Counted from the stretch's first letter, positions 1-64,000 are shown. The stretch: 64,000 nt of DNA from an uncultured Candidatus Micrarchaeota archaeon (GCA_963723105.1 CAVRPK010000001.1:80543-144542); one strand, 5' to 3'. A program made the numbers and translations. Notes: generated from the sequence alone by a model not told the origin.

Positions 1-612
1 ATGACAACTGTTTTGAAAATTACAGAACACGATTTTGATGTTGCGATAGATGCAGCAGTTGCAGTTTTGAGATCAGGAGGATTGATCATATATCCAACAG
101 ATACAGTTTATGGGATAGGAGCAGATGCAACATCTGAAAGTGCAGTAAAAAAAGTCCATGCCCTAAAAGAATCAGATCCATCTAAACCATTATCAGTCCT
201 GGTAGGGGACCTTGGGATAGTAGAACAGTACTGCGATACCGGGATTTGGGAGGATATGATAATTAAGAATTTCCTTCCCGGGCCATATACATTTATTCTA
301 AAAAAACGTGGAGTGCTGGCAGCTTCACAAAATGAAAAAATTGGAATTCGTTTTTCTGAAAATTTGTTCTGTCAGTATCTTACACAAAAATTTGGCAGGC
401 CAATAATAACAACAAGTGCAAACAAAACAGGAGACGCACCTCCAGTTAGCTTTGATGAGGTTAACTCAAAAATAGTCGAAGGCGCAGATCTTGCAATTGA
501 TGGAGGGCAAACAAAATACAAGGGACCATCTCTTGTTATTGATTTGATTACACATAAGATGATCCGAGATGGAGGGCAGGAAATTGACCTTCTCGAACTT
601 CCTGAAATTTAA
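1..612 (+). CDS. tsaC: L-threonylcarbamoyladenylate synthase, YrdC/Sua5 type (t6A pathway)
   Basis: 203-aa ORF with family motifs IIYPTDTVYGIGADA and PIITTSANKTG. There is no C-terminal Sua5 domain. The ATG sits at nt 1, so the N-terminus may or may not be complete. Confidence 0.85.
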   Translation: MTTVLKITEHDFDVAIDAAVAVLRSGGLIIYPTDTVYGIGADATSESAVKKVHALKESDPSKPLSVLVGDLGIVEQYCDTGIWEDMIIKNFLPGPYTFILKKRGVLAASQNEKIGIRFSENLFCQYLTQKFGRPIITTSANKTGDAPPVSFDEVNSKIVEGADLAIDGGQTKYKGPSLVIDLITHKMIRDGGQEIDLLELPEI

Positions 613-1646
613 AACCAGTTATCAAGTTTGCTTTGAGCAGCACGTTCTTTTACTCGCTTTTGTAAATCTCCTATGATTTTTACAATACGATCCTCAGAAA
701 AATCATGCTCGTCCACAAGCAACTTGGAAATAGAATCCGTGTCCAGTTGACCAAATTTGAGATTCTCAACTGGTTTGTATGGAGGATCAAGAAATAAGTG
801 GAATACTTCCTCGGCATCGACCTCAAATTGATAATCGTATTTTTCTTTTACATATGCAATAATCTCATCGAGAGTTTTGTGCTCTCGCACTATTTTAAGA
901 GCGGTTTTTGGACCAACCCCACGGATTCCTTCATTGAAATCAGTACCAGAAAGCATTCCGATAAATATCAACGATGTACGATCAATTTGCAGCGATGAGA
1001 GGGTTTCTTTGAGATTGATTAGTTCTGGCTCAACCATAATGTACCTATTTTGACGAGGAACTTTTCTTCTTCCAGTTATAGATAGATTTCGAAGAAGAAG
1101 GGGAGAGCCGAACATCATAGCATCATAATCCTGAGATGCAGTAGCATGTGCAAGGCCTTGCTGAACCATAATGGCAGCCTGCGCTTCACCATCTGAGGGG
1201 GCCTGTACAACGGGAATTCCCATGGACTCGAGAAGCTGCATGCTCTCCTTCACCATTAGAGGGGTTAATCTTGATGTTGCTTGTGCAAACTTTCTTGCAT
1301 CAGCATATTTTTCTTGCTCTAGTGCTTCTTTCCATTTCTGCTCTGCCTGTTTTTTTATTGCCTTTCGCTCAGTTTGAACCTTTTGTTTCAAAGGGTGTGC
1401 CTTGCCATCAAAAACATATATGGGTTTAATGCCAGCATCAAGAAATTTGGCATTTCTGTAGAAAAGACCCGAGAGATGAGCAGTGATATTTCCCTTAAAA
1501 TCACTTAGAGGGGTCCCATCTTCCTGCCTTATTGAAGCTAAGAACTGATAGATGATATTGAATGCATCAACAGCAATGATTTTACCAGAAAGTGAGGGAA
1601 GAGCAATCGTATTTTTAACAGCCAAATCTCCAAGGTCTACTCCCAT
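609..1646 (-). CDS. fen: Flap endonuclease 1 (FEN1)
   Basis: 345 aa starting MGVDLGDL. XPG-N/I motifs VFDGKAHPLK, APSDGEAQAA and SQDYDAMMFG are present, plus a C-terminal PIP-box-like QSKLDNWF. Confidence 0.95.
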   Translation of the reverse strand: MGVDLGDLAVKNTIALPSLSGKIIAVDAFNIIYQFLASIRQEDGTPLSDFKGNITAHLSGLFYRNAKFLDAGIKPIYVFDGKAHPLKQKVQTERKAIKKQAEQKWKEALEQEKYADARKFAQATSRLTPLMVKESMQLLESMGIPVVQAPSDGEAQAAIMVQQGLAHATASQDYDAMMFGSPLLLRNLSITGRRKVPRQNRYIMVEPELINLKETLSSLQIDRTSLIFIGMLSGTDFNEGIRGVGPKTALKIVREHKTLDEIIAYVKEKYDYQFEVDAEEVFHLFLDPPYKPVENLKFGQLDTDSISKLLVDEHDFSEDRIVKIIGDLQKRVKERAAQSKLDNWF

Positions 1647-2117
1647 TTACTCCTGCTCCAGCATATCCTCAAGTGTGGGTTCTTTGAAATTCTTCACAGA
1701 AGTAACAGTAGAGGGACCAGAACCAGGTTTTTCTATAAGAATAATTTTTAGCTCTTTTTGAATTTTCTTTGCAGTTTCAAGTGTTGGCATAATCCGGCCA
1801 CTTTCTATTGCATGCATATAATTTCCCCTTTCCATGATGCGAGAGGCAAGCTCCTCGATTGTCAACCCTGCTTTTTGACGCGCTTTTCTAATAACAGTAC
1901 CCCAATTTTCAATAATCTCCTCATCAGTAGCAGCATTTTTTGGAAGAGGTTTTGCTGGCATTGCCCTCAACGGTTCGTTAGAATCATCACCGTCCCTAAA
2001 GTAATGTATTACTTTTCCACCTTTCATACACCTGGAACAAGCAAGCATTTTCGCACCTTCAATAAGAATTTGTGCTCTGATGGGCGAATTTCCACAAATA
2101 TCACAAGAAAGATCCAT
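1647..2117 (-). CDS. Archaeal multiprotein-bridging factor 1 (Zn-ribbon + XRE-type HTH)
   Basis: N-terminal CDICG...CSRC zinc ribbon and an HTH region IRKARQKAGLTIEELASRI. The track's first codon (2135) is TTG. I prefer the ATG at 2117 because a TATA box lies about 26 nt upstream of it. Confidence 0.8.
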   Translation of the reverse strand: MDLSCDICGNSPIRAQILIEGAKMLACSRCMKGGKVIHYFRDGDDSNEPLRAMPAKPLPKNAATDEEIIENWGTVIRKARQKAGLTIEELASRIMERGNYMHAIESGRIMPTLETAKKIQKELKIILIEKPGSGPSTVTSVKNFKEPTLEDMLEQE

Positions 2118-2139
2118 GAAGAAATGTTTGTTCAATAGC

Positions 2140-2147
2140 TATAAAAA
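2140..2147. promoter_or_regulatory. Single TATA box (TATAAAAA) shared by divergent leaderless genes
   Basis: It is the only A/T box in the 52-nt intergenic region. Its centre (2143.5) is exactly midway between the minus ATG (2117) and the plus ATG (2170), 26.5 nt from each. Confidence 0.6.
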
Positions 2148-2169
2148 TCCCTAACCCCAATCTAGTTCT

Positions 2170-3315
2170 ATGATTATTTTAGGAATAATAGTAGCGATAG
2201 CCATTGGCTTGTTCTGGCTTATTTTAGAGCAGGACATACCAGGACTGTGGAAATTCTTTCTAGTATTTATTGAAATGCTTGCAGTTAGTCAAATATTTAT
2301 CAAAAGATATAAGCTTCCAAGTGAACTTGGACTTGTCTTGATAAAAAGCAAAAGAGGGATAGACCTCATTGATAAAATTTCAAAATCAGGAAAAATATTT
2401 GATTTTTTATCTGATGTTGGAAACTCGATTGCATATGGTCTTCTTAGCCTGGTCATTACTAGAAAAAACACCACGCCAGTAAAATTGGTTCTTGGACTTG
2501 TGATACTCGCAGTTGTTTCTCTATTGGTTGCTCCTACTGCATGGTTCCTTTTATCCGGACTTATGGGGGTTGGAGGCGCAGATGGAGACTCTGTAAAATC
2601 AATCTCAAATGATAGTGGGTTAATCAGCCTCCCAGTAGTTTTAGGACTTCTGTTCATTGGAGGATTGTTCTTGTTCATACTATTTGGAATTGTCTATTAT
2701 GGAGCAGTTGTGCTCAGCCGAGTAATCAATTACCTGGCCTTTGGAAATACAGAAATACTGACTACTGAACCAGGCGGAACATTCCTTCTTCCTGGAGTAA
2801 ATTTGCCGCTTTTTGAAGGAATTATTGCACTTACGATAGTAATGATTGTGCATGAAGGAGCTCATGCCATACTTGCCAGAATTGGAAAAGTTCCGATCGA
2901 ATCATCTGGAATAGTCTTATTTGGGATTATACCTGTCGGAGCATTTGTAGAGCCGGACGAACAAAAATTAAGCAAAACAGATCAGGTCAGGCAAACACGG
3001 GTTTTGGTTGCAGGAGCAACATCAAATCTCCTTACAAGCTGTCTTGTATTTGCATTGTTCTTTGCATTTGCATGGACTGCAAATGGTTTTGGACTTGGCC
3101 AAAATGAAGCGGTTATGTTTGTTAAAACTACACTCATGCTTACATTTGCACTGAATTTCATTGTAGGGGCAGTTAACTTATTGCCACTCCCAGTTTTCGA
3201 TGGATATAGAATAATCGAGACAAACATAAAGAACAAATTAGTAGTTCGAGCTATTATGTACGTGGCACTGATTTTCTTTGCACTGAACTTCCTGCCCTGG
3301 TTCTTCCACGCTTAG
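2170..3315 (+). CDS. Site-2 protease family (M50) intramembrane metalloprotease
   Basis: 381-aa multi-pass membrane protein with the HExxH motif HEGAHAILAR and a second M50 motif NLLPLPVFDG. Confidence 0.85.
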   Translation: MIILGIIVAIAIGLFWLILEQDIPGLWKFFLVFIEMLAVSQIFIKRYKLPSELGLVLIKSKRGIDLIDKISKSGKIFDFLSDVGNSIAYGLLSLVITRKNTTPVKLVLGLVILAVVSLLVAPTAWFLLSGLMGVGGADGDSVKSISNDSGLISLPVVLGLLFIGGLFLFILFGIVYYGAVVLSRVINYLAFGNTEILTTEPGGTFLLPGVNLPLFEGIIALTIVMIVHEGAHAILARIGKVPIESSGIVLFGIIPVGAFVEPDEQKLSKTDQVRQTRVLVAGATSNLLTSCLVFALFFAFAWTANGFGLGQNEAVMFVKTTLMLTFALNFIVGAVNLLPLPVFDGYRIIETNIKNKLVVRAIMYVALIFFALNFLPWFFHA

Positions 3316-5011
3316 GCATGTAAAGACCAATCATGGTATTGAAGTAATAGTTTTGGATTTTTTTCCTTTTTCTGTTTTTTGCTTGTTTTATTTTTGATTG
3401 GATCTTTGCAGTTTTTTTAAGTAAAGTTTTCTTTTTCCTAGACGTTTGAAGCTCTTTCTTTGTTTTGGTTTTAGAAATAATTTTCTTGGCAGATTTTACT
3501 TTGATTTTTGGAGCAGATTTTGGTTTTGTTTTTCCTGATTTCATAGATTTCTTTGGTAAAATCTTGGGCTTTGAGGAGAGCTTTGTGGATCTTGGTTTTT
3601 TTGTCTTTGAGGAAGGTTTCTTTGTTCTAGAGCGTGCAATTTTTGGTTTCTTTGTCTTTGGTTTTTGGATTTTGCATTTGGCTTTTTTAGCCCTGGATTT
3701 TTTCTTTTGATTAGTTAAGGGCGATAGTCTTAGTCTTTTCGCGCTTTTAGCAGCTCTCGTTTTTATTGTTCTTCGCTGCTTTTTGGAAACTTGCTGCGGA
3801 GTACTTTTTGGAGATTTGATTTTTGCCTGAGTAGATGATATGGGTTTTTGATTTGGCTGATTTGGAAGTTCTTTCTTGATTGGCTCTGGCAAAGGGTTTT
3901 TTATTATAGGCAAAATTGTCCTTGAAATTTTTGGAATGAATAATGGAGCAGTAGGCATTTTTAGTGAACTGTGAACTCGTTGAATTTGAGGACTAGGTAG
4001 AGTAGGTGAATTGATTGGAACAGAATGAGAAACTTGATCAGGGCGTTGAATCGATTCTCCTCTTTGCAAAGAAGGTTGTTGCTCTGAAAATTCACCGCAT
4101 CCATCAAATGGAAGATAATTAACCCTGATTGCACTTGTTATTTTTCCATCAAAGAGCTTGATATGAGAATATGGAATTCTGGAGTTAGAACCATCAAACG
4201 GAATATTCATAGTTCCAATATCAGTGGGAAGAGATAAGCCAAGTTTAACCTGCTGAGGCTGTATAATAGGAAGTAGTTGGAATTGGGTTTGATAGGCAAA
4301 ACCCTCTGCTGCGATATTTCCGGCAAATTCTGCTGCTGTTTTTATCTGACCGCTTTCGCGCCCAAGAATTAAGACGCTACTATCTGGAAGCATGAGTTTT
4401 TCACTGCGGACCCCGCCATGCGACTGCTCAATTTCTTCTTTGGCAGACCTGCTCAGTACAGTACCATTTTTGTATAAGCCATTGAGCTCAGAAAATGATT
4501 TTGGATCTACATTAAATTCAACTGCTGAGAGCGATAAGTCCTTGATATTAGAATTAATTCTTAGCTCTTCTCCATTTGGAAAAACTACCCCATTATCTTC
4601 AGCAGCAGCCATTGGAATTCCATCTTTTCCTACAAAGAAATGAATACCTCCTGTTGAAGAGGATGCAGTAGATACGGCATCTCTTTTTACAGAAGCAGAA
4701 TCATTAAAATCAGAAAAATCAGCTTCGGCAACTCTTTTTGGATCGTTCTTAACCAAGAGTTGATTGCCCACCTTAACAGCAACGATTTCATAGGTTTTAA
4801 ATTCAGGATAATATACTTTTGCAACTCCCCCGCCGTTTTCTTTTGCAACTTTTTCAATCAGCTGCTCAGCACTGGCTCCTTCATGTATTAGGGTGCGAAA
4901 AGTTTGTCCATTTAGAGAAATACTTGCTTTGACCAAAAGTGGCATTTTAGGCATTTGTCTTCTCTGAGACGTGGATAGATTTGGATGTAATCGCATTCTA
5001 GAATCCGCCAT
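3254..5011 (-). CDS. Hypothetical protein with a long lysine-rich (H1-like) C-terminal tail
   Basis: 585-aa ORF. I recognise no motif in the N-terminal ~340 aa. The last ~220 aa are K/S/T/P/R-rich (KKPK, KTKK, SKPK runs). The 3' end overlaps the convergent M50 protease gene by 62 nt. Confidence 0.6.
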   Translation of the reverse strand: MADSRMRLHPNLSTSQRRQMPKMPLLVKASISLNGQTFRTLIHEGASAEQLIEKVAKENGGGVAKVYYPEFKTYEIVAVKVGNQLLVKNDPKRVAEADFSDFNDSASVKRDAVSTASSSTGGIHFFVGKDGIPMAAAEDNGVVFPNGEELRINSNIKDLSLSAVEFNVDPKSFSELNGLYKNGTVLSRSAKEEIEQSHGGVRSEKLMLPDSSVLILGRESGQIKTAAEFAGNIAAEGFAYQTQFQLLPIIQPQQVKLGLSLPTDIGTMNIPFDGSNSRIPYSHIKLFDGKITSAIRVNYLPFDGCGEFSEQQPSLQRGESIQRPDQVSHSVPINSPTLPSPQIQRVHSSLKMPTAPLFIPKISRTILPIIKNPLPEPIKKELPNQPNQKPISSTQAKIKSPKSTPQQVSKKQRRTIKTRAAKSAKRLRLSPLTNQKKKSRAKKAKCKIQKPKTKKPKIARSRTKKPSSKTKKPRSTKLSSKPKILPKKSMKSGKTKPKSAPKIKVKSAKKIISKTKTKKELQTSRKKKTLLKKTAKIQSKIKQAKNRKRKKIQNYYFNTMIGLYMPKRGRTRAGSSVQRKSVPRT

Positions 5012-5043
5012 GGCTCTAGATAATGCACTGCAATTTTTTAAAC

Positions 5044-6915
5044 CTAGATGATAGGCCTTTTGGAAAGTGCTCTTGGAAGAGTGAGTTTTTCAAATGGTTT
5101 GCCTTTGTTCTCACTCTCAATCATTGAGGTTAATTCTTCGAGGCTAAGATCCTTTTTCTCTCCGGTCGATCTTATAGTAACAGAAAGTTTTCCAGATTCG
5201 AGTTCTTTATCTCCTACAACTGCAATGAATGGGACCCATTCTTTTTGAGCATCTCGGATTTTCTTTCCAAGAGGCTCATCCCGATCATCATAATCTACCC
5301 TAACCTCGCAAGAAGAAAGTTTTTCAATAAGTCCGCTAACATGATCCTTCTGAGCTTCTCCAACAGGAATAAGCCTAAGTTGAGTTGGGGAAAGCCAGAC
5401 TGAAAACATTGCCTTTTTTCCTTTGGCCATTTTCATTGCTTCGGCCTCAAGAAGAGCATAGATAACTCTTTCAATGCTTCCACTGATTGAGGCGTGAAGA
5501 ATTAGTGGTCTTGTCTTTTCACCTTCAGAATTTACATAGTTAATATCATATGTATCTGCATTTTCAACATCGATCTGAACAGTTGTAAGTGCACTTGCTT
5601 TGTCCATGCTGTCAATGAAATTGAACTCGAACTTGGTGATGAAATATGCATACCTTTCTTTGAATAGTTCAACTAGGATTGGTTTTCCACCTCTCTTGAC
5701 CATTGAGACATACCATTCTTTGTTCTCGTTGAAAAAGTCTTCCTGGATTCTGAATGCAACTTCAGTTTCAAGACCAAGTACGTCATTCCACTTAAGCCCC
5801 ATATCATATTGGGCTTCAAATTCTGTTTGTGCCTGGCCCATATCAGCTGCAAGTGTATGCATATCAGGCATTGTAAATGCACGAAGTCTTTTGAGACCGG
5901 TAAGTTCACCGCTTTTCTCTCTTCTGAAACTATATCTTGTGAGCTCAAACATCTTGAGCGGAAGATGTTTGTAGGAAGTTACCATGTCATGAGAAATCAA
6001 AAACTGACCAAAGCATGCGGCAAATCTAAGGAAAAGTTTGCGATCTTCGCTCAAAACAACATATTGACGGGCTGGGAATCTATCAAGATATTTCTTGAGT
6101 GTTGGATGTTCAAAATCATACATGATTGGAGTTTCAACTTCCATAGCACCATCGTCAATGCACCAGTCAGTGATCATGCGCTCAAGTATTTTTTTCACCA
6201 GTCTGCCGTTTGGCAAAATCCGGAAATTTCCAGGATCAGAACCAGGTTCATAATCAATGAGAGAATGCTCCTTCATCATTTTGATATGTGGAGGTTCCTT
6301 GGAGTATGCACGAACTTTTTTTGTTTCGTATTTTGCAAGCTTTTCAAGGCCAGAATATTTGCCAAAGTTAAATTTTTCAATTTCATGCAACTGACCATCA
6401 AGATCTAGGATCATGAATCTGCTTTTGAGTTCATCTTCTTGTTTCAGACTCTTAGAAACTTCTTCAACTTCATTTGCACTTACATCAACAGTACCAGGAC
6501 CACAGAATTCTCGAGAAAGTTCGGATAAAGGATGTCCTTTGCATTTGAGTGTGTAACCTTTGTACCATCCAAAAGGAGAATGAGAAGTGTCATAGCCCAT
6601 TTCTATCAGTTTTGCTTCTGATTTTGAGAGAACAGATTGTGCGACTCTTGGAGGAGAGGGTTTTGAAGTGAGATGAACAAGTGGATAAAGAAGAATGTTC
6701 TTTGTTTTTACTTGTTCTGCAATCTTTGCAACTTCCTCAGATAATCTGGAAGCAGCAACATCAGCATCCTCATCACCAGCTTCAACAGCAGTAAATACAA
6801 CAAGCACTTCTTCGAATCTTTTTTTTCCTTTGTCACTTAGTTCTTCTGCATCCTTTACGGCTTTTTTCATTGGTTCTACTTCTATAAAGTCAGAATGTAC
6901 TGCAAGAATTCTCAT
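5044..6915 (-). CDS. thrS: Threonyl-tRNA synthetase, archaeal type with N-terminal editing domain
   Basis: 623 aa. The N-terminus MRILAVHSDFIEVEP is typical of the archaeal ThrRS editing domain. A class II core (FRREKSGELTGLKRLRAFTMPDMH) and an anticodon-binding C-terminus follow. Confidence 0.95.
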   Translation of the reverse strand: MRILAVHSDFIEVEPMKKAVKDAEELSDKGKKRFEEVLVVFTAVEAGDEDADVAASRLSEEVAKIAEQVKTKNILLYPLVHLTSKPSPPRVAQSVLSKSEAKLIEMGYDTSHSPFGWYKGYTLKCKGHPLSELSREFCGPGTVDVSANEVEEVSKSLKQEDELKSRFMILDLDGQLHEIEKFNFGKYSGLEKLAKYETKKVRAYSKEPPHIKMMKEHSLIDYEPGSDPGNFRILPNGRLVKKILERMITDWCIDDGAMEVETPIMYDFEHPTLKKYLDRFPARQYVVLSEDRKLFLRFAACFGQFLISHDMVTSYKHLPLKMFELTRYSFRREKSGELTGLKRLRAFTMPDMHTLAADMGQAQTEFEAQYDMGLKWNDVLGLETEVAFRIQEDFFNENKEWYVSMVKRGGKPILVELFKERYAYFITKFEFNFIDSMDKASALTTVQIDVENADTYDINYVNSEGEKTRPLILHASISGSIERVIYALLEAEAMKMAKGKKAMFSVWLSPTQLRLIPVGEAQKDHVSGLIEKLSSCEVRVDYDDRDEPLGKKIRDAQKEWVPFIAVVGDKELESGKLSVTIRSTGEKKDLSLEELTSMIESENKGKPFEKLTLPRALSKRPII

Positions 6916-7030
6916 ATGAACCTACCTTTGTAACGATATTTGAGGTAATAGTATTAAAAGCGTGTATCGCACGAGCACATAGAGTATCATCTGGGAAGGA
7001 TATTTGGTGCTGAAAGGAAAGCATGTAAAA

Positions 7031-7528
7031 TCAGCTTTTTATATAATCAAATGCCTTGTGCTTTTTCTTGATTTTCACATACTTCTTGATGAATGTGAGG
7101 AAAACAACAGGCCTCTCAAAAATAAATCGCATCTCTCTTTTTCTAAGGATAAAACCCAAACGAAGAAGAAGCATTTGATCCTGGTAAGAAAGATTCCCAA
7201 TAGAAACAATCCCCTTTTCATCAATAGTCCCAGAAGCATCGAATAGCCCGGCCAGATAATTTGCTGCATATTCATTGAGATACTTAAAGCGCTCAAGCTG
7301 TTCTTTTTCAATTTGTTGAAAGAATTTTCGATAAGAAGAATGATAAAAGAAAACGCGGCCATGTTCAGTTAGTAGCTTGTCTGTTGTAGTGAGTTCTTGG
7401 TTTAGAATTTCCATTGTAAAAACTTCAAGCAAGATATCATCTCCACGAACACCTATTCCTTCAATAGTCTTGGTTTTTCTCCAAAGACCAATAATGTATG
7501 ATAGTTCAGGAGTTAGTTTTATTTTCAT
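7031..7528 (-). CDS. Free-standing LAGLIDADG-family homing-endonuclease-like protein (first motif degenerate)
   Basis: 165 aa. The second motif, NYLAGLFDASGTI, is clear. The first is weak (SYIIGLWRKTK, no acidic residue). The gene sits between thrS and a hypothetical gene and is not inside a host gene. Confidence 0.6.
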   Translation of the reverse strand: MKIKLTPELSYIIGLWRKTKTIEGIGVRGDDILLEVFTMEILNQELTTTDKLLTEHGRVFFYHSSYRKFFQQIEKEQLERFKYLNEYAANYLAGLFDASGTIDEKGIVSIGNLSYQDQMLLLRLGFILRKREMRFIFERPVVFLTFIKKYVKIKKKHKAFDYIKS

Positions 7529-7555
7529 TTAAATCGCCCATATGAACAAAGCTGT

Positions 7556-8044
7556 TCATAGTCTTGCTTTTTTCTTTTTCTCTGTCTTTTTTGGTTCTAT
7601 GTTTGGATTTTCTTCAAACTTCACTGTTTTCTTTGTTGGAACGCCAATATCAACTCTTCGCGTACCATCTATGAACTCTTTTATTTCTTCGGCTAAAAGT
7701 TCATCCATTTGCATAGAAAACCACCTAGTTGTTTTTGATGAGATATAAGCCCGATCAAATATTTCTGAGAGCTCGGAGCGCTCCGAATTAGTAAATGGTT
7801 CTTCGTCATTGGAGATTTTATCTTCAGCATTTTTGAGCAGGTTTCCAAATCTCTCAACATCAGCATCACTGGAGCCGCCAGCTGTCAAGGCAGATAAAAT
7901 TCCTTTTGCTAAAACAGTATTTCTTTTTCCTGTTCGGATTAACAGGTTATCTAATTTTTTTAAATCTGCAACAGCCAGACCGCCTTTTTTAGCAGCATCA
8001 GTAACACGACGTGCAAATTTGAAAAAACCTCCTATGAAACGCAT
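7556..8044 (-). CDS. Hypothetical protein with N-terminal amphipathic helix and K-rich C-terminus
   Basis: ORF 7556..8098. I prefer the internal ATG at 8044 (MRFIGGFFKFARRV). No family motif recognised. Confidence 0.45.
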   Translation of the reverse strand: MRFIGGFFKFARRVTDAAKKGGLAVADLKKLDNLLIRTGKRNTVLAKGILSALTAGGSSDADVERFGNLLKNAEDKISNDEEPFTNSERSELSEIFDRAYISSKTTRWFSMQMDELLAEEIKEFIDGTRRVDIGVPTKKTVKFEENPNIEPKKTEKKKKARL

Positions 8045-8123
8045 GAATATCCATCGGGATAACTCGCAGAATATTAATAAATTAATGCTAAAAAACAAGT
8101 CATTTAAAGCTGAATCAACAAAG

Positions 8124-9116
8124 ATGGATAATATGAAGTATAATGTAGACGTGGGAGAAGTTAGAAAGATTCAGACTAGTATTTGGGATCGTATCAAAAC
8201 CACATTTGCGTTTAGAAAAGGGTATGGAGAAGCAGTTCCCATATTTGGCCACTATGGTGGAATTTTCAAATGCGGGGAAGAACAACTGGTTATCCACACA
8301 GATGGAGTTGGAACAAAATTACTTGTTGCCCAGGCTGTTGGAAAATACGATACAGTTGGTATTGATGCAATTGCCATGTCAGTTAATGACATCCTCTGTG
8401 TTGGTGCAGAACCACTTGTCGGAGTAGATTACATTGCACTTGCCAAAGAGGACAATGCATTAGTTGAGCAGATAATGGATGGCCTTGTTAAGGGTGCTGA
8501 GGAAAGTAGCTGTACAATTCTTGGTGGGGAAACAGCAATTGTTCCAGACTTATTGAAAGGAAATGCATTTGATTTAACATTCACAGTTGTTGGAAGAGTA
8601 AAAAAACTTATTCTTGGTGATGAGATTGCCAAGGGAGATGTAATAGTAGGTTTGGAAAGCTCTGGACTCCACTCAAATGGATATACACTTGCCAGAACTG
8701 CTCTTGATATGAAAGAGTGGGGAAAGGAAATGCTTGTTCCAACAAAAATATATGCAAATCCTCTGCTTGAGGTCATTGATGCTTGTGATGTTCATGGGAT
8801 TGCTCATATCACAGGCGGATCATTTTCAAAATTAACGAGATTGAATAAAAAAGTTGGTTATAAGCTGGACAGTCTGCCAGAGCCAAAACCTATTTTCAAG
8901 GAACTTGCAAAAACAGTCAAGAGTGATCTGGTAATGCATAGAACATTCAACATGGGTGTCGGTATGGCAATAATTCTTCCAGAGGATCGTGCAGACACAG
9001 TAATTAACATTGCAAACAAACATGGTGTTGATGCTGGAGTGATAGGCAGAATAACTGAAAAGAAAGGAGTCTGGATTACCAGCAGAAAAAAAGAAATCAA
9101 CCTTGCATTCGAGTGA
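8124..9116 (+). CDS. purM: Phosphoribosylformylglycinamidine cyclo-ligase (AIR synthetase)
   Basis: PurM motifs HTDGVGTKLLVA, GIDAIAMSVNDI and GGETA. The long 5' extension of the track ORF (from 7809) overlaps the opposite-strand gene, so I chose the ATG at 8124. Confidence 0.9.
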   Translation: MDNMKYNVDVGEVRKIQTSIWDRIKTTFAFRKGYGEAVPIFGHYGGIFKCGEEQLVIHTDGVGTKLLVAQAVGKYDTVGIDAIAMSVNDILCVGAEPLVGVDYIALAKEDNALVEQIMDGLVKGAEESSCTILGGETAIVPDLLKGNAFDLTFTVVGRVKKLILGDEIAKGDVIVGLESSGLHSNGYTLARTALDMKEWGKEMLVPTKIYANPLLEVIDACDVHGIAHITGGSFSKLTRLNKKVGYKLDSLPEPKPIFKELAKTVKSDLVMHRTFNMGVGMAIILPEDRADTVINIANKHGVDAGVIGRITEKKGVWITSRKKEINLAFE

Positions 9117-9122
9117 TTTAAT

Positions 9123-9686
9123 ATGAAAACTATTTTAGGAATAATACTCGTAGCTTTATTGCTATTTGGATGTACTTCAGAAACACAAAATGATAGTACA
9201 GTAGATGATGTAAAAGAAACTGGAGACCAAAAAGAAATCGAAACAGATGTTGTTGAAGAGGAGAATAGAGAAGAATTGGTTCCTGGAATTCTGGATGTTC
9301 CTGATCAAGAAGATGCGATCGAACAAAAGGAGGGAACTCCTGCAAAATCACAGGACGATTGCTCATCATTATCTCCTAACTGCGAATCTTGTGTAGCACA
9401 ATCAGGATGCAACTGGTGCAAAACAACCAATGGATGTTATTATGAGGGAATAGTCCCGACAATAAGTTCTTGTGATCCTGGAGACTGGGCAGAAGAAGAG
9501 ATAGAATGCCAAGGGCCAAAAGGCGGATCAACCTGTGATGAACAAACCAATTGTGCTGATTGCCTAAGTGGATCTGGATGCAAATGGTGTATCCAGGGAT
9601 CTGTTTGCAAAGATGCTACTGCAAATGCAGACTGCTTTGGCGGATGGCTAGCTGAATCATTCCAGTGCAATTATGCATCAAGGTGA
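9123..9686 (+). CDS. Lipobox lipoprotein with two PSI-domain-like Cys-rich modules
   Basis: Signal peptide plus lipobox LLFGC and an acidic linker. Two modules follow: C-x6-CESCVAQSGCNWCKTTNGC and C-x4-CADCLSGSGCKWCIQGSVC. Confidence 0.75.
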   Translation: MKTILGIILVALLLFGCTSETQNDSTVDDVKETGDQKEIETDVVEEENREELVPGILDVPDQEDAIEQKEGTPAKSQDDCSSLSPNCESCVAQSGCNWCKTTNGCYYEGIVPTISSCDPGDWAEEEIECQGPKGGSTCDEQTNCADCLSGSGCKWCIQGSVCKDATANADCFGGWLAESFQCNYASR

Positions 9687-9690
9687 AAAA

Positions 9691-10167
9691 ATGAAGGTTA
9701 TATTTTTAGCTATATTACTGCTTCTTGCAGGCTGTACAAGCACAGAACAAAGCGGAAATGAAAATACGGTTGCAGAAGAACAGGATACTACAGCAGAGGA
9801 CCAGAATACGCAGTCATTTGACATCAATTCGTGTCTTTCTGAATGTGATGGTCTCAAAGGAAGCATTCTCAATATCTGCCAGGCAAGCTGCCACCAGGAC
9901 AATGCAATAGCTCTTGAAAACCCAGAAAAATGCAAGATTGTTGGAGATTTGATGAATTCGACAGCAGCACATGCGGTTTGTCTTGAAGAAGTGGCATTAA
10001 AAATTGGTGATGCTAGCCCTTGTGAAAATTTGGAAAACGAATTCGACAGAGATTTGTGTTATATAACAGTTGCAGAAGACCTTGGAGATATTTCAATCTG
10101 CGACAAAGTATCATCAGATGGAAATGATCCTCTAGATAAACAAAGCTGCCTAAACAAACTTAGCTGA
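9691..10167 (+). CDS. Cys-rich lipobox lipoprotein
   Basis: Start MKVIFLAILLLLAGCTS is preceded by a GGTGA Shine-Dalgarno sequence at 9682-9686. There are 12 Cys in the mature part. No family recognised. Confidence 0.7.
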   Translation: MKVIFLAILLLLAGCTSTEQSGNENTVAEEQDTTAEDQNTQSFDINSCLSECDGLKGSILNICQASCHQDNAIALENPEKCKIVGDLMNSTAAHAVCLEEVALKIGDASPCENLENEFDRDLCYITVAEDLGDISICDKVSSDGNDPLDKQSCLNKLS

Positions 10168-10187
10168 TAACTCGAGATGGATAAAGA

Positions 10188-10820
10188 TCATGTGTCAAGG
10201 TAAGCATCTTCAATTTCAGCAACTCCTCGAACCCCATCCCAAGTTTTTTTCCACTTTTTTATTATTATTCTTTTTTTGAAACACGGAGCATTTGTGACAA
10301 ATGTCTCTCCTTCTCCACCTTCAAGAAACGGGTGGATTCCAGAAATTTTAGCATCTACGATTTTTTTGAAAGGCTCGCCAAGAAATTCCGGCCCAAGGCC
10401 TTCTGCGGAAACAGCAGTCACATAAATATCAAAATTAGTCAACATTTCATTGAGCAGTTCTTCTCCTTTGTGCCAAATAGGAGCATAACTTTGAATCCCA
10501 AGTTGTTCTGCAATAGAATCAATGCGCTTTTTTTGATATTCGCTTGCAATAGCACCAGTAACAATTCCAGAAACATTTAGCTCGCTTATTGTTTCTATGA
10601 GTTTTTCTCTCCAGTTTGATTCGGTAGTCTCTACAAAAATCTGTTCAAGTCCCATTGATTCTGCCTGTAATTTTGTAAGCTCTACATTAGGATGATGAAA
10701 CATCATTGAGTATTCAGGAGGCTTTACAGTTACAAGAACTGGCTTGAAGCCTTTCTTTAATGCCCAAAATACTGAGTAGACACTGTCTTTGCCACCTGAA
10801 AAAAGAACCACAACTCGCAT
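10188..10820 (-). CDS. PP-loop ATPase, Dph6 N-terminal/MJ0570-like (diphthine-ammonia ligase family)
   Basis: 210 aa with MRVVVLFSGGKDS (SGGKDS PP-loop) and GAIASEYQKKRID. Confidence 0.75.
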   Translation of the reverse strand: MRVVVLFSGGKDSVYSVFWALKKGFKPVLVTVKPPEYSMMFHHPNVELTKLQAESMGLEQIFVETTESNWREKLIETISELNVSGIVTGAIASEYQKKRIDSIAEQLGIQSYAPIWHKGEELLNEMLTNFDIYVTAVSAEGLGPEFLGEPFKKIVDAKISGIHPFLEGGEGETFVTNAPCFKKRIIIKKWKKTWDGVRGVAEIEDAYLDT

Positions 10821-10853
10821 AATATTATAAGATGAGGCAACAGTATAAAAAAC
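10821..10853. promoter_or_regulatory. 33-bp divergent intergenic region with two interleaved TATA boxes
   Basis: ATATTATAA (about 10822-10830) lies ~26 nt upstream of the plus ATG at 10854. TATAAAAA (10844-10851, read TTTTTATA on the minus strand) lies ~27 nt upstream of the minus ATG at 10820. Confidence 0.5.
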
Positions 10854-11609
10854 ATGATAAAGGCAGTAATATTTGATTTGGATGGCACACTGTTTCTTGG
10901 AAAGACTGCAATTCCAGGAGCAGCAAAAAAACTTGAAGAACTTAGATCAAATGGAATAAAGACGATTTTTCTAACAAATGCCGCAACAAGAAGCAGAGAG
11001 AATTTACTGGAAAAAATAATTTCAATGGGACTTTCTGCACAAAAAGACGAGGTTTATTGCAGTTCATATTTTCTAGCAAAATACATAAGTGAACTTCACA
11101 AAGGAAAAACAGTATATGTAGTCGGAGAACAGGGAATTAATGATGAGCTGGAGGAGCATGGGATCAAAGTTGTGGATGAAAATGCAGACATAGTAACTGT
11201 GGGTCTTGATAGATACTTTACATATGAAAAACTTGCAAAGGCACTAAAACAACTTCAGAATGGCGCAATACTGCTCTCATCAAACAAGGATACGACATAC
11301 CCAACAGAAAATGGATTCATGCCAGGAGCAGGATCAATTGTTGTTGCTGTTGAGGCAGCATCAGGAAAAGAAGCAATTTCATTAGGAAAACCAAACACAT
11401 ATGCTCTTGAGCAAATCAAATTAGATCATGGATTTGAAAGTGATGAAATTATTATGGTAGGAGATAGACTTGATACGGACATTACATTTGCAAAAAAGTG
11501 CGGAATAAAATCAGTTCTCCTGCTAACTGGCGTAAGTAAAAAAGAGGATATAAAAGAAATAAAACCAGATTATATTTTTGATTCAATTACCGAGTTTAAT
11601 CTTCCATGA
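10854..11609 (+). CDS. HAD-superfamily hydrolase, subfamily IIA (NagD-like sugar phosphatase)
   Basis: Motif I VIFDLDGTL, LTNAATRS and motif IV MVGDRLDTD. Confidence 0.8.
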   Translation: MIKAVIFDLDGTLFLGKTAIPGAAKKLEELRSNGIKTIFLTNAATRSRENLLEKIISMGLSAQKDEVYCSSYFLAKYISELHKGKTVYVVGEQGINDELEEHGIKVVDENADIVTVGLDRYFTYEKLAKALKQLQNGAILLSSNKDTTYPTENGFMPGAGSIVVAVEAASGKEAISLGKPNTYALEQIKLDHGFESDEIIMVGDRLDTDITFAKKCGIKSVLLLTGVSKKEDIKEIKPDYIFDSITEFNLP

Positions 11610-11883
11610 TATCCTTTAGCGTATCGCTTGGAGTATCTGAAGAAAACAGAGTATCGTCAAGATTTGGAGTAGAAGACGAAGAATCATCAGATGGAAGCTC
11701 GCTTTGGGGATGTTCTGGTAAAACATCTTTTTCAATTACACTATAATTTACCTGCATTGCATTTCCGCATTGGGTGCATTTGCCCATAACAGAAAGCTCG
11801 CGAAGCTCAAGTTCACTATTGATGTAGATAGTTACTTCATTGCTGCAATTGGAGCATTTTATATTTCTTCTTAGGTCGGTCAT
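11596..11883 (-). CDS. Small zinc-ribbon protein with acidic/Ser-rich tail
   Basis: 95 aa with CSNC...CTQC. No family recognised. Confidence 0.5.
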   Translation of the reverse strand: MTDLRRNIKCSNCSNEVTIYINSELELRELSVMGKCTQCGNAMQVNYSVIEKDVLPEHPQSELPSDDSSSSTPNLDDTLFSSDTPSDTLKDIMED

Positions 11884-11911
11884 ACTGGATTCACCAGAAC
11901 TATTTCAAGCA

Positions 11912-12460
11912 TTACATTATTATCCTTTTCTCTGTTATGATCTCGTCCATACGCTCATCATTCTCGTGTTTTGGAAGTTCTTCCATTACTTGAAATTCAA
12001 AACAGATGCCGATTCGATAGGTGGAAGAATTTTTAAGATACTGATCAAAACAGCCTTTTCCATAACCGATTCTGTGCATACAGTGACCAAAGCATACGCC
12101 TGGAATGAGGATAAGATCAGGTTGTCTTGATGGAAGGATTTTTGTCTTTGGCTCTGAGATTTCATACTTACCTAAAGCAAGATCTTCAAATGAAGAAAAC
12201 TTATAGAATTCTATATGATCATTTGTCACTGGAACCAAAACCTCTTTCCCCATTTTCAAGGATTTTAAGATGATTTTTTTGGTTGATACCTCGCTTCCTT
12301 TGGGAAGGTAAACGGCGATGGTGGAAGCTTCCTTGAATTTCGGATGATGGAGAAGTTTTTCTACAATGGCATTGCTCTTTGTATTGATTTCGTCTTCAGT
12401 GAGATTGTTCCTAAGTTCCAGCATTTTTTTCCGAAGTGCTGCCTTGGCCCTACTTACCAT
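11912..12460 (-). CDS. 5-formyltetrahydrofolate cyclo-ligase (MTHFS)
   Basis: LRKKMLELRNNL, VYLPKGSEVST and LILIPGVCFGHCMHRIGYGKGCFD. I chose the ATG at 12460 because TTTTTAAT lies ~27 nt upstream. The track ORF extends to 12646. Confidence 0.75.
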   Translation of the reverse strand: MVSRAKAALRKKMLELRNNLTEDEINTKSNAIVEKLLHHPKFKEASTIAVYLPKGSEVSTKKIILKSLKMGKEVLVPVTNDHIEFYKFSSFEDLALGKYEISEPKTKILPSRQPDLILIPGVCFGHCMHRIGYGKGCFDQYLKNSSTYRIGICFEFQVMEELPKHENDERMDEIITEKRIIM

Positions 12461-12538
12461 ATAGTAAAATGCGCTCTCTATCATTAAAAACTTTGAGAAA
12501 GGAAGAAAAACACTTGAACATATTTGAGAGCTGATAGA

Positions 12539-13114
12539 ATGAAGAGAATAACAGATTATATTTTTGAAGTTGGAATGCTTAAGAGAGTTGCAAGAAGCGG
12601 ATGGTGGGCAGAAAAAATCAAACATCCAGAAAGCGTTGCAGATCATTCACACAGAACAGCAGTAATCGCATTCATATTAGCAAGACTTGAGGGTATGGGC
12701 GAAAATCAAGCTCAAAAACTATGCACAGCAGCAGTATTTCATGATATGCATGAAACACGATTACTCGACCTTAACAAGATAACTGCCAGATACATTGATA
12801 TTAGAAAAATTGAGGATAAAGTTGAAGCGGATCAGGTTGCAGGAATCCCAAAGGAAGTTAGTAAGTCTATCATCTCTGCACTTGATAGTCTTACGGATGA
12901 AGAGAAAACAATTCTCAAAGATGCAGATAGTCTTGAGTGTGCTTTTCAGGCCAAAGAATATCTGGATATTGGACATGCGGGAACTGCAAGTTGGATCAAA
13001 AATATCGGTCTTAGGCTGAAAACAAAAAGCGCAAAGAAGATATTCTCAAAGATGAAAACCAAGGATTCCAATTCATGGTGGAAAGGATTGAAGAAGCTTG
13101 ATAATGTAAACTAA
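12539..13114 (+). CDS. HD-domain phosphohydrolase (YfbR-like 5'-nucleotidase family)
   Basis: VADHSHRTAVIA and FHDMHETRLLD (the H...HD...D pattern). The track start at 12524 is TTG, and the first ATG is at 12539. Confidence 0.8.
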   Translation: MKRITDYIFEVGMLKRVARSGWWAEKIKHPESVADHSHRTAVIAFILARLEGMGENQAQKLCTAAVFHDMHETRLLDLNKITARYIDIRKIEDKVEADQVAGIPKEVSKSIISALDSLTDEEKTILKDADSLECAFQAKEYLDIGHAGTASWIKNIGLRLKTKSAKKIFSKMKTKDSNSWWKGLKKLDNVN

Positions 13115-13126
13115 AAGTTGACAATC

Positions 13127-13146
13127 GTAAACTTTAAATAGTTTAC
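13127..13146. promoter_or_regulatory. Inverted repeat GTAAAC-TTTAAATA-GTTTAC enclosing a TATA box (candidate autoregulatory operator)
   Basis: Perfect 6-bp arms flank TTTAAATA. The element lies 17-36 nt upstream of the ATG (13163) of the wHTH-nucleotidyltransferase gene. Confidence 0.5.
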
Positions 13147-13162
13147 AATACACAAGTATTTT

Positions 13163-13810
13163 ATGCGCATTTCGGATGAACCAATAGCAAAAGCAGTGTT
13201 CGGCTCCACGCTAAAAAGAAAGATCCTCAGATTCCTATTCAAAGACCAGGAACCAGTCAGCGAAAGAGAATTGTCAAGGATTTTCGGTGTGAGCCACACG
13301 GCAGTCAACAAGGCAATGAAACAGCTTCTTGATCTAAATATCATAAAGGGCAAAACAATAGGAACGGCTTTGGTGTGGGAGATAAACAAGGATTCGTTTG
13401 CTTATCCTCATGTAAAGGCCTTCCTAACTGCTTCTGAGACAAGTCCACTTGAATCACTAAAGGAGACAATAGAATACGAAGTTTCATTATACAACCTTAT
13501 GACTAGTCTTGGTAGAGACAAAAACAAAAAAACTGAGAAGGTCTGGTATCCCTTCATATTGAGGGTTTATATCATAGGATCAGTTGCGGAAGGAACATCC
13601 AAACCAGATAGTGACATTGATGTGTTGTTTGTTATCGAGAATGACTATGACACAGAATATGTCAAAGAATTAATCCATGAAAGAGGGGTGACAATCCTTG
13701 AGAAGTACGGAAATATACTGTCTGCACATTTATATTATGAGAAAGACGTAGAAAGAAACAACCCCAAATGGCTTGGGCAGGCTATAGCCAATGGAATAAA
13801 GGTTGTTTGA
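13163..13810 (+). CDS. wHTH-fused minimal nucleotidyltransferase (MNT antitoxin-like)
   Basis: N-terminal winged-HTH (ERELSRIFGVSHTAVNKAMKQL) and an NTase motif IIGSVAEGTSKPDSDIDVLFV. Confidence 0.8.
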   Translation: MRISDEPIAKAVFGSTLKRKILRFLFKDQEPVSERELSRIFGVSHTAVNKAMKQLLDLNIIKGKTIGTALVWEINKDSFAYPHVKAFLTASETSPLESLKETIEYEVSLYNLMTSLGRDKNKKTEKVWYPFILRVYIIGSVAEGTSKPDSDIDVLFVIENDYDTEYVKELIHERGVTILEKYGNILSAHLYYEKDVERNNPKWLGQAIANGIKVV

Positions 13811-14223
13811 TGACACGTGTAAAGCATGTATCCAGAGAAAAATCCGAAGGATTCCGAAAGAAAGCAGAAGAAGATTATGAGGGAATGATAAGTGAATTTG
13901 ATCATGGACGCCATAATACTGCAGTGATATTGGCAGTCCATTGTGCAATATCATGGGCAGATGCTTTCACAGTCCACAAACTAGGAAAAAAATCATCCTC
14001 CCAAAATCATGGAGAAGCAATCCTATTACTAAAAGAAGCAAAAGCATCTGACGAAAAAAATAAAGCACTGATTTACAGGGATTTTTTACAATTGATACAA
14101 TTAAAGACGCCTGCTGAATATGAGGATGATATTCTAAGTAAAAAAGATGCAAAAAAAGCAGTACAGTTGTGTGGGAGAATTAGGAAGTTTTTTATTGATG
14201 AATTCGAAAAAATCGAAAGCTAG
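13810..14223 (+). CDS. HEPN-domain protein (toxin-like partner of the MNT)
   Basis: 137 aa from an ATG that shares its A with the upstream TGA (TGATG junction). The protein is all-helical and its size and position are typical of HEPN partners. A possible R/H motif region lies near SSQNHGEA. Confidence 0.65.
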   Translation: MTRVKHVSREKSEGFRKKAEEDYEGMISEFDHGRHNTAVILAVHCAISWADAFTVHKLGKKSSSQNHGEAILLLKEAKASDEKNKALIYRDFLQLIQLKTPAEYEDDILSKKDAKKAVQLCGRIRKFFIDEFEKIES

Positions 14224-14322
14224 AATGAGGACAAACGCAGTCATGTCTAATTATATTGTGGGAAAAGAGAGAAAAAGATAGAAATGCTAATGGTTATAAA
14301 CGTCAGATGTGTAAAATAATGC

Positions 14323-14958
14323 ATGGGAAGAGAGCTTGTTCAAGGTAATAATGCACTACGCAAACCGTCTAGAGCAATCTCCAGACCAACACTCTGGCAA
14401 AAAGGCCTTCTTGAGAGAATTTTAAAGAAATCAAAAGGTCCCATGGAAAGGTTTGAGACCGAATTTTCAAGGCAGAAAACAGGAGATAAACTACTTGCTA
14501 TGAAAAATGCCATCCACATAACACTGCACGAAGAAGGATACAGTAAAGAATTGCGAGCAGGAGTTATTGCAAGGGGGACAAGTGATACAACAGACCTAAT
14601 GTTTACAGCTGCACTTGAGATATTTGAGGATGAGTGCGGAAAACTTTGTGATGATGCTGGAAGAATGGCTGAAGATTTGCTGCTTCGAGTATCTGAGGAA
14701 AGCATTTGTGAAAAACTATCCTACATAAAGCCAACAGATATGCTCTCGAGAGGAACAGAAAGTAAGAGGAGAAGAACAGCAACTGTTCTGGCCAAAATGT
14801 GTCGCCATGTTGCATTCACATCAGACATATTGGTTGAAAAAATAACGGATAATGTTTCAGTATTGAGAGAACATGGAACTGAAATGGAACAAAAAGCAGC
14901 AGTCGTATTCTTAGATAAAGTAAGGCCACAGATCATAGATGTTCCTGCAGTGGCTTGA
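14323..14958 (+). CDS. Hypothetical helical protein (compositionally atypical island 1)
   Basis: 211 aa, R/E/A/T-rich unlike neighbouring K/I/N-rich proteins. A TATA-like TTATAAA lies ~26 nt upstream of the ATG. No motif recognised. Confidence 0.55.
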   Translation: MGRELVQGNNALRKPSRAISRPTLWQKGLLERILKKSKGPMERFETEFSRQKTGDKLLAMKNAIHITLHEEGYSKELRAGVIARGTSDTTDLMFTAALEIFEDECGKLCDDAGRMAEDLLLRVSEESICEKLSYIKPTDMLSRGTESKRRRTATVLAKMCRHVAFTSDILVEKITDNVSVLREHGTEMEQKAAVVFLDKVRPQIIDVPAVA

Positions 14959-14984
14959 CGTGGACAGATATAGTTTAAAAACAA

Positions 14985-16529
14985 ATGGATCAGAATGCTG
15001 TGATGAACGAAAACTTCAGCGCCAGCCTTAGCAAGATCATGGGGCTTGAGATAACACTTGAAGAGACATATGCAGAAAATGCAAAACTACCGTTACTTTA
15101 TTATGAAAATCTTTTCAAATTAACAGAATTTCTAAAAGTAAAAGATCCGGAAAAACGAATTTTTAAGGGGGTTTCAAGTGAGGAATTCAGAAATCAGCTG
15201 CGAGAACTTGTTGGGCTTGCCCATAGCAGAGACATTGGATGTGAAGAAGTAGATTTTTTTAGAAGGATTATTGCTGCTGAAAAATCATTTCCAAGAATAT
15301 TAATCTGGCACAAGATGTTAGAGGAAATAATAGTTAGATCACAAGATGAAACAGTCTGGAGAGATGCAATGAACATCCTTGCAGTTCCACTGTATAATGG
15401 AGTACATAGGCAAATTGCTGGAACATCGCGAGAAGAGCTTTGTATTGGATGCATTAAACGGGTTTATGATGCAGGCGAAGGCCAAAAACGGAATTTGGCG
15501 TCGCAAATTCTTGGCGGAGTGCAAAAAATTACTCTGGTCTCAGATGTTCTTGCAGGTGCACTATTTACAGATAATGCAAAGGTTGCACATGAAATTTCAA
15601 CTGCAATATGCGCAGTGGATGATGATATTAGCCTTGCTGCAATGGTTGTTTTTTCTAATTTTACTGGAGGCAGATCAGTTCGGATCATGGATCGATTATT
15701 GCAACACGGAGAAGGTATAGACCAGGAAGAAGGAAGAAAACAAATGATGCAGATTGTAGTTTCAGGAGAGGAAAATGGATATAAGAATGGAGTGTATCTG
15801 AAAGTCATACAGGGGATAAGAAAGATCCTAGATGTAAGGCGAATTACACTGCCCCATCCATGGTACGCAGAGCAGCCAAATACAGGAGGGCTTCCAATCC
15901 CAACTTTTGCCAGAGATGGAATTCAATTGGCAGCATTTGATACGCTTGCAAAAATGGGAAATGGAGAAGCATTAGTTACAATGGTTGATGGAATTGCTCA
16001 TTTGATCGCACCGCATATTCAAGGCATTGAAGGAAACAGAATTAGAGGGGTTCCGCAAGTTGGCAGAGCAGTAAGGCCAGTTGCCAGATCATTTGTTTCA
16101 CTACTTCAAAACAATGGAGTCTTCAAATCACAAGCAACAGACATTTCAGGAATATTATTTGGACACCCATCAATTAAAAAAATACAGGACGTAGAGTCTG
16201 GAACATTACTAAGTTTATCGCCAGTTCTCGGAAGGCTTGCTAGAGCTGCTGCCGAAGTTGGAGCGGAAGATGAATTGATTCCATTAATTGCAGGTGAAGG
16301 ATTTATTCGCGCAGTACTGCTGGAAACAGGAGGAAAAGATAGGGATGAAAGAACACAATTAGTAGGAAGAAACATCAGAAGTTCTCTTCAAAGCCAAAAA
16401 CAAATTTTTGGAGATATACGCAGCTTGCCAGATATGGAATCAACCAAAGAATTTCTCAGAACTCTTGCAAGAAACCAGGCAATAGCAACTAGAATGAGAG
16501 CAGGGCAGGCCCCAAAGAGATTGAGGTAA
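14985..16529 (+). CDS. Hypothetical large helical-repeat-like protein (island 1)
   Basis: 514 aa, predicted mostly helical by eye, with no signal peptide or catalytic motif recognised. It lies 26 nt after the previous gene. Confidence 0.6.
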   Translation: MDQNAVMNENFSASLSKIMGLEITLEETYAENAKLPLLYYENLFKLTEFLKVKDPEKRIFKGVSSEEFRNQLRELVGLAHSRDIGCEEVDFFRRIIAAEKSFPRILIWHKMLEEIIVRSQDETVWRDAMNILAVPLYNGVHRQIAGTSREELCIGCIKRVYDAGEGQKRNLASQILGGVQKITLVSDVLAGALFTDNAKVAHEISTAICAVDDDISLAAMVVFSNFTGGRSVRIMDRLLQHGEGIDQEEGRKQMMQIVVSGEENGYKNGVYLKVIQGIRKILDVRRITLPHPWYAEQPNTGGLPIPTFARDGIQLAAFDTLAKMGNGEALVTMVDGIAHLIAPHIQGIEGNRIRGVPQVGRAVRPVARSFVSLLQNNGVFKSQATDISGILFGHPSIKKIQDVESGTLLSLSPVLGRLARAAAEVGAEDELIPLIAGEGFIRAVLLETGGKDRDERTQLVGRNIRSSLQSQKQIFGDIRSLPDMESTKEFLRTLARNQAIATRMRAGQAPKRLR

Positions 16530-17147
16530 TTAGATTTTTTTAATTATATTCCCCCGCCCTCTTTTGAATTTCTTAATCTTTTTTATTGCCTCAAGCTCAG
16601 TTAGAATTAAGCTTAATTTTGTATCAGAAAAACCAAGAGTATCTCCCAGTTCCTTTTGAGTTACTCTTCCTTCAAAAGAATCAATAACTTCCAATACTTT
16701 CTGAGCATCCATATCAAGCGGCTCCTGTGTTTTTGGTGGTTCATCAGATTTTTGTCTCTTATGCAAAAATTGATTTGGCCAAACAAAAACCAGTAAAAGT
16801 AAAAGTAAGACCAAAAGAACAGGTAGAAAGATATTGTAGTTTTCAGCAGGCTTTAGAACAAGATCAATCTGCTGGTCATCAAATCCAATTGATACAGTTT
16901 CTTGCGTATAAAGTACTAAAGTTCCGGATTCGTCAAAGCTGCTTGCTGAAATCTTGTATTGACCCTCAGGGAGAAAAATTGAATAATTTGAACTATTAGT
17001 TACTAGTTGGTATGAGAACTGACCTTCGATTTTGATTAGAGTTTTATTGAGATCTTCAAGATTATTTTGATATATTTGGCCAAAGACGAATGCACAAAAT
17101 GAACTTGAAGCAAGCATTAGAAATGCCACGATGCACAATAAACGCAT
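16530..17147 (-). CDS. Membrane-tethered winged-HTH regulator with extracytoplasmic beta-sandwich-like domain
   Basis: Signal/anchor MRLLCIVAFLMLASSS, a prealbumin/CarboxypepD_reg-like stretch (IFLPEGQYKISAS), a TM segment (FLPVLLVLLLLLLVFVW) and a C-terminal wHTH (VTQKELGDTLGFSDTKLSLILTELE). Confidence 0.65.
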   Translation of the reverse strand: MRLLCIVAFLMLASSSFCAFVFGQIYQNNLEDLNKTLIKIEGQFSYQLVTNSSNYSIFLPEGQYKISASSFDESGTLVLYTQETVSIGFDDQQIDLVLKPAENYNIFLPVLLVLLLLLLVFVWPNQFLHKRQKSDEPPKTQEPLDMDAQKVLEVIDSFEGRVTQKELGDTLGFSDTKLSLILTELEAIKKIKKFKRGRGNIIKKI

Positions 17148-17236
17148 ATGACGATCTGGAATTTTCTTATTTATAAAGATATTTTATTCGAAACTTTTGA
17201 TATAAATAAGAAATTTAGAATCATTTTGTGATTCAA

Positions 17237-18469
17237 ATGAAAAAGATATTATTGGGTTTTCTTGTGCTAGGACTTTTCCTAGCAATTGGATGTATAGCAC
17301 AAGAAGAAAAGGCACCAAAGGAACAAATAGAAGTCGAAGTAGCGAACCTAAGCATTGTGCCTCAGGATGGACTAATTACAGTTACTGGAAATGAGAATCT
17401 CTCAGTTGTTAACATAAAGGCAAAGCAAAGCGCAACCAAATGGCATTTCCCCCTTGAAGAACATGTTGATGAATTCATTGATGTAGGACTGCATAGCGAT
17501 ACTTTCCTTGTCTTGGACAATAGTCATATCAAAATGCTTGATGAGAACGAATCAATTTGGCTGATTCCGATGGTCCAGAGCGGAAATTCAGCAGTTCTCT
17601 TTGATGCAGTATATGCAAAAGAAGTTTCTTGTGAGGACAAAAAAACAAACATTCTTGGAAAAGAATATGATATATCTAAATTTGAAGATGGATCTGGCTT
17701 TGAATTTGATGACAAATGGAAAATTGGCCTTGAGAAGGAAAATGATTGCACAAAGAGAATTGTGATTTATCTTGACGGTTACTTCTATGATTTGAAAGAT
17801 AATGAGCAGCTCAACTTATTTAGAAATGACAATACAATCTTGTTTAAGTTCAGTAACCTTGAGGATGAGCCTCTAGTAGAAGTAATAGGAACAAAACCAA
17901 CAGAAGAATTATCTGAAAACATCATTGTAAAAGATGAGAAAGGAATTTACTTGGAGTTTAGCCACCCAATCCCAAAAACATGTTATGGCTGTCTTAATGA
18001 TGGTTTGCTTGTCGAAGATGGTAAGAGGATTAAAACTGAGATTAATGGGGTTGAATGGATTGTCACACAACTGGATAATAACACCCTAGAAATAGGATTG
18101 GAAGAACAATTCAAAACACTAATGGAATGGGACAATACAACAACAATCCAAACTAGGAATAAGAGTTGGTATGTAAAAACGCATGAATGCCATGGAGATT
18201 TTTGTGATCAGATTTTCACGAACCTAGATGATGAGCAGGAAACAAACAGATTGCATAGTGGTGAAACGGAATTCATTGATGGTAAGTACGTGCATGTATG
18301 GAGTTCGCTAACATGGGGCCCTTTTCCATACCAGTCTACAGTTTCAGTATTGTCAAAACGTACCTCAATTAATTCAAGTGAAACGGAGTTTGTCTGGGAA
18401 GGAGAAAGTATCTCATCGATCTTCATCCCACAATCAAGCCCCATGTTTGAAAAACTATCCGGTCAATAA
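17237..18469 (+). CDS. Lipobox lipoprotein, unknown function
   Basis: MKKILLGFLVLGLFLAIGC (lipobox AIGC). The ~390-aa mature part has no recognised motif. The track start at 17228 is GTG. Confidence 0.65.
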   Translation: MKKILLGFLVLGLFLAIGCIAQEEKAPKEQIEVEVANLSIVPQDGLITVTGNENLSVVNIKAKQSATKWHFPLEEHVDEFIDVGLHSDTFLVLDNSHIKMLDENESIWLIPMVQSGNSAVLFDAVYAKEVSCEDKKTNILGKEYDISKFEDGSGFEFDDKWKIGLEKENDCTKRIVIYLDGYFYDLKDNEQLNLFRNDNTILFKFSNLEDEPLVEVIGTKPTEELSENIIVKDEKGIYLEFSHPIPKTCYGCLNDGLLVEDGKRIKTEINGVEWIVTQLDNNTLEIGLEEQFKTLMEWDNTTTIQTRNKSWYVKTHECHGDFCDQIFTNLDDEQETNRLHSGETEFIDGKYVHVWSSLTWGPFPYQSTVSVLSKRTSINSSETEFVWEGESISSIFIPQSSPMFEKLSGQ

Positions 18470-18483
18470 TAAATGAGTTATCC

Positions 18484-19551
18484 ATGGGAATCCAAGAGAA
18501 AATCAAAGACATAGAAGCTGAAATGGCCAAAACTCAGGTTAACAAAGCAACCGAGTTTCATTTGGGAATTCTTAAGGCAAAGCTAGCGAAGCTGCGCCGT
18601 GAATTGACAACTCCCAGTGGAACAAGTGGTGGTGGTGGATTTGATATTCGAAAATCCGGGGATGCTACAGTTGTTTTAATCGGACTTCCCAGTGTGGGTA
18701 AAAGTACTCTTCTAAATAAATTAACAGATGCAAAATCAGAAATTGCAGCATATGCATTTACGACGTTAAAATGCATACCTGGAGTTATGAAATATAAGGA
18801 TGCAAAAATTCAGATTCTAGACCTTCCTGGAATTATAGAAGGTGCAAAAGACGGAAAAGGAAGGGGGCGTGAAATTATTGCAGTTGCGAGAAACGCAGAT
18901 CTGATTCTTATGATGGTCGAGGCGACCAATATACAGCAAATAAAGATACTCGAAAGCGAATTATACGGATTTGGGATTCGGCTAGATAAAAGCCCTCCGA
19001 GAGTTTCAATTGCAAAGAATGCAAAGGGGGGCCTTGAGATAAATTCAACTGTAAGGCTCACAAAAATAAGCCGCAATGAGATAAAAGCTGCAATGACCGA
19101 ATACAGAATTTTCAATGCAAATATCGTATTGCATGAGAACATAACTATCGATGAATTCATAGATGTCCTTGAAGGAAATAGAGCATATATGAAGAGCCTC
19201 ACAGTGTTGACAAAATGTGATTTGAGCAAAAAAGAACTTCCAAAAGGATTTGTAAACATCTCTGCAGGAGACAAAAAAAGCATTGATAGATTAAAGAAAA
19301 AATTATACACTACTCTGGATTTGATAAATATTTATACAAAGAGAAAGGGAGAGAAGGCAGACCTGGAAGAGGCAATGGTTGTACGAAACGGAATAACAGT
19401 TGGAGGAGTTTGCGAAAAGCTTCACAGAGATTTGAGAAAAAACTTCAGATTTGCACTTGTATGGGGCAAAAGTGTAAAGCATCCAGCTCAAAGAGTTGGG
19501 CTTAGCCATATTCTTGCTAATGGAGATATTGTACAAATTGTAAAGAGATGA
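18484..19551 (+). CDS. DRG-family (Obg-like) GTPase with C-terminal TGS domain
   Basis: G1 GLPSVGKSTLLN, G3 DLPGIIEGA, G4 TKCD and a TGS-like C-terminus ending GDIVQIVKR. Confidence 0.9.
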   Translation: MGIQEKIKDIEAEMAKTQVNKATEFHLGILKAKLAKLRRELTTPSGTSGGGGFDIRKSGDATVVLIGLPSVGKSTLLNKLTDAKSEIAAYAFTTLKCIPGVMKYKDAKIQILDLPGIIEGAKDGKGRGREIIAVARNADLILMMVEATNIQQIKILESELYGFGIRLDKSPPRVSIAKNAKGGLEINSTVRLTKISRNEIKAAMTEYRIFNANIVLHENITIDEFIDVLEGNRAYMKSLTVLTKCDLSKKELPKGFVNISAGDKKSIDRLKKKLYTTLDLINIYTKRKGEKADLEEAMVVRNGITVGGVCEKLHRDLRKNFRFALVWGKSVKHPAQRVGLSHILANGDIVQIVKR

Positions 19552-20370
19552 TTATTCTAAGTAAATAACACTAATTTCGGGTCTTGTGAAAAGTCGTACT
19601 CCTCCTGGAGTTACACCGCATGTTACATACAATTCAGTGTGTTCATCAACTGCTTCGCGACCCCTAGTAACATCTGCAAATCCATTCCATCTTAGGAAAA
19701 GATCAGTAAGAAAAGGAATCTGAACAAGTCCGCAATGAGTATGCCCTGAGAGGATAAGATTTCTCCCTTCAAGCTTCTGATTTTTCAATGAATATTGATT
19801 ATGAACAAGTATCACTTTCGGCATGTTTGGAGAGATGCTCGTAGAAGCATTTGCATAACTGCTTTGGCCTGCCCAAAGATCATCAACTCCAATTAGTGCA
19901 AATTCTTGACCATTTATTGTAAGTATTTCGTTCTCATTTCTAAGTACATTAATTCCCATTGATTCAAGATTAGATACAAGCTTAGGAGTACAATTGTTAC
20001 AATTAAATGATACATAATCATGATTGCCCAGAACAGCATATGTTCCATGTTTACTCTCAAGATCTCCAAGCAAACTAATCTTGTCCCAATCATCAGTAAT
20101 CTCAACAACATCACCAGCAATTAGGATAATATCAGGCTTTTGGGCATTGGCTGTAGTTATGCTACGTTGAAAATATTCTGGATGATTATAAGCATCTTGA
20201 GTATCGCCGATTAGTACTACCTTTATTACTCCAGAATCATCAAACAGATCAAAGGTATTTTCTGTAACTTCAAGGTTGAATGGCTCGAAGAAGAGTGCAT
20301 ATAAGACTAACAACATGATGAATAATGCACGAAGATAGCGTATGTGAGCAGAATCCCAAGAAAATTCCAT
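19552..20370 (-). CDS. Membrane-anchored calcineurin-like metallophosphoesterase
   Basis: Motifs GDTQD, AGDVVE, GNHD and SGHTH. I prefer the ATG at 20370 (MEFSW...) over 20433 because the latter overlaps the divergent gene and a TATA box lies between the two starts. Confidence 0.8.
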   Translation of the reverse strand: MEFSWDSAHIRYLRALFIMLLVLYALFFEPFNLEVTENTFDLFDDSGVIKVVLIGDTQDAYNHPEYFQRSITTANAQKPDIILIAGDVVEITDDWDKISLLGDLESKHGTYAVLGNHDYVSFNCNNCTPKLVSNLESMGINVLRNENEILTINGQEFALIGVDDLWAGQSSYANASTSISPNMPKVILVHNQYSLKNQKLEGRNLILSGHTHCGLVQIPFLTDLFLRWNGFADVTRGREAVDEHTELYVTCGVTPGGVRLFTRPEISVIYLE

Positions 20371-20393
20371 GATACTTCTGATTCGCAAAGGAA

Positions 20394-20404
20394 TTATAAA
20401 AATA
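20394..20404. promoter_or_regulatory. Single central TATA box (TTATAAAAATA) between divergent starts 20370 and 20422
   Basis: It is the only A/T box in the 51-nt spacer. Its centre is ~29 nt from the minus ATG and ~23 nt from the plus ATG. Confidence 0.5.
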
Positions 20405-20421
20405 GCTTCGAAAATGCTATC

Positions 20422-20682
20422 ATGGTAACTCAACAGGAAATTGATAAAGTAATTGAATGGTGCGAAAGCGTCAAAGCAGAAAGAAATCGGATTTATGTAA
20501 TTGAAAGAAATCCATGGAGAGATGAAATTGATTGGATGAGGAGATTTCCGTTAATTGAGATAGACAGACCAAAGGAGGTTGCATCAAAAAATAATCTTGT
20601 CTATGATTCAACAGTGAGGCAGCTTTGGCAGTTTATGAACATGGATTGGAGAAAGATAGAACCAGATATTAGAATAGGATAA
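20422..20682 (+). CDS. Small Trp-rich hypothetical protein
   Basis: 86 aa from the ATG at 20422 (MVTQQEIDKVIEW...). No motif recognised. Confidence 0.4.
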   Translation: MVTQQEIDKVIEWCESVKAERNRIYVIERNPWRDEIDWMRRFPLIEIDRPKEVASKNNLVYDSTVRQLWQFMNMDWRKIEPDIRIG

Positions 20683-20744
20683 CACACGAATAGCCCGAAG
20701 ACAAATTTCGTTAGATTAAAAAACGAAGTGTGAGAAAGAGTCCC

Positions 20745-23453
20745 ATGGAAGCCCAGAAATCAAAAACGCCTCAAAGATCAATGGCAACGCAGAAAGTTGC
20801 CACATACTTATCATTGGCACAAAAAAACGAAGGTCTCTGGGGTGCAGTTTTAGTGTTCCTCGGAGCATTTTTCCTTCTTGCAACAGTTCCTTTTTATCCA
20901 GTATATATAGTTCCAATTCTTGCTGCAATTTGCGGTGCAATTGCATACAAGCTGCCACCTGCCGGATTGATCTTAGGAGCTGTTCTTGGATTTTTTGCAA
21001 TAATCTTCCAATCCGCTGTTTTGGGCTGGCTCTATATCCTTATACTTGTAATTGTTCTTTTTGAAGCGTTTGACAACTGGAAAGTAATATGTGTTTTAGA
21101 AATACTTGTGCTGGCACCATTTGCATTCAGTGGTTTCCCATTGATCGGATGGGTTACTATTGTTGGAATGGCTATGGGAGCCCTCTATTTCGGATCGCAT
21201 AAAAGCGTAATGATATCAGTTCCATCGGCATTCATGATCCTCTTATTATCGTCTCTTTGGCTTACTCAAAACACAGCATACATGCCTGTTAATATGAGTC
21301 TGTATGAACCTGGAAAGGCCGAGCTTCTATTGACAAAAGGAGCAGTTGGAGTTGGAGGAATTGTATCTGGGATTATAGGAGCTCTGGGAGATTTTCTGAG
21401 CTTGGATAACTTTGGAAGAATCTGGGAATCTCTTGGCTGGCTTGTTGGAAACATAATGATACTCGCATTCAGTGATTCCATGATACTGCAGCTGATTGGC
21501 TGGGCAGTTGCTCTATACATGCTCGGGTTGCTTCCAAGTAAAATCAAAAAAAGAGGGCAACTAATAGCATCATTCTCTCTGCTTATTGCAGTAGTTGTCC
21601 ACTTCATTGTTTTCGGGGCATATGGAACAGCATTTAGACTAGAATTTATTGGCGGAATTATTTTTGCAATAGCAGTTTTAGGTGGACTTGAACATTTTGG
21701 AATCAGCATAAGCAGAGAATCTCAAATCCAAAGAAAAGAGAAAATGAAAGCATATGGAAAATTTGGAATGAGTGATATGTCTCTTGGTGGATCAGAAAAA
21801 TCAATGGCTGATGTTGGTGGATATGAAGATGTTAAACAAGAGCTGAGAGATGCCATTATGTTGCCTCTTGAAAAGAAAGAAATTGCTTATACTTATGGGA
21901 TAAAACCTCCAGCAGGAATTCTTTTGTTCGGCCCACCTGGTACTGGTAAAACAATGCTTATGCGCGCTCTTGCAAAAGAACTAAAATATAATTTCATAGA
22001 AGTAAAATGTTCACAAATATTATCGCAATGGTATGGAGAAAGTGAGAAAAACATTGCCGAAGTTTTTGATAATGCACGCAAAAATGCACCAACAGTTCTG
22101 TTCTTTGATGAGATTGATGGAGTTGCCAAAAAAAGAAGTTCTGAAAGCCTTGATGAAGTTGGACCAAGAGTACTGAGCGAGCTTCTGCAGCAAATTGATG
22201 GTGCAAATAAAGCAAAGGGGACCGTAATGGTAGTTGGAGCAACCAACCTGCCAAATCAGCTTGATCCGGCATTACTTCGTCCTGGAAGACTTGATAAGAT
22301 CATATATATGCACCTTCCAGACCCAGATGCTAGAAGAGCAATTGCAAAAGTCCATCTTGGAAACCTCCCTGTTACTGAAGATATTGACATGGATGTAATA
22401 ATTAAGAAAACAGAAAGATTCTCAGGAGCAGACATGAAAAACATAGTAACAGAAGCAACGAGATTAGCTGCAAAAGAAGCAAGTGTCAAGGGAGTTATTA
22501 TTCCGCTCAATATGCAGCACTTCCTTCGAGTAGTTGCAAGTGTTAAGCCAAGTACTAGTCTTGCACAGCTTGACCTTTATGAACAGTTCAAAATGGACTA
22601 CGAAAGAAGAACAGGTGGAGTTGAGGACGAAAAAGAAGATAGCGATAAAGAAAGAATAGTTAAATGGAGCGATGTTGCTGGGCTTGATCAGGTTAAACGA
22701 GCTCTTCTTGAAGCAATACAGCTGCCTCTTCTGCATGAATCAGAGATGAAAGAGTTCAATGTAAAGCCAAGCAAAGGTATTCTTTTGTTCGGCCCTCCTG
22801 GTACTGGTAAAACTCTTATAGTAAGGGCTGCTGCATCAGAGCTCAAAGCATCATTCCAATCACTCAGCGGTGCTGAGATTATGAAAAAAGGATATACAAA
22901 AGCACTTGGAATAATTAGAGAAACATTCAATAGAGCCCGTGAAAATAGCCCAGCTATCATATTTGTTGATGAAATGGAAACATTCGCACCTGCAAGAGGT
23001 ATGGGTGGATCTTCTGAAATCATTGGGCAGTTCCTGACCGAGATGGATGGCATCAAAGGAAAAGGAGGGGTTGTAGTTATTGCTGCAACAAATAAGCCCA
23101 AACTTATGGATGCTGCAATTATGAGACCAGGGAGATTTGACAAGATATTCTATGTTCCTCCACCAGACCCTTCTGGAAGAGAAGCAATATTCAAAATTCA
23201 TCTTAGCAAGTTTGCAGGAAATGTAGATACGGCCATGTTAGCTAAAATAACTCCTGGCTTTAGTGGTGCTGATATTGCATCCATATGCCAATCTGCTAAA
23301 ATGGAAGCTTTAAGGGCCAAACTTGCCGGAAAACCAAGGGCTGTGAGTAATGAGATGATGATGCAGATCATTTCGCAAAGAAGACCTTCTATTACACAGC
23401 AGCTTCTTGATGAATATGCAAAGTTCATGGAAGCTTATGGTGAGAGAAGATAA
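20745..23453 (+). CDS. Membrane-embedded CDC48/VCP-type double AAA+ ATPase
   Basis: An N-terminal ~330 aa holds about 9-10 hydrophobic segments. Two AAA modules follow (GPPGTGKTMLMRALA / VLFFDEID and GPPGTGKTLIVRAAA / IIFVDEME), each with an SRH-like region. ATTAAAAAA lies ~26 nt upstream of the ATG at 20745. Confidence 0.85.
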   Translation: MEAQKSKTPQRSMATQKVATYLSLAQKNEGLWGAVLVFLGAFFLLATVPFYPVYIVPILAAICGAIAYKLPPAGLILGAVLGFFAIIFQSAVLGWLYILILVIVLFEAFDNWKVICVLEILVLAPFAFSGFPLIGWVTIVGMAMGALYFGSHKSVMISVPSAFMILLLSSLWLTQNTAYMPVNMSLYEPGKAELLLTKGAVGVGGIVSGIIGALGDFLSLDNFGRIWESLGWLVGNIMILAFSDSMILQLIGWAVALYMLGLLPSKIKKRGQLIASFSLLIAVVVHFIVFGAYGTAFRLEFIGGIIFAIAVLGGLEHFGISISRESQIQRKEKMKAYGKFGMSDMSLGGSEKSMADVGGYEDVKQELRDAIMLPLEKKEIAYTYGIKPPAGILLFGPPGTGKTMLMRALAKELKYNFIEVKCSQILSQWYGESEKNIAEVFDNARKNAPTVLFFDEIDGVAKKRSSESLDEVGPRVLSELLQQIDGANKAKGTVMVVGATNLPNQLDPALLRPGRLDKIIYMHLPDPDARRAIAKVHLGNLPVTEDIDMDVIIKKTERFSGADMKNIVTEATRLAAKEASVKGVIIPLNMQHFLRVVASVKPSTSLAQLDLYEQFKMDYERRTGGVEDEKEDSDKERIVKWSDVAGLDQVKRALLEAIQLPLLHESEMKEFNVKPSKGILLFGPPGTGKTLIVRAAASELKASFQSLSGAEIMKKGYTKALGIIRETFNRARENSPAIIFVDEMETFAPARGMGGSSEIIGQFLTEMDGIKGKGGVVVIAATNKPKLMDAAIMRPGRFDKIFYVPPPDPSGREAIFKIHLSKFAGNVDTAMLAKITPGFSGADIASICQSAKMEALRAKLAGKPRAVSNEMMMQIISQRRPSITQQLLDEYAKFMEAYGERR

Positions 23454-23469
23454 TTTTTTTCTATTTTTG
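23454..23469 (+). terminator. Oligo-T terminator after the AAA gene
   Basis: T7 directly follows the TAA, then CTATTTTT. Confidence 0.5.
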
Positions 23470-23601
23470 TTACACAAATTTATAAATCAGAAAAGTTCCA
23501 TAATTGTTAGCATAAATGTACTGAGGTGTAAAAATATGACCGGGTGGTATGAAATCCAGTAACAGAAAGCAGGCCGTGATGCGTTCGGAGGAGGTGTTGT
23601 T

Positions 23602-23835
23602 ATGACAACCCGAAGCGCAGAGAGAAAAAGCACTAAAAAATCCGTTGAGCAACCAGCTCCTCCAATGAGAATGAATTATTTTGGAGCAAAGGCTCCAATG
23701 CTTGAGGTGCCAGCTCCATCAGATAAAAAGAAAGCAACTGAAAATAGTGTTGGACCAGATAATGGAAAGAAAAAAAGCTCATCGAATTTTGTTTCAGTGA
23801 GTGATGAACATCTTGAGACAAGAGCTGCTTGGTAA
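23602..23835 (+). CDS. Small disordered K/P/S-rich protein
   Basis: 77 aa with the strongest Shine-Dalgarno in the window (GGAGGAGGTG, 6 nt before the ATG). A TATA box TTTATAAA lies at 23479-23486. The stop codon is 2 nt from the stop of convergent hydG. Confidence 0.45.
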   Translation: MTTRSAERKSTKKSVEQPAPPMRMNYFGAKAPMLEVPAPSDKKKATENSVGPDNGKKKSSSNFVSVSDEHLETRAAW

Positions 23836-23837
23836 GC

Positions 23838-25184
23838 TTAAAAGAATAGATCACGTTCGCCGTTTTCAATTCTTTTTAATCTGTTTTTTGTTTCTTCTTT
23901 TCTTTCTTGATCTTGAATTTTTTCTAATTCTTTAGAAATTGTATCCTCTCCAATTTTTTTCAGCTCGAGCGAGGCATAATCAACCAAAAATTCTTTGAAT
24001 GTTAAAATTGCATTGGGGTGGCAAAGGAAATGAATATTTCCTGTTTTTGCAAGTTTCATAAAGGCTTCGCCAGTTCTTTGGCTCCTGTAGCAGGCAGTGC
24101 AGAAACTTGGAAGTTTTCCTTGCGCGCACATAGATTTAACAACCTGATCAACCGGACGATGATCAGATAGTTCAAACTGACTATCCTGACAAGTTGAATA
24201 CCCACCAGGAGAAGTCTTTGATGCAGCAGATGTTTGTGAAATGCCAATTTCAAATGCCTTTTGACGAATCTCTGGAGATTCTCTAGTTGAAATTATCATC
24301 CCAGTATATGGAACAGACAAACGGATTACTGCAATCAATTTCAGAAAGTCTGAATCAGAAACTGGATATTCTGGGGTGTAATCAACTGTAGAAGCTTTTT
24401 GAAAACGCGGAACAGAGATTGTGTGAGGCCCTACCCCGAATGTTTCTTCCATGTATTTTGCATGAGAGAGAAGTGATAGAACTTCAAATTTGTAATCATA
24501 TAATCCAAACAGAACGCCAATGCCATAGTCATCGATACCAGCTTCAAAAGCTCGTGCGTGGGCAGTTATCTGACGATCATAATCTGCTTTTGGACCTTTG
24601 TGCAGTTTTTCATAGGTCTTCCTATGATAAGTTTCCTGGAATAACTGATATGTGCCAATTCCAATTTCCTTGAGTTTTTTGTAATCACTAACAGAGGTTG
24701 CTGCAATATTGACATTGACTCTTCGAATCTCGCCATTATTCACTTTTGCATCATAGATAGTGCGAATAGCATCACAAACATAATCAATTGAAATTTCTGG
24801 ATGTTCTCCTGCTTCAAGAAGAATTCTCTTGTGACCCATTTTGATAATTAATTCTGTTTGGGCTCGAATTTCATCTTTATCAAGTTTGTTTCGGGCAAGG
24901 GATTTGTTTCTGCAGTGAAACCCACAATACTCGCAATCATTTATGCAAAAATCAGAGATGTACAAAGGAGCAAAGAGAACAAGACGATTCCCATATATCT
25001 CAGATTTAATTTTGTTTGCGGATTTGTTGAGCCGCTCGAGAGACTCTTGATCATTTAGTTTTAGAAGAAATGCAGACTCTTCAAGAGAAAGACCTTGTTT
25101 TTTTTCTGCTTTTGAGAGAACCTGATCCAGGCTAAAAGAAGGATCCTCATTTATGAGATTATTGATTAGTTTTTCATCTATCAT
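23838..25184 (-). CDS. hydG: Radical-SAM [FeFe]-hydrogenase maturase HydG-like (tyrosine lyase family)
   Basis: IYGNRLVLFAPLYISDFCINDCEYCGF (CX3CX2C) and a C-terminal SFCTACYRSQRTGEAFMKLAKTGNIHFLCHPNA, which I counted as CX2CX22C, the HydG-specific motif absent in ThiH. The ATG at 25184 overlaps the hydE 3' end by 11 nt. Confidence 0.85.
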   Translation of the reverse strand: MIDEKLINNLINEDPSFSLDQVLSKAEKKQGLSLEESAFLLKLNDQESLERLNKSANKIKSEIYGNRLVLFAPLYISDFCINDCEYCGFHCRNKSLARNKLDKDEIRAQTELIIKMGHKRILLEAGEHPEISIDYVCDAIRTIYDAKVNNGEIRRVNVNIAATSVSDYKKLKEIGIGTYQLFQETYHRKTYEKLHKGPKADYDRQITAHARAFEAGIDDYGIGVLFGLYDYKFEVLSLLSHAKYMEETFGVGPHTISVPRFQKASTVDYTPEYPVSDSDFLKLIAVIRLSVPYTGMIISTRESPEIRQKAFEIGISQTSAASKTSPGGYSTCQDSQFELSDHRPVDQVVKSMCAQGKLPSFCTACYRSQRTGEAFMKLAKTGNIHFLCHPNAILTFKEFLVDYASLELKKIGEDTISKELEKIQDQERKEETKNRLKRIENGERDLFF

Positions 25185-26460
25185 TATGTACACCAAGATC
25201 GGTCGGAGCTCTTCCAAGAGAATATAATAGTTCAATAGTATTTTTGATGGTTTCTGGCACTGGAGTTTCGGTTGATTTCCCAGGATATAGATCATAGGAG
25301 GTACTGCAATCTTTTGGAGTTGTGTTTATCATAAGAGAATTGCCACCTGCCATAAGCCCTTTCTTTTTTGCATCTGGACTCAAAGTCTCAAGTGCAGATG
25401 TAACTAAAATCTTTGATTCTGGATCAACTAATCGTGTGAGTGCAATTGCTTTTAGCGCATCATCCAAAGATTGGGGTTGTATTGAAGAGAGAGGGGTTTC
25501 TGGATGTGGAATCAAAGGCCCAAAAGAATACATGTCAGGCTTGAGGGATTTTGTTAGAAGAATATCGTTTATCAGATCATCTTTGCTCTGGCCAGGAAGG
25601 CCAATCAAAAATCCAGTTGCAACAATAAAACCAATTTCAATAAGATCCCGAATAAGATTGATCCTATCGATTCTTTTTCTTCCAGGCCTCATCTTTTCAT
25701 AAAGCAGGTCGTTTGAAGTTTCAAATCGTAGCAAAGCGCCATATGCTCCAGCATCAAAAAGCTTTTTGTAGCAATCTTTTGAACGCTCTCCGATGCTCAT
25801 AAAAAGAAGAATACCGTGCTTTTCTCGGATCTTTTTAACAAGAGCAATAAGCATTTCATCAGAATAAAATGGATCTTCGCCAGATTGAAGAACTAATGCC
25901 TTAAACCCTAATGAAACTGAATGATCTACAGCTTCAAGAATCTGAGTTTCATCCATTCGATAACGTTTGATATTTGCATTGCCAGATCTGATTCCACAGT
26001 AGAGGCAATTATTCTGGCAGTAGTTTGAAAATTCCAGGATGCCATGAACACAACATGCATTATCCAGTTTGTTTTTTCGAATTCTATTTGCTCCTTGAAA
26101 CAATAACTCAAGGTCTTTTCCTTCTACTGATAAAATTGCAAGCATTTCATTGCGAGATAGAGTTTCGTCTTTTTCAGCCCTCTCGATAATTGGAGAAATC
26201 GGACTTTCAAATTTAGATTGCTGGATGAGTAAGGCATCTCTTTTTTTAAGTTCAAAAAATTGTTTTTCCCACATTTTGAGAATCGGAATGGCGTCTTCTT
26301 CTGATAATTTGGAGACAACTATCCCGCCTTGGGCATAAACATAATCACCAACTTCATATGAACCTGTGACAAAAATTGCTTTTCGCGCTTCCCCAAAGTA
26401 ATCCATAGTAACGGTCTTTGAATCAATAGAAATCACTTTGCCCGGAATTGCATAGCACAT
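25174..26460 (-). CDS. hydE: Fusion protein: N-terminal HypC/HupF-like domain + radical-SAM maturase HydE
   Basis: The N-terminus MCYAIPGKVISID...VGDYVYAQGGIVVSKLSEEDA matches the HypC signature (Met-Cys start, PG, GD-V-hydrophobic). The rest matches HydE: ILEFSNYCQNNCLYCGIRSGNANIKRYRM, VLQSGEDP, GLPGQS, GPLIPHPETPL and LYPGK. Confidence 0.85.
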   Translation of the reverse strand: MCYAIPGKVISIDSKTVTMDYFGEARKAIFVTGSYEVGDYVYAQGGIVVSKLSEEDAIPILKMWEKQFFELKKRDALLIQQSKFESPISPIIERAEKDETLSRNEMLAILSVEGKDLELLFQGANRIRKNKLDNACCVHGILEFSNYCQNNCLYCGIRSGNANIKRYRMDETQILEAVDHSVSLGFKALVLQSGEDPFYSDEMLIALVKKIREKHGILLFMSIGERSKDCYKKLFDAGAYGALLRFETSNDLLYEKMRPGRKRIDRINLIRDLIEIGFIVATGFLIGLPGQSKDDLINDILLTKSLKPDMYSFGPLIPHPETPLSSIQPQSLDDALKAIALTRLVDPESKILVTSALETLSPDAKKKGLMAGGNSLMINTTPKDCSTSYDLYPGKSTETPVPETIKNTIELLYSLGRAPTDLGVHNDR

Positions 26461-26498
26461 GAGAAAACATTGCAACTGAGAGATTAAAAGAGTCTTGG

Positions 26499-27467
26499 TT
26501 AGAGCTTCATGATAGTATCTTTTGATGGGAATGATGATTCTTCAGATAGAAGTGCAGTTTCAACATTTCGTATGTTGGGAAATCTGGACCTAAGCTCACG
26601 AATGATTCCTAGATATTCATGGTGATTTTTTGCTCGAATTAAAAGATCCACCTGCCATGGAGCAATAATTTTTGAAAGGCCATAAACATTCTGGTGTTTC
26701 CGTGCAAACTCCAAGATTTGAGATTCGTCATCTTTTGAAAATACCTTAAATGAAAGAAGAGAGTAGTATAGATCATAACCAAGCTTACTAAAATCAATTA
26801 TCGCCCTGCTGCTTATTAGAACTCCGGACTTTTCTAATTTTTTGATTCTGTGCCGTACAATATCCACACTAACACCAGTATCTTTAGCAATATTGACTAG
26901 AGTGCTCCTTGAATTAGAGAATAATACTGACAGTACTTTTTTGTCAAGATCATCCAATTCCACATCTCCAAGTTTTCCAATAGTGGATATAGGTTTTGCC
27001 TCGCTTGGAACAAATAACTTCTCAGGATAAACAAAAATCTCGACTGAAGAGCCAACTGTTTTTTTTATAATTAAATTTGGAAAGTCTGAGAAGAACTTGG
27101 CTTCCATCTCAAAGAAATCAATGGTGGATTTTGCAAAAAATGATACATGGAAATCCCATGCACCATCTGCTTTTGAAACCCAATAAACATTAGGGTGAGA
27201 TCGAATTGCTTGTATTAATTTTTTTTGCTCTTCTGCTGTTGAAGAAAGTTTGAGAAAAACGCGATAGCTCATATAAGACAATTTACTGAGGTTAATCCAA
27301 GATGTATACCCAGTAATTATATTATTTTTCTCAAGTTGCGAGATTCTATATCTCACAGTTTCCCTGCTTCGCCTGATTTTTTTTGCAAGTTCTGTTTCGC
27401 TCTGTCTGGCATTTAAACTGAGTTCATAAAGAAGAATTTTATTGATCTTATCAAGAATTTCTGTCAT
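26499..27467 (-). CDS. Tandem (duplicated) Lrp/AsnC-family transcriptional regulator
   Basis: Two HTH_AsnC + RAM-like units in one chain (ILLYELSLNARQSETELAKKIRRSRETVRYRISQLE and VLSVLFSNSRSTLVNIAKDTGVSVDIVRHRIKKLE). I chose the ATG at 27467, with TTAAAATA ~27 nt upstream. Confidence 0.8.
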   Translation of the reverse strand: MTEILDKINKILLYELSLNARQSETELAKKIRRSRETVRYRISQLEKNNIITGYTSWINLSKLSYMSYRVFLKLSSTAEEQKKLIQAIRSHPNVYWVSKADGAWDFHVSFFAKSTIDFFEMEAKFFSDFPNLIIKKTVGSSVEIFVYPEKLFVPSEAKPISTIGKLGDVELDDLDKKVLSVLFSNSRSTLVNIAKDTGVSVDIVRHRIKKLEKSGVLISSRAIIDFSKLGYDLYYSLLSFKVFSKDDESQILEFARKHQNVYGLSKIIAPWQVDLLIRAKNHHEYLGIIRELRSRFPNIRNVETALLSEESSFPSKDTIMKL

Positions 27468-27628
27468 GAGAAAACAAATCACGGCAAATATTTTAACTAA
27501 TGCCATTTTTTGCATAAAAAAGCTTGCTAAATCTCTGCTAAGATCTGAAGGACGGTTTTATTAAGTTTTTGTGTTAATATATGTCATATATTGATTGAAG
27601 AGACATTCTTATCTAGGGGAAGAATTGA

Positions 27629-28327
27629 ATGGCCAGGAAATGGAAAACAAGGGCAGAGAGGAAAAAAATATATGATGAAGTACTTCAAAAGGCCGAAAGG
27701 TCAAAGGCTAAAGTTAGAGCTGTACACATCAGACCCCAGACAAGTGAAAGGCCAAAAGTCCAGGCAAAGAAGCCAGATTTCAGAAAAATGGAACCAATAA
27801 CTGAAATGCCAAAGAAAACAGCTCAGGATACTAAAAATAATTATGCAATGTCATTGCTTCGAGCATCAGAAATTTCCGATAGTGCAAGATTTCAGAATGC
27901 ATTTGGAGGAAAAGCTGAAAGAGAAACCTTAGATTTGACTGCATCAGAAGCTTGGAATAGAACTGTAGTAGAAGCATCTGAACCAGCAGAGTTTTCCACA
28001 GAACAGGGGACAGATTCTGTTTTGAAGGATGAAATTAGGAGAATAGAGGGAGAAGCATATTTCAAAGCTACTGGAAATCCAATAAATGCAGATCAAACAG
28101 TTAAGAAAAAGAAATGGATCCAGAGAACTGAGAAAACTTTATTAGGCATACTGTTTGTTTTCGATATAGTCGCATGGATCGGAATAATGCCTACATTGAT
28201 AGACAGGATAATTGACTCTGATAGAGAAGATATGATAGTAGTACCAAAAAAAGATCCTGATGTGAGTTTAATTTCTGGGAGAGAATCAACATCGGATATA
28301 GGCACGAAAATGTTAGAAAGAAGATAA
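27629..28327 (+). CDS. Hypothetical protein, K-rich N-terminus and one C-terminal TM segment
   Basis: 232 aa with TM segment LLGILFVFDIVAWIGIMPTLI. No motif recognised. Confidence 0.5.
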   Translation: MARKWKTRAERKKIYDEVLQKAERSKAKVRAVHIRPQTSERPKVQAKKPDFRKMEPITEMPKKTAQDTKNNYAMSLLRASEISDSARFQNAFGGKAERETLDLTASEAWNRTVVEASEPAEFSTEQGTDSVLKDEIRRIEGEAYFKATGNPINADQTVKKKKWIQRTEKTLLGILFVFDIVAWIGIMPTLIDRIIDSDREDMIVVPKKDPDVSLISGRESTSDIGTKMLERR

Positions 28328-28343
28328 TTAAAAAATAAAAAAA

Positions 28344-30338
28344 TTAGAGAATGCCCATAGAATGAGCGACTATCAAACCAGCAAAGACCAGCGAAACAGT
28401 GTTCACGACTTTTATCAACGCATTAAGTGCAGGCCCTGCAGTGTCCTTTAATGGATCACCAACAGTATCACCAACAATTGCTGCTTTGTGAGCATCTGAA
28501 CCTTTTCCGCCAAGATGTCCCTCTTCAATGTACTTCTTTGCATTATCCCAGGTAGCTCCTGCTGTAGTCATTGTAAATGCGAGCATAAGCCCACTAGCAA
28601 TAACTCCGGCAAGTAAACCTGCAAGTGCTGCAGCACCAAAGATGAAACCAACTACCAGAGGAACAACAACTGCAATAGCACCTGGAAGAGCAAGCTCTCT
28701 TAGTGCTGTTTTGGTTGAAATATCCACACATTTTGCATAGTCAGCTCTGGCCTTTCCTTGCATAAGTCCTTTGATCTCACGGAACTGCCTTCTAACTTCT
28801 TCTACAATCTCAAATGCTGCTCTTCCAACTGCAAGCATCAGTAGTGATGAAAATACAAATGGGAGAAGAGCTCCGATAAAGAGACCGATAACAACTGGAG
28901 GCTGAAGAAGATCCACAGATTCAAGATGTGCTGCTTCTGCAAATGCTACAAACAGAGCAAGTGCTCCAAGAGCAGCACCACCAATTGCAAATCCTTTTGT
29001 AGTTGCCTTAGTTGTGTTTCCAACTGCATCAAGTGCATCAGTAACAGTTCTGACTTTTGCTGGAAGCTTTGACATTTCAGCAATTCCGCCAGCATTGTCT
29101 GTTATTGGACCATATGCATCAATTGCAATAATTATTCCGCTTAGCGAGAGCATAGAAGCTGCCGCAAGTGCAATACCATAGAGGCCTGCAACTTTGAAGG
29201 ATATCACTATTGCAATTACAATAACCAAAACAGGAAGTGCTGTTGATTCCAGACCAACGGCAAGACCTTGAATTAGGTTTGTCGCAGCGCCGGTTTTAGC
29301 TGCATTTGCAACATTTTGAACTGGTTTGTGTTCTGTTGCTGTATAATATTCGCTAATTATGAATAACAACAAAGTCACTACAGCTCCCATAATCACAGTT
29401 ACAAACAGATTGTTTGCTGGAATTGGAAGATCAGGTATATCTGCAAGGTAGAAATAAGTTCCTGCAAGCATCACAATTGCACTAACAAGAATGCCAACAT
29501 AGAAGTACGACATGATCTTTTTAGTATTTCCAAGACCGACAAAGAGTGAGCCTACTATACTTGCAACAACACCAATTGCTGCAATTCCAAGTGGAACTTG
29601 TATAAGTAGATCATTAGTTACAAATGTCATTCCGATAAGCATGGCTGCAATTACCGTTACTACAAATGACTCGAAAACATCTGCTGCCATTCCAGCGCAA
29701 TCACCAACATTGTCCCCGACATTATCAGCGATTACAGCAGGATTTCTTGGGTCATCCTCAGGAATTCCTGCCTCGATCTTTCCGACAAGATCAGCTCCAA
29801 CATCAGCTGCTTTTGTGTAGATACCTCCACCGACACGAGCAAATAGCGAAATCAATGAAGCTCCGAAACCATATCCAATAAGGGGCATAATGTCTCCGAA
29901 GTACATGAAAAGCACGCTAACACCTATAAGTCCAAGTCCGGCAAGTGCCATACCAGTAACGGCGCCACCTTTGAAAGCAATTCCAAGAGCTGGTTTAACT
30001 CCTTTCTTTGCTGCTTCTGCAACGCGGACATTGGCTCGTACTGAGACTTGCATGCCCACATATCCTGCGAGTGCTGAAGAAACAACACCAACCAAGAATG
30101 CAATGGCAGTTGAAATGCCCACCCCATAGCCAATTAGTAATAATATTACAAGGACTATTGGGGCCAGGGTCTTGTATTGCCTTGTTAAAAAGGCATTTGC
30201 ACCCTCTTGAATTGCTTTTGAAATCTCTTGCATTTCCTTGCTTCCTGCAGGCGATTTAATCACCCGGAATGCAAGGTATGCTGCATAGAGTAGGGTCAAT
30301 ATACCCCCGCCCAATGCTAATGTTACTGCATCTATCAT
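28344..30338 (-). CDS. hppA: Membrane-integral H+-translocating pyrophosphatase
   Basis: 664-aa polytopic protein with motifs DNVGDNVGDCAGM, GDTVGDPLKD and EYYT. GNTTKATTKG carries the Lys variant associated with K+-independent enzymes. Confidence 0.95.
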   Translation of the reverse strand: MIDAVTLALGGGILTLLYAAYLAFRVIKSPAGSKEMQEISKAIQEGANAFLTRQYKTLAPIVLVILLLIGYGVGISTAIAFLVGVVSSALAGYVGMQVSVRANVRVAEAAKKGVKPALGIAFKGGAVTGMALAGLGLIGVSVLFMYFGDIMPLIGYGFGASLISLFARVGGGIYTKAADVGADLVGKIEAGIPEDDPRNPAVIADNVGDNVGDCAGMAADVFESFVVTVIAAMLIGMTFVTNDLLIQVPLGIAAIGVVASIVGSLFVGLGNTKKIMSYFYVGILVSAIVMLAGTYFYLADIPDLPIPANNLFVTVIMGAVVTLLLFIISEYYTATEHKPVQNVANAAKTGAATNLIQGLAVGLESTALPVLVIVIAIVISFKVAGLYGIALAAASMLSLSGIIIAIDAYGPITDNAGGIAEMSKLPAKVRTVTDALDAVGNTTKATTKGFAIGGAALGALALFVAFAEAAHLESVDLLQPPVVIGLFIGALLPFVFSSLLMLAVGRAAFEIVEEVRRQFREIKGLMQGKARADYAKCVDISTKTALRELALPGAIAVVVPLVVGFIFGAAALAGLLAGVIASGLMLAFTMTTAGATWDNAKKYIEEGHLGGKGSDAHKAAIVGDTVGDPLKDTAGPALNALIKVVNTVSLVFAGLIVAHSMGIL

Positions 30339-30476
30339 AATTTCACCTTAAAAATCGACTTTGAATAAAAACATGTGAATATTTAAAAAGCAAATGGGGA
30401 ATCATGCTGCGTAGAGTAAAGATATATAAAAGATAACTGCATTATCTGAAAGAATACTCCGTAGATGGTGAAATAA

Positions 30477-30860
30477 ATGGGACTGTTTGACAAAATATTA
30501 GGAAAAAACGAAGAAAGTCCAGAGGTTCCTGATCTTGAAGACTTGATGCAATCAGATGGCGATGTTGTAAGCCCTCCAGCTGACTTTTATGTAAAGAGAG
30601 TGGACTTGAGAAACGAAGGCGATGGAGACTTAGTACTTAATGAACTTGGTGAAAAGAACATTATTATACTCAATGTCAAACCGCTTGCAAAACAACCAAA
30701 TCGATTGAAGACAATCATTGGAAAGCTCAAGAATCACACTGGAAAGACTAATGGCGATATTGCTTTGCTTGCAGCTGATACTATTCTCTTGACACCAAAA
30801 AATGTTAAGATTGTAAAATCAAAGCCAAAAGCAAAGAGAAGTGGAACTGTTATCTCTTAA
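30477..30860 (+). CDS. sepF: SepF-like cell-division protein (DUF552)
   Basis: N-terminal amphipathic MGLFDKILGK and a core FYVKRVDLRNEGDGDLVLNELGEKNIIILNV...ILLTPKNVKI. A GGTGA Shine-Dalgarno lies upstream. Confidence 0.7.
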   Translation: MGLFDKILGKNEESPEVPDLEDLMQSDGDVVSPPADFYVKRVDLRNEGDGDLVLNELGEKNIIILNVKPLAKQPNRLKTIIGKLKNHTGKTNGDIALLAADTILLTPKNVKIVKSKPKAKRSGTVIS

Positions 30861-30928
30861 TTTTATTATTTTTCAATCCAGCAGTAAGTACCTCAGATTG
30901 TCTGGATTTTTTTTCTGAGGCATTTTTC

Positions 30929-31636
30929 TTATACAGGTTTACTAATCTCTTTCAGATTTATGAAAATTTCTCCATACATCTTATCCTGCTTGATATTGAT
31001 TTTTTCTTCTTGAACCAAATAAAGAAGACAAAGGAGATTGTAAACTTTTTTTGCAGAATCATTACCTTCAGTAATTTTAGAAAACAAAGACCATCCTTCA
31101 CTGTCAGTATGTTGCTCTATCAGACCAATAACCTTTGCTAAATCATTTTCAAGATCATGTTCAGATAATTGCATGTCAATAGTATCAACTATTGAGCCCT
31201 TTGGGATTCGAACGCGCTCTACATTCTCGTACTTAATAACGCGCTCCATTTCATTGATAAGCTCCTCAGCAGTAATCTGGCGCCTTGGAGGGATTCTACT
31301 AGAAAGTTCTAGCTGTGGAATTTCAGGAATAGGCTCAGGCTCTTCTGCTGCAGGAAACTCTGCAAGTTCCGTCTGGTAGCTTAAGAATTTTAGATAGTCG
31401 CTCTTGTATTTTAGAAGTATGGAAGCTGCCAGTATAACATTTGCCTGGATAATAAAGTCCATTTCGTCCATTTCACGGACTTTTGATATGAATGCGTCAG
31501 AAAGATCAAGAAGGTCCACATTCCATGGATCGACCCGGTTTGAAGAGATTAATTCCAGAAGAATATCCTTCCAGGTTGGCTTTGCTACCATTGACTCAAA
31601 GTGAGCAAATGATTGCAAGTGCGTCTGGGTCGGCAT
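30929..31636 (-). CDS. scpA: Segregation and condensation protein A (ScpA kleisin)
   Basis: 235 aa with DPWNVDLLDLSDAFISKV and QANVILAASILLKYKS, typical of the ScpA N-terminus. Confidence 0.75.
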   Translation of the reverse strand: MPTQTHLQSFAHFESMVAKPTWKDILLELISSNRVDPWNVDLLDLSDAFISKVREMDEMDFIIQANVILAASILLKYKSDYLKFLSYQTELAEFPAAEEPEPIPEIPQLELSSRIPPRRQITAEELINEMERVIKYENVERVRIPKGSIVDTIDMQLSEHDLENDLAKVIGLIEQHTDSEGWSLFSKITEGNDSAKKVYNLLCLLYLVQEEKINIKQDKMYGEIFINLKEISKPV

Positions 31637-31641
31637 ATTTG

Positions 31642-31669
31642 TTTATATAACTATTCTACTTTATATAAC
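31642..31669. promoter_or_regulatory. Direct repeat of TATA element TTTATATAAC x2 in the scpA/CBS divergent spacer
   Basis: Copies lie at 31642-31651 and 31660-31669. The palindromic TTATATAA of copy 2 is centred at 31664.5, and the midpoint of the two ATGs (31636, 31694) is 31665. A GGTGA Shine-Dalgarno at 31684-31688 precedes the plus gene. Confidence 0.5.
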
Positions 31670-31693
31670 TTATCGACTTATTCGGTGACAATT

Positions 31694-32764
31694 ATGGAGA
31701 TAAAAGAAACTACAATATTGGACAGAGAAGAACCACTTTCAAAGGCACTTCCGCATCTTGATACAGCCCCAGCTGTATTAGTAACAAAAGATGGTAAGTA
31801 TTATGGGGTAATAGACCACAGAAGCATCAGTGCCAATGTCAGAAGCCCACGGGATACTAAATGCGAAACAGTAATAGTAAGACCTCCTGTGATGCTTGAA
31901 AGTACAGAGATAATTGAGAGAGTAAGTGCATTTCTTCTTGGTCATTTCAAAGCACTTCCAGTAATAAACAAAAGCGAAATTCCAATTGGGATTACAACAA
32001 GAGTAGAAGCACTGAAAGAAATGCAATCAAAAAAGCTGATTCCAGGGGGCAAAGTATCAGAACTTATGAGCGCGCCTGTATACACAGTTTCAGAAGATGA
32101 TACAATTGCCCAGACAAAAAGAGGATTCAGGGACAAAAATGCACGAAGAATGGTGGTAATTAGCAAAGGCCATCCAATCGGGGTTGTCTCTGATTATGAT
32201 CTTAGTTCATGGACAGGAAGTCATAACTTTGGAAAGGGCCGCAAGGATGTCCGGATATCAGCAGAGAAATTTGATGTAGATGGAATGACAATCAAAAGCT
32301 TCCTAAGGCCTGACATTACTACAATTGAAGAAAATACCAGCATTGAAAGTGCAGTTAAAAGAATGGTAGAAAAACAAGTATCTTCGGTGATTGTTGTGGC
32401 AGGATCCAAACCAGTTGGGATTCTTTCTGCTCTTGATATTTTCAAAAAAGTTCAGAATATGAATCAGGAAAAAACAACAATCAATGTTTCTGGATTAAAC
32501 GAGGACAACAAATTCCAATTTGAAAACATCACAGAAAAGATTGGCCATGTTGTTGATAAGTTTGGAGAATCATTCAATATCCGAAATGTCGGAGTTCATA
32601 CAAAGGAGGGAAAATCAACAACCACAGTAAATTTATACTTTGATACTGACGAGGGACATGTTTCTCTTCGATCTGAGAGGGCAACTCTTAAGGAAGCAGT
32701 TGATGAACTTGCAGGAGAACTTGACAGCGTTTTGAGAAGGAGAAAGGACAGGAGAACAAACTAA
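31694..32764 (+). CDS. Four-CBS-domain protein with C-terminal HPF/RaiA (S30AE)-like domain
   Basis: Four CBS-like units are followed by 96 aa (TINVSGLNED...LKEAVDELAGELDSVLRRRKDR). By eye this segment aligns with the beta-alpha-beta3-alpha pattern of E. coli HPF/YfiA (INITG...AIDxLxDKLxRQLxKxKDK). Confidence 0.7.
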   Translation: MEIKETTILDREEPLSKALPHLDTAPAVLVTKDGKYYGVIDHRSISANVRSPRDTKCETVIVRPPVMLESTEIIERVSAFLLGHFKALPVINKSEIPIGITTRVEALKEMQSKKLIPGGKVSELMSAPVYTVSEDDTIAQTKRGFRDKNARRMVVISKGHPIGVVSDYDLSSWTGSHNFGKGRKDVRISAEKFDVDGMTIKSFLRPDITTIEENTSIESAVKRMVEKQVSSVIVVAGSKPVGILSALDIFKKVQNMNQEKTTINVSGLNEDNKFQFENITEKIGHVVDKFGESFNIRNVGVHTKEGKSTTTVNLYFDTDEGHVSLRSERATLKEAVDELAGELDSVLRRRKDRRTN

Positions 32765-32820
32765 ATGTTTTCCTTCCTTTTTTAAGCTTTTATGTACGTA
32801 ATTAACCACAGGATGATACT

Positions 32821-33270
32821 ATGAAAGGACAGGTTAGCACTGAACTCTTGGTTATTGTTGCTCTTGTACTACTGATTTTCATTCCGCTTCTTGTTCTTGT
32901 ATACTTCAAGGCGAATGAGGCAAATCAGCAGATTGCAGCATACCAGGCAGAACTTTCGGTTTCAAGAATTGCATCACTTGCAAATTCAGTTGGTAGTTTA
33001 GGAACCAACACATCAGTTACAACGGACATCTATGTACCGCCAAATACTATAGCTATGAATGTAACTAGCGTGGGGCGGGCAGGAGAGATATCACTGACTA
33101 TGAATAGTCCGCAAGGACCGACAACGCCGGTTGTTGAGATTATCAGATATCCACTAAGCAACCCAGGCACTCTTGCTGATTCAAGCTCAGCTGGCGGATG
33201 GATGAGACTTAGGATAAGCTCTGAATTTGTAAACAATGAGGCTTCAATAAAAATTGAAAAGGTCTCCTAA
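32821..33270 (+). CDS. Archaeal type IV pilin-like protein (class III signal peptide)
   Basis: MKGQVSTELLVIVALVLLIFIPLL: a short basic N-terminus, then G/Q and a hydrophobic helix. Confidence 0.7.
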   Translation: MKGQVSTELLVIVALVLLIFIPLLVLVYFKANEANQQIAAYQAELSVSRIASLANSVGSLGTNTSVTTDIYVPPNTIAMNVTSVGRAGEISLTMNSPQGPTTPVVEIIRYPLSNPGTLADSSSAGGWMRLRISSEFVNNEASIKIEKVS

Positions 33271-33283
33271 TTTTTTTTTATTA

Positions 33284-34465
33284 TTATATAAAAGTATAAT
33301 TTTCAAAAACAGTTTCTCCACTTCTGATTACAGAATATACCTTTCCAGTCAAAGTTTTTCCTTCAAATGGAGACCATTTGCATTTGGTTTCTAGTTCTGA
33401 GCCTTTAACTTTCCATTCTTTCTTAGGGTCCACAATAGTAATGTCCCCATCAAAGCCTTCCTCGATTTTTCCTTTTCCTGAAATACCAAATATAGAAGCA
33501 GGGGCTTCACTCATTTTCTTGATTACTGAAGACCGAGTAAGAATCCCATTATTGCATGCAGTAAGCATCAGTGCAAGGCTGGTTTCAAGGCCAGGAAAGC
33601 CTGCTGCTCCCATTTCCTTGTCTGCTAGAGTGTGCGGAGCATGATCAGTTGCAATGCAGTCTGCCTCTTCAAATGCGCTTAGAAGCATAAGTCGTTTTTG
33701 CTCAGATTTAAGAGGGGGATAAACCTTGTATTTTGTGCCAAGGGCAGGTAAATCCTTAGTTGAAAGGAAAAGATAATGTGGCGCTACTTCTACTGTAACA
33801 TTGGGAAATGGCCGAGCTAGTGCAAGTTCTTTTTTTGTTGCTGCATGAGCAAGATGAATCTTCCTTCCTTTGGATTTTGCAAGAGCAATTGCAGCTTTAA
33901 TAGTCTTGTAAGTGCGCGTTAAGTTTTCATCTTCATTTTCAGAATGATCACAAGCATGAAGCACTATTGGTTTATCTTTTGGGAAAATATCATAATGTTT
34001 TTCAAGAGAATCTGCCTTCTTTAGGACCATATTCCCAGTGGTCTTGCCAAGATAGATTTTTAGCGAATCTGGATGGGCAAGTTTTACTTCTTCAAAATTA
34101 TCATCAGTTGCTCCAAAGTGGAACAAGACATTGCAAAGAGCTTTTTTTGATAGTTCGCCTTTTTTCATTAGAGCCTCTGCAGTAGTTGTTGGAGGAGAAT
34201 TATTTGGCATATCTATTACAGTAGTAAAACCACCAGCAATTGCAGCCTTGGAGCCAGTCAAAAAATCTTCTTTTTCAGTAGCGCCAGGCTCTCGCAAATG
34301 AACATGAGGATCAATAAGACCAGGCAGAACCAGCTTTCCAGCTGCATTAACAACCATCTCGCCAGAAATATTATTGCCTATTTTAACTATTTTGCCATCT
34401 TCGATGAGAATGTCTTTTTGGACAAAATCGCCACGAAAAAAGACTTTTCCATCTTTGATGATCAT
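33284..34465 (-). CDS. pyrC: Dihydroorotase (amidohydrolase superfamily)
   Basis: GLIDPHVHLREPG, HLAHAAT and ATDHAPH. Confidence 0.85.
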   Translation of the reverse strand: MIIKDGKVFFRGDFVQKDILIEDGKIVKIGNNISGEMVVNAAGKLVLPGLIDPHVHLREPGATEKEDFLTGSKAAIAGGFTTVIDMPNNSPPTTTAEALMKKGELSKKALCNVLFHFGATDDNFEEVKLAHPDSLKIYLGKTTGNMVLKKADSLEKHYDIFPKDKPIVLHACDHSENEDENLTRTYKTIKAAIALAKSKGRKIHLAHAATKKELALARPFPNVTVEVAPHYLFLSTKDLPALGTKYKVYPPLKSEQKRLMLLSAFEEADCIATDHAPHTLADKEMGAAGFPGLETSLALMLTACNNGILTRSSVIKKMSEAPASIFGISGKGKIEEGFDGDITIVDPKKEWKVKGSELETKCKWSPFEGKTLTGKVYSVIRSGETVFENYTFI

Positions 34466-36213
34466 ACTACCCGGCCGCCTTCAGTAATGAAAACTATTAT
34501 CCTTAGTATAATAAGAATAATGCCACGGTATATTTTGAGAACCATCTTGTTGAATGAATTGTTTCTATTGGAAATGGTTCCAAGAAGATCTTTGAATGCT
34601 TCTTTTTCTCCAGGTCCCATCTTGCTGTCAGTAACCTTTTTGTGTTCTTTGCCGTCAATAACAGTAAGTTCCTCCTGTTTTCCGATTTGTTTTTTGGCCT
34701 GCTCATACCATGGAGGAAGAGAAGACCTTTTCTTTGCAATAGAAGAAACGAAATCTCCAAGAGTAAGTGATCTTTGCTTGACTTGTTTTTTAGCAATTTC
34801 AGCTGCTTGCTCTGCATCCATTCCGTCTGCAACCATTTTCTCAATCTTTTTCTCGATTCCTTTGAATGCTTCTCTCCATGGGATAGTTGCAGCATCATCC
34901 ACAATTGCCTTGTGATCTGCAGAAGCATATCCCTTTGATGCAATACCTAGGATATTGAAGGGAATGAACATTGATAGTGGCCTTTTCTTTGAATGCATCT
35001 TCAAAATAGCAACTCTTGAGGCATAGTCTGGCTCTGGAACATATAGAGTTTTGCTGAAACGCCCTGATCTTCTAAGTGCAGGGTCAACATCCCATGGTGC
35101 GTTTGTTGCTGCAATGATAAGGACGTTCTGGTTGTTTGCCTCAACACCATCCATCTCGTAAAGCATCTGGTTTACAGCCATCTTCATGTACTGCGCTCCT
35201 TCACCCTGGTCTCTTCTGCCACCGATAGCATCAACTTCATCGAAGAATAATATAACTGGCGAATTCTTCCTTGCAAGCTCAAATACTTTGTGAATATTCT
35301 TTTCCGTATTTCCGACATACATGTCCAAAAGGTCTGATAGTTTTGCATTGATAAAACCAGCACCACATTCACCAGCTGCTGCTTTTACAATAAATGTCTT
35401 TCCGCAACCAGGAGGTCCATACATCAAGATACCTCCCCCACCAAGTTTACCATATTTGCGAGCAAGATCTGGATTTCTCATTGGATAAACAACAGCTTCG
35501 CGGATTTCTTCTTTCATCTTTTTCATACCAGCAACATCTTCAAACTTCATGTCTGGCTTTGTGAGCATTTTGATGTCTGCTGTTCCACCTTCACCGCCTT
35601 TGCCATCCTTGCCGTCTTGATCTTTCTTTGCTCGAGCACTCTCAAGATGTGTTTTTGCTTCTGTAAGCTCTGGATTCAGTTCAAGCGCTTTTTCATAATC
35701 TGCAATAGCATTTGACATGGTTCCTGCATATTCATATGCAAGTCCACGAAGATGATATGCTTCTGCAAAATCTTCCTTGAGCTTAATAACTTTTGAAAAG
35801 TCCTCAACTGCTTTTTCATATTCTTCAATAGAGGCATACGAAAGACCTCTGTTGTAGAATGCTTTGAGATAATTTGGATTTAGAGAAATAGCCTTGTCAT
35901 AATCTTTTACTGCACTTTGGAAGTCCTGCTTTCTGTAAAATGCATCTCCACGGTTATTGTATATGATTGGATTCTGAGGATCCAGTTCCATGGACTTTGT
36001 ATAATCTGCAATGGATTTGTCAAAGTTTTTTAGCTGATAATAAGACAATGCTCTGTTGAAATATGCCTCTGAGAAAACAGGATTAAGTAGAATTGCCATG
36101 TTGTAGTTTTCTATTGCTCGGTCATAATCCCCTTTTTCATAGTAGTCATTACCCATCTGGTAATATGTTTTTGCGTCTGTAGGATTGGATTTTCGCTCAG
36201 CCATAATGGTCAC
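34462..36213 (-). CDS. TPR-repeat + single AAA+ ATPase with C-terminal TM segment
   Basis: About 5 N-terminal TPRs (AIENYNMAILLNP, AIADYTKSMELDP...). The AAA module has GPPGCGKTFIVKAAA, ILFFDEVD and an SRH. A hydrophobic tail GIILIILRIIVFI follows. The stop overlaps the pyrC start by 4 nt. Confidence 0.85.
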   Translation of the reverse strand: MTIMAERKSNPTDAKTYYQMGNDYYEKGDYDRAIENYNMAILLNPVFSEAYFNRALSYYQLKNFDKSIADYTKSMELDPQNPIIYNNRGDAFYRKQDFQSAVKDYDKAISLNPNYLKAFYNRGLSYASIEEYEKAVEDFSKVIKLKEDFAEAYHLRGLAYEYAGTMSNAIADYEKALELNPELTEAKTHLESARAKKDQDGKDGKGGEGGTADIKMLTKPDMKFEDVAGMKKMKEEIREAVVYPMRNPDLARKYGKLGGGGILMYGPPGCGKTFIVKAAAGECGAGFINAKLSDLLDMYVGNTEKNIHKVFELARKNSPVILFFDEVDAIGGRRDQGEGAQYMKMAVNQMLYEMDGVEANNQNVLIIAATNAPWDVDPALRRSGRFSKTLYVPEPDYASRVAILKMHSKKRPLSMFIPFNILGIASKGYASADHKAIVDDAATIPWREAFKGIEKKIEKMVADGMDAEQAAEIAKKQVKQRSLTLGDFVSSIAKKRSSLPPWYEQAKKQIGKQEELTVIDGKEHKKVTDSKMGPGEKEAFKDLLGTISNRNNSFNKMVLKIYRGIILIILRIIVFITEGGRVV

Positions 36214-36263
36214 TTATGATATACTGTTATTAGAGGTATGTTTTTAACCCTTGCAATCAGCCA

Positions 36264-37484
36264 CTAGAATTCACCACTGGCACTAATTCGCTCTTCCAGT
36301 CTCAAAAGCTGGTTGTATTTTGATGTACGCTCTCCGCGAGCAGGAGCACCTGTTTTTATTTGTCCAGCATTGATTCCAACTGCAAAATCAGCAATAAACG
36401 AATCTTCAGTTTCACCAGATCTGTGACTGACAATGATATTAAGCTTGTTTTCTCGGCATAGCCGAACTGCATCCATCGCCTCAGTAACTGTTCCAATCTG
36501 ATTCACCTTGAGCAAAAGTGCTGAGATTGCATCAACTTCAATTGCACGCTTTAGCCTCGCTACATTAGTTACGACCAGATCATCGCCAACAACCTGGACA
36601 TTAGGAAGCTCTTTGTTCAAAGCTGAAAATGCCTGGAAACTTTCTTCGTAGAATGGATCTTCGATGCTAATGATAGGATAGGCCTTCGCAAGATCAGTAT
36701 AATAATCAACAAGTTCATGTTCAGAGAGCACTTTTCCATCTATTGAGTATTTTCCATTAGAATAAAATGATGAAGCAGCAGCATCAATTGCATAGCCGCA
36801 TGATTTTTCATATCCAGCTTCTTCAACTGCAGCAGAAATTGCATCAAATGCTTCGTAGGTATTTCCAATAGAAGGTGCAAAACCCCCTTCATCTCCGACA
36901 TTTCGTGCAGATGCTCCATACTTTTTGACAAGCATTGCCCCAAGAATATGGTAAATTTCGCTTGCCATCCTAAGACGTTCTGAAAAGTTTTCTGCCTCTG
37001 GAATAATCATGAATTCTTGTATTGCCAGCGGATTTCCTGCATGCTTTCCGCCATTTATAATATTGAACATTGCATGAGGGATTTGAACTCCACCGAAGTT
37101 TTCATGGAGCATTTTTCCTTTTGATGATGCTTCGAGCCGAAGTGCTGCAACAGAGGTTGCAACCATAGCATTTGCTCCAAGATTGCTTTTATTTTCTGTT
37201 CCATCAAGAGATATGAGTTTCTCGTCAACTTCTCTGGAAGTGAGTTCATGGCCTATCAGAGCAGGTGCTATTATTGTGTTTACATTGTTTACTGCTTTTA
37301 GAACGCCTTGGCCTAGATACCGGTGACCCCCATCACGAAGTTCAACGGCTTCGTGTATACCAGTTGATGCTCCACTTGGTGCAGCTGAGCTGCCCATTGC
37401 ATTTTCAGTAAAAATATCTACTTCTACAGTCGGATTTCCCCTAGAATCAAGAATTTCTCTTGCCCAAAGAGCAGTAATTTTCAT
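36264..37484 (-). CDS. eno: Enolase
   Basis: ILDSRGNPTVEVD, SHRSGETED and KTGAPARGERTSKYNQLLR. Confidence 0.95.
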   Translation of the reverse strand: MKITALWAREILDSRGNPTVEVDIFTENAMGSSAAPSGASTGIHEAVELRDGGHRYLGQGVLKAVNNVNTIIAPALIGHELTSREVDEKLISLDGTENKSNLGANAMVATSVAALRLEASSKGKMLHENFGGVQIPHAMFNIINGGKHAGNPLAIQEFMIIPEAENFSERLRMASEIYHILGAMLVKKYGASARNVGDEGGFAPSIGNTYEAFDAISAAVEEAGYEKSCGYAIDAAASSFYSNGKYSIDGKVLSEHELVDYYTDLAKAYPIISIEDPFYEESFQAFSALNKELPNVQVVGDDLVVTNVARLKRAIEVDAISALLLKVNQIGTVTEAMDAVRLCRENKLNIIVSHRSGETEDSFIADFAVGINAGQIKTGAPARGERTSKYNQLLRLEERISASGEF

Positions 37485-37539
37485 GACTTAATGTTAGAAC
37501 AACTCCCTTTTTTTATCTTACGTATCATATATTGTTTTT

Positions 37540-38151
37540 ATGCTTCTTAAAAGCGGGAAAATACATGTTAAACCACACGCAGAACTAAAAAAACCGCTTA
37601 TCGATACGATTCAAAAAATAACTAGTGGAACCGTACTAAAAAGATTGGAGGCAATAATGGACATTAGCCACAATTTCAAAGAAGGGAAAGTAACAACTGA
37701 ACAAGCCCGTGCAATACTAAAAGAAACTCTGCATGATGATGAGCAGATAATCAGATGGAGTACTGTATATGCACTAGGACATTTGGGGATTATGGCGCTT
37801 CCAGATCTTAGCGAGGCTCTTGATGATGAGTGCGTTGTGGTTCGAAGCATGAGTGCTGCTATGATATATAGCACTCTCAAAGAGGCTAAAATCCCAGAGC
37901 GAATATCATTCAATCCATATATGGAAGAGATATCAAAAAGATTGGTCGATTGTCTTGGCTCAGGAGACAAATCTGTTGAAATGTATGCAACGCTTTCGCT
38001 TGGAGAAATTGCAAAACGCGATCCAGTTGGAGCACTAAAAACAATAGAAACTTGCTTAACATTTGATAGTGAAACAAGAAATAGACTTGATATAGTTGTA
38101 AAAATTGCCGAAGTAGTAATTGAAAATGCTGCAAGAGCAAACAAAGCATGA
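37540..38151 (+). CDS. HEAT-repeat (PBS-lyase-like) protein
   Basis: Repeats such as IRWSTVYALGHLG, VVRSMSAAMIY and MYATLSLGEIA. The equally long antisense ORF is S/L-rich and rejected. Confidence 0.6.
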   Translation: MLLKSGKIHVKPHAELKKPLIDTIQKITSGTVLKRLEAIMDISHNFKEGKVTTEQARAILKETLHDDEQIIRWSTVYALGHLGIMALPDLSEALDDECVVVRSMSAAMIYSTLKEAKIPERISFNPYMEEISKRLVDCLGSGDKSVEMYATLSLGEIAKRDPVGALKTIETCLTFDSETRNRLDIVVKIAEVVIENAARANKA

Positions 38152-38345
38152 TCAGTATGGAACTTGTTCTGGACAATAAGAAAATGGAAATGAAATACCA
38201 GGGAACCATAGAGCAACTGCTAAAAGAACTCAAAGTTATGCGAGAGGAAGTTGTGATAAAGGTAAATGGAGAACTTAGTGCAGAAACAACCGAAGTCGGC
38301 TCTGCAGATAAAGTCGAAATAATAAAGGTAGTTTTTGGTGGCTAA
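38148..38345 (+). CDS. ThiS/MoaD-like ubiquitin-fold sulfur carrier ending in Gly-Gly (TtuB/SAMP-like)
   Basis: 65 aa ending VEIIKVVFGG-stop. An ATGA overlap joins it to the upstream gene, and it sits directly upstream of the TtuA-like gene. Confidence 0.65.
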   Translation: MISMELVLDNKKMEMKYQGTIEQLLKELKVMREEVVIKVNGELSAETTEVGSADKVEIIKVVFGG

Positions 38346-39246
38346 TTGTTTTTGCGGGAAAGTTGCAGTAGTATTTCTCCAATATTCCAAGAAACATCTT
38401 TGCAAAAAACACTTTTTGCTAATGTTTGATAAGAGATTTAGAAAAACCATCCGCGAATTTTCAATGCTCAAAGCTGGGGATAGGGTTGCAATAGGACTTT
38501 CTGGCGGAAAGGATAGCTGCGCACTGCTTCAGTCAATGGTACGATTAAAAGAAAAACTTCCGATGGAACTTGTTGCAATCACAATTAATGAAGGAATTAA
38601 AGGATACAGAGAAAAAACCCTCAAAACTGCAAAACGAGAATGCGAAAAGCATGATGTTGAGCATGTGGTTTTGAGTTTCAAAGAAGCAGCTGAATTGGAT
38701 CTGGATGAAATTGTCAAATCAAAAAAAGATGGGGTGCCTTGCAGCCATTGCGGAGTTCTTCGAAGATATTTACTCAACAAAGGCTCTCGCGAAGCAGGCG
38801 CAAACAAACTTGCAACTGGACACAATTTGGACGACGTTGCACAAACAGTTTTCATGAACATAATGAGAAATGAACCAGCAAGGCTCGCCAGATATCTTGA
38901 ACCTATTAGCCAAAGCAGCAAGTTCATTCGAAGAATTAGACCATTCATGAGAACTCCGGAAAAAGAAATTGCGATATATTGCATGGTAAATGGAATTGAA
39001 CTGGACAATATGGACTGTCCATATGCAGGATTTGCATTCAGAGGGCAAGTTAGAAAAATTCTCAACGAAACAGAAGAAAAATATCCAGGAACTAAATTCA
39101 AGATTCTAAATAGTTTTATTGAAATGGAAGATGCGCTTCGCGCAAAGTATTCAGTTAATGCAAAACTTGAAAGCTGCAAAAGTTGCGGAGAGCCTTGTTC
39201 TGATGAAGTTTGTATGTTTTGCAAAAAGGTGAAGGTACTTAAATAA
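38335..39246 (+). CDS. ttuA: tRNA 2-thiolation PP-loop ATPase (TtuA/NcsA family)
   Basis: N-terminal Zn finger CFCG...HLCKKH, PP-loop GLSGGKDSC, CSHCGVLRR and C-terminal CKSCG...CMFC. A non-ATG start (TTG 38335 or GTG 38338) overlaps the GG-stop of the carrier gene. Confidence 0.85.
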   Translation: MVANCFCGKVAVVFLQYSKKHLCKKHFLLMFDKRFRKTIREFSMLKAGDRVAIGLSGGKDSCALLQSMVRLKEKLPMELVAITINEGIKGYREKTLKTAKRECEKHDVEHVVLSFKEAAELDLDEIVKSKKDGVPCSHCGVLRRYLLNKGSREAGANKLATGHNLDDVAQTVFMNIMRNEPARLARYLEPISQSSKFIRRIRPFMRTPEKEIAIYCMVNGIELDNMDCPYAGFAFRGQVRKILNETEEKYPGTKFKILNSFIEMEDALRAKYSVNAKLESCKSCGEPCSDEVCMFCKKVKVLK

Positions 39247-39265
39247 TTTTAATCCATGTCTTCTT

Positions 39266-40024
39266 ATGGAGATTGTTTTTCTTGGAACAGGCGGCGGCAG
39301 AATTAACCTCATCAAACAAGTGAGGGCCACTGGCGGATTCCGAATAAATTCAAAATCCGCTAATATCCATATTGATCCAGGCCCTGGCGCTTTGATTCAA
39401 TCAGTAAAAAACAAACAAGATCCGCTAGAACTTGATTGCATTATTGTAACTCACAATCACACAGACCACGTAAATGACGCGCAAGTTCTAGTTGAGGGCA
39501 TGAGCCATTATTGCTTGAAAAAAAATGGGATCGTTATAACTACTTCGAAAATGATTGAGGAAAACGGGATTAGTCCTTGGCATCTTGAGAAAGTGGATGA
39601 AGTTTATGAAGTTGGGTTTGGAGAAAAGAAAAAATTCAGTACAAAAAAAGGAGAATTCGAAATTGAAATTATCAAGATGACCCATGATGAAGAGCCTAAT
39701 TTTGGTTTTATTATGGTTATGGATGGTAAAAAAATTGGCTACATATCAGATACTGAATTTAATGAAAGCTATGGGGAAGCTTTTTCCGGATGCGAGGTTC
39801 TTGTCGTGAATTGCATCAAGCCAGAGAATGATAAGTATCATGGCCACTTGACAAGTAATGATGTTGTAAAGATTTTGAAAATAGCAAAACCAAAAAAAGC
39901 AGTGATAACTCATCTTGGAATGAAGATGCTTCGAAACGGTCCAACAAAAGAAGCAGAAAAAATTGAAGAGCAAAGCAGTGTTCAAACAATTGCTGCAAAA
40001 GATGGAATGAAGATTAATGTTTGA
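39266..40024 (+). CDS. Metallo-beta-lactamase-fold hydrolase
   Basis: IIVTHNHTDHVND (HxHxDH) followed by downstream His and Asp residues. Confidence 0.75.
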   Translation: MEIVFLGTGGGRINLIKQVRATGGFRINSKSANIHIDPGPGALIQSVKNKQDPLELDCIIVTHNHTDHVNDAQVLVEGMSHYCLKKNGIVITTSKMIEENGISPWHLEKVDEVYEVGFGEKKKFSTKKGEFEIEIIKMTHDEEPNFGFIMVMDGKKIGYISDTEFNESYGEAFSGCEVLVVNCIKPENDKYHGHLTSNDVVKILKIAKPKKAVITHLGMKMLRNGPTKEAEKIEEQSSVQTIAAKDGMKINV

Positions 40025-40124
40025 TTTTGTGAAAAATATATTGTCATGATGTGTGTAAAATCACAAAAAATCAAAAAAACAGGTAAAAACTACTATTTTT
40101 AAGGATTACCATACTCTAATAGTA

Positions 40125-40836
40125 ATGGGAGGGGATAGTATGATACGAAATCAAGATAAAAAAACTGGACGGAACGCTGCTGAGAAGCCCAGTGAAATGA
40201 GTAGAAGAGCATTCTTCAGAGTAGGAGGAACCGGACTTGCTGTGGGTGCAGCTATGGCCTCAGGACTTGGAACTTTGCTGTTTTCTAAAAATGCTAATGC
40301 TGCAGTAAGAAGAATCGGAGGAAGAAATATTCTTGTCGTTCCTCTTGAACGAGATCTATCTGCTATGGACAGTGACTCTGAACAATACAGAGGTACAGAG
40401 CATCAACCAACTGAAAGAGATCCAGAATACAGGAACAATTCAACAGTACCTAGAGACTCGTCATTTATTATCACATTGAATAATCCATCTGATAGAAGAA
40501 GACTAACAATAGTCATTCCAACACAAGATGACCCGATGGGAGTAGACCTCAATGATTTTGCCAGATTTATCAGAGCAAATGCAGATCACCAAGTCAACAG
40601 GGTAAAGCTTGTAATCGACAGAGGAACAATTGAAAGAGATGGAGAAGATGTTCCATACACTGATGTTCTTGGTTATTCCAATAGACAGCCAGGGAAGGGC
40701 AACTACTGCAAGAGAGAATGGAGAATACCTAGTATATGGTGCATCAAAAACAGGAGATGAAGTTGGTGATGCAAACATGTACGTTCTCAAAGAGCCATCA
40801 GAAGAACATACCATCCCTGTTGCTCCTCGAGCATAA
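40125..40836 (+). CDS. Tat-signal secreted protein with apparent +1 frameshift near 40695-40710 (island 2)
   Basis: Twin-arginine signal SRRAFFRVGGTGLAVGAAMASGLG...ANA. Frame 0 ends at 40760. The +1 frame continues with a protein-like tail (ENGEYLVYGASKTGDEVGDANMYVLKEPSEEHTIPVAPRA) to 40836. Confidence 0.5.
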
Positions 40837-40877
40837 AAATAAGCCTATTTTTTAATTTTTCTTCTTAAATTCTATTT

Positions 40878-42146
40878 ATGGTAATCGGAAGAGCACGAGC
40901 AAGTGAAGAAGGAGAAGTTACACCAGGACCTCAAGTTATAGTAGCACAAGCAACTGAAATGGCAGTCCAGCAAATACGGGACCAGATGCAGCAAGGTGCC
41001 ATGCAGCCTTTGCAATATACTCCAATACCAGCTGATGCTGATCCACTTACAAGAAGAGAGATGGAAGATGCACGCCCTACAGACCTGAATGTTTTGATGG
41101 GCTTTGTAGCTCGGGAAGAGAGAGAAGGATTTAATGCAAGGCTCTCAAGCTCTGGAATCCAGAACAATCCAGATGAGCTTTGGGAAACTTTTACTGCAAG
41201 ATACCAGGAATGCAGAACGGCTGTTGAAGGTGGGGAAGTTACTCAAGGAGATGCAGTTGAACAAACTGAAGCAGATGTAACAGCAATGAACCAAGCTGCA
41301 ATAGGCAATGCAGTTGGAGTTCTCGACCAACAACAACCTGAAGGCATCCGACCACTCCTACCAGAACTTATTGCTTTTGCTGCTCAGGGCGAGGAAGGTG
41401 ATATGACCGCATTTGCTGGAGCATTACCACAAATGGAACAAAATCAAATCGATCAACTTTTTAGTATGTGTAGGAGGGTGTTTTATGTCCAGTTATCATT
41501 AATCAAAGGAGGACAATCCAATGATCTGATTAGAAATAACAGAGCGGAGGAAGGATATGCTCTTGCAGTTGAAGCAGACGAAGATTTAGTGACAGCAGCA
41601 GAGACATTTGAAACACCAGAAGAAAGAGGAGAATTCTTAGATCAAGAACGATCTGATCTTTATGAAATATTAAGAAATGGACTTACTCCAGATCAAGAAA
41701 GAGGCTTGATAAGACATTTGTCAGAGGCGCGTGCATTCACAGACGCAATGCTTATGAATAGGGAAATGCAGTTGAACATAGAAGAAGCTGCAGAACAACA
41801 AGGCACAGAAACACCAGATATAGATATTGAAAGCCTTACTGATCCATCCGGCTCAGCAATCAGAACCGCTGCTCAAGAAAGAGCGAGAGATGCTCTAGAT
41901 AAACTAAGGAAAATGCAGCAGCAGGGAATGAGCGAGACTGAAATTAGAGATAGTGAATATTTTACGTACCTGGCAAGCGTTGCTGGAAGCGCAGCAGGAG
42001 CCCAAAGAGCACTTGAGAGAATGAGTGGATCTACAGAGGGGGCAGTTGCAGATTCAGTAATCACACAGGCAATGATGAGAAGACTGCTCAGAGCAGGCTA
42101 TATGGATTTAACTCCACATAAAACTTCAGAAGACCGAGCAGCTTAA
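40878..42146 (+). CDS. Q/E/A/R-rich orphan protein (island 2)
   Basis: 422 aa with no signal peptide and no motif recognised. Its composition is very unlike neighbouring proteins. Confidence 0.55.
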   Translation: MVIGRARASEEGEVTPGPQVIVAQATEMAVQQIRDQMQQGAMQPLQYTPIPADADPLTRREMEDARPTDLNVLMGFVAREEREGFNARLSSSGIQNNPDELWETFTARYQECRTAVEGGEVTQGDAVEQTEADVTAMNQAAIGNAVGVLDQQQPEGIRPLLPELIAFAAQGEEGDMTAFAGALPQMEQNQIDQLFSMCRRVFYVQLSLIKGGQSNDLIRNNRAEEGYALAVEADEDLVTAAETFETPEERGEFLDQERSDLYEILRNGLTPDQERGLIRHLSEARAFTDAMLMNREMQLNIEEAAEQQGTETPDIDIESLTDPSGSAIRTAAQERARDALDKLRKMQQQGMSETEIRDSEYFTYLASVAGSAAGAQRALERMSGSTEGAVADSVITQAMMRRLLRAGYMDLTPHKTSEDRAA

Positions 42147-42150
42147 TCTA

Positions 42151-42165
42151 TTTTTCCTTTTTTTT
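42151..42165 (+). terminator. Oligo-T terminator
   Basis: TTTTTCCTTTTTTTT starts 5 nt after the TAA at 42144-42146. Confidence 0.55.
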
Positions 42166-42209
42166 AACAGGTTTTTTAAAAACTAAAGGATAACTACTTC
42201 TTGATTTTT

Positions 42210-44522
42210 ATGCTTCAAAAGAGATTTGATAGAAGTATTGAGGAGAAATGGCAGCAGTACTGGCAGGAGAACAAAACTTACCAGTTCGATGAAGAGGACA
42301 ACACCAAAGAGATTTATTCTATTGATACCCCGCCGCCATTTACAAGTGGAGAGCTTCACATGGGCCATGTGCTCTCATACAGTTTCTTTGACTTTGCAGC
42401 AAGATACAAGAGAATGCGAGGATTCAATGTCTACTACCCGCAAGGATGGGATACACAAGGATTCCCAACCGAAGTCAAAGTTGAAAAAAAATACGGAAGA
42501 CTTCCTCCAGCAGAATTCAGGGAAAAATGCGTGGAATGGACACATGACATGATTGCAAGAATGAAAAAGCAAATGAATGAAATGGGATTTTCTGCTGACT
42601 GGAGATATGAATATAGGACAATGGATCCAGACTATCACAAAAAAGTCCAGATGTCATTAATCCAAATGTACGGGGACAAACTGGTCTACAGAGATAAATA
42701 TCCGGTTTACTGGTGCACCAGATGCGGCTCTGCAGTTGCAAAAGCAGAACTGGATGATGAAGAAAAAAACGGAACACTTAATCACATTAAATTCACTGGT
42801 CCTGGTGGAGAAGAACTTATTATTGCAACAACAAGGCCAGAAATGCTCGCTGCATGCGGCGCAGTATTATACAATCCAGAAGATGAGAGATACAAAAACC
42901 TCAGTGGAAAAAAGATCACCACACCTCTTGGAGCCGAAGTTCCAGCATTTGCAGACAAGGAAGTGGACAAAGAATTTGGATCCGGACTTGTTATGGTTTG
43001 TACTTTTGGAGATAAGATGGATGTTGTATGGATGCATAGATACAAACTTCCGCTGGTTCAGGTTATTGATGCATATGGAAAGATGATCAATGCTGGAGAG
43101 CTTGATGGACTAAAGATAGTTGATGCTAAGAAAAAGATGCTTGAAATTCTCGGGGATAAAGTAGTCAAAAAAGAAGACTTGAAACAAACAGTTAAGGTCC
43201 ATGACAGATGCAAAAGACCAGTTGAACTGATTCCTTCTCTTCAGTGGTTTGCAGACATTAGATCAACTGCAAAAGCAGTTAAAGAAATGGCACATGAGAT
43301 CAAATGGATTCCTGAATTTGGAATTACCTATCTTATTGACTGGGTTGAAGGCGCTGAATGGGACTGGGTAATTTCAAGACAACGGGTTTTCGGAACACCA
43401 CTTCCATTTTACATTTGCGGATGCGGAAAGACAGCTCCAGCAGATAAGCTTCCATTTTATCCGGAAAAAGCAGGGACAAAAAAATGCGAATGCGGAGAAG
43501 AAATGCAGCCAGAAACAAGCACATGTGATTGCTGGGTTGATTCAAGCATTAGTCCACTGATAATTGCTGGTTGGCCAGATAAGGAAAAGATGAAGAAATT
43601 TTATCCAGTTTCACTAAGGCCTCAGGGAGTTGAAATTGTCAGGACATGGGCATTTTATACGATATTCAGAAGCGGAGTTGCGCTAACAAAACAAAAGCCA
43701 TTTGAGACAGTTCTCTTAAATGGAAATGTACTTGCCACCGACGGCAAAAAAATGAGCAAGAGCCTTGGAAATATTATTTCTCCAGCAGAACTTCAAAAGG
43801 AATATCCTGTTGATGCAATAAGACAATGGGCAGCTCTAAGCGGGGCTATGGCAAAGGACAGGCCATTTAGCTATGAAGATATCAAATACTCCAAAAGCTT
43901 CCTTGCAAAACTATGGAACGCAGCAAAATTTGTAGAAACTCTTAGAAATGCAGAAGAAACAGAGCTCACAACAATTGACAAATGGATAATAGGAAGACTA
44001 AATACTACGATAAAAAAAGCAACAGAAGCAATGGAGAAATATGAATATCATACAACAATTGGTGCTATTCAGAAATTCTTCTGGAATGACTTTTGCGATG
44101 ACTATCTTGAGTATGTGAAGCACAGAGTATACAATGATGAGCCGTCAAAAAATGCAGCTCTCTACTGCCTCAATAAGGTGATTATAGAGACTCTGAAGAT
44201 ACTTGCTCCAATCACTCCACATATTAGTGAAGAAGTATACCAGATTTACAATCCAGGAAAAAGCATCCAGCATGAAAGCTGGCCAGAAGCTGGAGAGGAA
44301 TACTTGGAAGAAGTTGAAAAAGTATCTACACTCAATGATGTTGTTACACTAATTAGGCAGCACAAGTCAAACAACAAACTAGCTCAAAATGCAGAGCTTG
44401 AGAAAGTTGTTGTTACAACTCCAAAAAAGATGGATGAAGAATTGATACTAGAGCTTGGAAAAATCAGCAAGATAAAGAATGTAGAAAATAAGGAAGGAGC
44501 ATTGTCAATTACTGTGGAATGA
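42210..44522 (+). CDS. valS: Valyl-tRNA synthetase
   Basis: DTPPPFTSGELHMGHV (HIGH), ARYKRMRGFNVYYPQGWDTQGFPTE and KMSKSLGN. The track start at 42201 is TTG, and the first ATG is at 42210. Confidence 0.9.
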   Translation: MLQKRFDRSIEEKWQQYWQENKTYQFDEEDNTKEIYSIDTPPPFTSGELHMGHVLSYSFFDFAARYKRMRGFNVYYPQGWDTQGFPTEVKVEKKYGRLPPAEFREKCVEWTHDMIARMKKQMNEMGFSADWRYEYRTMDPDYHKKVQMSLIQMYGDKLVYRDKYPVYWCTRCGSAVAKAELDDEEKNGTLNHIKFTGPGGEELIIATTRPEMLAACGAVLYNPEDERYKNLSGKKITTPLGAEVPAFADKEVDKEFGSGLVMVCTFGDKMDVVWMHRYKLPLVQVIDAYGKMINAGELDGLKIVDAKKKMLEILGDKVVKKEDLKQTVKVHDRCKRPVELIPSLQWFADIRSTAKAVKEMAHEIKWIPEFGITYLIDWVEGAEWDWVISRQRVFGTPLPFYICGCGKTAPADKLPFYPEKAGTKKCECGEEMQPETSTCDCWVDSSISPLIIAGWPDKEKMKKFYPVSLRPQGVEIVRTWAFYTIFRSGVALTKQKPFETVLLNGNVLATDGKKMSKSLGNIISPAELQKEYPVDAIRQWAALSGAMAKDRPFSYEDIKYSKSFLAKLWNAAKFVETLRNAEETELTTIDKWIIGRLNTTIKKATEAMEKYEYHTTIGAIQKFFWNDFCDDYLEYVKHRVYNDEPSKNAALYCLNKVIIETLKILAPITPHISEEVYQIYNPGKSIQHESWPEAGEEYLEEVEKVSTLNDVVTLIRQHKSNNKLAQNAELEKVVVTTPKKMDEELILELGKISKIKNVENKEGALSITVE

Positions 44523-45000
44523 TCTTTCCGACAACTCTTCCGCTAATTATATGTTCTGAAGTACTGCAAGTAGGTCCAAGTTCCGAAGCGCAGGAAACAT
44601 ATGTAATATTACCAGTAAATTTCTTTACATCGCCTTCTTTTACTTCAGGACCACTAAGAGTTGCCTCGAAAGGAGGGCTTGTATGCTCTCCACTATCAAG
44701 CTCAACATTTGTTGCAAAACCAGAAAAGCTTTGAAGTCCGTCAGTAGTTTGAATATTTATTTCAATGATTTTGACCTTATACGGATACCCATTGAAAATA
44801 TCCATACCAAGTTTTGTTGAGCCTCCATCATTGTAAATAGCAAAATTACAGGGGAAATTGTTTCCAAATGAACATTCTTCTGCAACAAGATAACTTGGCG
44901 ATAATAATCCACTAGTTAAAAGCACTCCAACGACGATTACCAAGGCAAGAAGTGCCCAGCCATAGGTCATCAAATATTCTACTGCTGCTTGTCCCTTCAT
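44509..45000 (-). CDS. Archaeal type IV pilin-like protein (class III signal peptide)
   Basis: MKGQAAVEYLMTYGWALLALVIVVGVLL from the ATG at 45000. The 3' end overlaps the valS stop region by 14 nt. Confidence 0.65.
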   Translation of the reverse strand: MKGQAAVEYLMTYGWALLALVIVVGVLLTSGLLSPSYLVAEECSFGNNFPCNFAIYNDGGSTKLGMDIFNGYPYKVKIIEINIQTTDGLQSFSGFATNVELDSGEHTSPPFEATLSGPEVKEGDVKKFTGNITYVSCASELGPTCSTSEHIISGRVVGKIIPQ

Positions 45001-45024
45001 AGTTAACATACCCCCATGCATCAA

Positions 45025-47850
45025 TTAAATATCTTTCTGCACCGAAAGCTTCACAAGCCTCCCATCTATCTTGTATTCTTTTGGATCTGGTGCAGGACCA
45101 TAAACAACTGACGACGCATTAACTTCAGCGGCTATTTTTTTCTCGTTCTTTTTCACAATGGCCTCAATTTCTGCCTCGGTTTCAAGTACGAATTTAATTT
45201 TGTCTGACTCGACCAGTCCAGCATCTTTCCTCAGTATCTGGACCCTCCTCTTAACCTCATTCACCATACCCTCTTCATAAAGCTGTTCATCGATTTTTTT
45301 ATCAATGTGAATTGTACCTTTCTCAAATTCAGAGCTGGACAGCTCACCAGATGGTTTTTCTTCCATGGTCTTGAGCTCTTTAACATTTGTAAGTGAGAGA
45401 ATGGTTTTCTCAAATGCATTTACAGCATCAATAACTTCATGAGATTTGGTCTCTACATAAAGAGTTCGGATAGGCCATCTGACCTTGATTCCAGCTTCTT
45501 GTCGAGCTAGCATAGCAGTTGATACAACTTCCTTAAGATTTTCTACCTGCTTTTCATAAAGAACATTGATGTCAGCTTCATTTGAAGATTCAAGTCTCAA
45601 AAGAAATAGAGATTCTTCTCCTTCAAACTTCTTATAGAATTTCTGATAAAGATTTTCGCAAAGGAGCGGGCAGATGCAGCTGAGCATTTTCAAAGATGAT
45701 AGCATCACATGATAAACAACATAGAGTGCAGCTTCGGCATTTTCACCTTTTGAAATTCTTTCTTTGGCTAGTTTCATGTAAAATCTGCTAATATCCTCGA
45801 CGATAAATGAACGAAGTGTTTTTGCTGCTTTGTTAAGTTCATACGTCTCAAATGAAGTTCTAAATGATTTCAAAGTGGAATTAAGACGGCTAAGCATCCA
45901 TTTATCAAGAGGCTCCAGCTCAACTTCCTCAATTTTTTTCTTTGGATAAAACCTTTCCAAAAACGAGATCATATTTGCAGCGATATTAAGATCAGACGAG
46001 GCCTTTTTCATCTCAACCCAGCTGAATTTGAGCTCATCCCATACAGTATTGCTAATGCTCCAAAGCCTGAAACTATCAGCACCATATTTTTCTAGAATCT
46101 GTTCGATCGGAATGAAGTTCCCCAATGATTTGCTCATCTTTTCTCCGTGCTCATCCACAAAGAATCCATGCATGAGCAAACGCTTGTATGGACAAGCTCC
46201 TTGCCTTACGACACCAGAGCCTAGAAGAGAATAGAACCATCCACGAATTTGATCTTGTCCTTCGAGGATCAGATCAGCACGCTCTCCATATTTCTTAGCC
46301 TCTTCTGGATTAAGAGATGCCCAAATGGCATTTCCAGAATCAAACCAAACATCAAGAACATCAGGAACGCGCTTCATTTTCTTGCCGCATTCGCAGTCAA
46401 GTTCGACCTCATCAATATAGGGCCTATGGAGTTCCTCTATTTTTGGAATTTCGTCCTTTGATCCAATTACTTTGATTTTTTCACATTCACATTTCCAAAT
46501 AGGTAGTGGAATACCCCAGTACCTCTGTCTTGAGATGCACCAGTCAGGAGCATTTGTAACAAACTCCTTGAATCGATCTTTTGCAAAGTCAGGATGCCAT
46601 TCTGTTTTATCAATTTCATTGAGCATCTGATCTTTTATTTTTGAAATTGAAACAAACCACTGGTTTGTTGTAAGGAAGATAAGAGGAGTTTTGCATCTCC
46701 AGCAATGAGGGTATCTGTGTTTTATTCGAGCTTCATAGAGAAGGGTGCCATTGCTACGAAGCAGTTCAATAATAGATGGGTTTGCTTCTCTAACATTTTG
46801 ACCTGCAAATTCTCCAGCTTCTTCAGTATAATTTCCTTTGCCATTCACAGGACAAAATGCCTCAATGCCAAAACGCTTACCAATTATGAAATCCTCAGGA
46901 CCATGGCCAGGTGCTGTATGAACCAAACCAGTTCCTTCTTCAAGAGTAACATATTCGTCGCTAAGAACAACCTTTCTATCATATTCTTTCTTGATTTTAT
47001 CCTGGAAAGGATGATCATATTGAAGATCATTTAGTTTTCGTCCTGGAAGCTCTTCAACAACAGTTGCACTAGCCTCAGTAAGTTCAAGAACATGATCAAG
47101 TCTTTCTTTTGCAATAATCCAAATCTCGTCGCCAACTTTAGCTTTAACATATGAATGAGTCGGATGTACCATAACTCCCATGTTTGCAGTAAGTGTCCAT
47201 GGAGTTGTAGTCCAGACAATCAGATATTCGTCCTTGTCTTTTACTTTAAATTTAATGTATATACTTGGATCAGTTTCCTCATCATACTCGAGTTCATAAT
47301 TTGCTATTGTTGTCTCGCATCGATAACAGTAAGGAAGAACATAGAAGCCTTGGTGCATCAAGTCTTTTTCATGGGCCATTTTCAAAGTGCTCCAAGATGC
47401 ATTGATGTAACTATCGTGATAAGTGATATAGGGAGTATCAAAGTCCATCCAAACTCCAAGGGATTGGAATTGTTCACCCATAATTCCGACATATTTTGTT
47501 GCGAACTCTTTGCATTTTTTAACAAACTTGCCAATGCCGTATTTTTCTATATCATTCTTGTTTTTGAATTTCAACTGTTGTTCTACTTTGACTTCGATCG
47601 GAAGACCATGAGTATCATAACCAGCCTGAACTCGAACGTCCTTTCCGCAAATTCTTTGGTAACGGCAAACTGAATCTTTTAGAGTCTTGTTCCACCCAGT
47701 TCCTGGATGAATCTGGCCAGTGGCATAAGGAGGCCCATCACAAAAGTAAAAGGTCTCATTGCCATCATTCTTTTTCTTGGCTTTTTCGTAAATGTTTTTT
47801 TCTTTCCAAAACTCCAGCATTTCTTGTTCTAGCTTCTTGTGATCATACAT
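45025..47850 (-). CDS. ileS: Isoleucyl-tRNA synthetase
   Basis: 941 aa with GPPYATGQIHPGTGWNK, where the HIGH motif reads HPGT (second His replaced). Also GYDTHGLPIE, an editing-domain region, and KMSKSLGN. Confidence 0.95.
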   Translation of the reverse strand: MYDHKKLEQEMLEFWKEKNIYEKAKKKNDGNETFYFCDGPPYATGQIHPGTGWNKTLKDSVCRYQRICGKDVRVQAGYDTHGLPIEVKVEQQLKFKNKNDIEKYGIGKFVKKCKEFATKYVGIMGEQFQSLGVWMDFDTPYITYHDSYINASWSTLKMAHEKDLMHQGFYVLPYCYRCETTIANYELEYDEETDPSIYIKFKVKDKDEYLIVWTTTPWTLTANMGVMVHPTHSYVKAKVGDEIWIIAKERLDHVLELTEASATVVEELPGRKLNDLQYDHPFQDKIKKEYDRKVVLSDEYVTLEEGTGLVHTAPGHGPEDFIIGKRFGIEAFCPVNGKGNYTEEAGEFAGQNVREANPSIIELLRSNGTLLYEARIKHRYPHCWRCKTPLIFLTTNQWFVSISKIKDQMLNEIDKTEWHPDFAKDRFKEFVTNAPDWCISRQRYWGIPLPIWKCECEKIKVIGSKDEIPKIEELHRPYIDEVELDCECGKKMKRVPDVLDVWFDSGNAIWASLNPEEAKKYGERADLILEGQDQIRGWFYSLLGSGVVRQGACPYKRLLMHGFFVDEHGEKMSKSLGNFIPIEQILEKYGADSFRLWSISNTVWDELKFSWVEMKKASSDLNIAANMISFLERFYPKKKIEEVELEPLDKWMLSRLNSTLKSFRTSFETYELNKAAKTLRSFIVEDISRFYMKLAKERISKGENAEAALYVVYHVMLSSLKMLSCICPLLCENLYQKFYKKFEGEESLFLLRLESSNEADINVLYEKQVENLKEVVSTAMLARQEAGIKVRWPIRTLYVETKSHEVIDAVNAFEKTILSLTNVKELKTMEEKPSGELSSSEFEKGTIHIDKKIDEQLYEEGMVNEVKRRVQILRKDAGLVESDKIKFVLETEAEIEAIVKKNEKKIAAEVNASSVVYGPAPDPKEYKIDGRLVKLSVQKDI

Positions 47851-47964
47851 ATAGAAACCTCTAAATTAGATGAATTTTACTAGAAATTAACCTAGCAAAC
47901 TCTTTTTAAGAGAACATTTCTTTCGGATATATTATTTAAAACACTTTGTATCACTTATTACAAT

Positions 47965-49014
47965 ATGAAAACAAGACCAATAATGCGTAAGCTAAAACAA
48001 GGAGCAGCAGTTGCAGGTTTAACAGTCGCTGCTACAGCACTTCTTGCTTGCTCTCCCATGAGAGAAACAATTCGCACTCCTAATCATGCAGCTGTAGATC
48101 AACAAACACCTTCCGGAGTAATTGAACTTGGAGAAACCGAGGTCACACGAGCACCAACTAAAGAACAGGCAACAGTTCCTCGGGGCAATGATCATTTCGA
48201 AATGAATACTGCCATGAGAGATCTTGTTGAATCGCTTAGCGGAACTCCCGAACAGCAGGTTCAGGAACTTCATGCAATGATTAATTCAGGAGCAGCAGGA
48301 GGCCTTCCCGCAATAGACATGAGCGGACAACCGCCAAGAACTGCACAAGAGGCATTTGCCAGTGGAGGAGATTGTACTGATCTTGCAAATGCACTTGTTC
48401 CAATGCTTGAGCAAATCGGAATTACAGGTGGAGCATTGATTGTACATTTTAGCAGTGCGCCAGAAGGAGTTTTCCACATGGTTCCATACGTTAATATCGG
48501 AGGAAGAGAAACACTTGTTGATCTTCAAAGCAGCACTTTTGGAGCAACAGCTGATGGAACATATACAGTAGTTCATAGATTGACTTATGCTCAGGCAAGA
48601 TACACATATCATGTTGAGCAGGGAGATTATCATAGAGAAGCTGGGAGAACGCAACCAGCAATTGATGCATATAGAAGAGCACTTCAGATTTACGATAATG
48701 ATGCTTTTGTTCATCATAATCTTTCAGTTCTGCTTGAGAGATCAGGCGACACAACTGGAGGAGCAGCTCATTCCAGACGAGCAGCAGAAATTGATCCATC
48801 AAGATATGGCCAGGCGGAGGCCAGAGGCACATATAATGAAGAGATTAGACAGGCTTATGAAGCATATGAACAGCAAAGATGGACTGATTGTGCCAGGCAC
48901 TTTAGAGCAGCACTTGCAGCTGGAGAGCAAATAGATCCTACAGAAAGGCAAACAATAACAGATTCCATAGGCGTTTGTGAAAGAAATAGTGCGACTACTG
49001 GTGGACAAAAATAA
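47965..49014 (+). CDS. Lipobox lipoprotein with transglutaminase-like Cys-protease core + TPR-like C-terminus (island 3)
   Basis: Signal peptide plus LLAC lipobox. The C/H/D core is GGDCTDLANALVPMLEQIG...VFHMVPYV...LVDLQ. A TPR-like stretch AIDAYRRALQIYDNDAFVHHNLSVLL follows. Confidence 0.65.
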   Translation: MKTRPIMRKLKQGAAVAGLTVAATALLACSPMRETIRTPNHAAVDQQTPSGVIELGETEVTRAPTKEQATVPRGNDHFEMNTAMRDLVESLSGTPEQQVQELHAMINSGAAGGLPAIDMSGQPPRTAQEAFASGGDCTDLANALVPMLEQIGITGGALIVHFSSAPEGVFHMVPYVNIGGRETLVDLQSSTFGATADGTYTVVHRLTYAQARYTYHVEQGDYHREAGRTQPAIDAYRRALQIYDNDAFVHHNLSVLLERSGDTTGGAAHSRRAAEIDPSRYGQAEARGTYNEEIRQAYEAYEQQRWTDCARHFRAALAAGEQIDPTERQTITDSIGVCERNSATTGGQK

Positions 49015-49026
49015 AAAGAAAAAAAA

Positions 49027-49713
49027 TCAGAATACTTTTTCTCCAGTGTAGACTTTGATTCCCTGAGGAGTTACCTTGAATGGAACCAGATCTCTAGAGT
49101 GATCAGTACCTCTCATTTTGAAGATTTCAAGTGCTCGAACTCTCCTATCCTCGCGATCAAGATTATAGAGGTTGATAATACCATCCATAACAAAATGTTC
49201 AATATCATACTTCATTTCATCACGCTTTGAAGTAGATGCTTCGACAGTAGTAATGGAGGTTACATCCAAATTTCGAAGAAGAGAAAGGAATTCGAAAAGA
49301 GTTTGCCTATATTCAATTTCAGTTGCAAATGACATTCTGATCATTGTAGCAGAATCAATTACTGCTCTTTTAATACCGTTTGAGGTTATTCTGTCTTCTA
49401 GAATATTTGCAACATCCTCAAGATCAAGCTTATCTGGTTTTACAATCTCAAGAGTCTTGTTTGCAACAAGATCAGCAGTATCCGTAAACATAGGAAATGT
49501 ACTTTTCATATTCTCAAGGATGTCTTCTGTTGTTTCTTCTAGTGAGATATAAAGCCCAGGCTCTCCAAGCTTTGCTCCACGATATAAATATTCAAAACAA
49601 AATGATGTTTTACCTGCACCAGGTCCACCATAAAGCGCCACGTGTCGTCCTGCTGGGACACCGCCATTTAGCATATCGTCCATTCCTGCTATTCCTGTTT
49701 GCACTCGATCCAT
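49027..49713 (-). CDS. KaiC/RadA-like single-domain RecA-superfamily ATPase
   Basis: TGIAGMDDMLNGGVPAGRHVALYGGPGAGKTSFCFEYL. The track start at 49728 is GTG, and I prefer the ATG at 49713. Confidence 0.8.
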   Translation of the reverse strand: MDRVQTGIAGMDDMLNGGVPAGRHVALYGGPGAGKTSFCFEYLYRGAKLGEPGLYISLEETTEDILENMKSTFPMFTDTADLVANKTLEIVKPDKLDLEDVANILEDRITSNGIKRAVIDSATMIRMSFATEIEYRQTLFEFLSLLRNLDVTSITTVEASTSKRDEMKYDIEHFVMDGIINLYNLDREDRRVRALEIFKMRGTDHSRDLVPFKVTPQGIKVYTGEKVF

Positions 49714-49771
49714 ATTATCACGGATCACTTTCTCTCGGATAAAATTTATTAATATTGGTCAAGAACTAGTA

Positions 49772-50734
49772 ATGATGGAAAAGACAGATATATTGCCATG
49801 GACAGAGAAATACAGACCTAAAAATCTTGATGAAGTTGCAGGGCAGAGCGAAACAGTAACTAGTCTCAAAGCGTTTGTAAACGCAAAAAACATGCCGAAT
49901 ATGCTTTTTGCAGGTCCTCCAGGAGTTGGAAAAACAACATGTTCACTAGCCCTTGCAAAGGAACTTTTTGGCGATTCAATTGCAGGAAATTTCTTAGAAC
50001 TCAATGCAAGCGATGAACGTGGAATTGATGTTGTACGAGGCCGAATCAAAGATTTTGCAAGATCTGTTTCACTTGGAGAAGCCCCATTCAAACTGATTTT
50101 CTTGGATGAGGGAGATGCTCTAACTTCTGATGCCCAGCAGGCACTTAGAAGAACTATGGAATCAAACTCGAGAGTAACCAGATTTATTATTTCAGCAAAT
50201 TATTCTTCAAAAATTATTGAGCCAATTCAAAGTAGGTGTGCAGTATTCAGGTTCATGCCACTTCAAGAAGAAGAAACAAAATCAGCACTTGAAAAGGTTG
50301 TCAAACTGGAAGGACTGAAATTAGATGAAAGTGCATATTCTGCAATTTACTATGTTTCGGAAGGAGATATGAGAAAAGCGTTGAATATTCTGCAGGGGTG
50401 TGCCATGCATTCCAAAAACATTAATGAAAAGCTCGTTCATAAGATCAGCTCAAGAGCAATGCCCAAAGAAGTTAGAACAATGATCGAATGTGCTCTCAAA
50501 GGAAACTTCAATGATGCTAGGACAAACCTAGATACACTGATTATTTCATATGGGCTTAGTGGTGAAGACATACTGACTCAAATATACCGCGAGGTGCCAA
50601 AGCTTGAGATTGAAGAGAAAAAACGCATGAAACTCATTGAGATAATAGGCGAATATAACTTCAGGTTAGTACAAGGTGCAAACGAACGAATTCAGCTCGA
50701 GGCTCTTTTAGCGCAGTTTGTAAGCGTGGAATAG
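49772..50734 (+). CDS. rfcS: Replication factor C small subunit
   Basis: PWTEKYRPKNLDEVAGQ, GPPGVGKTT, LDEGDALT and PIQSRCAVFRF (SRC motif). Confidence 0.9.
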   Translation: MMEKTDILPWTEKYRPKNLDEVAGQSETVTSLKAFVNAKNMPNMLFAGPPGVGKTTCSLALAKELFGDSIAGNFLELNASDERGIDVVRGRIKDFARSVSLGEAPFKLIFLDEGDALTSDAQQALRRTMESNSRVTRFIISANYSSKIIEPIQSRCAVFRFMPLQEEETKSALEKVVKLEGLKLDESAYSAIYYVSEGDMRKALNILQGCAMHSKNINEKLVHKISSRAMPKEVRTMIECALKGNFNDARTNLDTLIISYGLSGEDILTQIYREVPKLEIEEKKRMKLIEIIGEYNFRLVQGANERIQLEALLAQFVSVE

Positions 50735-51343
50735 ATGCTAAAAATATTTTTTCTTGTTTTTCTGATTAATATTGCAGGTGCTGCAGTAGTTGCTCCGACT
50801 ATTTATGAGCAGCGAGATCTCGGAACCCCCTCACTTGAAGAATTCACATATTCTATTAGCGTGGATTGTACTGCTGCATCCATCAACCTGTATGTACTTG
50901 ATGAAGAGTATAAACAAGTTGAAGATGCCAACACTTATCTAAAATACATAGATTTTGCACAGCCTCTTATTTCATCTGGAGAAACAGACAAAGCAGGATA
51001 TATTTTGCACAAGCTTCCAGGAAATGTAAAATTGATGAGAGGATTTTTTGTTCTGGTTATTCAAAAAAGCGGATTTAGAAACAAGGAAATTCATTTTGAT
51101 ATTGGAAGGTGTTACAATGATGAAGTGCTTCCAAATAAACCAGAGCAAGAAAAGCCAGAGCCTGTAGTTCCGGAAGAGCCAGAAGTTGAAGAAACAGATG
51201 TACCTGATGTTATAGAACCGGAAAACGAAACTGAAGAAATAGATAACACAACAAAAACAGAAGAAGAGGAAGAAACAGCTCCAATTGAATTGTGTCCAGG
51301 AATACTAATTCTGCTCATGGTTTATAAATTCTTCAGAGGATGA
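50735..51343 (+). CDS. Secreted beta-sandwich-like protein with acidic P/E linker and Cys-containing C-terminal anchor signal (paralog 1)
   Basis: A signal peptide, a Cys-bracketed ~100-aa domain and a PE-rich linker, ending ELCPGILILLMVYKFFRG. The gene starts immediately after the rfcS stop. Confidence 0.7.
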   Translation: MLKIFFLVFLINIAGAAVVAPTIYEQRDLGTPSLEEFTYSISVDCTAASINLYVLDEEYKQVEDANTYLKYIDFAQPLISSGETDKAGYILHKLPGNVKLMRGFFVLVIQKSGFRNKEIHFDIGRCYNDEVLPNKPEQEKPEPVVPEEPEVEETDVPDVIEPENETEEIDNTTKTEEEEETAPIELCPGILILLMVYKFFRG

Positions 51344-51350
51344 ATGATTC

Positions 51351-52016
51351 ATGAAATACCTCATATTCCTATTACCCATATTATTACTTGGGTGTGTAAG
51401 CGATACTGGAGAAATAGTTGAAAATACAACTGAAAACGTAACAGAAAATATCACTGAAAATGAAACTGTTGAACCAGAATGCGTCTGTACTCTTGAATTT
51501 GATCCAGTTTGTGGAGAAGACGAAGTAACATACCAGAATAATTGCAGTGCAGAATGTGCTAATGTAAAAATCCAATACAAAGGTAGATGCCAGGTAGAAG
51601 GAGCTGAAATTGAGGACCAAAGCTGCGTTGATAGTGATGGTGGAATTGAGATTCATGAAAAGGGTACAGTTACTGCTTTTGGAGCAACATTTGTAGATAA
51701 CTGCTCAGATACACTTGTCAAGGAATATTATTGTGAAGAGCGAGAAGCAAAAAGTTCTTTGCATGCATGTCCAGATGATTTCAAATGCGTGGATGGAGAA
51801 TGCGTTCGTGGAAAAATAGAATGCACTGATACAGATGGCGGAAATGATATTTATGAGGCAGGAACAGTAACAATCCAAGGTCTGATAAAAGGAATATACC
51901 TGGACAAATGCATTGACCACACACTTTTGAAAGAGTATTACTGTGATAATGATGAGCTTACAATAAATGAAGTAGAATGCGAAATCGAGTGCAAACAAGC
52001 CAGATGCTTGCAGTAG
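51351..52016 (+). CDS. Lipobox lipoprotein: NxT sequon stalk + Kazal-type inhibitor domain + two 6-Cys repeats
   Basis: Lipobox LLLGC and a sequon run NTTENVTENITENET. The Kazal core (nt 51477-51590) is CVCTLEFDPVCGEDEVTYQNNCSAEC...C. Two CxDSDGG...EYYC...C..G.C repeats follow. Confidence 0.75.
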   Translation: MKYLIFLLPILLLGCVSDTGEIVENTTENVTENITENETVEPECVCTLEFDPVCGEDEVTYQNNCSAECANVKIQYKGRCQVEGAEIEDQSCVDSDGGIEIHEKGTVTAFGATFVDNCSDTLVKEYYCEEREAKSSLHACPDDFKCVDGECVRGKIECTDTDGGNDIYEAGTVTIQGLIKGIYLDKCIDHTLLKEYYCDNDELTINEVECEIECKQARCLQ

Positions 52017-52050
52017 TAACATTAAAAACAAATAATGTCAAAGAATTGTT

Positions 52051-52677
52051 ATGGGATTGTTTGTCATTGCACTGATTCTTGCCAGCATAAATATGGCATT
52101 TACAGTAAATCCGGATTTTATAGGAGTTCAGGATACAGGAAGCAAAAGCCTTCCAACAATGGATGTTGAGCTTAGCATTGATTGTGAAACCAAAGACCTG
52201 AGCGTAACAGCAACTTCTGAGGATGAACCTATTGATGGAGCATCCACTGTGATGTTTTATACTGATTATGGATACCAACCACTTCCAAATCCAGGAAAAA
52301 CGGGCAGCGATGGATCAGTAACTATGAGTGTTCCAGGAACAATAAACTTTCTCACAGGACTTTTCATATTAAGAGTTGACCATCAGGCATATCAGAGCAG
52401 AGAGATTGAATTTGCATATGAAAAATGCTTTGAAGATCCTCCACCTGTAGTAGAACCAGAGCCAATAGTTGAGGAGGAACCTGAAGAAGAGATAACACCT
52501 CCGGAAGAGACAGAAGAAACACTTCCTCCGGAAACTACCGAGCCGGAAATTAATGAAAGCGAACCGGAAGTGATTGTTGAACCGGTAGAAGTTCCTGATG
52601 AAACAGAAGAAAGCACTGCAGCATGTCCGATAGGAATTCTTTTGCTGTCAATGCTTGCAATTAGAGTGATAAGATGA
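52051..52677 (+). CDS. Secreted beta-sandwich-like protein with P/E linker and Cys-containing C-terminal anchor signal (paralog 2)
   Basis: Same architecture as 50735..51343, ending STAACPIGILLLSMLAIRVIR. Confidence 0.7.
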   Translation: MGLFVIALILASINMAFTVNPDFIGVQDTGSKSLPTMDVELSIDCETKDLSVTATSEDEPIDGASTVMFYTDYGYQPLPNPGKTGSDGSVTMSVPGTINFLTGLFILRVDHQAYQSREIEFAYEKCFEDPPPVVEPEPIVEEEPEEEITPPEETEETLPPETTEPEINESEPEVIVEPVEVPDETEESTAACPIGILLLSMLAIRVIR

Positions 52678-53273
52678 AAGTTTTACTTGCATTATTATTG
52701 ATTTTTGGAATGAGCTATGCAGCCATGCTCATGACATTCGATGTGGAAATAGAAAATACATGTGATGAGGAAACTGAAGTAACGCGCGTTACCGTTACTA
52801 GCGGCAGTAGTAACCCAGTAGAAAACGCATATGTGAAAGTTGAAGACATTGATCCATGGAAGCAAAAAACAAGTGGAATAGTAGATAGTGATGGAGTATT
52901 TGAATTCGAAGGATGTGGAGATACTTGGAATGTTACTGTAAGCTATGGTGGATATGAAACAACAATAGAAACTGTTGAACTTGGTAGTTGCGGCAGTTGT
53001 GTTGCTGTGCCAGAGCCCGAGCCTGAAGAAAATGAAACAGAAGCAGATCCACCTCCAGTTGAACCTCCAGAAGAAGAGACAACAACTCCTCCAGTAGTAG
53101 ATCCTCCAGAAGTAACCAAGCCAACAACACCCCCAGTACCAGAACTATATGAAACAGATGATGAAGAACCTGAAGAAGAAACAATAAATGAGAAAAAGCC
53201 ACTTCCATGTTGCGCATCAACTACAATTCTTTTGGGCTTAGTTGGACTTTTTGCAATTAGGTTGAAAGCATGA
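52674..53273 (+). CDS. Secreted beta-sandwich-like protein with P/E/T linker and Cys-containing C-terminal anchor signal (paralog 3)
   Basis: Same architecture, ending KPLPCCASTTILLGLVGLFAIRLKA. A 4-nt overlap joins it to the previous gene. Confidence 0.7.
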   Translation: MKVLLALLLIFGMSYAAMLMTFDVEIENTCDEETEVTRVTVTSGSSNPVENAYVKVEDIDPWKQKTSGIVDSDGVFEFEGCGDTWNVTVSYGGYETTIETVELGSCGSCVAVPEPEPEENETEADPPPVEPPEEETTTPPVVDPPEVTKPTTPPVPELYETDDEEPEEETINEKKPLPCCASTTILLGLVGLFAIRLKA

Positions 53274-54667
53274 GAAGCGAAGAGGATTTCATAGGAAAGA
53301 TAGAAGTTCCAGATAATGCATATTATGGGATTTTCACAGTTAGGGCAGATAAAAATTTCAAATTAAGCAGCAGCAAAGTACACATGGAATTGATCAGGGC
53401 AGTTATCTTGATCAAAAAATGTGCAGCACTTGCTAATATGGAACTTCAAAGATTGCCAAAAAAAGAAGGAGATGCAATAGTCCAGGCAGCAGAAGAAGCA
53501 CTCGCAGGGAAATTTGATGAAGAATTTATCCTCGATGCATTTCAAGCCGGGGCAGGAACACCACTTCACATGAATGTAAATGAAGTTCTAGCAAACAGAG
53601 CAGAAGAAATTCTTGGCGGAGAACTTGGAAAGTACAGGATAATTCATCCGAACAATCATGTGAATATGTCGCAGAGTTCTAACAACGTAGTTCCTTCAGC
53701 AGTAAGAATTGCTGCAATAAAACTGTCAAAACCTTTGATTGAAGAAGCAAAAGCATTGCAAAAATCTTTTGAGAAAAAAGAAGCGAAATATTCTAAAACA
53801 ATAAAAATTGGAAGAACCCATCTCCAGGATGCTGTTCCAATTACTTATGGCCAGACTTTTGCAGCATGGGCAAGTGCTCTTGAAAAAGATATCAAATCAC
53901 TTGAATCTTCAGCAAAAGGACTGCGAGAGCTTGGAATTGGAGGAACTGCCGTAGGCTCAGGAATAACAGCACACCCAAAATTCAGAGAAAAGATAATTGA
54001 ATTTTTGAACAAAGACGTAAATGTGGTCATGGCAAAAGATGCAATTGAATTGACCCAAAATATGAATGATCTTCTGGAATTTTCTGCATCAATGAGAAGA
54101 TATGCTTCAACGATTTCAAGAATTGCAAATGATCTTCGCCTTCTTTCTTCAGGACCAAAGGCAGCAATTGCAGAAGTTATATTGCCAGAGGTTGAACCTG
54201 GCTCATCCATTATGCCTGGAAAAGTAAATCCATCTGTTCCAGAAGCAGTAAACATGGTCAGCTTTCAGGTAGTTGCAAATGACCTGGCAGTAATGCTTGG
54301 AGCGCAATCAGGACAGCTAGAGCTGAATTTCTGCGCGCCGCTGATTGCACACAATATTATCCAAAGCGAGGAACTTCTTACTAATTGCAACAAAATGTTC
54401 GCAGAATGCATTGATGGAACTAAAATTGACGAGAAGAAAACCAAAGAAAATTTCGACAAAACATTTGGCTATGCAACTGCACTCAACCCATATTTAGGAT
54501 ATTCTCGGGTTTCAAAGCTTGTCAGCGAAGCGTACCGTATGGGGGTAACACTTAAAGAGCTTGTTATTCAAAAAGGAATAATGAGCAATGAGGATCTTGA
54601 GCAGATTATCGCCACTGCAAATGGCCCATCTGAGATTGATCCAAAAATCAAAGAGCGAATAAAATGA
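53270..54667 (+). CDS. Class II fumarate hydratase / aspartate ammonia-lyase family lyase
   Basis: GSSIMPGKVNPSVPEAV (signature GSSxMPxKxN), HPNNHVNMSQSSNN and GRTHLQDAVP. Motif details are mixed between FumC-like and AspA-like, so the substrate is not assigned. Confidence 0.85.
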   Translation: MRSEEDFIGKIEVPDNAYYGIFTVRADKNFKLSSSKVHMELIRAVILIKKCAALANMELQRLPKKEGDAIVQAAEEALAGKFDEEFILDAFQAGAGTPLHMNVNEVLANRAEEILGGELGKYRIIHPNNHVNMSQSSNNVVPSAVRIAAIKLSKPLIEEAKALQKSFEKKEAKYSKTIKIGRTHLQDAVPITYGQTFAAWASALEKDIKSLESSAKGLRELGIGGTAVGSGITAHPKFREKIIEFLNKDVNVVMAKDAIELTQNMNDLLEFSASMRRYASTISRIANDLRLLSSGPKAAIAEVILPEVEPGSSIMPGKVNPSVPEAVNMVSFQVVANDLAVMLGAQSGQLELNFCAPLIAHNIIQSEELLTNCNKMFAECIDGTKIDEKKTKENFDKTFGYATALNPYLGYSRVSKLVSEAYRMGVTLKELVIQKGIMSNEDLEQIIATANGPSEIDPKIKERIK

Positions 54668-55389
54668 CAGATGTAAAGGAAAGTGAAGGATTCAAGAGCC
54701 TCTCCGAGCTTTTTGTCAAATTCAAAGAGTTTCATTTTGATCTTGCGAGAAAGGTTGATTATCCAAGCATTCCAAAATGGATAGATTTTGCTGATAATAA
54801 AGTTGAAAAAGTTCTTGATGAAGAAAAAAGCATAGTGGACAACATCAAAGATATGTATATCATTTACATTCTTTGGACAGCTCTTTCAATTATTGGTCTA
54901 TGGTATATGTGGGCAATATATGGAGCAATATTTGGAACGATATTCCTAGCAGTGTTCCTAAATCCACTTGCAGTAATAGTCGTGGCAATTATCATCATCA
55001 TGCTTTTATTATCTCCAGTAATTGGATTATTGTGGAACAGCTCGCTCTACTATATAGTTGCCAGAGCTTTAGGTGGAAAAGGATCTTTTAGAAAAACAAT
55101 GTCAATACTGGTAAATTCAACTGGTGCCTCCATGATCCTCTCTGCAGGAGTACTATTATCATATGCAATAATCATAGGATTTTTCATATCTCCTTTGATA
55201 TATGCAGTATTGTTCTATGTGGTTTATTTGCAATACAAGGGAATCAAACATGTGCATAAACTCAGCAGAAACAGATCAATCGGGGTAATTGTAGGAAGTA
55301 TTATCGTGAGCTTTGCGCTTCAATTCGTGTTGATAATTGGAGCATATCTTGGCTTCATGGCATTTATGATGGGTGTAATATATGTCTGA
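54664..55389 (+). CDS. Multi-pass membrane protein, Yip1/DUF1282-like (tandem paralog 1)
   Basis: 241 aa with about 5 TM segments. It shares YxVAxxLGGKG and YLxYxxxKxVHKLSxxR blocks with the next gene. Confidence 0.5.
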   Translation: MTDVKESEGFKSLSELFVKFKEFHFDLARKVDYPSIPKWIDFADNKVEKVLDEEKSIVDNIKDMYIIYILWTALSIIGLWYMWAIYGAIFGTIFLAVFLNPLAVIVVAIIIIMLLLSPVIGLLWNSSLYYIVARALGGKGSFRKTMSILVNSTGASMILSAGVLLSYAIIIGFFISPLIYAVLFYVVYLQYKGIKHVHKLSRNRSIGVIVGSIIVSFALQFVLIIGAYLGFMAFMMGVIYV

Positions 55390-56137
55390 TCTCGATAAAT
55401 ATGTGAACAAATATACGGAATATGTTGACAAGGTAGCAGAATTCATCCCATACAAAGGTACAAAAGTTTGGAGGGAATTTTTCTTTAATCCAACCAAAAC
55501 AGTCACTGGAAACATTGGCGGAATTGGAAATCGTGTAAAGGATCTTTATGTGATGCAGGTAATTGGACTTGTAATTGGTCTGCTTGCATTGATCCCATAC
55601 GTTCTCATCTATGGAGCCACATTAGTATCAAATCCGATTGCAGGAGGTTTTGGAATAGGACTTATAGTTGGTTTGATGGTACTATTCTTCATCCTAGGAC
55701 CAATTATCTCACTCCTGTATTCAATGATTGAATATGCAGTAGCAAAGATTCTTGGTGGAAAGGCAGAAGCCACAGCCCATGTCAATGCATCGATCCTGCC
55801 AACTCTGGCAACATTCTTGATCGTGCTTCCGCTCAGTATTTTAATTATTCCAATAAGATGGCTGGCCATTATCCCGCTAGTAAGCTGCTGCGTTGCAATA
55901 ATTACCCTTCCAGTATCACTCGCAACTATGTTTGTGAATCTTTATGGGATATACCTCAAATATCTTGCATTTAAAGAGGTTCATAAGCTCACAGCCATAA
56001 GAACAATTGCAGTAATATTTGCTCCAATAATAATTCTCATTGGACTAATTATTGCAGCATACTTCGTTTTCGCTGCAGCAATTATTGGTGGTGGGCTTGG
56101 GAGTTCTCTTTTGCAATCCGGAGCATTAACTGGATAA
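55382..56137 (+). CDS. Multi-pass membrane protein, Yip1/DUF1282-like (tandem paralog 2)
   Basis: 251 aa, overlapping the previous gene by 8 nt and sharing conserved blocks with it. Confidence 0.5.
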   Translation: MSDLDKYVNKYTEYVDKVAEFIPYKGTKVWREFFFNPTKTVTGNIGGIGNRVKDLYVMQVIGLVIGLLALIPYVLIYGATLVSNPIAGGFGIGLIVGLMVLFFILGPIISLLYSMIEYAVAKILGGKAEATAHVNASILPTLATFLIVLPLSILIIPIRWLAIIPLVSCCVAIITLPVSLATMFVNLYGIYLKYLAFKEVHKLTAIRTIAVIFAPIIILIGLIIAAYFVFAAAIIGGGLGSSLLQSGALTG

Positions 56138-57247
56138 GTCTTTGATATAAGCGTGGATTTTTCCCACCACTTTTTTATCAAAAGCATCTGGAACTATTTT
56201 TTCTTTTGTTGGACTTCCTACAGAATCAGCAATGGCCTTTGCAGCTGCAATTTTCATTTCATTGGTTATTTTTCTAATTCGAAGATCCAGCAGCGCTTTT
56301 AGAAAACCAGGAAAACAAAGTGAGTTATTGATCTGGTTTGGATAGTCGCTTCTTCCAGTTCCAAAAACATCGATTTCAAGTTCTTTTGCCTGCTCAAGTG
56401 AAATTTCAGAAATAGGATTTGAGAGGGCAAAAACAATATTTGGCTTGTTCATTGATTTTATAGTTTCAAGAGGCAGTGAACCTGGCATAGCAGCTGAAAT
56501 GATAACATCTGCCCCACTAAACGCGTTAATTTTGCCAGAGAAATTAGAAGAATTGAGATTTGCAAGCTCAAGCTTGTGTTCACTAAGATTATCCCGAGTC
56601 TTGTGGATTGCACTCTTGCTGTCAAATACAACTAAATCAGTGAACCCAGCTGCATGAAACAATTTTGCAATTGCATATCCAGCACTTCCAGCTCCTATAA
56701 TTCCTATTTTGACCTGCGACTTTCCAACTACTTTAAGTGCATTGTAAAGGCCGGCTAGAGCAACTGTTGCTGTTCCGTGCTGATCATCATGGAAAACAGG
56801 TATATCAAGAGCTTCGGTAAGTCTTTTTTCAATTCTGAAAACCTTGGGAGTTTCTATATCCTCAAGATTGATTGCACCAAAAGTAGGGGCAATTGCTTTT
56901 ACTGCACTCACTATCTCGTCCTCATCCTTGGTGCCAAGGCAAATGGGAATTGCATCAATACCTGCAAACTGCTGCATGATTAATGCCTTTCCTTCCATAA
57001 CAGGAAGTGCTGCCTCAGGGCCGATGTCGCCAAGGCCAAGAACACGGGTTCCATCAGTGACTATTGCAACAGTATTTCCCTTGAAAGTATAATCATATGC
57101 AAGTTCCTTGTCCTTTGCAATTTCAAGGCAAGGCTCCGCAACTCCTGGAGTATAAAGAGTAGAGAGATCCTCGATGGTTTTGAGCTCTGCCTTTGGCCCG
57201 ATAAAAATTTTCCCCCGAAGTTTCCTGTGAATTTCAATAGGATCCAT
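56126..57247 (-). CDS. NAD(P)-dependent malic enzyme (short form)
   Basis: LYTPGVAEPC, VAIVTDGTRVLGLGDIGPEAALPVMEGKA and IIGAGSAGYAIA. Confidence 0.9.
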   Translation of the reverse strand: MDPIEIHRKLRGKIFIGPKAELKTIEDLSTLYTPGVAEPCLEIAKDKELAYDYTFKGNTVAIVTDGTRVLGLGDIGPEAALPVMEGKALIMQQFAGIDAIPICLGTKDEDEIVSAVKAIAPTFGAINLEDIETPKVFRIEKRLTEALDIPVFHDDQHGTATVALAGLYNALKVVGKSQVKIGIIGAGSAGYAIAKLFHAAGFTDLVVFDSKSAIHKTRDNLSEHKLELANLNSSNFSGKINAFSGADVIISAAMPGSLPLETIKSMNKPNIVFALSNPISEISLEQAKELEIDVFGTGRSDYPNQINNSLCFPGFLKALLDLRIRKITNEMKIAAAKAIADSVGSPTKEKIVPDAFDKKVVGKIHAYIKDLSS

Positions 57248-57250
57248 AAT

Positions 57251-58717
57251 CTAACCCAAAAAGTTTCTCTTCCAGGAAGCTTCTCGAATGCCTTCCATCA
57301 GCATGGCTTGGTTTCCGGATTTGAAATTTTCGTAAATCCTGGTAGTGATTTCACGATATTCCTCATCAGGTTCAAAATCAATCCAGCCTAGAACCTTTGA
57401 AATTCCATCCTGGACATTCTTTGGCATCAGGCCAAGATTGGTTTTGTTAAGGTAGTGTGCAGCATCCTGAAGATCCTCGTCAAGCTTAACATACATGCTT
57501 TGCAGCTGGTCAAACTCTTTTTCATTTAATGCAGAAAGGCCAAGCAGTTCTGCTGGAATTCCAATAGAGTAGAAAGCAGCACAGAATTTGATTGCACGCG
57601 GAAGCTTTATTCCTTTGAGAGATCTTGAATAACCAAATAATCCAATATGTAGTTTTCTCGCTCTTCGGTTTGGAACAAATGCAGAAATTGCATTGATCAG
57701 ATCAGCCATTTCTTTTATCTGATCCTGATATACCACACGCATTTTTTCTATGAGTGCAAGTGCATTCTCCTCATCAATATCAAGAGGAGCTGACCTGTGC
57801 CTATGATTGATCATGTCGATGGCATTTGCAACATCCCTGAAAGGATGATCATATTTGAATGAGGATTGCATAGAAAATGTTTGGACACTTGGGTATTCCT
57901 CTCCGCAGTTGTTGACTTTATTAGGAGTGAAGTTTCCGCGGAAGGGGGAGCCTCCAACTCCTAATATTGGAAGAATGGGCGTACTTGTTTTTTCCTCAAG
58001 ATTGTGTAATCGTTGAAGGGCAATTTTTGATAGCAGAACTGCACTTGCAGAGCCATAATTAAGTGCAGGATCACTTCGAGCAAGGAAAACTCTCTGATAT
58101 TCCAGAGATTTACCTTCGAGATATTTCTCCATGATCACATCGCATTTTGAAAGTGAATCTAAATCCTCAAAAAGTGGAATTACATTGATTTTCTCAGGCT
58201 GAAAATCACCAACCCATTCTTTTACTGATATTTGCTCATTTCCAAGTTTGGTTTCTTTTTTGCCAATAATGATCTGCTCATAATAATTCCTCACCCTCTC
58301 AAGCTCAAGATGAGAAGTCGTCATTGGCAAAATAACTTCAAAAATTGGAGCGTTATCAAATCCAGCTGCTTTTGCAACATCAAATGCTCGAGGGATACTG
58401 TGCAGGGTCTCAAGCAAAATCTTTCCCTGGTCTTTTTCAACTGAGGGGTTTGGAACACGATATGTGAGGTAAAAATCCTTTCCTATTGGTTTTTTGGAGA
58501 AAAAACCCATGTGTTTCGACAAGAGTTTCTCCACGACCTGATTGTCTACTGCTTTTCCTTCGCTGTCCCACATCTGCTCAGTGCAGCCGAGCTGTGAAAA
58601 TACAAAAAAAGCCTCTTTTACTTCAGTCTCACCGGCAAGAACATCTGAATCAGAAAAAAATGGCGAAAAAACGTTATCCGGATGTTGAGTACTCATACAT
58701 TTAGGAACTTCTCTCAT
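57251..58717 (-). CDS. ppcA: Archaeal-type phosphoenolpyruvate carboxylase
   Basis: The N-terminus MREVPKCMSTQHPDNV is typical of archaeal PpcA, and the ~490-aa length fits. The start could also be 58735. Confidence 0.85.
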   Translation of the reverse strand: MREVPKCMSTQHPDNVFSPFFSDSDVLAGETEVKEAFFVFSQLGCTEQMWDSEGKAVDNQVVEKLLSKHMGFFSKKPIGKDFYLTYRVPNPSVEKDQGKILLETLHSIPRAFDVAKAAGFDNAPIFEVILPMTTSHLELERVRNYYEQIIIGKKETKLGNEQISVKEWVGDFQPEKINVIPLFEDLDSLSKCDVIMEKYLEGKSLEYQRVFLARSDPALNYGSASAVLLSKIALQRLHNLEEKTSTPILPILGVGGSPFRGNFTPNKVNNCGEEYPSVQTFSMQSSFKYDHPFRDVANAIDMINHRHRSAPLDIDEENALALIEKMRVVYQDQIKEMADLINAISAFVPNRRARKLHIGLFGYSRSLKGIKLPRAIKFCAAFYSIGIPAELLGLSALNEKEFDQLQSMYVKLDEDLQDAAHYLNKTNLGLMPKNVQDGISKVLGWIDFEPDEEYREITTRIYENFKSGNQAMLMEGIREASWKRNFLG

Positions 58718-58781
58718 AAAATGTCTCCGAACCACATCTAAGTGTTCACTTTAAATAATTTACTTCCGTGAAGGTTTTAAG

Positions 58782-59537
58782 GTGAGGGGTTTGATAGAAA
58801 GTCTCAAAAGATCATTTAATGTAGTTTCAAAACAGCCATTTTTATTTGTCTGGAGTTCGTTATTATACGTATTCATGTTTCTTTTGTTTAGTTTGGCTGC
58901 AATAGGATTGTTTTTGTTGTATTTCCTGTTCTTGTCCATTTTCGGACAGGAGTTAAACTTTGAATCAATTGCAACAATGGGAGTTATTGGAATAATTGGG
59001 GTTCTGGTTGTTTTCTTCATAAATGGATTGAATATGGCACTTTCAATGGCATATCACTCTGGGATTAAACGAGAAAAAATAAGCCTTACAAAATTCTATT
59101 CTTATGCAGTTGACAGAGCACCAACATCTCTTGGGATTTTACTTATCCGAGAACTGCTATGGCTCCTTCTGGTTGGTCCATTTATTGCTCTTTACATAGT
59201 ATATCTTGAGCCATACCAGTACATGGATGCACTTCTTGCAGTATATGCAATTTTCACGACTTTCATCATACATATGCTATTTACACCATCATTCATCCTA
59301 GCAGGATCATTTGGAACAAGCATATACAGCTCAATGAGATTGGGCTTTGAATTTCTAAGAAAAAGACATGTGTTCTTCATAGGACAGTATATATTGTTTG
59401 CATTTGTATGGCTTATGAACTTCATACCATTCATACAAATTGCAACGATATTCTTCGCCTACCCATTATCATACACGTCAATGATATTCATGATCAAAAA
59501 TGCAGTGAAAATACCTACAGATGGAGATGACGACTAA
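58782..59537 (+). CDS. Multi-pass membrane protein, unknown family
   Basis: 251 aa with about 6 TM segments. It has a GTG start and no upstream in-frame ATG. TTTAAATAATTT lies ~27 nt upstream. Confidence 0.5.
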   Translation: MRGLIESLKRSFNVVSKQPFLFVWSSLLYVFMFLLFSLAAIGLFLLYFLFLSIFGQELNFESIATMGVIGIIGVLVVFFINGLNMALSMAYHSGIKREKISLTKFYSYAVDRAPTSLGILLIRELLWLLLVGPFIALYIVYLEPYQYMDALLAVYAIFTTFIIHMLFTPSFILAGSFGTSIYSSMRLGFEFLRKRHVFFIGQYILFAFVWLMNFIPFIQIATIFFAYPLSYTSMIFMIKNAVKIPTDGDDD

Positions 59538-59845
59538 TGGACAGAGTATATGAAAGTGAAATTTCAAAAAAAGCCGAAATTACAAAGATTCTGGAGGCAG
59601 ACCCATATGCAGAAGATGCTTTTGCCAGAGTTGGTTATAAGATGAAGGATGGCACTGCTGTTGGAGAAGATAAGGAAAAAATCTACATTTATGTCAGTGC
59701 ATCTGAAGAGTTCATCAAAAAAGCAGATGAAAAACTGGGCGATCTGGCCAAGCCTGCATCAGATGATCTTGCAAAGAGAGTAATCAAAAAAATAGAGGAA
59801 GAAGAAAGCACGGTTGCTGCTGGCGTAAGCATGTTCGGTGATTAA
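59537..59845 (+). CDS. Small acidic protein with ribosomal-stalk-like C-terminal peptide
   Basis: 102 aa ending KKIEEEESTVAAGVSMFGD. The N-terminal ~85 aa do not resemble the aP1 dimerisation domain. Confidence 0.55.
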   Translation: MDRVYESEISKKAEITKILEADPYAEDAFARVGYKMKDGTAVGEDKEKIYIYVSASEEFIKKADEKLGDLAKPASDDLAKRVIKKIEEEESTVAAGVSMFGD

Positions 59846-59854
59846 ATAGTAAAT

Positions 59855-60355
59855 TTGAATTCATTAAGCGATATCGAATTCTGTAAATGGCACATAAAAA
59901 AATGGGAAAAGAAAAAAACCAAATTGAAGATTTATCCTGAACTCAGTCTGACAGAAGGTGAAAAGGTGATTGCTGGCCCTTTGCCAGTTTTTATTAAAAA
60001 AAATCCTTCAAACAAAACATCTGCTATGAATAGGTATGGATATACCTATAGTGCTACTGACACCATAGTGACGAATAAAAGAATTGCTTTGGGATATGTT
60101 GCAATACTATCAGGAAAAGAAGTCTTTGGAGAGCACAATTATTGGTTTCCACAGATTAAAGAGATTCCAAAAACCAAATCAAAAATAGGAATACTGGGAA
60201 AAGTCATAGTTAGAGATATTATATTAGACAAAATAGAGGTTGGAAAGGATATGTATGGAGAATTTGTTAGGGCAGAGTTCAAATACTCGCTATCAAAAAA
60301 CGAGACTTTCATTTATTTCCAATCCCGCAAGGTTAAGGATTTAATCTTTCTCTGA
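59855..60355 (+). CDS. Hypothetical protein, bacterial-PH (bPH/DUF304)-like
   Basis: LTEGEKVIAG...TIVTNKRIALGY pattern. It has a TTG start and no early ATG. It is probably coding, because the region would otherwise be a 500-nt gap in a very compact genome. Confidence 0.45.
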   Translation: MNSLSDIEFCKWHIKKWEKKKTKLKIYPELSLTEGEKVIAGPLPVFIKKNPSNKTSAMNRYGYTYSATDTIVTNKRIALGYVAILSGKEVFGEHNYWFPQIKEIPKTKSKIGILGKVIVRDIILDKIEVGKDMYGEFVRAEFKYSLSKNETFIYFQSRKVKDLIFL

Positions 60356-60366
60356 TTTTACAGTTT

Positions 60367-60873
60367 ATGGAAGAAAAAAAAGGACTCGCCTCAAGAGGCG
60401 TTCCATCATCAGAATCCATTTACCTGCCACGCCATGACAGTCCTGAGCTTAGAACTTTCCAAGATAAGCATGAGGGAATCACCAGAAATGCATGGTCACT
60501 TGAGGAAGTTGCTAATTTCGTATTTTCAAAAAAATACCAGCCAAAATATTTTGAGATTGCACTTGGATTTTTGACACTTTTAAGTAAAGAGATCAGCATT
60601 GGTGGAGAAGAGATTTCAGAATATGTAAAAAGCAATGGCATCTCCAAAGCAACCTTCTACAATAGGGTTTTGCCAAGACTCAAACGCGTTGGTATGGTAA
60701 AAGTTGAGCGAGAGACACTAGTTAATATTGAGAGTAAAAGAAAATACAGACCAATGAGGATATCTCTAAGCAAAACATTTGGAAACTACTTTATGAAAAT
60801 TGGAGATTCCTGGCTTGCAATAGTAGATGATGCAAGAAGTAAAAAAGAAAAAAAAGAACAGACTAAACTCTAG
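60367..60873 (+). CDS. Winged-HTH DNA-binding protein
   Basis: EEISEYVKSNGISKATFYNRVLPRLKRVGMVKVER and a K/E-rich tail. Confidence 0.55.
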   Translation: MEEKKGLASRGVPSSESIYLPRHDSPELRTFQDKHEGITRNAWSLEEVANFVFSKKYQPKYFEIALGFLTLLSKEISIGGEEISEYVKSNGISKATFYNRVLPRLKRVGMVKVERETLVNIESKRKYRPMRISLSKTFGNYFMKIGDSWLAIVDDARSKKEKKEQTKL

Positions 60874-62510
60874 TCTAGTTTGATAAGCATCCGATATAGG
60901 CCACCATCATGGAAGTACAGGTCCACCTGATAATCCTGGCCGTTATATTCGAATTTATCTCCATCTTCTAGCCTATAGTCATCATTGTCAAGTTCAAAGC
61001 GGATTTCTTCATCTCCAAGATCTATATCCACCAGATCAGCATATTCACCAAGTATAAAGAATGAATAGCCATCAAGGTTAAGACCTGAGGATTCAGTATC
61101 CAGATAAGGATGGAAGTACATGTCAAATTCTTCATATACCACTTCATCGTCTGGACAGGATGAACCAATCCAAATTAGCTCTTCACCTTCTGCTGAATAG
61201 ACCTCGATTACTTTGAAATCATCCAGAATGATGTCAGCGTAATCATCTACGTCATTAACAGTGTCAACTTCAACATCACCAGTGTTTTCTCCGCAAAGAT
61301 CATTTTCACTGACTCCTTCGTCCAGATCTTCTTCACATTCCTCGTCATTGTCGTCGAACTTTTCATAGTCCTGGAAAACGCGGACAGTTGCCTGAGTTCC
61401 TGAAACACTGACAAGCCTCATGATAAGATCATCATCAAGCTCTACAATATCTCCGACATACATTCTGAGGGTCTCTGAACTGTAATCTTCAATATCATAT
61501 ATTGAATCTCTGATGTCAATTTGATCAATGTCCTGAGTACAATCAAGCTCCTGGCATTCGCCAAATTTACATTCATAGCCAAAGCCACATGCTATTTTTT
61601 CAGTATGATATGCATCTCCAGAACAATAATACTCAAGAACAGAGGTATCGCTGTAGCATGAGTCTTCATATTCATGATCCGGAGTTTTGAGAGTTCCTTT
61701 AGCATATTTGTCCTTTCCGCCATCAGAATCAGAACAAGGAGCTATTTCAACGCATGCTCCATCAACACATTCGAAATCAGAAGCACATGGTATTTTTTTA
61801 CTACTAATCTTATCTCCTGAACAATAGTACTCAGTTACTGCAGTAACCCCAGAACATTTATCATCAGATGATTGATCACCTTTAGTAACAGTTCCAGCTT
61901 CAAGCTCATCTTCACCATCATCAGAATCAGAGCAAGGATATTCTACACAAGCACCATCAACACATTGTTGACCAAGACTGCAGTCAACTGTTTTTGAAGT
62001 AACTACGCTGCCATCGCAATAATATTCTGTTACAGCATCAGAGGATTTGCATTCATCAGTGTTGGCCTCTCCAGACGAACTGACGGTTCCTTTTTCAAGG
62101 GGTTTGATTCCGCCATCAGAATCATCGCATGGGGAAACAATACACTTTCCAGATTCACATGAATAGCCAAGTGGGCATGGGATCTGCATTGATGAGATCG
62201 AGTTGCCTTCACAATAATATTCAGTTACTGTAAGCTTGTCTTTACAGGAATCTGTATTTGAAGAGCCTTCTGCAGATGTACGTCCAACAGCAAGAGTATC
62301 CTTTCCGCCATCAGAATCATCGCAAACCTGAGCTCTGCAAGGACCATCGTAATCAACCTTAACATTTGCTTTTTCAGCAAGACATTGATTATTATAGGTC
62401 TTTCCGTCTACACCGCAGACATAGTCCTTGGTATCTGGACAGTTTGTTCCACCTAAACAGCCGGCAGATAAAACCATCAATCCGATAAATAGAATAAATA
62501 GTAATTTCAT
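60870..62510 (-). CDS. Lipobox lipoprotein: Kazal-like domain + four tandem 65-aa six-Cys repeats + highly acidic C-terminal domain
   Basis: Lipobox LSAGC. The Kazal-like core is NCPDTKDYVCGVDGKTYNNQCLAEKANVKVDYDGPC. Four C(D/S)DSDGG...C...(T/L)EYYC...C...C..G.C repeats follow, then a D/E-rich 220-aa tail. Confidence 0.75.
   Translation of the reverse strand: MKLLFILFIGLMVLSAGCLGGTNCPDTKDYVCGVDGKTYNNQCLAEKANVKVDYDGPCRAQVCDDSDGGKDTLAVGRTSAEGSSNTDSCKDKLTVTEYYCEGNSISSMQIPCPLGYSCESGKCIVSPCDDSDGGIKPLEKGTVSSSGEANTDECKSSDAVTEYYCDGSVVTSKTVDCSLGQQCVDGACVEYPCSDSDDGEDELEAGTVTKGDQSSDDKCSGVTAVTEYYCSGDKISSKKIPCASDFECVDGACVEIAPCSDSDGGKDKYAKGTLKTPDHEYEDSCYSDTSVLEYYCSGDAYHTEKIACGFGYECKFGECQELDCTQDIDQIDIRDSIYDIEDYSSETLRMYVGDIVELDDDLIMRLVSVSGTQATVRVFQDYEKFDDNDEECEEDLDEGVSENDLCGENTGDVEVDTVNDVDDYADIILDDFKVIEVYSAEGEELIWIGSSCPDDEVVYEEFDMYFHPYLDTESSGLNLDGYSFFILGEYADLVDIDLGDEEIRFELDNDDYRLEDGDKFEYNGQDYQVDLYFHDGGLYRMLIKLD
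61542..62324 (-). repeat. Four tandem protein-level repeats (65-66 aa each, 6 Cys each)
   Basis: These are residues 63-323 of the ORF, counted by hand. The repeats have diverged at the DNA level. The same repeat type occurs twice in 51351..52016. Confidence 0.7.
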
Positions 62511-62539
62511 AGGGAATAAAAGAAAGAAAAATAATATAA

Positions 62540-64000
62540 TTACTTCTTCTTTTTCTTTTTGGCAGTTTTCCTTGCCCTAACCTTAGCACTGGCTGCTTTT
62601 GTTGCATCAGTACGTTTTGATTTTCGAGTATTCTTTGAATCTTGCGAAAGTTTATCCCGCTCGGATTGTTTTTCTGCAACAACACGTTTTGTTCTTGCAG
62701 TTCTCTTCTTAGCATTGGTTAGAACAGTTCCATAATCATCTGAATCAGATACGTCACCCTGAAGCTTTCGCATCATTTCTTTGCTCTCAGTAACAAGCTC
62801 TGTTATTCTTTGTTTTGATGCAGAAATCTTTTCTTCAATGTTTTGTTCGCTTGAAATTGCATCTTCAAGACCTGTTTCATACGCATCTGTCAAATTAGAT
62901 AGTTCATTGAGGTATTTCTTTATGTATAGGGACTCGGAAGATTCCCTAAGAGATACAAGCTCATCATCGCTCTGAGAAACATAATCCTCAATTGCCTGAA
63001 TTTTTGCCTCATAATCCCTAATATATTCAACAACATAATGCTCTACTTTTGCAATGTCATCAAGCTCTGCCTCAAGAGATTCAAGCTCCTCTCCATGAGA
63101 TGCAACGACATCTTTGATTGAGTCTCTCATTTCAGTTACATGTGATTTTGCTTCCTCTGCAGATTCCAGATCTGAAGAAAGTGAAGACATTGCAGAATTG
63201 ATCTCATCAATCTTTTCCTGAGTTTCATCTACAGTTTTTCTTAATTGTTGAGATCTGATATCAAGTGAGTCGCTGATTTTCTCAAGTTCAACCAATCTTT
63301 GAGATTGTTCTTCGATTGAGGAATTAAGGTCTCCAATTCTTTCTTTGACCTCATCTCTTGATAGGGTTACGCCTGAGATATATTCATCTGCTTTTTTTCT
63401 TGTTCTCTCAAGAGCAGCTCTGCTCTCATCTTTTAATTGGTCCATTGCTTGCTGGACTTTTTCTACTTCATCAACTTTATCTGGAAGCTCAAGAACATGT
63501 TCTTTGATCTGTGCAAGTCGGTTCTGCTTTTCAATAATTTTTTCAGTTAAAACAACAAGATCTGCTTGCATCCTTCCCTCAAGAGAGGCAATTTTTTCTC
63601 GGTAGAGGCTATCTTTTTCTTTTTTGAGAAGATGTATGGCTGCTTTTTCTTTATTGATTTCCTGCATATAAGTTCCCATAAGCTCTCTGATATCAGATGC
63701 GGCAACTTTTTCTGATTGAATTGTTGGTTGTAGTGTTTCTTCTGGAGAGTCATATGCAACTGATGGCTCTTCTGGTTCTTCAGTAGGCTCATCATCCGTA
63801 ATTTTACTAAAATCAATTCCATGATCAGTATCTTCAGATGAAACAGAATCAGTTTCTTCGAGACTTGTGATAAGCTCGGAAGTAGCTTTTTCAACTTCAG
63901 GCTCGTCACCAGTTCTTCTTTTTGCAAGATATTCGCTGAGCATTTCTTCAGGATCAATTTCTTCAGGTTCGCTCACATGTTCTGTATCAACATCTTCAAC
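62540..64000 (-). CDS. Long coiled-coil protein with poly-Lys C-terminus (N-terminus beyond window)
   Basis: The track start at 63976 is GTG. The frame stays open to nt 64000 (VEDVDTEHV...), so the gene is probably 5'-truncated by the window. Heptad-like E/K/L/S-rich sequence ends in RKTAKKKKKK. Confidence 0.6.
   Translation of the reverse strand, partial: VEDVDTEHVSEPEEIDPEEMLSEYLAKRRTGDEPEVEKATSELITSLEETDSVSSEDTDHGIDFSKITDDEPTEEPEEPSVAYDSPEETLQPTIQSEKVAASDIRELMGTYMQEINKEKAAIHLLKKEKDSLYREKIASLEGRMQADLVVLTEKIIEKQNRLAQIKEHVLELPDKVDEVEKVQQAMDQLKDESRAALERTRKKADEYISGVTLSRDEVKERIGDLNSSIEEQSQRLVELEKISDSLDIRSQQLRKTVDETQEKIDEINSAMSSLSSDLESAEEAKSHVTEMRDSIKDVVASHGEELESLEAELDDIAKVEHYVVEYIRDYEAKIQAIEDYVSQSDDELVSLRESSESLYIKKYLNELSNLTDAYETGLEDAISSEQNIEEKISASKQRITELVTESKEMMRKLQGDVSDSDDYGTVLTNAKKRTARTKRVVAEKQSERDKLSQDSKNTRKSKRTDATKAASAKVRARKTAKKKKKK

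Follow-up and report, generated by a model that had tools for sequence, protein, structure and literature searches.

A Micrarchaeota surface-protein family with an invariant cysteine at the start of a short C-terminal tail

How is a surface protein held at the membrane of an archaeon when its chain ends in a cysteine, a short hydrophobic helix and a few basic residues, and what is the cysteine for? The question is raised by a locus in a Micrarchaeota (DPANN) genome, analysed here within a stretch of 64 kb (the window). A tight same-strand array opens there with rfcS and continues with four open reading frames, here called A, B, C and D, all of which we confirmed at the positions where the first-pass annotation had placed them (Table 1). 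That annotation had remarked that rfcS abuts the surface-protein cluster, and the junction bears it out: the TAG stop of rfcS (50732-50734) is followed, with zero gap, by the ATG of gene A (50735). We agree that rfcS is an odd partner for surface proteins; the pairing is nevertheless conserved across Micrarchaeota, with rfcS and A spaced -4 to +5 nt apart at almost every related locus, and is thus not a local accident. ATGA overlaps are found at both the C/D and the D/lyase junctions. More than 26 Micrarchaeota genomes have the array rfcS-A-B-C-(D)-lyase; A and C are encoded together in almost every genome, D is restricted to closer relatives, and synteny across related loci makes the lyase a conserved neighbour downstream of D. 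The two Yip1-domain paralogs are the last genes of the overlapping array and are present in most, not all, of the related loci.

Table 1. Genes of the array and the C-terminal tails of A, C and D, with positions in the window.
Feature	Coordinates	Strand	Basis
rfcS, replication factor C small subunit	49772..50734	+	NF001679, 471 bits
Gene A, 202 aa	50735..51343	+	ORF; A2 family HMM 191.9 bits
Tail of A, C187-PGILILLMVY-KFFRG	51293..51340	+	Cys to end = 16 residues
Gene B, 221 aa, predicted lipoprotein	51351..52016	+	Kazal_1 29.8 bits, Kazal_2 28.5 bits
Gene C, 208 aa	52051..52677	+	57 homologs, alignment A2, AF2, Foldseek
Tail of C, C192-PIGILLLSMLAI-RVIR	52624..52674	+	Cys to end = 17 residues
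Gene D, 199 aa	52674..53273	+	PF13620 31.3 bits; 13 homologs; hhalign 98.4%
Tail of D, K-K-P-L-P-C179-C180-ASTTILLGLVGLFAI-RLKA	53193..53270	+	Alignment A3
Aspartate ammonia-lyase / class II fumarase-like lyase	53270..54667	+	NF008909, 567.8 bits
Two Yip1-domain membrane paralogs	54664-55389, 55382-56137	+	PF04893, 32.5 and 20.7 bits

Three of the four consecutive genes, A, C and D, have one architecture, as had been claimed earlier: a signal peptide, a transthyretin-like beta-sandwich (about 110 residues) bracketed by cysteines, a Pro/Glu/Thr stalk (acidic in gene A) and a C-terminal tail that consists of a Cys, a hydrophobic helix and basic residues. The proteins are exported via the N-terminal signal peptide, the sandwich is displayed on a sequon-rich stalk, and the whole is held in the membrane through the very short tail. 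The stalk is rich in P, E, T and A over the 30 residues preceding the tail Cys, and the 70 residues preceding it contain 2-6 N-x-S/T sequons on average. A and C have exactly three cysteines each, namely C45 and C126, which bracket the sandwich, and the Cys that opens the tail (C187 in A, C192 in C), which leaves the tail Cys unpaired within its own chain. The cysteines of D are C30, C81, C106, C109 and, at the tail, C179-C180.

The AF2 model of C (pLDDT 83) places the beta-sandwich at residues 22-127 and a disordered stalk at about 130-190. Foldseek ranks transthyretin (rmsd 3.2 A, about 78 columns) and FN3 as the structures nearest to this model, with E-values of only about 1e-2. D scores 31.3 bits against PF13620 (CarboxypepD_reg), just under the cutoff of 32.3, and several of its homologs carry precomputed PF13620 matches; a Pfam scan of A and C gave zero matches. 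Besides the Cys bracket, the A/C family conserves the motifs FYTDYGYQ and REIEFxYxKC (alignment A2).

The three proteins had been described as paralogs. This stands for A and C, which are clear paralogs by BLASTP (27% identity, E 1e-17). BLASTP of D against A or C gives nothing, and an hhalign comparison of the D-family and A/C-family profiles gives a probability of 98.4% (E 5.6e-15) with the bracket cysteines aligned, so that for D the description holds at the profile level only. These comparisons unite A, C and D in a single family of predicted Micrarchaeota cell-surface proteins, with D as a remote homolog. We found 57 homologs of C, every one of them, where named, from Micrarchaeota-type MAGs, and 13 homologs of D. 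Family copies with a source name are called 'hypothetical protein', except for one D relative that is named for its domain alone. Identity between the A and C domains is only 27-40%, and the stalk beside the tail is hypervariable. The architecture of the family, its conservation and its phyletic spread can be read directly from these sequences.

The tail Cys stands out against this divergence. It had been seen immediately before the helix in each of the three window proteins, and it is kept in 118 of the 118 distinct family sequences (79 C-type, 24 A-type and 15 D-type; two sequences flagged by the script were verified by eye), including every A-type ortholog. The possibility, raised at the outset, that the Cys might not be conserved across orthologs was therefore not borne out. 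There is no spacer between the Cys and the helix, which AF2 predicts at residues 193-207 of C, directly after Cys192. In the C-type, 63 of the 78 tails scored have Pro at +1 and 12 more have it at +2, +3 is usually Gly or Ala, and Ala precedes the Cys in 43/78. From Cys to C-terminus the tail measures exactly 17 aa in 52/78, and the median length of the uncharged run past the Cys is 12 residues. The A/C motif takes the forms C-P-x-G or C-[LIM]-P-[AG], also with P-G after the Cys, and C-P-L-G is dominant; CMPGFLL, CLPAFLL, CPAGFIL and CPGAFIL are examples.

A-type tails are much less uniform, the uncharged run varying from 10 to 20 residues and the cytoplasmic end from 2 to 26, and some of them look like ordinary transmembrane anchors. 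C- and D-type tails consist of the helix with K/R within the last 2-4 residues; some A-type tails have no terminal basic cluster. The family thus combines a short signature around an invariant Cys, an abutting hydrophobic helix and a C-terminal basic cluster, more loosely in the A-type. In the D family K-[KR]-P-L-P-C-C is invariant (13 homologs) and is followed by 19 residues in D; from the second Cys to the end the tail measures 20 residues in 12 of 15 sequences. Of the earlier proposal that the tails are one variant signal, reading Cys-Pro-Gly or Cys-Cys, the Cys-first design holds for all, and the D motif KKPLPCC is distinct from that of A and C. A single enzyme acting on both would need broad specificity. 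Chance can be set aside as an explanation, given the 118/118 conservation and the pattern's restriction to A, C and D among about 60 window genes.

Does the tail belong to a catalogued class? The comparison with the PGF-CTERM and CGP-CTERM models that had been proposed was run, and neither matches. More widely, the NCBIfam models of C-terminal sorting signals (PGF, CGP, MYXO, Synerg, Heimdall and others) found no match in the tails. TIGR04126 (PGF_CTERM, cutoff 24.5 bits) remained silent at E<=10 on whole proteins and on isolated tails, and a synthetic PGF tail scored 52.9 bits with the same tool; the suspicion that the tails would score as ordinary PGF-CTERM was thus not confirmed, and this assignment was rejected. 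The Cys-Gly-Pro domain of Thermococcales, to which the first-pass annotation had pointed, is real and corresponds to TIGR04288 (bioRxiv 10.1101/2023.06.07.544157). This model (cutoff 21 bits) did not match the native tails, gave at most 11.6 bits to tails edited to read CGP, and scored a synthetic CGP tail at 36.2 bits; the Cys-Gly-Pro signature is in none of the 118 family sequences. Membership in CGP-CTERM was rejected on the same grounds, a negative HMM test with a working control.

The same tests bear on the idea that the tails are divergent archaeosortase substrates, PGF-CTERM-like with 'P-[GA]-[FLI]' and an extra Cys, which an ArtA-type enzyme encoded elsewhere would cleave and provide with a lipid. 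Many tails do have a Pro, a Gly or Ala within 1-2 residues and then a hydrophobic residue, and the glycosylation-prone stalk upstream of the tail is as in ArtA substrates. We nevertheless consider the idea very unlikely: TIGR04126 ignored the native tails and recognised its control, the dominant order is C-P-L-G and not P-G-F, the window is without an archaeosortase, and an invariant Cys is the hallmark of CPBP-linked signals, not of archaeosortase ones (bioRxiv 10.1101/2023.06.07.544157).

Since no catalogued sorting signal matched, a new tag for lipid anchoring or sorting is the probable identity of the tail. We favour the reading, with a probability of roughly 45%, that it would be a C-terminal tail for anchoring or sorting which contains a Cys, is absent from the catalogues and whose design is nearest to CGP-CTERM. 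Points in favour of a processed tail are the invariant Cys, the defined motif, the length constraint and the odd number of cysteines, to which the stalk context, an unrelated carrier described below, the lipobox proteins of the window and the precedent of MYXO-CTERM can be added. On the other side, all but one of the carriers come from a single family, the window and about 0.5 Mb of related loci offer no candidate enzyme, the A-type tails are loose, and the hydropathy passes a crude threshold for a transmembrane segment.

The latter points are those of a serious, if unlikely, rival, namely a plain and permanent type I transmembrane anchor in which the membrane-adjacent Cys would form an interchain disulfide and neither cleavage nor lipid would be involved. 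The partners would be A and C in a heterodimer, two D chains joined via their two cysteines, or the Cys-rich B. This would fit the almost universal co-occurrence of A and C with one unpaired Cys each, the AF2 helix that starts right after the Cys, and the Kyte-Doolittle averages, a crude test by which all three window tails lie above the transmembrane threshold. It would also fit the A-type tails, which vary in length and cytoplasmic extension like ordinary anchors, the near confinement of the tail to one family, and a neighbourhood in which a sorting enzyme was not found. However, A and C of the window have an uncharged run of no more than 10-12 residues (in A, just 12 uncharged residues separate Glu185 and Lys198, about 10 of them after the Cys), and a run of 12 is short for a stable bilayer-spanning helix. 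A plain anchor has no need of a fixed run of about 12 residues or of the 17 residues from Cys to end that two thirds of the C-type keep, and it leaves the conserved Pro and Gly beside the Cys unexplained. Against this rival there are also one genome (L032) in which a lone family member, with no A partner, still retains the tail Cys, and the same tail on an unrelated small protein.

A further alternative is that the Cys is kept for metal binding, as a redox-active surface thiol, or for S-acylation with the helix retained, and is unrelated to anchoring or sorting. It would accommodate an invariant Cys for which processing machinery was not found; nothing specific speaks in its favour, and we regard it as highly improbable, because the position of the Cys at the helix start, its Pro/Gly neighbours and the constant length of the tail indicate that it is recognised where it meets the membrane.

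True sorting signals usually sit on many unrelated proteins. In a survey of about 450 genes, mostly from one syntenic region, a single unrelated carrier was found, L015 810-1274 of another Micrarchaeota genome. It is a small Cys-rich secreted protein, called as a gene in two independent assemblies, that ends in ...SFCCLPAFLLGMIGFATIRI, 17 residues from its second Cys. A HMMER search with a 21-position tail profile against 1.84 billion representatives gave no hit at E<=1e-3, and the profile can attain a maximum of about 33 bits only, so that significance is unreachable in a library of this size. A word-indexed search of the tail alignment against 5.8 billion proteins, likewise without statistical power, gave none at E<=10. 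A metagenome scan with ACP[LIV]G[IVF][LIV][LM]L[ST], again without statistical power, matched 61 stretches, of which 3 were confirmed, all of them close C orthologs.

A processed tail also calls for an enzyme. The earlier statement that none is visible in the window holds for archaeosortases, CPBP proteases and rhomboids, which Pfam and NCBIfam scans did not find in the 64 kb; the sole intramembrane protease there is a member of the M50 family. Among the multi-TM and unannotated window proteins the scans returned only Yip1, M50, an AAA ATPase and a 7-TM protein, and no window membrane protein matched PF02517 or NF040590 (MrtA). A screen of 74 multi-TM ORFs from all loci for the CPBP motifs (EExxxR, FxxxH, HxxxN/D) yielded no convincing candidate, so that neither the window nor about 0.5 Mb of related loci offers one. 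The conserved 7-TM protein (58782-59537) was considered as the enzyme and rejected, as its invariant residues, in our reading, do not fit the catalytic patterns of CPBP proteases, archaeosortases or rhomboids. Pfam, NCBIfam and PDB-sequence searches gave no match for it, and its single-sequence AF2 model (pLDDT 58) is too poor for fold comparison.

Gene B differs from its neighbours. It has a lipobox-like LLLG-C15, a Kazal-like domain and Cys-rich repeats with 18 further cysteines, is located between A and C at most loci in 1-3 copies, and has no C-terminal tail of the A/C/D kind. At least 5 proteins of the window start with a lipobox-like signal, and AliA, the thioether-archaeol transferase that acts on the lipobox Cys, has been reported in DPANN (PMC12462473). 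The lipobox [LVI][ASTVI][GAS]-Cys is absent from the signal peptides of A, C and D, whose tail Cys is C-terminal and lies before the helix.

For the tail of A, C and D as a sorting or anchoring tag, a tentative mechanism can be drawn up, in which lipidation, cleavage and the enzyme responsible are inferred by analogy. The two invariant bracket cysteines would form one disulfide and the stalk is probably glycosylated. The tail Cys, the sole unpaired Cys in A and C, would be placed at the outer membrane face, where an isoprenoid or archaeol lipid may be attached to it by a thioether link. The short helix and the basic end would serve as a transient stop-transfer and recognition element, and an intramembrane protease may afterwards take the helix off. 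With lipoprotein B, whose gene separates A from C, these proteins would build an assembly on the cell surface that is anchored by lipids and conserved in the lineage. More speculatively, the tail could be a mirror-image lipobox: AliA-type machinery of the N-terminal lipoproteins would thioether-lipidate the C-terminal Cys, the short helix would be clipped, and A/C with B would act as a Micrarchaeota S-layer tether or host-contact stalk. We consider this quite unlikely; if true, it would mean that proteins can be lipid-anchored at the C-terminus by a new route, one independent of sortases.

DPANN archaea spend their lives on host cells, and their surface proteins are thought to be central to the attachment; for Micrarchaeota, reduced genomes and host dependence have been reported. 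The one study of a Micrarchaeota S-layer found an S-layer protein without an anchoring motif and suggested that a second protein, a stalk anchored in the membrane, may be required (bioRxiv 10.1101/2021.04.28.441871). A small stalked family, conserved in the lineage and ending in an invariant Cys-first tail, is a concrete target for proteomics. If the tail is processed, the lately recognised class of Cys-containing C-terminal sorting signals would extend to DPANN, and the family would provide the seed for a new annotation model, as an alignment, and a phylogenetic profile for finding the enzyme. If it is not, the family still serves as a lineage marker that lacks annotation.

It is useful to compare the general features of the family with known systems. 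The sandwich may be akin to CarboxypepD_reg (PF13620) and transthyretin domains, by the sub-cutoff score of D noted above, the profile-level homology of the A/C domain to that of D and the superposition of the C model on transthyretin; it differs in having its own Cys bracket and in Foldseek E-values of about 1e-2. In the AliA/AliB lipobox lipoproteins, too, a Cys marks the outer end of a membrane-spanning helix, frequently with small residues before it, and the source organism encodes many lipobox proteins, neighbour B included. The arrangement is mirrored, however: the helix precedes the lipobox Cys and follows the tail Cys, so that any cleavage would be C-terminal of the Cys, and the [LVI][ASTVI][GAS]C context with its preceding hydrophobic region is absent from the tails. 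The PGF-CTERM signals of archaeosortase A are likewise tripartite, occur on glycosylated archaeal surface proteins and have a Pro-Gly element at the helix start; they differ in having no invariant Cys and a longer hydrophobic segment, and their model TIGR04126 is unmatched. The MYXO-CTERM class is tripartite as well, with an invariant Cys and a frequent second one (D and the L015 protein have one too), although it is bacterial, longer and of other signatures, with models that the tails do not match. The conserved Cys is needed for its cleavage by the CPBP myxosortase (PMC11980579), and the proposed order is lipidation of the Cys followed by cleavage distal to it (bioRxiv 10.1101/2023.06.07.544157; PMC11980579). 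Cleavage by MrtX has been demonstrated experimentally for MYXO-CTERM; for the tails described here cleavage is a prediction.

CGP-CTERM of Thermococcales is, to our knowledge, the only archaeal member so far of the class of Cys-containing sorting signals. Firstly, it differs from the present tails in order, C-G-P as opposed to C-P-x-G or C-[LIM]-P-[AG], and in host lineage, Thermococcales as opposed to DPANN Micrarchaeota. Secondly, its carriers are numerous, unrelated and large (mean 583 aa), whereas the present tail is almost solely that of one family of about 200 aa. Thirdly, TIGR04288 is paired with a predicted CPBP protease, the archaeomyxosortase MrtA (NF040590; bioRxiv 10.1101/2023.06.07.544157), and an MrtA-like gene was not seen among the window membrane proteins. 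The likeness in design is nonetheless close. CGP-CTERM, with 20 aa the shortest signal of its kind according to its authors, lies just downstream of a Thr/Ser-rich region that is read as glycosylated, as do the signals of archaeosortase substrates (bioRxiv 10.1101/2023.06.07.544157). The present tails are also archaeal and very short (17-21 residues), A and C have the Cys first with Pro and Gly within three residues of it, and in both systems the motif abuts a Leu-rich helix without a spacer, the end is basic, and a stalk predicted to be glycosylated lies upstream.

The four genes behind rfcS encode three stalked surface proteins (A, C and D, here called the family) and a predicted lipoprotein (B). 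The TAG stop codon of rfcS directly adjoins the ATG of A, and according to the ORF coordinates the pairs C/D, D/lyase, lyase/Yip1 and Yip1/Yip1 overlap. Because of these abutting or overlapping junctions we consider the genes from rfcS to the second Yip1 as one tight eight-gene array, with the paralogous Yip1 pair at its end. A scan of GTDB species genomes revealed 26 loci with the cluster, nearly all titled Micrarchaeota or Micrarchaeia; two are 'Candidatus ainarchaeum sp.', one is Bilamarchaeum and two are just 'archaeon'. These loci and further contigs share one gene order, i.e. KaiC-like (minus strand), rfcS, A, B (1-3 copies), C, (D), lyase and Yip1-type genes, the latter being present in most, not all, related loci and sometimes on the opposite strand. 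Between rfcS and A, nearly all loci have a gap of -4 to +5 nt. In one reduced cluster, L032 (GCA_976012905.1, CDMARG010000031.1), rfcS is immediately followed by the only family member (tail EICSSLFLLILGTFFSMRLL), whose next neighbour is the PEP carboxylase gene, with B, D, lyase and Yip1 missing in between; a GGDEF-domain gene is found 10 kb upstream. Since the gap is conserved and the adjacency survives even in L032, rfcS, called an odd partner in the first-pass annotation, is a partner conserved in the lineage, and the sole explanation we offer is that the pairing may reflect co-transcription in a compact genome. The homologs of C (57) and D (13) all come from MAGs and, where the source is named, from Candidatus Micrarchaeota; nearly all named copies are labelled 'hypothetical protein', and neither the family nor its tail appears to have been annotated so far.

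The proteins had initially been described as three paralogs with a CarboxypepD_reg/prealbumin-like domain recognised by eye. A and C are indeed clear paralogs (BLASTP, E 1e-17, 27% identity), whereas D gave no BLASTP match to either and is linked to them at the profile level alone (hhalign of a 13-member D-family profile and a 38-member A/C profile, probability 98.4%, E 5.6e-15), with the bracket cysteines in register. In the AF2 model of C (mean pLDDT 83), residues 22-127 form a beta-sandwich and residues 193-207 a terminal helix, and the stalk is modelled at low confidence; against the PDB the model is most similar to transthyretin (rmsd about 3.2 A, about 78 columns) and to FN3 domains, with E only about 1e-2, and D scores 31.3 bits with Pfam CarboxypepD_reg, below the cutoff of 32.3. 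With these values the proposed fold appears a reasonable guess, short of proof. The cysteine map shows exactly three residues each in A (C45, C126 and tail C187) and C (C45, C126 and tail C192), and C30, C81, C106, C109 and the tail pair C179-C180 in D. B has a lipobox-like LLLG-C15, 18 other cysteines and a Kazal-like domain (Pfam scan), and ends without a C-terminal tail.

Family members were collected with HMMs from two alignments, and two script-flagged sequences were checked by eye. All 118 distinct sequences (79 C-type, 24 A-type, 15 D-type) have the tail-opening Cys. In C-type tails Pro is found at +1 in 63/78 and at +2 in 12 more, +3 is usually Gly or Ala (CPLG 25, CPIG 7, CLPA 4, and others), the uncharged run is 12-17 residues long (median 12), and the Cys lies exactly 17 residues from the C-terminus in 52/78. 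The D-type motif K-[KR]-P-L-P-C-C is invariant and precedes a helix with an uncharged run of about 15, the distance being 20 in 12 of the 15 sequences. A-type tails are looser apart from the Cys: the uncharged run is 10-20, the distance is variable and the cytoplasmic ends have 2-26 residues; in protein A of the window, Glu185 to Lys198 encloses only 12 uncharged residues. The 30 residues upstream of the tail Cys are enriched in P, E, T and A, and N-x-S/T sequons per 70 residues before it average 3.8 (C), 6.0 (A) and 2.0 (D).

All ORFs of the window and of about 0.5 Mb of related loci, mostly one syntenic neighbourhood, were searched with a tail HMM and with a less strict regular expression; the tail profiles are without statistical power against large protein and metagenome collections. 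This search for the further substrates envisaged earlier returned family members and one exception, at the related locus L015 (810-1274, minus strand), from a different Micrarchaeota MAG: a secreted protein, rich in Cys and without relationship to the family, 154 aa as called, ending in ...SFCCLPAFLLGMIGFATIRI with the second Cys 17 residues from the end. The gene is called in NCBI, and a relative from the same 90%-identity cluster in a JGI assembly. This protein is to date the sole evidence for a modular tail.

A simple anchor can hardly account for an invariant unpaired Cys exactly at the helix start, for the Pro and Gly flanking it, for the very short hydrophobic run and for the set Cys-to-C-terminus distance in C- and D-type proteins. 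These features fit a tail that would be recognised at the membrane interface and then receive a lipid, the helix being removed or retained. The main rival is a permanent anchor whose tail Cys forms an interchain disulfide, which we regard as less likely but serious. In its favour, A and C, with one spare Cys each, are co-encoded in almost every genome, D has two, A-type tails are closer to those of ordinary anchors, and few carriers of the tail stand outside one family. That the thiol serves some other role seems improbable.

The organism encodes many lipobox-type proteins, and three of those in the window carry Cys-rich eukaryote-type modules, namely Kazal (51351-52016, 60870-62510) and a PSI/plexin repeat (9123-9686). 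This set points to a probably lipoprotein-rich surface in the DPANN source genome. AliA, the enzyme that adds thioether-archaeol to the lipobox Cys, has been reported in DPANN (PMC12462473). Among the other proteins, the 251-aa membrane protein matched nothing in Pfam, NCBIfam or PDB sequences; its synteny after PEP carboxylase is conserved in about 21 Micrarchaeota loci, with S52, N84, H196, W24 and W210 among the invariant residues and an FTP motif and H164 near-invariant, which suggests an enzyme or transporter. Its single-sequence AF2 model (pLDDT 58) is too poor for use. The CDC48-like ATPase has an unusual architecture: where a soluble N-domain is usual, roughly 330 N-terminal residues form a multi-pass membrane domain with about 8-10 hydrophobic segments. 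The two pilin-like small proteins had no Pfam match.

Features of the window
Feature	Coordinates	Strand	Remarks
A	50735-51343	same as B, C, D	ORF behind rfcS
B	51351-52016	same as A, C, D	ORF behind rfcS; lipobox-like signal
C	52051-52677	same as A, B, D	ORF behind rfcS
D	52674-53273	same as A, B, C	ORF behind rfcS
Yip1-domain membrane proteins, paralogous pair	54664-55389, 55382-56137	+	overlap each other and upstream lyase
Peptidase_M50 (site-2 protease family) metalloprotease	2170-3315	+	381 aa; window's only intramembrane protease
Secreted, lipobox-like signal (...L-x-G-C)	9123-9686, 9673-10167, 17228-18469, 60870-62510		
Double-AAA (CDC48-like) ATPase	20730-23453	+	907 aa; GTG start
Small protein, class III (type IV pilin-like) signal look	32821-33270	+	N-terminus MKGQVSTELLVIVALVLLIF...
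Small protein, class III (type IV pilin-like) signal look	44509-45024	-	N-terminus ...MKGQAAVEYLMTYGWAL...
Membrane protein, about 7 TM helices	58782-59537	+	251 aa; downstream of archaeal-type PEP carboxylase gene

No NCBIfam model was matched at E<=10, be it with the full-length proteins or with the tails alone. Short domains of this kind are detectable, as invented CGP and PGF tails used as positive controls scored 36.2 bits (TIGR04288) and 52.9 bits (TIGR04126); in the same run one native A/C-type tail and the tail of D gave nothing at E<=10, so the comparison with PGF-CTERM and CGP-CTERM that had been suggested at the outset yielded no match. The family-consensus tail, and tails edited from CP to CGP, stayed far under the cutoffs of all CTERM models tested (CGP, PGF, MYXO, Synerg, Heimdall, GPS, GVDTG). 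Genes for an archaeosortase, a CPBP protease or a rhomboid are absent from the 64-kb window, in line with the first-pass annotation, which saw no processing enzyme there; a divergent archaeosortase signal is improbable in our opinion.

Our preferred reading, to which we give a probability of about 0.45, is that A, C and D are lineage-conserved, stalked, probably glycosylated surface proteins whose tail would be an uncatalogued design relative of the Cys-containing C-terminal sorting signals, recognised and lipidated as proposed above. We also speculate on a link to S-layer anchoring, solely because a Micrarchaeota S-layer protein was reported to be without a recognisable anchor, and a second, membrane-anchored stalk protein may be needed (bioRxiv 10.1101/2021.04.28.441871).

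Among the known signals, CGP-CTERM is the closest in design to the A/C/D tail. It is the Cys-Gly-Pro domain of Thermococcales named in the first-pass annotation, a real 20-aa signal in which Cys-Gly-Pro is invariant and for which the CPBP protease MrtA is the predicted processing enzyme (bioRxiv 10.1101/2023.06.07.544157). Myxosortase was shown by experiment to cleave the related MYXO-CTERM in a Cys-dependent manner (PMC11980579). If the tail is processed, it would represent a known kind of signal with a new signature and in a new lineage (DPANN), rather than a categorically new one.
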